64,000 nucleotides of DNA, from assembly GCA_040954595.2 (NCBI GenBank), contig CM082591.2, positions 4,139,957-4,203,956 on the forward strand, written 5' to 3'. The first letter of the stretch is position 1. Each line of letters opens with the position of its first letter. Below are positions 1-64,000 of the stretch, piece after piece. The stretch comes from Balanoglossus misakiensis. Lineage: Eukaryota; Animalia; Hemichordata. Both the position numbers and the translations under genes were made by a program. Below the pieces are notes generated by a model, which was not told the DNA's origin, ran no database searches, and saw only the letters and a program-made list of their open reading frames with translations.

Positions 1-2542
1 CGGTGCCTGTTTTCCGAGTTGCCAGTTCCTAAAATTGCTAGAAACAAAACAAGTACGTTCGGCAATCGACGGAAAGGTGTGATTGGCTAGTTTGTTTACG
101 AAACTGACACGATCGGTCGATCATGTTCATTTCCAAAGATGGCACCGTCCACACGCGCAAGTGTGTATCAATGCAAACAGCTGATCGGTGCAGCTTAGTA
201 TTTCCGGTGACCGGCTTAAAACAGCTGCGTGGGGCACCGTCCGACTTACATCCTCCCCAAACCGGCAAATCTTGCCTCTTTGAGCCGCGATTGCGGAAAA
301 TTAAATGGGCAATATGATCGTCTGGTACAGAACTGACCCGCTAACACAGGCAGCTGCCTGTTTCACCCGAACAAAAGAGTGTAAATAGAGTATTGTGTCC
401 CGCCTTTGTTATGCTTATGAGGTTTATCACACCACCTTCGCCCTATAAATTTGTCATTGAGGAAATAATAAAATGTTACTCAGCAGGCTGTTTACCCGTT
501 TCGACTCTTGATAACTTACAAGTAGCCCAAGTCAACAGACCCCATCAAATTGAAAATTGCGACATTCAGGTCAGTGACCGTACATTTAATGAAAATCGCT
601 GGACAAACTTGGCTTTGGGGTTTAGACACATGGTCAGGTGTGTGTCACACGTGACACCAGATTCATGTAAACACAGTAACAGTTACTGTGTCAGTTATTT
701 GGAAATTAACCCTTTTGTGACCACACACACTGTGATATACATGCTGAAATATATTTATCGTTCTCTGACAGTTGGACAACTTTATCGGCACCGTTTCAGT
801 TTAGTATTCCCAAGAACTAGATGGCAAGTGCATATGTACACACTGCATCATTCATTACGCCATCTGTTTCTGAGGAATACTGAATTGAAATCGTGTCAGA
901 TATATTGTTGTAGCTACACAGACAAAAAAATACAGGGAAAATAGACAAGTGTTGGGGATACATTTCGTGATATGGGATGTTAATCAGAAACAGACAATAA
1001 CCCTTTGACTTTATTATGGTGTATACTTGTGAACACTTTTGACCTTGAAACCCAAGCAACACAAACATAACAGAAATCTGTCAATCTTGAACCTCTTTGA
1101 CAATCCAGTTTTTTGGCATACAAATATGATACAGATTTCATGTCTTCACAGTTTGGATTTTTAAAGAATGATATTTACAGAGTTTGGAGATCAAGGATTG
1201 TCTTAATAACTAGTCCTTACTATGTTCTAGTTTGTTGTTTTCCCTCAAAAAAGTGGTCCCATAGTCTCCTTTATATTACCATGGCATGTGCTTATTCAAT
1301 AAACTGATTTCAAAGCGTAGGATCTCTGGAGGGAATAAAAATATTTGTTGGCTCCAGGTGCTAATAACTTTTGCCATTGTATGCAGATTTTTCTGTTGTG
1401 TTTCAAGGCTGGAGAGGGACACCATCATAACAGCGACTTTTGTTTGGGAATTTTTGTTTAAGAGACAAAAGACAGGGATGGTTGTGACCTTTGAACTATC
1501 TTAGTAACCAGAAAGTGTATTTTGACAGTCATAAAAGGTTGTGTAGAAGACTGATCTGTCCGGATCAGATTTACAATCAACAAAGCCAAAACACCTAGCA
1601 ACTGCAGAAGGCAAGGTCTGACTGGTTTCCATACCTCAAGCTGACATTTAAAGTAACCTATGAAAGAACCTAGTGGTGTACATGTATCAAGGCTGTCTGT
1701 TCAATTGATTGCCTGCGTTCACAATGTGGTCAGATTGAAGTGAAAAGAAATTTGCCTTGAGGAGTCAGAGACTAAAAATAAACCACTGATGAATTGCCAG
1801 TGCAAGTTCAAGGTCTAGCCAGCAATGTCTAGTCTGGGGATTGATTGGGAGAAAGGGAACTTGAGAAGCGTCTGGTGAAATCGGAACGGGTCTGCGTTAA
1901 TTTGTGGAGTGTTTGCTTCCGTCTTGGGAATCTGAGCTGGCGGCATTGTACTGACGTGGTTACAGGAAGACTTAGTGACGTGGGTTTCTCAGGTGCCAAG
2001 GACCTGTCATAGCTGTGTATGGTGTTGTCGGGACAGAGGTCACATTGTAATGGTGGTGTTGTGACACCGTACTGTAAAAGAAGCTGTCTCAAAAATCAAA
2101 AATCTTAAACTTTTTGTCATATTTTTTCCCAAGACAACACGAGATTATTCCCCCTTGAAATTGGAAATGAAAATTGGGGCTCGCCGTGAATTTTTTTTAG
2201 TGAGACAGCAAAATTGTCTCAGTTTTGAAATTCAAAATGGCTGCTGACAGTTCACAAGATTCTGAGGTGAAATCCTTCAATACACAAGAAGATATTGTGA
2301 CAACAGGAAACTAACATGACATCATTCTTTGTCAACTGAGAAAGATAGATGGGCCTATCCATCTTCAGAATAAAGACGTCCTGACCCCCCAGTATGTCGA
2401 CTCCGTAATAATTAATAGCCATTAACCTGGGGTGTCTGATCTCGCTTCCCCCAGGTTGTAGTACCCGGCCTTTTTGGACACGCGCGTGCAACCCCACACA
2501 CCCCTTGTTGATGCTTGGCTGCACCCATCACCTGATGCCACC

Positions 2543-9224
<6,682 letters not shown>

Positions 9225-9418
9225 CTTCTTGCAAGGAAAAAGTAGACTTTCTGATCCTGCTCACCCCTCTCTCATCAGAGGAGTGGTCTGTTCCTAACGT
9301 AGGAGACTGTCGCTCGGGGAGGGTCCACTCGCTGATGGGGGGTGTATTGGTGGTGCTGTGGAGGGGTAGGGTAAAAAAGTCCACTTAGAGTGAACAAGCT
9401 GAAGTACAGTGCAGATGT

Positions 9419-9582
9419 ACTGTCCTGTTGTGCTGCATAGACTTAGGGTTAGGGATTATGGTATTTAGGGTTAGGGATTATGACATCTCACCTGTAGTTG
9501 CAGGTCTTCAGCCAGAACCATTGTGAAAACTAGGTACCCTAGCGTATAAGCTTAACCCTGAGGTCTGTGCAGCATGGACAGT
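9419..9582. mobile_element. Small inverted-repeat element (possible MITE remnant) in the STK38 3' UTR
   Basis: The left arm ACTGTCC..TGCTGCATAGACTTAGGGTTAG is an imperfect reverse complement of the right arm TTAACCCTGAGGTCTGTGCAGCATGGACAGT. Confidence 0.55.
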
Positions 9583-10943
9583 GTGTGAAATGTACCGAGT
9601 GCGTTTGGGACGGTACAGCAATCATTAAAATAGTCAACTCTTTCTGTTCAAATACAGGATACATTTGCAGTGCCTGTAGAATTTGTTGTGTGTTATTTCT
9701 TTTCCCCAGTGCTTATGTTTTGTCATTTGGGTAGGGCATCAAAGTCACTTGTACAGTTTCTGTTCCAGTGTGTGGTTTTCTTTTCATTGTGACGTGTCAT
9801 TCTCCTTTATTTATTTTGTCAAAACTAGTTTTCAGAAGTCATGGTTGGGCTCTTTATAAAATTGAAAAAAGTTTCAAATGTGTGCTGATGATTACATATC
9901 TCTCAAATACGATTATTTCCTGAACCTGAGCCAAAGAGATACGTTTATAAAGGTATTATTATAATTTATTAGATGTTCAGTTTGGTTGTTAAAAAAGGCA
10001 AATACATGTATGTAGAAAATCTGAATGAACCTGCACACTGCAGGAAATATTTGGATCGGAAATTATTGCTTTATGTCAAGGGTCTAGTTTGCCGGTTGCC
10101 ATGGATACATGTAAATGATATGCATTTGACGATCTGATTGGCTGTTGTTATGGAAATATGCAAACAGTTAATCTTAGTACTTATGTAGATCTGCTTGCAA
10201 TACTAAAGGAGTGTTAATTTTACATTTGAGGGAAATTTTCACGATGAGAATTTTTTTCGCGATATCAACAAAATGTGTCTGCCATTGCTTTTTGCAAACG
10301 CACGGATGGTGTGCATTCTTCTTGGGATAGTCGGAGGAAAAACTCCATCCCAAAGCCAAACCTGCCTGGTCTTTGCTTAGCCACTTTTTTGAATGTGCAT
10401 AGACAGTAGCACTAGTTTAGACAAAGACTGTTTTTCAACAGAACTGATGTATAGCAGTAAAAATGTACAATATAATCAGGACTATAGAAATTAGTCTTGC
10501 GGAATTTACAAAAAATCAACATAACGTAATCAGGGTGTCAAATTCGATAAATTATTTCTCTATTTGAAGAGGTTTTATTGTATATTCTAGTGTTTATCTG
10601 AAGTGGATGTCAGAGTTTGAAAGACTTGGCTGTTTGGTGTTTGCAGAACATATATATTTTTTTCTTTGTCAGTTGTTACTTGATCATGTTTTTTGAACAA
10701 TTTGTTTTTTGACTACAATGTCTGATCACTGAAATTACCGATACTTATCCAGTGGAGAAAGTACTTTCATGATGTGATCCTACCTCTTTCTAAATGGTGC
10801 GTTCCTGGTTCCTGAAGGGCCTCTGTGCCATGTTGGAATATGTAGGGGTGAAGGCATTTGGTGAATGCAAGCGTTGCTCTCATTATTCATGTAAATTCAA
10901 CTTGTGCATGCTGCTAAGTGCTGTTCTGTCAGTTTATATCTGT

Positions 10944-10949
10944 AATAAA
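10944..10949 (+). terminator. Probable STK38 polyadenylation signal
   Basis: AATAAA about 1.7 kb after the stop codon, followed by T/GT-rich sequence. Confidence 0.5.
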
Positions 10950-11061
10950 GTGTACATAGATAAAAAAAAAACATCAAGCAGTGTTTCTTTTTTCCCCTCT
11001 CCAGATTACTGTAGAATAGACAGCTGTCTGTTCTTCAGTTCTTATGCATGCATATGTGAAA

Positions 11062-11127
11062 TCAAGATGGCCGCCATTATTTCAAATCAATTCAAGATGG
11101 CTGTCATCAATTCAAGATGGCCGCCAT
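11062..11127. repeat. Three tandem TCAAGATGGC(CGCC) units (YY1-like motif)
   Basis: Copies at ~11062, ~11092 and ~11112, between the convergent STK38 and TMEM86 3' ends. Confidence 0.65.
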
Positions 11128-12608
11128 CATTTCCAATACATGCAAATTTAGGAGTTGTTCAGAATAATAATCAACTCCCATATTTGCCCATACGCACATG
11201 ATGAAATTGCACCTGAAGCCATTCTATACCAACAGACAATAAAGCATTCACAAGTGACAATAGCCTTTGCTGGCTAATTTATTGCAATTTCAATGACACT
11301 ACTACAGAGCTGAAACGGGAGCCTACAGTATGACGATAAATCTTTCACCGATTGCATGTGATGCATTTAAATAACATGTCCACGAACATTGAATTAATAC
11401 ATAATAATGAAAATCTCATTTATGAATTACACAGAATGATTGCATTATACAAAGTACTGAAATAGTGCATCGACAGTCAATAATATATAGACATTTCAGC
11501 TAAATTCACATTATTGTTCCAACCCCAAAATTGCATTGATAGGCAAGTTTCCTCAGAAATTTTAACTACCGCGTAGTACTCATAATTTAATATGTTTGAC
11601 ACTGTATTACACACGTACACAGCATTGCTACATTATTAAAAAAATTGCATTGTATTTGTGCAAAGTTGAAAAAAATACACCCTGGTAACAGTAAATTAAA
11701 CTGATGCGTAATTAATAACACTGGAAATCCATTGTTCAGCAGAGTACACATGCTAAAAATAAATTCACATCAGTCACAAAGATATTGAAACGTGGGGAAA
11801 TTTAGACGGGTTTTAACCACATAATCCTTATCTGATATATGTATTGCATTTGCATATACATAAAATATGACTAATATCAGCCAATACTTGGGAGAACCCT
11901 GTTATTTCAGCATCAACTCCAATACTCTTCTGACGATATTAGAGTTATTTTTGTTATAGTTTGTTGCATTGTTTTGTTTTGTATATTAACCGTGTCTGCT
12001 GCCATAATACACATTATCATTATATTTTTCATAAATAAAACGCTTGACGAAATTGTAAATGAGACCAGGCTGTGCATGGGAAATGCTTTAACAATCTGAC
12101 ATTTCATATCGCTGATATAACTGAAAATTATTGATAAATCCCTAGCATAATATATTAATTATTTACGTATTTCACAATCACTCTATGAAATCACACCATG
12201 AATTAAATATTGGTCAGTTGTAAAGAATGTAAATACATAGGTTGAAAAGAAGCAGCATTGTGCGTAACAGTGTGAGCACCCTAACATTCAATCAACAAAT
12301 TTTGCAAATATAATTTCATTCCCAATTCTTATTTTTTTAATTCGAATTTTTACTCATGCAACTTACAGAAGTAGTACTATTCCAATGGTTTTAAGTTTCG
12401 CACGGTAATTAACCTGAAAGGTTAGATCAAGCAGAATAAGGTTTAAAGTTGACTGGAAGATTTGTCATGGGGGAGGGGGGGGGCACTCTCAGTGATAATG
12501 AGGGATCGTGAGATGATGGGGAGGAGGGGGAGTGTGTGTCTCGGATCGTGAACAGAAACCTTGAGAACAAACTTTCAGTCTCTCTATCTAAGCTAAACTA
12601 ACTTCATC

Positions 12609-13298
12609 CTATTCTGTCTTCTTGGCTAGCACCACCCCTGGGTAATCGGTTACTGCCATGGTGATACCAAACTGAGCCAGATAGTAGGTCGTCATGACGA
12701 CCATACTGCGATGAGGAACGTCATACAAGAACCTGTCGACTCCAATGACGAAGTCCGAGATCAGGAAAGAAACGGAGCCAATCGCACACATCGACTGACC
12801 CCATGTCAGTTTCCCTTCCTGCAACTGACATCTAGCTAACGCCCTCCACGCCATGTAATAGATTAATAATATGTACAGCCCGATTAAGACGACGAATTTG
12901 TCCTCCAAACCGGGATACAGGTACGCGTACATAGCCGAACCACAGCTCAGACAGATGATTAGGATTAACGGCTTAAACGGTCGTAATCCGAACGTGATCC
13001 CGTAGATGATCTGGGCCACGGAGAAAGCTGCGAGGGCGTGGAGGAAAAGGGTCTTTTTGTAGACGAGGCAACAGTCCCCAACACCGGACACCAACAGGCC
13101 GAGCATGATCCCCACTGAGAACGAGGAAATCTTTCCGCTCGACCAAGAGTGGACCAAGACAAAAACAGCCAATGAGACAATCGGGAGGACTTTGATAACA
13201 ACGGCTTCCAGTGATGGCGTTGCTAGGGAATCCTTAAGGGCAAAATAGACAGTGACAGCCACGAAGAAGAATGACGATTTGATCATGTGATGCAGCAT
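12609..13298 (-). CDS. TMEM86: TMEM86/YhhN-family lysoplasmalogenase, single coding exon
   Basis: Multi-TM ORF with family motifs IKVLPIVSL, GLLVSGVGDCCL, FLISDFVIGVDRF and VMTTYYLAQFGI. It ends KKTE (KKxx ER retrieval). The ATG directly follows an acceptor (cag|ATG), and there is a 5' UTR exon donor at ~13624. Confidence 0.9.
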   Translation of the reverse strand: MLHHMIKSSFFFVAVTVYFALKDSLATPSLEAVVIKVLPIVSLAVFVLVHSWSSGKISSFSVGIMLGLLVSGVGDCCLVYKKTLFLHALAAFSVAQIIYGITFGLRPFKPLILIICLSCGSAMYAYLYPGLEDKFVVLIGLYILLIYYMAWRALARCQLQEGKLTWGQSMCAIGSVSFLISDFVIGVDRFLYDVPHRSMVVMTTYYLAQFGITMAVTDYPGVVLAKKTE

Positions 13299-15012
13299 CT
13301 GTCGAGATAGAAAAATGAACAATTATCAGAGCAGTAAGTAACCTTTGATATTTTCAGTACAATTCTTGTACCAACGACCCCCCCCCCCCCCCGGCCCATC
13401 ACAGCGCGCCTATCAGACCTCGCAGACGGTGTGATAACTGTAAAATACCTGACAAACTGTGTAGTCCCACACCGCATTCGTATGTCTAGAGATTTTTTTT
13501 CCCTTGGATCGGTGTGAATTTTATACCGACACGTTTCATTTTTGCCTGCCCATACACGTTAATAGTGCAAGTATATGATCGTGAATTTCAACCCAACTCC
13601 AAAGCCGCAGAATTTACACCTACCTTTAATGGCTAGGCATCCGATCACGCAGCGAGATTACGAAGTGTGGTTTAATGAAAGACGGGTGCGGTAAAATTCT
13701 GCTCCACACGTTTCTTCGAGTTCAAGCTTCAGCAGTTGCCATGAAGACAATTATTTATGTTCACCTTTGACCTCCGTAATGGCTGCTCACATGACCAAAA
13801 CATCTTTCACTAGTATGACCTGAGATGACCCCTGGCCAGCCACGGTCTCCGCTCATACTATTCACATGTTTTATCATCGGTTGCTCAAAGCGCTACCGCT
13901 CTCACGGTTTATGGCTAGGCTAGACTGACTCGTTGTTTTTTTTCTCTGGTAAACGACACACAGGAAACTGAACATCCATCAGTTAGGCAATGGCGCAAAA
14001 CCCCTGTTAAAAGTTATCACTCGGTATGTAATGGCCACCGAGAACACATGGGATCACATTCGGTGGCAGTTTCGAACGGTTTCTTTTGTTTCTCATCAAC
14101 ATTCTCTTCAGTAATTAATGTAGGGTTCACGGAGAATCTACCCACCTACGGATATCCGGCTATTACACGATTCTTCGTCCCATATAGACGGCGTTTTGTA
14201 CATTTATAGCGAGGATTCAAGTCTTCCGACACTACAGCCAGCTGGACTCATGACGTCACCTTCTCGCAACTTCACGTTCTTGAAAAAAATACTGGCCATG
14301 CAAATGTTTGCATGTAAATTTCATGAAATCAACATAATTTAACACATACATGTTTATTTTAAATTTGAAAGTCAGAAAACGTGAAAAATGACTCAGTTTT
14401 GAGTAATGATGAACGACCAATTGCAACCTACAGACATCTGGTCCGGCAACAGAAGTCAGTAAAATGTTCAATAAAATGTTGATATGTCTACCGTATATAT
14501 TGATGCAAGAAACCCCAATCCAAACAAAATTGGATAAAAAAATGACAAAATTCACTTTTATTACAGCATGACTTAAAATTTTAATGAAACCAATGTAAGA
14601 GGCAAAGAGACCCGACAAAGTTTTGATAAACTTACTGAACATTTACAAAAACAAATTTACGAAAATAAAGCATTTCAGAGTTTCATCTGGCAATATTACA
14701 AAAATACATACAGCACAAGAATACAAATGTTACAAAACAAACTTACATACAGTACACTCATCAACTGACAATACAGAGCAATACAGTACAAAAATAATCC
14801 ATACAGTGATTGCACATCAGGAAATATTGTGGCGGTGAAAATTCAACAATTGATTGAAAATAATATTTTTTTCTTTTATTCCATGAAAGTGCTGTCAATT
14901 GCAGCTTCAAAATTCCTGCATCTGATAATGCCACTGTAATTAAAAATAGATACAGCCCTCCCCATGTGTCTTATTTAGAACGTATCCTAGGCGTAGAAAC
15001 TGGTCTGTTTAT

Positions 15013-18000
15013 CTAAGGCTGTGGTTGGTCTTGTCCGGGTTGTGCGGCCTGGGCTTGTATGTTGGCCGCTTGGTCCATCTGGACAATGTTTGCGTCTTCT
15101 GGTTTTTGTTGTTGTTGGAATTGTTGTTGCTGTTGCTGTTGCACAGCTTGATGTGCTGCATCAAACTGCTGCTTCATCTCTTCCCGCTGCGCTTGTTGCT
15201 GCGCCTGCTGCAAGGCAGCCGCCTGCGCCGCCTCTTGCTGCGCTTGTTGTTGTGCGAGTTGCTGCTGGGCTTGCTGCTGCGCGTTGAGTTGCTGCTGGGC
15301 CTGTTGTTGCTGCTGCGCTTGCTGTTGCTGGGCTTGCTGCTGCAGCCGTAGTTGCTCCGCCTGCTGCTGTGCGCGCTGCTGCTCCGCCTGCCGTTGGGCG
15401 GCCTGTTGCTGCGCCTGTTCCAGGGCTATCTGTTGCGCCTGCTGTTGCTGTAAGTGCTGTTGTTGTCCCTGAAACTGTTGGCCCTGTGGGGGCTGGCCCT
15501 GCAGTTGCTGACCCGGTTGCTGCAGCCCTTGCTGCTGTCGCTGTATCTCCTGCTGTTTGGCCGCTTGCATCTCGGCGACCCTGGCCGCAGCCTGCTGCTT
15601 CTTGACGGCGTTTCGCATTTTCTTCTGTTCCATCTCCTCCAGTTCTCTCTTGAACTCCGCCAAGTCTTCCTCAGTGAAAAGCTCCTGGTCAGCGAGGTCC
15701 TGCAAAGTGACCACAAAGACGCATGACATCATCATTTTTGTTGCACACATCATCAATATGAGTGCACGTCTTGAGCACACCTACTGCAGTGCAAATCTAT
15801 GTAGTTTCACCACCATGGGACAGACAATTCCAACACCACTAGCTCAACATATAAGCATTCCCCAAGAAAAATTATTTGGCACACTCGGGTATCTCACTTA
15901 CTTCCCAACTTTCGTTGTTCTCAAATTCCTCGTCTTGTGTGGCAGCCATGAATTCTTTGAGGCTGATCATAAAGTCACCATCTTTATCGACCTGGAAAAA
16001 GAATTCAAAACCTACTTTATAACCTGGTATTATGTCTGATCTGAAAACATTCATTATCATGTCAGCTTTTAAGATATAAACACAGTACCATTTGACTATC
16101 CCAATGGCTGGGAATGAACTTTTCCCATATTATTCCAGAATCCTACCTCCTTCATCACATGTTCTCTCATCCTGGCCATCTCTTCCATCTTTTCCCTTGG
16201 ATCAGCGTCCTCACCATATATTTTGTCCAACTGCAAGGAAGATTCAAAAGACGATGTCAAATTTCTTTCCGTGAAAACATAGAGAGGATCACGATATGTG
16301 TGCCAGGCCTAGTACACTGCACACAAAATAAACTGCAAAACTAAAAGCATTGACCAATGTCAATTCATCACTGTTCTCATCAGTGAAAGTACAATGAAGA
16401 AGATGATAACAAGATTCTTACCTCGTTGACAAACAAGGCTTCAAGTTCTAATGGATCTAACTTCCGATCTCCATTTTTGTCGTGTAGCATGAAAAATGTC
16501 TTGGAGTCGAAATTGTCTTTTTCCAAGTGGTCGGTCTCCTCCCAAACCTCTTCCAGCTGTTTCTTGCTTCCCTGGGAAATGAATTTATATTGATTGCCAT
16601 GATTTACAATTTAGTATGAAGTACATGTAACAACCAAATTGTTTGCTATGGTGTACATTGTAACACAAAGTAACAACCATGGATTGCTATGGTGAACATT
16701 GTAACACAAAGTAACAACCACATTGTTTGCAATGATGTACATTGTAGCAGTTACACTACAGTGGAGCACAAAGTAACAACCACATTGTTTGTGATGATGT
16801 ACAATGTAGCAATTACACTTTCCATGTCTACTTTGATTTGCTTGCAACTGTGTCGTATAGGGTGAATACCCATAGTCAGAGATGGGACGACACCCACACT
16901 TTGTATAGGCCTGAGACTTGATAGGATAAGATTTTTCATATAGTGGTCACCCTGGCTGGTTTGGGAAAGCCCACAGACTCGGTTGGAAATTAAGCTTTGA
17001 TTTCTACTGCACCTCTAGAATATCCATTAAAAACTATACTAACCGGATGATTAACTTTTGGATGTTCTTTTTTCTTCTTCTGTTTTTCTTCCCATTCTGT
17101 CCTCGCTGCCTCTCGTTTTGCTTCCGACATTTCCTTCAGCTTCTCCCGCCTCCGGAATTCTTTCTCCATCTCGTATTTCTTGAAGTCTTCCTTCCGGGTT
17201 TTATCCATGGCGTCCAGGTCTTGAGTTGCCTGACACAAAAGCAAGGAATAAAGGAACGTGTCAAGTATTTTCATCTCGGTTGCGGAACTTTGTGATGTTG
17301 GGTGATTTGGGTAGGAACCCTGACCCTCCTACATAACATGTATCTCACCTTTTGGATGAGTTTAGCTAGATCTGCCTCTTCAAACGTTCTCGTGTTGCTG
17401 ACATCAATGTGCCCAAGCATTTCAGCCATCACAGTACCTTTGTCCATTCTTCTCACACCTATATAGAACCACATGTTATTAAAAGAATGTATATACACCG
17501 GACATCTCTGCAAACCGAACAATTTCTTCAGTCACTTTGGTGACCATTTTAAGATTTATTAAATAGGTAAGGTAACACCACTCACCATTTTGTCTATCCA
17601 TCTGTTCCCTAGCAACCACCCTGAGGCGATTCACTTCCTGTCTCTTCAGTTCATCTAATTTTGAACGAACTTTGTGGCCGACAAAATTGAGCTCTTCAGC
17701 TATCTTGCCACTCTATAAAAGGAAAACAGGTTTTGTCGATTAAGTTACAAAAAATTAGACAGTAAATTACACTATTGCGATTTTCACCCACACTATAAAC
17801 TGTACTAGTTTTTTCAACAAATGTACAGACATGTATGTACACAAATCTGTTTACCATATCTGGACCCTCTTTACTGAACAAATATAGAAGCATATCGCAT
17901 GATGGAATACCATAGGATACAAAAATAGGCTTATTATAAAAATGGATCAATACAAAACCAGCACCAACGTTCCCACTAAGGTTTATCATCCCCGAAATCA

Positions 18001-18522
18001 TTCATAAAACAGTAGAAGCGTTTTACCTTGACATCATCGATATCAGCGTCTTCTAATTTCTTTTTAAACTCAGGATCCGATTCAAGAATATTAATAACTT
18101 CTTTTAAGTATCTATCATACTCAAGACCAGTGTCCTGTCATGGGAAAACAATATACATACAAAAAGTCTTGATGTATATGACCAAATATTTATGAGAGTT
18201 GCATGAATGTTATCGTTTTCAGACACAGACATTCCTTTTGTATTGTTGAGGGTGACATAACACATTGTGCTGTGATGTTTCTTGGAATGGAAAAATAACA
18301 CAAAACTTGTAAAAAATGTGAGAAAAATGCTACTGATGTTTCTACCAACACAAAAACTTTTCTTACAATGTCTTCCTCTTCTCCCTCTCCCTCCTTGTCA
18401 TCTGTTTCATCTTTCTCTTCTTTCTCATCTTCCGTCTCTTCTGATTTCTTGGGATCTAACGGTGCAGAGAATACCAGTGGCACCAGAGCCAGCAGCAGCA
18501 GTAATAACTTCCACCTTGACAT
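15013..18522 (-). CDS. NUCB2: Nucleobindin (NUCB1/NUCB2 homolog) with Gln-rich C-terminal tail, 9 coding exons
   Basis: Approximate exons: 18367-18522, 18027-18134, 17586-17712, 17349-17458, 17045-17229, 16422-16571, 16147-16230, 15903-15991, 15013-15699. Signal peptide [20 protein letters not shown]; motifs [23 protein letters not shown] and [21 protein letters not shown]; EF-hands [12 protein letters not shown] and [12 protein letters not shown]. Confidence 0.95.
16620..16820. repeat. Minisatellite in NUCB intron, same family as 8380-8612
   Basis: Shares a stretch of about 50 identical bases with 8481-8531. Confidence 0.85.
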
Positions 18523-19129
18523 TCTACAGAATTAAAGTGAATTCACCAATAATTAATTTATTAGTTTATTTACGAATACAAGCATCCACTGTCTTTGATT
18601 TGCTTAGCGAATACATGGGTGATAGAAAATGGTATACGCAATGTACATTACCAAGCTGATTGCAATGTACATTACACGCCTAAACATGTAAATTAAATTA
18701 AAATCAACTACCTCCCTCTTTAGAGCTAGCTTTGATTACATGGTACCTGTTGGTTCTAAAAGTTCTGGGCTGATGATAACTTTGCGTGTTTTTAGACAAT
18801 CTGGTGATCGTGATCGCGTGAGAAACCACAGATGATGCGAGTTGAGCATTATCATTAAATCAGTGTATATGCTATTGATGGGGTGATAAACACGGAAGTG
18901 TGCAACGCTTTGTTTCGTAAAGAAAAGCGATCTGTGATAGCTCCGCGGTTTGAGCACGGTCCCTCCACACATGCGTGTGGCACAGACGCGTTAAGAATCC
19001 CTTACCTGGCTAGACGAGAGCTGATCTTGGCTAACAGCTGCTTTGAATTCCACAAAATCTCCGCAAGATACCTGTCAATTCAGGTGAGAAGCAGGAGACG
19101 TGGCGAGTGGGGACCTGTAGCCTCCTTCA

Positions 19130-19450
19130 AAAAGCAATAACATATTTAAACTGCTGATCGTCAAAAGTGGCACGATTAGTAGTTTTCTATGACAGTCTGG
19201 CTTAGATTTATAATTGTATACTCATAATTATATTCCAGTGTATTTACATTATTCTTAATCCTTGAAAAAGACATATCTTAAAAATAATAATGTGAAGAGA
19301 GGCGGCCATATTGATATAGTTGGGATGCCTGAAGTGAACTTCCTGACCTCGTCGTGGAGTAAACCCTACGTTGATTGGTCAATATAATGCTGAGTGTAAT
19401 AAAGAAGCCAATCACAATAGTTGATATGGGGAGGTCAGTTTGTCAACATT
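19130..19450. promoter_or_regulatory. Bidirectional promoter NUCB / PIK3C2A
   Basis: Opposed first-exon donors at ~19005 (minus) and 19531 (plus, AAG|GTGAGT). Between them lie a YY1-like GGCGGCCATATTG (19301) and CCAAT boxes (~19374 reverse, ~19408). Confidence 0.65.
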
Positions 19451-20668
19451 GAGGGGAAGTAATGGCTTCTGTTCACCTCGTTTGTTTACGAAATCGACCC
19501 GAAATTTACACTCCTGTGGTTTATTTTAAGGTGAGTTGAAGTAAGATCTACGTTCTTCTAATGATATAAAACCTTAGTCGTGAAAAAGTGGGTACGATCG
19601 CATCGTTTCTAGGACAGTGACAGACATTTACCTGGGGAATTAATCAGACGACCCAACTTCACAAGTTCCGTGCCATACAATGATGCATAGCCAGCCACAT
19701 TAGTAATTTTTAACTTACTAGTAAATGTGGCATGAATTGTAACGACGATCAGTGGTTTCGACTAACCTTCGCACTGATCAGAAAATGTAGTGTGAAAATA
19801 TTGGTCACAAGTTCACGATCTCCAACAGACATGGTTCAACACACAGTGTAAACAAACCCAAAACAAAACAGATGTATGATGTTATTGTTATGCAAATTGC
19901 AATTGACACCACTGTTTCTGCCCCTCCCACTTGCCTTAACCACCCAGATCCTAGACCCCGCCCATACAACCGAGATGATATTAAGTATTTATACAGTAGA
20001 ATACTTTTCCACCGGTAGATCCACTGCAAGATGACTAAATTTAATCAGTATAAATTAATTACATGCAGTATTTCCTATAGCAAAGTACAAGGCAAAGTCC
20101 ACCCTTTGAAATATATCATATCTCGGCACGTACCTGTACACACAGTACAATCACAACTCTTTTTTCGTGAATCATTAAATTGTACATAACCATATGGGGT
20201 TACCTCCATGGCATAACATTGTCCCGACTTTGCATAAACAGGAAGTTTAAAGTATAAAGGGTAAAAGCATTAAAACACAATGATGATATTATATTAATAA
20301 CATCTTACTCGGCATGTGTTAACTCGGAAACAGGGGTGAAAGGGTTAAATGATAACAGACATATCATCAGGACTGTAGATTTCAGGGGCGGTTTGAAAAC
20401 ATGAATCAATTCCCACTACTTTGCATATACATAAAGCACTGCTGATTCTGTTTGATAAAACGCTGCCTGAACAAGTTGTGAATTATTAATAAAAAGTATA
20501 CATTTTATCTCCACAGTTTCTTTGGAATTGACTCATACAAGATATACAGGGGAAATTCAACGTTTAGTCAGAGTCGATCCAAGTGAAAGATCCACTGCGT
20601 TGTATTGAGATTGGAAACACTTTCATGTATATTCCAGCCATAGTTAAGGACTGTGCGTGTATTGAGAA

Positions 20669-33177
<12,509 letters not shown>

Positions 33178-35077
33178 TGCAACACTCCTGATTAGTCAGT
33201 GCACGGCCATATTTGGTCGTCTGACATACTGCTGCAGTACGTACAAATCTAGTAGGACATTGTTGCCAGCCCCTGCACAAAATGGAATGGTCCAGAGCAT
33301 ACTTGCCAAATTGTGTCTCCCCTATCGATTTGTAATGGAACAACCCACTTCAGATGTGCTTCCTGAACAGATTTGTGACATGCCGCTCCACCTGATGTTA
33401 ATGGAATATCCCAGTCATTTATTGAACTAGCCTAGGGAGTCAATGTGCCATACACCTTAGCCTTTCATATTTTCATACAGTCTTTCAAGTCTATTCACTG
33501 CAAATGTATTGAAGACAAATCAAGACCATCTATCGAACAGAATTCAATAAACATTCACAGTTAGACTTTAGTTAGATCATGGGCACTGCAATGCAGAAAA
33601 CGATGACAATTTTGTGTCACACATTTTCTTTAAAAATCAACCATCGCAAAAATTATTAAAATAATCCATGACAGTTTCTTTAAAAAAAATGCCAGCTTCA
33701 AAAAATAATCATGACAGATAGATATGTATGTATACAACAACAGAAGCAGACCATGACTTTTTATGCTTCACACTGAAATAAATCATCATCAAGTAAAAGG
33801 ATTTTCAAAACAAATTATGTAGGGTCTTTGAAGTTGACCTGATTGTATATTGACTGAAAATGACAAGCACTATATTTTTGTTTAAATTAAGTAAGATCAG
33901 GTGCAGTGATTTGTTTTCCTGGCTGATGTCGATTTCTAATGCTATAAATATGAGCCGAATTTCAAATTATTGAGTATAAAATTTACAAATTTATGTACCT
34001 AAGGTACGTTGCAACGCGTTGGCTTGAGGCCAAATATTGCTAGAAACTTGAATATTGAGACGATGTTAGCAAAACTTCACTTAGGATCATCTGCATAGTT
34101 TTCACATGACACTCTGAGTTGTAAGATATCATGGCAGAATAGTTTTGGCTCTTGGTCGAAAGCAGAACAGTTATACAATCATAGCAGTAGAAAAATCTGT
34201 GAATCAAAAACAACTGATCACAGTGATAATCTTACGAAAATTATATTGTGAGATTTGGGGTTTTTACCCTTTAACCACTTTTCATTGATATAGCCTATTG
34301 ATTTTGTCCGACAAACTGGACGTGTTGACTACAATGTAGGGGTGAAATCTCTAAACAGAACTCAATGGTGTATAGGTTGTTGTAGATGTCAATCACATGT
34401 AACTTTTTTGCATTTTTTTACATTTGTACTATGCTACTTTAATGTCTGTTTGTGTGTGGCAAACATGAGTCTAATTATCCGAAAATCCTATAAATATTTT
34501 TGTTCAGCTAATTTACATCAAATCAGTATCACAATTATCTTTTTCAGTCTGATTATTAATTTTTGTGCTTTAACATTGTAAACCTAAACTTTGTACTTTT
34601 TTTAGAATTTCTCGTACTATGCTTATGAAATATGTAACACTTTCAAAGGGACTTACTTTTATTATAGATGTATAAAGATATTTTTAAAGTAAAAAGACAT
34701 TACAAGTATAGTGCAATTTGTCAGGAAATCTTGTAGACACCATCACGATATCACAATTATGAAAAATGTATTTTGTAAAAAATTTGTGACCATCAGTTCT
34801 TGTTTTTTTTTTTTAAAGCGAAGCAAATTAAAAGGTGGATATAAAATTTTTATTTGTATTGGTTGTTTATTCAAGTAGCTAAATTTGATGTAACCGGGGG
34901 TACCAAAGAAGAGGGAAATTACAAACATCAACAAATTTAATCAGTATATCTTTTCATTTGTCTTTCTGTATCGACAGAGAGAATGAGGGAAGGAGGGGGG
35001 GGGAGATATTTACCAATTCTTTTCAAACCTGATTTCCAGAAATTTACATACAGATTAGAAAGGTAGCGAGAACACAG

Positions 35078-39157
<4,080 letters not shown>

Positions 39158-39627
39158 TGCTGAAAGCCAGTGATGGATGTGGTACCAAATTGTCTGTCGA
39201 AAGGCTCTTTTAGTTTTCTTTGTGAATTTGTTAAAGCTGACCAGGATATGTCAGTGCGTATTGGGTCTGTTCAAAGCAAATACACAAAACAAGATGTCCA
39301 ACTGGCATTTTGACAAAATTGTGTAAATTACATAGCAAAGAGTATCTATGACTTTCAATCGGGAAAATATAATAAATAATACAAGATCTATTTTACCAGA
39401 AAAAAATATTGTTTATATATTCAATGCAATATAACCTTATTCATGCCATTGTAATACCACAAAGACACTACTTACCTCGTGAGTATTCATCAGACAAAAT
39501 GGACTGAATGCTTTCCACATATTTAGAAATGAGTTGCAAATTTCTTTCAGCGAAACCCAACAACGAGATCTCTTCAATTTCTTACCAACAAAACAAAAAC
39601 ATCAGAATGATTTTAACAGGCGGGTTG

Positions 39628-40086
39628 ATACGTACGTACGTACGTACGTCTGTACGTACATACGTACGTACGTATACGTACATACATACATACATACATA
39701 CATACAAACATACATACATACATACATACATACATACATACATACATACATACATACATACATACATACATACATACATACATACATACATACATACATA
39801 CATACATACATACATACATACATACATACATACATACATACATACATACATACATACATACATACATACATACATACATACATACATACATACATACATA
39901 CATACATACATACATACATACATACATACATACATACATACATACATACATACATACATACATACATACATACATACATACATACATACATACATACATA
40001 CATACATACATACATACATACATACATACATACATACATACATACATACATACATACATACATACATACATACATACATACATACA
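39628..40086. repeat. Long (TACA)n microsatellite with (TACG)n head
   Basis: About 400 bp of nearly perfect TACA repeat. Confidence 0.98.
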
Positions 40087-41834
40087 TTTTCTGCTGTCAA
40101 TATGTAGGGCAACATTTTTGTCATTTTACACATTCTAGACGAACTGTTTGAAAGTCTTGATCAAATTCTTTAAAAAAATACGCTAACGGGCTTAAATTTG
40201 TATTTAAAAAAATGGCAACAATTTGGCTATTGCGTTGCAATAAGGACTCCACATTCACATTACTTCTGATATTGATGTCGTATCCTAGTAAGTTGGTTTG
40301 TCCAACCCGCAGATGATGAAAAAAATTCAAAAGCCTTTGTAAATACAATAAAAAAAACAATTGGGACAATTGTGTTAGACTCCTAATAAATAAACAAAAT
40401 ATCTCGAGGTTATCAGAACCATAACTTATTTTATTTTCTTTGCCAATCTTCAGAAATTTTCCCCGTGTAGTTTTTCCTTATATTCAAGGAGGTGACGCTT
40501 ACCTTTATTTTTGCTGTGTACAACTCTAGTAAGAACAGCAGACAGGCTTAGCAGACAACCAATACAGGCTATTGTAGACGCTCTGACGAACATACCTTCA
40601 AGCTATGGTTTAACGGTGAAAAATAGGCTTTAAGGGGTTATTACGTCGTCTAATTACTATATCAAACATTGATGTGAAATAATAGCAGTGCTATTGTAGG
40701 ATTAGATCTGGCGAATGTGGAAGACCCAGGCTTGTCTTTGAAGGGGACGTTATCAGCCTCAATGCATGCAAACACCTACACGTAAACATTTGGCTTGTAG
40801 TCTTGACGCCATGATTCCGGGGATGTCCCCCGAAACGGCGAATAGCCTCAAATTATTGCAACTGACGTAAACACAAAATTGAAATGTGCTTTGTACAAAC
40901 ACAGTCACTCCATGTGTGAAGTGACTGTTGTCAAAAGCACTGTACCACAATACAATGTGAAAGACATCCCAATGAAATGTATATGACCTTACCATACCAC
41001 GGTCTCTAGCGTGTCCCAACTATAAGAACTACGTACAGAATCCAAATACAAATAAGACATAGGGTCTACACAGCTGCGTTCAAGCAATTACACGGCAAAC
41101 TGCCAAACAAATCGGAAAAACACAAGCAGTATGCATGGTCGAGCACCGCCTTTCTGAACGGTGGTTCTAAATTCAACCCTCGTCGTCGTGTAAACAGCCA
41201 GATACTATAGATGCATTGTTTGTGTCGTCAAAGGAGCGCTCTACAGTACGGTCAAATGAAAAACCTACGTTCAACTTTGATCTGCAGCTCTTTCAACAGA
41301 CTGATTAAAATTCAGTAAGTGTCTGTGACAGAAGAACTACTGCAACAAACAATTCTAAATATAGTTTCAGCTTTCCTTGTTCCGACCCAAGTTGGGTCGC
41401 TGAAACTGTTGATAGGAGTTTGTATGAAACTGTCCGGACGGTTTAGCTCCGTTTCCACAGCTACACAATATTGTGACGATGTAATTCGTGAATTTCATAG
41501 CTTCTGGTACATTGCCAGGGGGTGGATAGTCTCGTTTCCAGACTCGTTGCTTCGCAAGTGAAAACGAAGTGAGGAGGTCTGGGGGCAAGATCAGGGGGTG
41601 GATAGCTAAGCTTACTCAAAAATAAAACGTGAATACGTCTTTTGTTGCAAGATTTTAATAATAACTTCAAAAGTTGGTGTTGTTTTCTGAAAGTTACTAC
41701 TTTACTTGAAATTGCCGCGGTAACATGGATAAACGACCATTTTGTTTTGCGTACTGCGTTTCTTATAATGCAATTGTCAGTATGAGTAAGTAAGAAATAA
41801 ACTACATGTACAGTAGATGAAAATGTATCTCCAC

Positions 41835-44800
41835 TTAAACATCGCCCGTGTGATCGACATCTTTTTCTTCTTTGAAAGTCTCATGAAGCGTGTCATTAAC
41901 GTCTTTCCTTCGCAAAACTTTTGTGGCTTCCATTAGTTGGACCTGTGCGTGGTGTAACAATGCTTGATAGTCTTTGGAACCCGCACTGCTCGGGGGAGAC
42001 AGCGAGTTGGCGGGGGACTTTGGCCCGCTCCCCGCGACAGTCTTACTCGGCGACCCTGCCGCTGGATCTACAGGTGGTCTTTTAGGGGTTGGTGAGTTGC
42101 TGTTGAGTACGTCTGTTAGGACCTCCGCCGGCGTCTTGCCCCCTGAGTCGTTCTTAGCATTATTGAGTGCTGCGCCAGGGTTCATTGCAGGCTGTTTTCC
42201 CCCGAACTGTTGCAGGACGTCGGCTAATATTTGTGCGGGTGTCTTTCTCCCTGACTTAGTCCTTGTGTTTTCTGTTGCGCTGTCATCTTTACCCTCCCCT
42301 TTGCCTTCTGTCCCGCTCGGCGCGTTTGTCTGGCTGCCCGGTGCTCCTGACGAAATCAACGCCAGCAACTCGGCCACTCCATCCGTATCCTGACTTTCAA
42401 GCTTCGCAGAAGACACTTTCACGGCCTCCTTCTTGTCTTTCTCTTTCTTCTTCCCTCTTTTCTTGCCTTCGCCTTTGCTCTGCTTCTCGGTATTCCCGAG
42501 CTGCGCCAACACCGACATCAACTCGTCATTGGCCGCGCCGACGTCCACGCCGTTTGTCCTGTTCTTCTTCTTGGACCGCAGACTCGCGCCCAGTTTCGTG
42601 AGGACCGCCATGGCGTCGTCGCCCTCTTCAATTTGGAGTCCGTCCACCTCTTCTTTCTCCTGTCCAGTTGTATCACCATCGCCCTGTTTGTCAGACTCCT
42701 CTGCATCCTCAGGTTTCTCGCTGCTGTCTTTCAGAGACTTGTTCTCCTGCTCTGGTTTTTCCTCCTCCCCAGAAATCATTTTCATCAACTCGTCCACGGC
42801 AATCCCCTCATCTTCTTTCTTTTTGCTTTCCTTCTTTTTCTCTCCCTTCTTCTTCTTTTTCAGCGGTGCTTCACTCTCGCCTTCCGATCGCGAGGTGTTG
42901 GTGGGCCCGGTAGCTTTTGTGCGCGGGCTCCATCTGTAGGACTTTTTCGACCGTTCGCTTCGATTTTTACTCGGGTTTGTGCCCCTGTCGGAAAACGCTT
43001 GGCTGTTTCGTGATTTTGAGGGCTTTGGGCGGTCGTCTGTAGACGTGGCGTATGTTCTCGTTTCGCTGCGTGGTTTTGTCCGTGGGTAAATCACCCTCTC
43101 CTGCTCAGGGGGGAGTAGGCGCCCTTCTATGGTGACGGGCACTTCTGCCGAGGCGTGGCCGTGGAGTGTTTGCGGGCCCGGTGGTTCTCGGCTCGTGACG
43201 GTGCGCATGTCTTCCCTGTAGTGTCCGGTCATTGTCGTCACCTGCGCTGGCCGATATGCGCCCTGGAGGATGGTCAGCCTTTCCACCTTATTCATGGTGG
43301 CGGTGATGTCGTCTGGGTCGGTTTGCACGGCGGCGTCGTAAGGCGTCTGGACCTCCTTGGAGATCATGATTTTCTTCGGCTCGGCCACTGGCGGCGGTTG
43401 CACCACTGCGTGCTGAGGGGTCGCCGGTGCCGCAGCCACGGCCACGACTTGTGTGTTTGGTTCCATCACGACATGGCTTGGCCCAGCTACTGGTTCCGAC
43501 TGTGACGCCTCTTCCACAACAGGCTGTTGTGTTAGGTCTGCCATCTGTCCCTTCTCTCCGCTTTCTACCATTGGGACATTCTCCACTCCGTCGCTTTTTG
43601 TCTCCCCTTCCCCTTCAACAACGACCGCTTGTTGCTGTTCCTCATCCTTCTGCTGTCCCTCGTTGTCCTTCTCTTCTTCCCCGACGACTGGCACCGCCAT
43701 TTTCTCTTCTGGCAGCTGCGAAACGTCTTCCAAGGGTTTCTCGCCTTCGTTTTCTTTTATTTCCCCGCTCTGACCATCTTCAGCTCCTTCCCCCTTTTCT
43801 TCCTTTCCTTGCTCGCCATTTTCGCCCTCTTCCTCCTCTTTCTTTTTGCCACCCCCCATGAATCGCCCGAGCGCCCTGGCAAATCCCCAGCGAGATTTCG
43901 GCTTCTCTTCTTGCTTCGGCTCCGGTTCGGCATTCTTCGCTTCGGTCTCTTCCTTCGTCTTGGCATCATTCTCCTTTGCGTCCGCGTCCGCGTCTGCCAG
44001 CCCGTCTCTCTGGACGCCGCCACTGCTGGTTCTCGGCATGTCCTCGTCTCTCTTCTCAGGCCCCTCTCCTTCCTGGCCCTTCTCATCTTGTTTGGCCTCC
44101 TCCTCCTTATTGTCACTTCCTTCTTCCCTCTTCTCCCCACCTTCCTCTCCCTTTTCCGCACTTTTCGCCCTCTTTTCCTCACCCTCTTCTTTCCCCTCTT
44201 CTGATTTCACATCCTCAGCCTTCCCATCGCCCCTTTCTTCGTTAACATCTTCCGTCTTATCCTCGCTCTCCCCTTTCTGCTCTTCAGTTTCCTTTTCTCC
44301 CTCCTCTGTCTTTTCTTCCTCCTTGCCATCTTCTGTCTTTTCGCCGCCACTTTCAACGACTTCCTCTTTCTTTTCACTGATACCATCTTCCTCAACTTTC
44401 TCCTGATTCTGATTTTCTCCTTCTTTCACCTCTTCATTCCCTTCTTCCTTTTCAGCTGTTGTGTCTTCTCCCTCTTTCTCCTCTACCTTTTCTTGATTCT
44501 CCCCCTCTGCTTTTTTCTCCTCCTCCTCCCCTTCCTTTGTATCGTCCTCGGGTTCTTTCTTCTCTTCCTCGGGCTTTTCCTTCTTCCCGAACAGCCTCTT
44601 GAAGAAACCCCTTACTCCACCTTCCTTCTTCTCCTCTCGCTTCGGTTCTTGTTGTTGTTCACCTTCTTGTTTGGATTGACTTTTCTTTGATTCGGTAGAT
44701 TTGGCAGTCGGTGGACGTGGTCTCTCCGACTTTGCAGTGGCCGGTCGAAGCGAGCGCGAAGTCTTCGGTCTTTCGTTGTCTGTTTCGTCCTCGGTCGCAG

Positions 44801-45221
44801 TCTCCCCCTTCCTTTTGTCGTCCAGTTCGGATTCATATTCGGTTTCCGTTGCCTCGTCCGCTGTGGTCTCTTCTTCGATTTTCTCCAAAGCCGGCGCCTG
44901 GTCAACCTTGTTCCGCCGCGGCCGCGGCTTCCGAGGTGCCCGGGGTTTGTCCTCTGGATTCCCGTCGCCGGGTTTTCTCTCGCCTCGCGGGCGGCGTCTG
45001 CGGGGGCGGTTCGGGTCCCGCTTTCGCCGACGTCGGGCGTTCGGGTCTTTCCTCCGTCTCCGCTCTCGCTCCTTCTCTAGGTCCTCGTCGACTTCGTCCT
45101 CGCTGCTGCCAGGGTTCGGCTTGGCGTTGTACGAGAACTTCTGAAACCGTGGCTGGGGCGGCTCGGCCGGTTCGGTGCCAGCGCCATCAGCCGGTGTGAC
45201 TGTCGCATTTTTGTTCCCCAT
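41835..45221 (-). CDS. Uncharacterised 1128-aa Glu/Lys-rich disordered protein, single coding exon
   Basis: Uninterrupted 3.4-kb ORF, GC-richer than its flanks. Splice acceptor at ~45266 upstream of aagATGG; candidate AATAAA (minus) at ~40504-40509. No globular domain recognised. Confidence 0.85.
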   Translation of the reverse strand: MGNKNATVTPADGAGTEPAEPPQPRFQKFSYNAKPNPGSSEDEVDEDLEKERERRRRKDPNARRRRKRDPNRPRRRRPRGERKPGDGNPEDKPRAPRKPRPRRNKVDQAPALEKIEEETTADEATETEYESELDDKRKGETATEDETDNERPKTSRSLRPATAKSERPRPPTAKSTESKKSQSKQEGEQQQEPKREEKKEGGVRGFFKRLFGKKEKPEEEKKEPEDDTKEGEEEEKKAEGENQEKVEEKEGEDTTAEKEEGNEEVKEGENQNQEKVEEDGISEKKEEVVESGGEKTEDGKEEEKTEEGEKETEEQKGESEDKTEDVNEERGDGKAEDVKSEEGKEEGEEKRAKSAEKGEEGGEKREEGSDNKEEEAKQDEKGQEGEGPEKRDEDMPRTSSGGVQRDGLADADADAKENDAKTKEETEAKNAEPEPKQEEKPKSRWGFARALGRFMGGGKKKEEEEGENGEQGKEEKGEGAEDGQSGEIKENEGEKPLEDVSQLPEEKMAVPVVGEEEKDNEGQQKDEEQQQAVVVEGEGETKSDGVENVPMVESGEKGQMADLTQQPVVEEASQSEPVAGPSHVVMEPNTQVVAVAAAPATPQHAVVQPPPVAEPKKIMISKEVQTPYDAAVQTDPDDITATMNKVERLTILQGAYRPAQVTTMTGHYREDMRTVTSREPPGPQTLHGHASAEVPVTIEGRLLPPEQERVIYPRTKPRSETRTYATSTDDRPKPSKSRNSQAFSDRGTNPSKNRSERSKKSYRWSPRTKATGPTNTSRSEGESEAPLKKKKKGEKKKESKKKEDEGIAVDELMKMISGEEEKPEQENKSLKDSSEKPEDAEESDKQGDGDTTGQEKEEVDGLQIEEGDDAMAVLTKLGASLRSKKKNRTNGVDVGAANDELMSVLAQLGNTEKQSKGEGKKRGKKKEKDKKEAVKVSSAKLESQDTDGVAELLALISSGAPGSQTNAPSGTEGKGEGKDDSATENTRTKSGRKTPAQILADVLQQFGGKQPAMNPGAALNNAKNDSGGKTPAEVLTDVLNSNSPTPKRPPVDPAAGSPSKTVAGSGPKSPANSLSPPSSAGSKDYQALLHHAQVQLMEATKVLRRKDVNDTLHETFKEEKDVDHTGDV

Positions 45222-46773
45222 CTTCGGGGTGTGGGATCACAGGGGAAAGTGTTCTGCTGCATTACCTGCAGACATAAAATATTACATTCGATCCTTTTAA
45301 TTGTTGCATCCCCACGTAATATTGTAGCATTCACTATCTTGACGAGCTTGAGGTACCCAAAAGACACCAAATACTGTTCATTGTTGTAAAAATGGGAGAG
45401 GTTTTATCGTTTGGGCGGACGACAGTGGAGATTTGCTGGTATATACGATGACCCAACGAAAATGAGAGTAAGCTTGAAGTATCATCATACAGCTGCAGTC
45501 AGAAACAATTCTTTTTCTAGGTCTTACTAACAACAACGTTGCGATAGACCTACATCGCGATAATTCCTAAAGAAGACTCCCTATTTGTTTGTACTACCAC
45601 TGTTGATGTATTGATTTTTTCTCTTCACGTCCTGTCAACCTATTCAAAAATTCCTCGGGTGAGTTTCCACTGTTAAAACCCTATAATGCCGTTGTAGTGT
45701 TTTAGTGAACAAGAACACCCCTGACTGGTGAGAATGAAGCGTATCTACAAATAAAATTATTTCTCACTCGGAGCCACGGAAACCTACTTGTATGGAAATC
45801 AAAACTTTGCCACACAACAAAAATTCTAATACAAGCAATGACAGTCCGGTTTTGGTAACGCCGAATGCCATCCTTCATCCGATGATTAAAGACTAAACAC
45901 CGCACTGAAGTCTGAGGGTCACAAAAGTGTAATGGAAGATGGTGCACGTAAAGAATTGAAGAGACGGTGTGCTCTATAAATTCTAATGATGTTTTCCAGT
46001 ATATAGAAACACAGAAGCCTCAACGCCGGTAATGTTGGCGGCAAAATGGTTGCCAACTTTGTAGCTCAGTCGACAAAACGTCACTTACCTACATCAGGAC
46101 TAGTAGGCCTACTTTGTTGGTTTAACGCTTCATGGTTCGAAGTTGTGTTTATAAATACAGAAGCAATTTATATTTTCCATGCTAGAAGACAGAGGCAGCC
46201 CATTGCTGGTAGAGAACAACGTAACTATAACGCCAGAAAAATAAAAACAACGATCTAAGCCGATTATGTCACAAAGAGAACTTAGGCTAATCAATATTTG
46301 AAATAAAACAAAAACCACACAGTCAGCGCTCGTATGAATTATTCATTTTATCTGATCCAGTACTGTAAAAAGTCTTCCTAGATTGATAGCTTTCGTTTTC
46401 ACTGAAACAACTATCCCTTATCATGTCCCTGAGAAAACCGTGTATGTAGAAAGTCGCACAGTCCTACTGCAGAGGGAGTGTAGAACTGTAAGACTTTATT
46501 CACTGTAATGCGGATGGCTGAACAACTTGTGGAGGAAAGCGATAACGAACAATCTTGACCAAAAACAGTAACGGCATTCTCGGCTTATACGTTCGGTCAC
46601 TGATTAATTTGCATTTACTTTGAAAACGAGAGAATAGAAAGACAAGTTAAAATTTTAGTGTAAAATTTGGATTTTTACGTATGTTTATGTGACTAAACTC
46701 GACACACTCGATTTAACCATTCTTCTGTGAATGTAGGCGAACACACATTTTACAAATACCGCACTACTTCATC

Positions 46774-48679
46774 ATGGCGGATATCGACTTCGAGCCACTG
46801 AATTTGCTTCTGAAGGTACGGTATTGCTAGTTACAGGGTTTTCTTTTAGGTCGGTGGTTATTGTAGGGAATGCAGGAGTGATTTGGCATTGTAGTTTCAC
46901 TCCGGTACTTTTGCCCACAGTCGTGGCTGTGCTTTTACCCATGGTACGTCCGAAGCCCGAGCTGCAATGTTGTCAGTGTGTGTGGACGCGCCCCGCCCAC
47001 CCGTGCCCCACCCCTGTCAGTGTCACTTGCTCTACGTATGTGTGCTTGCCAGTTGTCTTGTCAGCTGTCACAAGAGGGAGGGGAGAGGTCCACACACCAA
47101 TCAAGGAAGTGGTAGGGCTACGGATCCACAGCCACTGTCCGCCCAACCACGTAGCTGCAGTGCAGTACCAGGTTTTGCCTTTGGTAACGATATGAGATAG
47201 TACTCATGGGTTACTGTGTATGTATTCCCCACCTCAGGCTAATTCCAAGGAGTTCGTTCTGCGCCTTTGTGAAGATGCATACCTGTACAGAGATGTGGTG
47301 GAGTATCCCAAGAAAGTGACGGAAGTCATAGCAGTGACGTTATCAGTTCAACAAAATGCTGCTAAACAGGTGAGTGGTTTGTACACTGGCCAAAACGCCT
47401 GCCTGAACACAGGATGCCACTGGCTCATATTTCAATACAACCCCATAGAAACATACACATGAGCAAAATCTATGTGCCTTGACTGGCTGTTAGTATTCTC
47501 TTGCCTGATACAAAACATGACTACATCACTGCATACCTCATTCATTCTCTGGTATTTGCAGATGCTCCGAAGTTTGAGTTTGTTAATACAATGTGCAATA
47601 TTCGAAGGCTGCTCAGATGCCCCCTCAGTGCAAGCGTTGTTCCCAGGTAAGTTTATCCAGCCATGGGGTTAAATTGCAATTGAAATTCAAGCATGATATC
47701 AGCGCGGTGTCAAAATTCATCAATCATAATTTCATCTTGTTTCCATTCCAGATGATTTTCACAAAAACCTGAAGGACCTCATCACTAAAATTATCGTAGA
47801 AAACTTGTAAGTAATTGATTTTTGTCAAGCGGTAACATACTTTTTTTCATTTGTGTGGCTGGATCCATTACAGGTCAATTAACATCTATCTGTAGGGTCA
47901 GTGAATTGGTTAAATGTACTGAGAAATATTTTATTTATTTGACTGATTTTTTTCAGGCCGTCATGGAGAAGCAGGTCAGTGAACAACCAGAGTAAGTAGA
48001 CAATATGTCACTTTCATGACCCCTATATGACATTTTGTACATCTGTTGGTATGGGGTTGTCACAATTCAACATTTTGGGACAAGAAGCCTGTACAAAAAA
48101 GTTGCTTGAAAAAGAGTCACCTTTTCATTTGTCAACAGTAAGAATTGTCATTACTCATATACATGAAATATAAACAAAATTGAAAGAACTGAACTGAGGT
48201 GTTCAAAGGATGAATTACAATGAAACCTCTCTGGTGCATTTCAGTTTCCTTGCCAAGATTGGTGGATTTTGATTGGAGGGTAGATCTGAAGACTTCCACA
48301 GACACTATCACTAGGATGTCAATGCCAACCTGCGTGCTGCAACTCAAGGTAGGCTGTGAACTGATTTTTCAACAGACGAATCCCAGAGTTCGAATTTACA
48401 AACCCATATGTGAAAATCGACTGTAGATATGTGTATTGCTGTATATCATCACCACTACCACCACCACCACCACCGCGAACATCATCAACCATGTGTGTTA
48501 AATCTCAAAATCCATACTTCTTTTCCTGTCAACAGGTACAAGACACACCAAAACAAGTGGACTGCGTACCAGAACTCTCGTCTCTCAGTGTAGAACTAAG
48601 CAAAGAAACATTGGACACCATGTTAGATGGACTAGGGAAAATCAGAGACCAGTTAAACTCAGTTGCCAAGAGGACGTAG
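46774..48679 (+). CDS. COMMD9: COMM domain-containing protein 9, 7 coding exons
   Basis: Exons: 46774-46815, 47238-47369, 47562-47646, 47752-47806, 47957-47991, 48245-48348, 48536-48679. Motifs FHKNLKDLITKII, SLPRLVDFDWRVDLKTS and VELSKETLDTMLDGLGKIRDQL match COMMD9. Confidence 0.95.
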
Positions 48680-49244
48680 TCACAACTTTTCTCTTTGTGA
48701 ACATTTTACTTGTACTTCAATTTATTTCAGTGTTTAACTTTTATGTATGATATAAACCAGACAAAGCTGGTTCTTACTATAGATCGCAGATCATGGTGGG
48801 TTGAAGTCGATTGAGTTTGCAGCGCATCATGGGTTGATTACAGAAGTTAATTACAGTAGCAGCATTTTTCATGTAGAAAAATATATTCCAGACATGTGCA
48901 GTTTTATTTGTTTTTTTCTCCTGCATATCAGGAAATTCTATTGAACCATATTGGAATATTTTGTCATGTAAAGAGCTATTAAGAACTGAATAAAATTGTT
49001 TAAAATATTAAATTTAGATTTGATTGTCAACACATGGTTTTATCACCATAAATTATTTAGATATGCAAATATGGGCAAGGCAATGAAATGGCCAAATGAA
49101 GGGGGCGTGTCTTATGCGGTCTTATGAACAAACGAACCTGGGTGACCTCATTTTACCCCATGATTCGTGATATTAAATAGGCCAAAAAAAAATATCTGCT
49201 GTTCCGATTACCCGCTGACCCGCAAGAATTATGACGCCATAGGC

Positions 49245-49345
49245 CCAATTAGCTAAATTTGGCGGGAAAGGGAGTATCGTTCTCTTTATCTTCATTGGAA
49301 GAAAGTTAAATTGATGAGCTGCTATTGGCCGAGAGTAGTCACGTG
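49245..49345 (+). promoter_or_regulatory. Cell-cycle-type promoter cluster (E2F, CCAAT/NF-Y, E-box)
   Basis: CCAAT at 49245, TTTGGCGGGAAA at 49258-49269, ATTGG at 49294 and 49324, CACGTG at 49340-49345. Confidence 0.55.
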
Positions 49346-49620
49346 GTCATATTACATGTATGAACAAACAGAAGCATCATTTGCGACACAAGCAGCTTGG
49401 TTGACGGTTGGTGATCGTGAGAAGAACGAACCAGGCATTTTATTTCTTTTTTATCCTCATCTGTATTACTGTTTTGCGAGAAGAAATATTTAGAGTCAAA
49501 AAGTGATGTATAGAAATTAATATTGACGATGGTGTGAAAACTTTCGTTCACAGGACAGTTGTACCGGTAAAGGTGTTTTCAAGTTGAACTGTAGTGCGTC
49601 GACGACAATTTATACCCAGA

Positions 49621-50386
49621 ATGTCCGAGAAAATTGTCAACGAAATCGCGAAGAACGAGGCAAAGCTCGAGGACACAGAGATGAAGAAAACTATGGCTCC
49701 AGATACCAAGAATCAGGACTCGCAGGTACGGCTAGGCGCCCTGTCGTTGTGGGATTTTGTTCACCTAGGACAGACTAGATTAAAATCGAAGCGCCCTTGT
49801 CTAGTTCATTTAGATTATGTGTTAAATGATTCGTTTAAAATATTTTCAGGAGAAGAAAGAGGAAGTGGCCACAGAAAAGTGTGAAAAGTTGCAAGAAGAG
49901 AAAAAGAAGGAAGAACATGAAAACACTGGTGAGTAAATGGCATGAAATCCCTGTATTAGGACTATATAATTCAATCATACACTGAAAATTTTCAGGGAAC
50001 CCCAGGCTCGAGCATTTAGAGAGAATGTCCCTAAGCAAGTGTGTATATTTATGACCCAAAACAATATGTTTGCGAAGGATGGGGAAGATTGGTTAAAGAT
50101 TGGTTATATGGCAGTTTTGATATACCAAGGGGAATGACTTAGGGGACCTCGGTAACATTTACCTAGGTATCACCCTAAACAAAACCCACTGCTACATTTA
50201 TGACCACTTCTGCTTACCGCAGAGGACACAACTACTCCCAAAGTCAACCCAGGAGAGGTTTGCAACAAAAGACCAAAAGAACAGGAGCCCGCTGAGGCAG
50301 ATGAAGCCAGCCCAGTCAAGAAACCCAAAATCGCAGACATACCGGCCGAACACACCTCTGCCAAATCTGTATCATGTGAGGAGTAG
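49621..50386 (+). CDS. Small charged disordered protein (115 aa) with bipartite NLS; pro/parathymosin-like
   Basis: Exons 49621-49725, 49850-49928 and 50223-50386 join in phase: MSEKIVNEIAKNEAKLEDTEMKK...EKKEEVATEK...KRPKEQEPAEADEASPVKKPKI...CEE*. AATAAA at 50636. The gene model is good; the family call is tentative. Confidence 0.7.
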
Positions 50387-52559
50387 AGCAAGGAATTTTT
50401 TTTCAAATGTTGTTTGATCAATAGTTTTTTAATATATTAGCTGTAAACCACAATTACCATGTGAACATTTTTAAGGAAAAAATTGCTGAATTTCAGTGAT
50501 ATTACTGAATATTTTAATCTTTGTACTCGTAATGAGTAAATTGTTGTGTTAATTTTAACTGACTGCTGTCAATGCCAGACATGTCTTATGGTGATACCAA
50601 ATTTTGTACACTGTTGTTCAATGTTATTTCTTCTGAATAAAGGTTCAAAAGTTGATGGGACTTCAAAAAGAGTGTGTGCAGTTGAATTTTAGCTTGCCCA
50701 TCTGCATTGGTGAACAACTCTGTATATGGTTTTACACACTACAAGTATGACAGACACCCAAGAACAGAATAGCAAAGAACCAGTAAAAGTACTTCACAGG
50801 TATGTATGTGCATTGTCATAAACTGTGGCTTTTTCCAATGTGCTCTCTTAGTCCATAATTATGATGCGCCGCTGACTCAAACTCACTGGTGACTCAAGGG
50901 AGGGGGTGAGTGGACCATCTGGTGGGGTCCCCCCCCCCACCTCTCCAAATTCAAGTGTCTTCACCCTAAAGTTGCATTATGAGTGACACAAGACACCGTA
51001 CCAGAAATAACAGATAAGGCTGCCTTTAGCACTTTTTATTCTAAATTTCATGCAAATATATTCATGTTGGCCTCGTTAAAAATATTGCACGCACTACAAA
51101 CTACTAGGAAAATCATGTATCTATAAAATGAGTTGTTAAAAAGTAAGTACATTGGCTTTTATTCAACACTTTGCTGGAAATACCACGAAAGCATCTGAAG
51201 CTTTAAAATTTCTGGAACATTCACAAGTTGTTAAAATCCAATCCCGAAATGAGGTGTCATTTTGACTTCAACTCAAAATGCACCAATCTCAGTAATGTCA
51301 AGAGGGGTCCTGTTATAGATGGCCAACTCTACCCTATCAAGACAGTTCTCCTGTTTTTAAACACGCAACGATCAAGAAAGGGCTGATTGATTCACGTGTC
51401 CAGTAGTCAAAAACTCAAACCTTTCATAGACTTTCTATAAAAGTCTGCAGTCTGCATAACAAAATCTTTTATAAAACTGATTAGTTGCCTCTTGGTGTAT
51501 TTGTGTTGTAATGTATACGCTTCAAATAACTTTAATTACAGCTACTTGTAATTATTGCATTGTGCATGCTCCCACTATTGCAGCAAATAAGGTTAGTTAC
51601 TTTTTAAATGGCACTGAGTAGATCATTGAGTTGATTCACGATCTGAAATGATGAAATCACTATATGGGGCTTGCAACTAACATGTATACCTAAAAAACTA
51701 CATTTACCACTTGTGTATGGAATGTATACTCATACTGCAGTATTTCCAAGCCATGTTGCCTTATATATAATGCAATTAAAATTAATGTGATAAATACAGA
51801 TTATAAGATTTTCAATATACCCTTCTCCCTTTCGGATAACCTGGCCATCAACTGTGCCATTCATTGTGGTCTGGACCACAGGTGGCTTTCATTTTTGGCT
51901 TGTATGGGAAAGCATACAATGTGTTTCTTTTTGACTGTTTTGATTGAAAACAATCTCTGGTTAGAATATTTCTTCTGCTCTGCTCGAACTGTCTTCATTG
52001 TACGTCACATGCAGCAGGTTATGCTGACATCCACTTGCGCAGATATTGAACCTTAACATAAACAACCACAGCCAGCCAGTCCACCTTCGGGAGTTCCTAT
52101 CTATACCACTAAAATCAGAAGGATCGGCCTAAAATAACAGCATGACTCACTCAGAATACAGACAAGATACACCCCTCCGTTGTAATCCTTCCCCCCCCCC
52201 TCTCCACACATGGATCAACCCATCACATCATAGGCAATGAGACTGAACCAAAGTACAGTGCAGAGAAGGGTTAAAACAGCTGTATTGACAATACAACTGA
52301 TTGAAACCCTGGAAGAGTGTAAATTCAACTATATCACCAATAGTCTAAACCCCCTCCATTCCATATCTGCATTGCAGAAATAACCCACTATAGCTTACTA
52401 CATATCTGATTATATCTATCAGTAAAACAATATACATTGTACAACTCTGTAACAATAAAGTTATTTGCATGGTTATGCAGGTTGTCATGTGTCAATTGAA
52501 ATGCATCATCTACTGCTATATATGGGTGCAGCCATGGGTAGGTTGCCATGACGATGTTC

Positions 52560-55500
52560 TTAATCGTCTGCTTCACCTGTGGAGACAAAATAAAATTATG
52601 GCACTGAGTTAAGCCAATGTCATTTTCATGCAGCAATTGATTGCTAGCCAAGTAATACAAGTCAAGCTTTGTATGTAACAAATATTATACTGTTTGCTGT
52701 TTAACATGATGAGCATTGTGTTGTTTGTCCTGTGTCACATGAGAACTAATTACCATAAGAATGGTTTCCATTGTGATTTTCTTCTGGGTTGTGATTGGTG
52801 GTGCTAAACCCAAGCTCTTTTGCCCGGCTATCTGTCCGGCTGTGTTCCCCCTGGCCGCGCTCTCGGATAATCTTCCGCATGTGCGCTTTGCAGTAGTACT
52901 TGTTGTCCATGACGGAAAAATTAGTCAGGCTGTGGGGGGGGGGGGGGGGGGAGAGAAAAAAGACACAGCTTAAGAAGATGATGAAACTGTTTTCATAGCA
53001 TGGTTAAAAATAGAGTAGGTCAGGTTAACAGAACCACATTTTTTTATTGGCCTTAAGCCTTTCAAGCCTGGCTTTCTGGGAACGTACCCAAATATCTCCT
53101 ATATATAGGATATCTGGCCAGAAAGGGTTTATCTAATAAGCCTAACTGGAAGAAAACGTTACACACAGTCTACTCAAGAAGTCTGGCAGATTTCAGCAAC
53201 TCTCTATTTTTCTCTGATCCTTGTCACTGTTCAAAATAGAAGAATCTTCAGGCTTCATCACAAGACGTACGCATTCACAATGGACTCACTTGACAGTGGC
53301 TTTGCACACTTCACAGCGGAAGCAAGCCTTGTGGAAGATCTTCCCATCCGCCTCCAATTTCTCCATGGCGTAGACTGTCTTACTACAGCTGTTGCATTTC
53401 TCAGCCGCTGGTGGCTTCCAGGCCTTACCACTCGCGCCCTGTGTGTTACGAAATGCCAATATGCAAATTTAAATGACGGGTATCTTGGATGCGATTGGCT
53501 CACAACCTGCAGACTATGATTTCTGCCCATGCTGCTACTTTTATCAGAACTGAAAACACTGATTTTATTTTTGGTGTTGAAATTAAAAATGCATGCTGAT
53601 TATACTGTCACTGATAAAAATATGAGGATTTCTTCACTATTACTGAGTCCACAGAAAGTTGTCAGTAAAAACATTAACTGAGTGTTCACAGTGTTTTTTA
53701 CAAAGAGAAACTATGCAAATTACAAGTAAGCAAATGACCAATCACATGTACACAGCATGCAAATGAGGATGGCGACATCATGGAGGAAGCCATTCTCTTG
53801 GAAGAAACCATTCTCACCTGCGTAACTTCGAAAAGTCACTCGATAGGACAGCGAGAAAGTGCATAGAGTGGAAATCTGAGAGGTTTTAGTGACTTTTCTC
53901 AGAATAAAAGCTGAAATCACAAAGAGAAGGAAGAAGAGACAAGATTGCAACTTGATGAGATTTCGCATGAGACGATGTTGTGCTATTACTAAAGAAAAAT
54001 GGCAGCAATGCGTGGATTTGCATAAATTATGCAAAATAGCAGACTTTAACGTACACAGTATGAAACCAAGAGTAGACAAAAATATGGAGAATGTGTTTAT
54101 TGCAAAGGTGATGAATGATAGTACATATGACATTAAAAAGCTGATACAGCTTTGACAACAGAGAAGTTTGAATACAGTGATGAAGCAGTTTCCACTTTAA
54201 TATAGAATGGTTTCGTTAACCATAGACCACATGACTAGATGCAGAGTCTAGCACACAAGAAATACAAGAATAGATTGTGAAGATGTTTATCTCATTTTCA
54301 ATAAGTGCACAATGAGACAATGTATATGCTTGAATGGAAATTATATTTGCTGGTTCTGTCACTCACCCTGCGAGGTGTACCTGTGTCTGTGCCCTGCTGG
54401 TCGACCTGTTGTTGGAACATATTCAGACGACCGGCGACGCCCCCAGAGGCAGCTATGCCTTCGTTGCGCTCTTTGAACCGCGAGTAACGTTTCTGATCCT
54501 AGACAGAACAGAAGAATATAGCGTCAAATGACACAACGCTCCCATTTGATCAGAATCGATATTCCCAAATAATCATTAAAACCTGCAGACCAATGACACT
54601 GTATGAGAGCAACATTTTCTACTTGTGGTTAAATCTGTGGATCGGTCAAAAATCCATCAAAAATATCAACAAATTATTCTCACCATTTTGTCTCCATCTT
54701 TTGTTTCCATCTGTTCCATGAAACGACTCACTCTATAAAGTGGGAAAATAAACAGAGATTTATATAGTTTATAGGGTTTGATCCTTCTTCCAGGATACAG
54801 AAATTCATTCACAATTCTATATTTAAAGTACCCCACAAAATTCTGTAACATTTGCTGATCAAGTTGACGCCTCAATTAAATGCAAAGTCATGATTTTTAA
54901 AGGCTGTTACTTACTTGTGAGTTTCCACACCCAAACCAATCTTCTTTGGAACACTGCATGTGGAGGATGGGAGGGAGGGGGATGGGCAGTAATGAAGGAA
55001 GAGATAGATGATATATTACTATGTTGTAACTTTAAAATGATATCAATTAATCCACACACTGTGAAGAAGAAACTGTGTTACCTGTATTTCATGGCTTCTC
55101 TCTGTCTAGTTCTGTCTTTGTAGTTAACACATAGAGCTCATACAATTGCTACAAAATTTCAGTGTGACCTAACACTAATTTAGCTTGTGAACTCCCATTT
55201 TCACCACTCACTTGAACCCTATTTAATTTAGTGAGAATTGAGATGAAGGAGTCAACATTTGATTTTTTTATTCTTTACCTGGATTTGTTGAGCTGTCCCA
55301 GTCTTTGGGTATACTCATTCACCTGTGACAATCACAAAAAATAAAAAGATGAATTAGGATGTGAGATAACTGTTTAATTAACATGGCATGTTTCAAATTA
55401 TACAATATCTACAATTTGCAGAAAAATCGTAAAATAATCATGCTTTTCAGAGACATTCCTGGAGCTCTCTGTCAGACCTGTTCCACTGAAAACAGTGCAG

Positions 55501-58281
55501 ACATCTAACGTGTAAACTCACATCATATTCTTGAATCTTCTTCTGCTGTTCCAGGTCAAAAATCTCCGACAGAAGCTCTCTCAGTTGAATGTTGTACTCC
55601 TCGGCTATGTCCTGCAGCTCTTCCACAGAAGTTGAGTAACCGATTTGTAATTCCGGCACCTTTTCCTGCAGGATCCGCTCTTTCTCCTTCTCCTGCTCCT
55701 TGGCACTCTTTTCCGCATCCTGCTTGGCTTTGGCAATGTTGGCCTGCGTTCACAAAATGCACGGACATCATCACCCAGGGATAGAAAATGGTGAGTGATC
55801 TGCTTCAATCATTTGTAAATCAATCTTGGCTTATTCATTTTTTGGTCATAAAGACTCTAGTACAGTAGTTCATGGGAATGAAAAACATGTTCCAAATGTC
55901 CATTTGAAGTTGCATAGAAATGACGTAGAAATTATGTGATGTAGAGAAATGGGGTGTACTGTGCTGTGATGTGAAGTAATGTGGTATAATATGATATGGT
56001 GTGGTGTGATGTAAAGTGATGTGATGTGAGGTGAGGGGTTGTGTTGTGATGTACACCATCTTCTCCACAATTATCATTTGGTACAATCCCGATTCACCGT
56101 TCAAAACATTTCCACCCATACCTTCAAATCTAGTTTCCGAACCACAGACTGCTGCATTCTTTCGTTCAACAGGTTCCGGCGCTTCTCTTCCGCCTCTGCT
56201 TTGCGCTGTTCCATTTCTTCTCTGCGTTTGCGTGCCTCTTCCTGGAATACAGACATAAAAAAATACTTCATCTCAAACCAGGTTTTTTTTCTCATGTACA
56301 GGCATATCATAAGTAATGAAAATGATCTCCGAAAATGTCTCTCAGTCTTGATCATTTCTGGGAGTACTGGGTAATTGCTATGTATCAATCATCATCTTTC
56401 TAAGGATGTGGAAAATACCCAGACACAACGACACTGGCTGGACCGACCAACACACTGCTGGCTGTATATGAAGAGATTGTCACTAATATGTCGCAATATA
56501 CTGTCCACATAACGTTTTCCAATCCAAAATAACTGAGAGAATGAAACCATGGCCACTCACTTCTTCTTTCAGTTTACGCTCAGCTTCTTCTTCCCGTCTC
56601 TTCCGGTCTCTCTCTTCCTGTTCTTTCTTGCGCTGTTCCTGTTAGAACAATCATACGAATACTTAGTCCGACTATCATTTCAGCTGGTACCGGCTGGTTA
56701 CACCGTCACCACAGGGACATATATTCCTGTGTGTGTACCAGCCTGATCACAGCTGCTTCGTTCAAGACAGTTACTTGGGACAGGAATTGGTTAGAATACC
56801 ATACTGATGTACAGTTATATACTTGAAGTCCTGATAATAAGGCCTGATTTTGAATACCAGTAGTGAGAGCACAGCTATAGGATAAACCAAGCACCTATCA
56901 ACTCGATTCAATAAACAGAACATGATATCTTTTCGAAGGGAATGTGAACAACGAAAGACTGACTTTTCCCAAATTCCCACACTCACTTTTCGTCTGCGCA
57001 ATTCTTCCAGTTCCTTTTCCTGCTCCTCTCGTTCCAGACGTCGCTGCTCCATCTGCAGTTCCAATCTCTCCTGTTCTTCCCGCTGACGTTTCTCCCGGAT
57101 TTCCTGCAGGTGTCAGATGAAAGGAGAATATCATTCTCTGCCACGTTGTATGGTACAATATATTCCAACAGTTTGTCAAGGACAATGGACAGCCTCTTTT
57201 TATGAGTTATGAGATGATTACATTATTGATACCCAAAAATGGCACACACAAAAACTGCACACTGTCAAAGCTCTGAGTTACCGATAACTTACACTCAATG
57301 TGTTAATGGCCTCCATTCCACTCTCATCCTCTGATTTCTCAAATGTTGGCATCCTGTTTAAAAAAATAAATAAACACTTTTTGAGACAAATTACTGGAAT
57401 GTGAGCTTTGGTAACCATCACTAAAGATGGTACTACCACGAGTTTCACCACCATGGTTCAGTCCAAAGCCATTGTTTTCTATAGTAAGGTTGGACCGCTA
57501 AAGAGGGACTGGGGCTGAAAGGGTTAATTTTTGAAATTATGACATCATCTGGTGGTAGTACTCTGTAGGGCTTTTTTTCGTGTCTGGACTCACTTTCGTA
57601 ATTTTGGTTTCTCCTCCACGTGAACTTCGTGGACTTCATGGACTTTTTTTGTGCTGTGGTAAGTCACAGGCTCCGGTTCTGGTTCTGGTTCTGGCTCCAT
57701 CTCGGGTTCTTCTTCCTGTTCCTCGTATTCCTCTTGAGGTTCCGGCTCTTCGTACTCGGCTTCGGGTTCAGGTTCGGGTGACGGTTCCCATTCCGGCTCT
57801 GGCTCAGGTTCTGGTTCTTGTTCCGGTTCCGCTTCCGCTTCTCTGGAATATCTGCTCTTATACGAGGAGGAATAACTGTAGCTGTTGGTCTCCTCTTCCT
57901 GTTCGGGCTCTGCACGGCTCTGGCTGCTGTACCGCGACGTGTAGCTGTGCGTTTCGACTTCTTGCGCCGGGGCGTCGTTGCTCTCTTCCAGTTTGCGGCG
58001 GCGTTCCTCGCGACGGGCGCGCCGTTCTGCGGCGGCCTCCTCTTCCCCTAGCAACGCAGCCTCGGCCGCCAATCTGGAGTTCAGGAAAATAATTTTAATT
58101 AAATTCAAGAAAGACACTCTCAGTGTCTAAAAGAGTAACTTGAGATGCGATACACCAGTAGGAAAGGATATAAAAATTTCGAGTGGGAAGCAACCAAAAG
58201 GGTGATAACAATTTTGTACCTTTCGGCTTCCCTCTTCTTTCTGCGTTCTTCGCGGCGACGGGCTCTTTCTTCAGCATCCAT
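52560..58281 (-). CDS. Troponin T-like protein with caldesmon-like N-terminus and C-terminal LIM domain (~591 aa, 15 exons)
   Basis: Phase-consistent GT-AG exons: 58220-58281, 57594-58073, 57293-57353, 56987-57103, 56561-56638, 56122-56241, 55522-55743, 55279-55322, 55082-55111, 54915-54953, 54684-54732, 54367-54498, 53290-53438, 52754-52929, 52560-52576 (1776 nt in total). TnT-like segments EIREKRQREEQ...ELEELRRRKEQRK and EKEKERILQEKVPELQI...ELQDIAEE...EIFDLEQQKKIQEYDVNEYTQRL. LIM domain CNSC..HKACFRCEVC..YCKAH. Confidence 0.85.
55925..56052. repeat. Degenerate (GTGAT)n pentanucleotide repeat
   Basis: Directly visible in an intron. Confidence 0.75.
57443..57527 (-). mobile_element. Short ~85-bp TTAA/CCC-ended MITE-like element
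   Basis: Its reverse complement aligns by eye with 62422-62511; it ends TGAAAGGGTTAA. Confidence 0.6.
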
Positions 58282-61200
58282 GGTTTAAAAAAAGTTTCTG
58301 TAACAAACATACTTATAAATTAATTGGAAACTCACAAAATGCAGCTGAATGGTAAAATATTCGTCTTATTAAGATATTATTGATACAGTATGTTCAGACA
58401 TGAGTCTTGTTTACATCAGTAAAAGAAATACATGTATATTTCATTTATGCCATTTCTTGTCAATGACGCCCTCTAGAAGACAGTTTCCAGTACCTTTTGT
58501 TTACAACAGGACAAGATTAAAGAGCAGGGGGAACGATTTGACCTCCGGCAAGTTGATAGCAGCTGCAGGATTTGCAACCTGACCCCTTAGACTCATCTTT
58601 CAGTCGATGTACATTACAGCTTTCTTGAAACATTGCCAAGTCGTCGCCCGAATCATTTTTTTGAAACCCAAGCCCCATTATAGAGACATAAACATAACGC
58701 AGACTGCATAGGGGGAGCAAAACCCACAGCGACCTTTAGTGACATCGCCATGGAAACAGTGACAAGGGGTATCACTCTGTTTCCGATTACTGTAAATTGT
58801 CTGATAGACAAAACGTAAAAAAATCCCCTGATGTGTCGTTGATGATAGTCACACGACTATCAACTGATAACAGATATCAATTTTGTGGAACTAATCCGTT
58901 GAAATGCTTCCCTGTCACAAACAGAGACTTTTTATTGTTTCAATCACACTTCTTCTTAAGCCCTGAAAAAAACACCAGATTTTGGTTGAAATCACGAACC
59001 TATATCTTGCGTGTACATAGTTTGCCATGTGCGTTACTGAATAAACAGTATATAATTCTTCTCCCTCATATTATAGGTCTGTGAATTTTCCATTTGAGGG
59101 ATGATGTGTGTCTGGGATTGTCCAGTTAGGATGTGGTTCCCGGCACGATGCGGATAACGGCTGGAAGCCGGGAAAAACACCCAAACTGCATTTTTCCATG
59201 TTTTATACTATTCCACAGTCTTACCACAGTCTATGAATTATTACGGAACATTCAACTTATGTGCGTGCCTGGATATGGGTCTACACGAAGGGTATGGTTT
59301 CCTCTTGCAGTAAATGCCAATACACCCACACACTGATGCGATACACAAAGTTTTATTTACTGGGCCCCAGACACTCAGGGATAAACTTCGCCCACTCACA
59401 CAAACATCTGACGTGGGGCGTGTGACTCAGAAATGGCGTTGGCATCAGACTTGTTTATGTTAGGCCAGTAAGGGAGCAGATTTAAATGTGGTTTAATATA
59501 ATCAGTGTGTGTGTGTGTGTCCAGCATGAATCCTTTTGCAGTTATAAATATTAAATATTTTTTTCTTTCAGATCTGTCAATATTGAGAATGCATCAACGA
59601 ATCCAGGTGGGTATATGTATGGTGTATATACCCACATGTTTTCCAAATCAGCACTAAAATGCTGGGAAAAAATATTAGCAAAGAAATACTGGTAATAATC
59701 TGATGTACAGAATTCACTGAGAGTATTCAACCATACAGGTAAATGCCCTGGCACCTTTCCTGGGCCAATTAGCATAAAGAGTTCACGTTCAGTGAGCTGG
59801 GGAGTCCACTCAGAGGATGACATCACCATTTTTGGCCAGGCGCAGGAATTCCCTGCATTTTGATACAACTTGGAGAAATGTCAGGAATCTCTCAACGGTG
59901 ATCGCAGAATAGTTAATTCTGATGGGTCTCTCGCTTTCGTGGCAGTATTCCATTTCCCCATACTTGCCCTCAGACCATCTGTGTGAAGCTCTCTCGCTCG
60001 AAATAAGTAATCTGACAGATTGGGGAAGTCTCGCACGTATTGGAAAATTGCCATGCATTTACTAATAGCTTTTCCAAACACCAAACGCACTTGTAAAATT
60101 ATTCGTTTGACGACATGAAATTCGTGTCCACATCAAAAATCGGAATCAGGTAAAGTGGTTCAGTCCAACCCTGCATTAAGAGGACCAGGACACAAGCAAA
60201 TGAGGGGAAACATTTCAAGCTTGTTGAACCTGTTTCATGTCCTCTCCATTTTCTTATCAACAATTCCATCAAACAAATTCTTTTGTAAAGGTGAACGGCA
60301 CTGTGTCGATCAATACAAACAATTCAGAGTTGTTTGTGCGATATTCTTACACGGACAAAAAGAGCACAAATACAATAAAACACCACTCTATCTTCTTGAA
60401 AGGGGCATCTCTGACAGCGTGCAACTCGACAGGTACAAATCTCCTTATGGAATCAATTGTCTGGCAAAGCATTGTACAATAGACAATACTGAGAAGTAGG
60501 TGTGTCTTGAGAGCTGTTTTTATAGTCCCTCTTGTTTTTCGTCATTTTTAGCCAAAAGACTGACTGGCCAAAAATTATTCTTTACAGTGAAGATATGCTT
60601 TAACATGAATAAATATTCTATATTAGAAACTGTTTTGCAAACGTCAAATTGTGCTACCACTTCACAGTCGAAAAAAATCTCTATGACAAGAAATCTGCTA
60701 GGATTACTCTAAAGGTCTCAGGAACACAAATTACACACTTCAAAAGGATTTTCCGTGTTTGTATTGTACCACGGCGATTAATGCCGGGGCAAAATTTATA
60801 GGTACAAATTCCGACATTTTTAGTGCGGCCAGGTACAGTAAATTCAATGACCTACAGCTTTCAAATATTTGTATGCAAGCCAATGGTTCACACATTTCAG
60901 GTCAGAGGTCAAACCACAATAGTGTACTTAACAAATAGAAATGTAAACACGAATTACCATTTATTTTATTGCTGCAGAAAAAGAGGGTATTTACACTGTT
61001 TAGTGTGTTTATGGTCAAGGTGAGTATTTAACAATAATTACTATGATATGCCATATTTCAGAAATTATAAATACATGTACATTATACACGCAGCAAATCG
61101 ACACTCCCACTTCGAAACATATATTTAGTTTCCTACAGTAAGTGTTTGCGCTCACAAATATGAACACGTTGCACAAAATACAGCAGATTCCAGCGACATT

Positions 61201-62421
61201 TTTCTGTAATTTAGAACTACTGAGACCTGCCTAGAGTCAGAAAATAGCACTTGTTTGCACACAGCGAATACAGTTCTGATGATGTCAGTCTTCTTATGTG
61301 AACCGTTTGTCAATTTCACAAGTGTTTGAACAGTCAGACTGATGATTTGTTCTAGCAGACTAATATTCACCGAAAACAATGAATGTATTAATTAACATAC
61401 TTCCTGTAAGATTAACTTTGCATGGTACAAAAGTAATCAGAAATCACCCAGTGTATAATAGGATATAAATCTAATTAGTTTTACAGATGTCATGTACTTT
61501 TCAGCCGGAGCTACTCAACTGTGACAAGCGGCAATGAACAGAAACGGATGACAATACACCCAGCAGCCAGATGCTAGCTACACTTCAAGTAAATCTGTTG
61601 CCAGTTGGCTGGTATGAGTTGTAACACCCAAGAGACTTCAATGAATATACACTTGTTTGTCCGGAAACAACTGTTTTCATGCAAAGGCAGCCTTATTGGC
61701 GAAGTTTTTGGCGATTTCCAATAGGGCTGTCTGCATGGGAGGCCATATTTTATGAGGTCTAGACCTATTCAACCAATGATACTTTGGAAACAATCAATTC
61801 CCTTGTGACACCGATGCACACCAATAAATACACGCCCTACTTTCTTCAGACCCTTCACAGTCAAATTTATGTTCTATGAAAGGTTATGTCCTCTGCACTT
61901 CAACTAGAGTCAGAAAAAGCAAATAATTTGGGTTTGGTCATTTCTTAATGTATTGTGGCCCATATTCTCTTTAACACTTAACATTGGACATAAATACAAC
62001 TGAAAACTGTAAAACAATTAAAACTTATTCAGAAAAACCAAAGGGGTGGAATTTATCTAGTCACTCTTTTCATCCCTGTTGAATCAATGGTATAGCCCTG
62101 TTACCTCTGTATTCCCAATGGTGGATTTGGACCTTGTCTAAAAGGAATAGGGGTTGACAGGTTGGGGTCATTAGAGGGAGGGGGATTATTCACTATGATC
62201 AAATGGGTAGGCTGGGATACTGGGGGGAGTGGCTTAGAAAGAGAGGTTACCTCAGAACAAATGCAATTCTGATCCAACAATAGTTTTATTTGCTCATCAA
62301 AATCCCTGATGAAAACAACAGGTCATTATCTAGGACCATAAAATTTTATGTTAATAGTATTAACATCTGAGTTTCTTTGTTGGTTTTACATGTTCCTTTT
62401 AGTGTTCATGAATTATCCACT

Positions 62422-62511
62422 TTAACCCTTTCACCCCTGTTTTCTTTTGTACAGGTCCAACTTTACAATAGAAGACATTGGGGTTTGAACCAATCCATGG
62501 TGTTGACAGGG
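62422..62511 (+). mobile_element. Short ~90-bp TTAA/CCC-ended MITE-like element (piggyBac-type ends)
   Basis: TTAACCCTTTCACCCC...GGTCCAACTTTACAATAGAAGACATTGG...CCATGGTG..GACAGGG. Fragments of the same family lie at ~20325-20348 and ~26321-26345. Confidence 0.6.
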
Positions 62512-64000
62512 AGAAACAAGGACACAATGGGTAAAATTCCCTGCTTCTTGACGAATATGGCATATACCAGAAATCAAGGACAGATAACCGTATAAGTCCT
62601 TCAGGGGTTTGTATAGTTTTGTACGAGGGCGTACTGAGGTTTTATTGTTATATGTATGTCATCAATGTCTCACAGTATCTTGTATATGCATCATCCCCCA
62701 TCAACAACCTACCATCATATCCCCCATCGACAACCTACCATCATACAACCTCATCTACTAATTCATCTCATCAACAAAACACAACAGACTTTTCAGATCA
62801 CACACCCCCTGTACTTGTGTAATGATAGTTGTGTTGCTGGCAGATCAATCTCCGTTGAGTATGGCCGACCCCTTTTTTTGACATCTGTTGAATAACAACA
62901 ATCACTCACTGATGTCAGGCTTTAGCTGCACTGTTCAGATAAGAACCGAGTTCCTAACTGGGTCAGTTCTAGGCTAACCCAAAGCCAGACAGGGTTGGCA
63001 AATTCAGACCCTCATCATCACATCTCATTGGCATTTATTAAAGTGCCACTGTCTGTAATTTTTTCAGTATTTTTGTTTTGTGTATCAAGTACGTTTTCTT
63101 GGTCTACTCCCTATAATATCCTTCATGCCCAGTTTTCTTCTCATTAGCAAGTCATATGTATGTGTATCGATCATTGTTATTGTTGACAAACACATCTAAG
63201 TCCAGACTTGAAAAGTTTTTAAACAATAACAACGATTGTGCACATATGGGCTATGTTGAGAAGGTTAAAGATGAAACCCCTCCCCAGATGAAATCATTCA
63301 TGGATTGCGTGGAACCTCTGCACGTCAATGTAACAAGATAGTATCGCGCCCGTTACAATCACGTAACAAGACTGTGGGATACTGCTTATGGACTAGAAGC
63401 CCACAAAAGGCAACTGTTCCTTTTATTGCCCTGTTACAACACATGTAAAACTTTTAACTGGGATCCGACATCGCTCCAAGCTGACTCATCGCACAACCAT
63501 GGCAACTATTTGAAATGTCTAACGTTCTAGAATGCCTGCGTCAAATGAACGTATTCTGGTGGGAAAAGAGAAGCTATGCACTTTTCCCGAAAAGCAACCT
63601 ATCACCATGAAAAATTGCCAAGCACAAGGAACCATCGGTTTGCCACAACTGGATCCAAACTTGCGCGTCCAACGAACTCAAGCCAATCACCATTCAACCA
63701 ACCATGTGTCAGTAGTAAAATTAACTTTATACTGTACGATAAAATGTCATGAAATTCCAAAAATTCAACATGCGGCTAATTTTCTTACGGAATAAATTAT
63801 CCGTACCTAAGGCAGTGTTATAAATGCCCGGCATTGTTATCTTGCAGTAAATCTACTGATTAAAGTTTTAACACTTGACTTTGACCTTTGTACAGATAAG
63901 GACATATATTTGAAGAATTTGTTTTGAAAGCCGACCTCTGCTTGCGGTCTGGATTTTGACCTCTGACCCCGCGAGCACTGGTGAATGATCGGTGTTTAGT

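Follow-up and report, generated by a model that had tools for sequence, protein, structure and literature searches.

A predicted troponin T-family gene with a C-terminal EPLIN-type LIM domain in the hemichordate Balanoglossus misakiensis

Analysis of a 64-kb stretch of Balanoglossus misakiensis DNA (referred to as a whole as the window) identified a troponin T-family gene with 14 exons, on the minus strand at 58281-52560, whose predicted product carries a LIM domain of the EPLIN/LIMD2 type at its C-terminus. Judging from sequence comparisons, we put at roughly 0.6 the probability that this gene encodes a thin-filament protein in which the LIM domain docks a partner.

The exons (Table 1) assemble into 1746 nt encoding 581 residues in one frame, with no internal stop. 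All 13 introns are of the GT-AG type, range from 146 to 928 nt and have compatible phases, and exons 11 and 12 meet in phase 0. This agrees with a preliminary description of the locus, in which troponin T-like exons opened in frame onto a LIM exon. That description had also placed four short exons before exon 11; short exons do exist there, but they number three (44, 39 and 49 nt). The exon said to open a complete LIM domain does start in phase 0, but the domain is shared between exons 12 and 13, with a phase-2 intron interrupting it. As had been reported, exon 12 has no in-frame ATG of its own before the first LIM cysteine, and an in-frame TAA is present 11 codons upstream of its acceptor. 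An AG acceptor lies directly upstream of exon 1, and a non-coding exon therefore probably precedes it. A six-frame examination of the window revealed no further troponin gene. The whole window contains 7 CArG and 17 MEF2 patterns; enrichment of CArG, MEF2, E-box or TATA patterns near the troponin T-LIM gene was not shown.

Table 1. Features of the predicted troponin T-LIM gene, in window coordinates
Feature	Position	Strand	Description
Exon 1, coding part	58220..58281	-	start codon ATG; charged helix at the N-terminus (aa 1-21), where the sequence is like Asterias, Patiria and Saccoglossus relatives
Exon 2	57594..58073	-	480 nt, phase 2-2, could be skipped without a frameshift; variable region (aa 21-181), acidic and rich in Glu/Pro
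Exon 3	57293..57353	-	61 nt, phase 2-0; matched by Saccoglossus XP_006821398.1 (P0002)
Exon 4	56987..57103	-	117 nt; start of T1 helix, putative tropomyosin-binding site 1
Exon 5	56561..56638	-	78 nt; T1 helix
Exon 6	56122..56241	-	120 nt; last part of T1 helix, plus linker
Exon 7	55522..55743	-	222 nt; troponin domain (T2, predicted troponin I-binding arm), Q-x-Y-D signature at end
Exon 8	55279..55322	-	44 nt; end of T2 helix
Exon 9	54915..54953	-	39 nt; tail; matched by tblastn of Saccoglossus XP_006821398.1
Exon 10	54684..54732	-	49 nt; tail
Exon 11	54367..54498	-	132 nt, ends in phase 0; conserved motif homologous to invertebrate troponin T C-terminal tail
Intron 11 (fusion intron)	53439..54366	-	928 nt; AATAAA at 54101 and 53569
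Exon 12	53290..53438	-	149 nt, phase 0-2; pre-LIM segment resembling EPLIN, then the beginning of the LIM
Exon 13	52754..52929	-	176 nt, phase 2-1; end of LIM, helix after LIM, unconserved tail
Exon 14, coding part	52560..52576	-	holds the stop TAA

The splice sites at the junction were ranked among the 76 GT and 68 AG sites in the scanned stretch, by means of a site matrix derived from the remaining 12 introns. The donor at 54367 ranked first and the acceptor at 53438 second, the best-scoring AG falling within exon 11, ahead of that acceptor. Intron 11 also contains a strong unused donor at 53818, which scored 9.7 against 9.8 for the true donor, and a weaker one at 53746. These sites would suit an arrangement of two adjacent units, namely a troponin T ending in intron 11 by read-through or polyadenylation and a small LIM transcript with an internal promoter, the fusion then being a minor isoform, or an error that the predictions share. 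Read-through from exon 11 meets a stop after 22 codons and then the AATAAA at 54101, the donor at 53746 could supply an exon with an in-frame ATG (11-22 codons), and LIM-less paralogues exist. However, the donor at 53818 brings no in-frame ATG, the junction phase and linker length are conserved, and the LIM is carried by all 14 isoforms listed for six other species, whose clusters list no LIM-only or LIM-less isoform. We consider two separate units very unlikely; the sequences indicate that troponin T and LIM very probably form one real fused gene.

The six species in which troponin and LIM occur in a single RefSeq chain are Saccoglossus, Patiria miniata, Asterias amurensis, A. rubens, Acanthaster planci and Amphiura filiformis. 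The Saccoglossus protein scored 33.8 bits for Troponin and 33.5 bits for LIM, and aligned to the window model with 55% identity over 464 residues. It was the sister of the window protein in the core tree (support 95/95), where 3 of 11 branches were starred and the deep ones were without firm support. All 13 listed asterozoan isoforms exceeded the Pfam cut-off for LIM; for Troponin, seven were above the cut-off, three below it, and three, all from Patiria, had no match at E 0.001. Five aligned asterozoan representatives were collinear across the core, the exon 11 motif, the linker and the LIM, and the linker from motif to LIM measured 28-30 residues in seven of seven sequences. The window LIM is identical to that of Saccoglossus at 46 of 62 positions and to those of echinoderms at 26-29 of 62, a conservation similar to that of the troponin core. 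The exon 2 region is weakly conserved among the orthologues. The family has several paralogues with differing tails, and its relatives from sea urchins and sea cucumbers contain two troponin modules but lack a LIM. The orthologues bear such database names as 'trichohyalin-like', 'vicilin-like' and 'uncharacterized', and two of their isoforms are named 'troponin I-like' by NCBI.

Among the relatives in which the preliminary description had proposed looking for this architecture, hemichordates and echinoderms yielded gene models, but no fusion was found in amphioxus, nor in a crinoid or a protostome. Word-indexed searches with exon 7 among longer proteins gave 0 of 113 candidates, and a full HMMER scan returned 10 proteins, none of them a troponin T named as such from a chordate or protostome; these searches are not sensitive enough to demonstrate absence of the fusion from any of these groups. 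A metagenome alignment scan returned 80 loci, all of them LIM-only and none matching a T2 profile, and so gave no spliced transcript from a relative. In the portion of PMC10170166 that was covered, the genes labelled 'troponin' for Patiria showed no traceable correspondence to the fusion gene.

HMMER comparison with Pfam, also proposed earlier, placed both domains above their cut-offs: exon 7 by itself scored 32.4 bits for Troponin (PF00992), where 26.2 is required, and exon 12 by itself scored 32.5 bits for LIM (PF00412), where 22.9 is required. Towards the N-terminus, residues 51-181, in the acidic variable region, include 43 Asp/Glu, 20 Pro and 11 Lys/Arg; a Glu/Pro exon has likewise been described in halibut fast troponin T. 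The Q-x-Y-D/H signature of troponin T was present in all 12 sequences scanned. A profile of the orthologues matched cardiac troponin T at 41.5 bits across T1 and T2, against 29.9 bits for the best troponin I, and aligned with an invertebrate troponin T (P0040) over 205 columns that included the C-terminal tail (probability 98.3). A feature search of the ESM Atlas with the Amphiura core gave troponin T clusters (0.92); the same search with Saccoglossus XP_006821398.1 gave no usable feature match. In the Acanthaster model a long helix is predicted (H100-198), and its T1 region aligns to cardiac troponin T but is of low complexity. The exon 11 motif (aa 432-456) is identical to that of Saccoglossus at 23 of 25 positions, and exon 11 alone had no match in Pfam or the PDB.

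These data bear on whether the core could be a troponin I with a long N-terminal extension, which would make the gene a troponin I-LIM fusion. In the PDB ranking, exon 7 alone places troponin I first (22.6 bits, against 15.8 for troponin T), the Saccoglossus core alone hardly separates the two (28.1 against 26.7 bits), and sea urchin troponin I has a long N-terminal extension (PMC5341096). Against this stand the orthologue profile, the P0040 tail alignment, the ESM Atlas clusters and the Q-x-Y-D/H signature; moreover, separate true troponin I genes are listed for Ptychodera, Acanthaster and sea urchin, and the published tree places the orthologues firmly with troponin T (Inoue and Satoh 2018). 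We therefore rejected a troponin I core, which is extremely improbable, and have little doubt, from the sequence profiles and the published orthogroup, that the core belongs to the troponin T lineage, as first described.

The LIM domain of the window protein has all eight zinc ligands, arranged as C-x2-C-x17-H-x2-C-x2-C-x2-C-x17-C-x2-H; this 52-residue spacing is identical in herring LIMA1. The likeness to the EPLIN/LIMD2 class that had been noted earlier held up: EPLIN scored 79.7 bits, LIMD2 63.6 and MICAL1 42.9, and a fold search with an orthologue model supported the double zinc-finger fold and ranked the same three proteins at the top. Exon 12 aligns to the EPLIN structure 2d8y from its first residue, pre-LIM segment included. 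Each fusion protein has one LIM and no tandem LIMs, and in the LIM tree six fusion-protein LIMs formed one group (SH-aLRT 93, not starred). The 22-residue Eplin motif that follows the LIM in herring LIMA1 was absent from all seven fusion proteins (window and six orthologues), and membership of the EPLIN class (Koch et al. 2012) was rejected on this ground despite the single EPLIN-type LIM. CRP/MLP was rejected as the source of the LIM, single CRP LIMs scoring about 40 bits against 79.7 for EPLIN and forming a separate group in the tree.

Since the same troponin and LIM chain is kept in six other species with a linker of 28-30 residues, the sequences make it very likely that this is an old ambulacrarian fusion and not a chance adjacency. 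The LIM lies behind the natural C-terminus of troponin T: the LIM-less paralogue P0004 ends 17 residues past the Phe of the exon 11 motif, and exon 11 ends 16 residues past it. A LIM cassette from an EPLIN-type gene would have been appended there through a phase-0 intron, gained once before the hemichordate/echinoderm split and lost in the sea urchin/sea cucumber line, which has two troponin modules instead. A single gain with later loss is a matter of parsimony and not proof, because the deep branches of the core tree lack resolution. The architecture had not been recognised as a described one, and we found no description of a troponin T-LIM fusion in the literature searched, but it is already contained, unnamed, in RefSeq/UniRef models, and its orthologues already stand in a published tree as troponin T. 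It may have gone unremarked because of the uninformative database names of the orthologues.

The domain content suggests that the product is likely to be a protein of the muscle thin filament, bound there through its troponin T part. As in other troponin Ts, the T1 helix would hold tropomyosin and the T2 arm would pair with troponin I, so that one LIM would be present at each tropomyosin repeat. By analogy with its relatives, the LIM is somewhat better read as a docking module for a putative partner protein, recruiting an anchoring, cross-linking or signalling factor, than as a domain that would bind actin by itself. The preliminary description had taken it for an actin-binding or strain-sensing module, and this appears doubtful. 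Such a LIM, tethered by troponin T at each tropomyosin repeat, could gain avidity and report or brace strained thin filaments; strained actin is recognised by tandem LIMs and, exceptionally, by testin LIM1 alone (PMC8684727), and the conserved linker length suggests that LIM position matters. However, there is just one LIM per chain, where the zyxin, paxillin, FHL and Enigma class needs tandem LIMs, and the closest relatives fail as isolated domains. The EPLIN LIM does not bind monomeric actin (PMC2172667), single-LIM proteins including EPLIN lose force-induced fibre accumulation when the LIM is isolated (PMC11610427), and the single LIM of XIRP2 stays cytoplasmic without recruitment to strain sites (PMC10259482). 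Because the isolated EPLIN and XIRP2 LIMs do neither, docking is likelier than actin binding or strain sensing, which we consider unlikely.

In smooth-type muscle or in cells other than muscle, the protein could also act outside the troponin complex, as an elongated, caldesmon/EPLIN-like binder or cross-linker of actin and tropomyosin, perhaps with calmodulin as its switch. Most muscle in ambulacrarians is smooth and no troponin C was found in their genomes (PMC5888912), the paralogues are several with differing tails, and the low-complexity T1 helix matches caldesmon (43% over 95 columns). The best match of the exon 11 motif to caldesmon P0043 was equalled by 6 of 1000 shuffles, but this test was devised after the likeness had been seen, herring LIMA1 (22/1000) and an unnamed LIM protein (24/1000) also came through it, and the motif is more simply explained as a troponin T tail. 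Caldesmon Pfam scores remained below the cut-off of 50 (best 36.7; best among fusion proteins 31.9). The T2 domain is retained and conserved, with 30-41 of 89 positions identical, and caldesmon did not align across T2. A role outside the troponin complex thus seems improbable, and we retain a thin-filament troponin T with a docking LIM.

The literature poses as an open question how echinoderms and hemichordates regulate their muscle in the absence of troponin C (PMC5341096, PMC5888912). As a speculative answer, to which we give low odds, the troponin T-LIM protein would be a second kind of troponin with one LIM per tropomyosin repeat, in which mechanical or partner input takes the place of the calcium-binding subunit in regulating or bracing the thin filament; acorn worms, sea stars and brittle stars would have retained it, and in sea urchins and sea cucumbers a troponin T with two modules would have replaced it. 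A LIM-bearing troponin T paralogue from acorn worms to brittle stars offers a concrete handle on troponin C-less regulation, and indicates that troponin T is able to acquire new domains.

The lineage itself has been seen before. Inoue and Satoh 2018 (PMC5888912) defined an ambulacrarian troponin T orthogroup that contains Ptychodera PF10040-t1, Saccoglossus Sakowv30001834, Acanthaster oki41-28/gbr182-39 and sea urchin SPU002797; when compared by eye, its published alignment rows correspond to the window model, P0002, P0070 and P0001, pointing to the same gene lineage. Its members were classed as troponin T with function unconfirmed, their tropomyosin-binding sites being judged poorly conserved and their function ambiguous. 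Only the tropomyosin-site regions were shown and the fusion was not mentioned; all mentions of LIM (one in the main text, 18 in the supplement) concern Muscle-LIM and FHL genes. The sole printed pairing of troponin and LIM that we found is an EPLIN of the sponge Amphimedon, credited by Koch et al. 2012 with a 'troponin-like interaction domain'. That protein is a true EPLIN with the Eplin motif, and its weak Pfam troponin match (E 0.0074, position 6) is probably a coiled-coil false match. Troponins have been described as bilaterian novelties, and caldesmon as a vertebrate gene. Caldesmon resembles the fusion protein in a T1-like charged helix and in a short motif at the C-terminus, but has no T2 alignment and no LIM, only the charged helix aligning. 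The EPLIN class (LIMA1, LIMD2, XIRP2; Koch et al. 2012) provides the best LIM matches in sequence and fold, has a comparable pre-LIM segment and the same zinc-ligand spacing, both LIMs ending in C-x2-H; unlike that class, the fusion lacks the class-defining Eplin motif, and the rest of its chain is troponin T. Compared with canonical troponin T (vertebrate TNNT1-3 and protostome troponin T), the fusion differs in its C-terminal LIM, in weakly conserved tropomyosin sites and in a lineage with no reported troponin C, whereas the acidic N-terminus, T1, and T2 with Q-x-Y-D are common to both, and its tail is of the invertebrate type. The vertebrate TNNT exons matching exons 3-5 may likewise be 61, 117 and 78 nt long.

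The predicted gene consists of 14 coding exons joined by GT-AG introns of matching phase, and splicing them gives a conceptual protein of 581 amino acids with zero internal stops. The preliminary description had proposed that troponin T exons run in frame into a complete LIM domain, and most of that exon chain held. Exon 11 ends and exon 12 starts in phase 0, an in-frame TAA lies 11 codons upstream of the exon 12 acceptor, and no ATG stands ahead of the first cysteine; the count of short exons before exon 11 had to be corrected, from four to three. In leave-one-out scoring, the donor of intron 11, the fusion intron, scored 9.8 (rank 1 of 76) and its acceptor 10.7 (rank 2 of 68), on a par with the remaining splice sites of the gene. 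Both expected Pfam profiles were recovered from the predicted chain when nine stretches were scanned: exon 7 matched Troponin with 32.4 bits (cut-off 26.2) and exon 12 matched LIM with 32.5 bits (cut-off 22.9). The LIM domain extends into exon 13 and has 8/8 zinc ligands.

Features of the window. Names of the neighbouring genes are provisional where marked as putative.
Feature	Position	Strand	Remark
NDR/STK38-like kinase	about 6400-9300	+	putative name
Nucleobindin-like EF-hand gene, long Gln-rich end	14900-18531	-	putative name
Class II PI3K with PX domain	20666-33000	+	putative name
TIR-domain gene	35081-40477	-	putative name
Uninterrupted frame of 1133 codons, Glu/Lys/Gly-rich, more complex centre	41838-45236	-	no Pfam match at E 1
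COMMD9	47200-48676	+	putative name
Open stretch, 55-109 codons	49500-50400	+	no Pfam match above cut-off; possibly exons of a neighbouring gene
Open stretch, 55-109 codons	59554-60132	-	no Pfam match above cut-off; possibly exons of a neighbouring gene
Troponin T-LIM gene	58281-52560	-	14 coding exons
Exon 7	55522-55743	-	Troponin match
Exon 11	54367-54498	-	tail motif; donor at 54367
Intron 11	53439-54366	-	fusion intron
AATAAA in intron 11	54101	-	beyond the read-through stop
Donor in intron 11	53818	-	strong, unused
Exon 12	53290-53438	-	LIM match; acceptor at 53438

Human 11p presumably carries NUCB2, PIK3C2A, COMMD9 and TNNT3; if this placement is true, the gene neighbourhood in the window would represent an old linkage with human 11p. 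TNNT3 is placed at 11p15.5 in one source (PMC2447309).

Exon 7, used as the query of a full HMMER scan, matched 10 proteins, namely six short fragments, three LIM-less proteins (P0001 of a sea urchin, and P0004 and P0006 of Saccoglossus) and XP_006821398.1 of Saccoglossus kowalevskii (P0002), in which Troponin and LIM both lie above cut-off in a single chain. Querying with P0002, and next with the Patiria protein that it matched, added orthologues from Patiria miniata, Asterias amurensis, A. rubens, Acanthaster planci and Amphiura filiformis. Each of the 13 isoforms listed for the five echinoderm species passed the Pfam cut-off for LIM; for Troponin, seven passed, three scored below it and three, all from Patiria, had no match at E 0.001, although the Patiria protein aligns collinearly with the other orthologues. 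The proposed union of troponin T and LIM in one predicted gene thus recurs in hemichordate as well as sea star and brittle star models, and LIM was absent by Pfam from 4/4 isoforms tested from sea urchins (two) and sea cucumbers (two), which instead carry two troponin modules. In the core tree the window model is sister to P0002 (95/95); by eye, Ptychodera PF10040-t1 is even closer to it than the Saccoglossus protein, but not identical, which points to an enteropneust hemichordate as the likely origin of the window. In 6/6 fragments from echinoderm-like genomic contigs, apparent intron sequence begins directly after exon 7's last codon, which suggests that this intron is common to the window gene and these relatives.

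Between the pre-LIM motif and the first cysteine lies a linker of 28-30 residues in 7/7 sequences, and conservation of the LIM among orthologues is similar to that of the troponin core. Phase and linker agree across separately annotated genomes, so that the LIM is unlikely to be a chance neighbour, although the RefSeq models come from one shared pipeline. The same agreement speaks against split transcripts in place of a fused chain, a reading to which the AATAAA and the strong donor of intron 11 lend something but which we consider very improbable; these elements could give rise to LIM-less isoforms.

The Pfam Troponin profile spans troponin T and troponin I alike. With exon 7 alone, troponin I ranked above troponin T in PDB, as it might if the gene were a troponin I-LIM fusion, and the Saccoglossus core alone gave barely separated scores for the two. 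A profile of five orthologues favoured troponin T, with 41.5 bits for cardiac troponin T (T1 and T2 regions) and 29.9 bits for the highest-scoring troponin I, and aligned to an invertebrate troponin T (P0040) across 205 columns, tail included. The Amphiura core fell with troponin T clusters in an ESM Atlas search, and the Q-x-Y-D/H signature was present in 12/12 sequences. Exons 3, 4 and 5 measure 61, 117 and 78 nt, sizes probably shared with their vertebrate TNNT counterparts, although PMC2447309 and PMC1919359 gave no confirmation of this. In Inoue and Satoh (2018; PMC5888912), the troponin T orthogroup includes genes matching by eye the window model, P0002 and P0070, and troponin I genes are listed apart. 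A troponin I core is thus scarcely credible.

Two LIM-less proteins, P0013 from the sea urchin S. purpuratus (XP_030845415.1) and P0046 from the sea cucumber A. japonicus (XP_071830420.1), carry two tandem troponin T modules per chain and may represent a second undescribed architecture; the two sea urchin modules were taken as separate genes, SPU002797 and SPU020276, in PMC5888912. The Saccoglossus fusion gene shares one 428,008-base contig with a LIM-less troponin T (P0006 cluster, 43 members), and troponin I and T gene ids are near-consecutive in Ptychodera and Acanthaster (PMC5888912), which suggests a troponin gene cluster. The window itself contains no second troponin gene.

As a single domain, the LIM best matched EPLIN (79.7 bits), LIMD2 (63.6) and MICAL1 (42.9), again the top three in a fold search for which the Acanthaster orthologue was modelled with AlphaFold (mean pLDDT 68, pTM 0.23, 5-row alignment). 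By alignment with P0040, the exon 11 motif is homologous to the invertebrate troponin T tail; counted from its Phe, LIM-less P0004 ends at +17 residues and exon 11 at +16. Judged from sequence, the simplest history would be that an EPLIN-type gene supplied a LIM cassette, which was added after the original C-terminus by way of a phase-0 intron. Six fusion LIMs formed one group among 55 LIM sequences (SH-aLRT 93, weak at 70 columns), in line with a LIM gained once in the ambulacrarian stem and lost later on the way to sea urchins and sea cucumbers, an order that rests on parsimony because the core tree does not separate deep branches. In post hoc tests, the exon 11 motif also resembled a C-terminal motif of caldesmon (P0043; 6/1000 shuffles) and a stretch of herring LIMA1 (22/1000). 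These proteins may have a short actin-binding motif in common, or the likeness may hint that caldesmon descends from a troponin T-like gene.

In troponin T, T1 binds tropomyosin and T2 pairs with troponin I. If these functions are retained, the fusion would position one LIM per tropomyosin repeat, and we propose, with a probability of about 0.6, that the LIM is a docking module on thin-filament-tethered troponin T. The preliminary description had favoured an actin-binding or strain-sensing LIM, which published tests on the nearest relatives of this LIM make less likely. The EPLIN LIM showed no binding to monomeric actin, and the actin sites of EPLIN flank it (PMC2172667); the LIM of single-LIM proteins, once isolated, no longer accumulated in response to force (PMC11610427); and the XIRP2 LIM remained cytoplasmic (PMC10259482); we therefore chose docking, and a strain sensor tethered by troponin T appears unlikely, testin LIM1 being a counter-example to the single-LIM failures (PMC8684727). 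A caldesmon- or EPLIN-like role outside the troponin complex seems quite unlikely. The tropomyosin sites of ambulacrarian troponin Ts were judged poorly conserved (PMC5888912), and no troponin C was detected in the genomes of ambulacrarians (PMC5888912, PMC5341096); this absence may not be complete, because one computationally predicted troponin C is mentioned for Saccoglossus (PMC5341096).

Taken together, the predicted fusion is judged a real, conserved variant of troponin T that is apparently undescribed. The literature searched, which excluded subscription journals and bioRxiv supplements, contained no description of it, as had been supposed; its architecture is nevertheless latent in RefSeq/UniRef and its gene lineage already published. 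One orthologue is a 'LIM zinc-binding domain-containing protein' in UniRef and 'troponin T, cardiac muscle-like' at NCBI. The sole precedent found is a weak Troponin match (E 0.0074) in sponge EPLIN, noted by Koch et al. (PMC3305314), where the Eplin motif is the defining feature of the EPLIN class. The fusion protein differs from that class in lacking this motif, and resembles EPLIN in the segment ahead of the first cysteine, which aligns with it.
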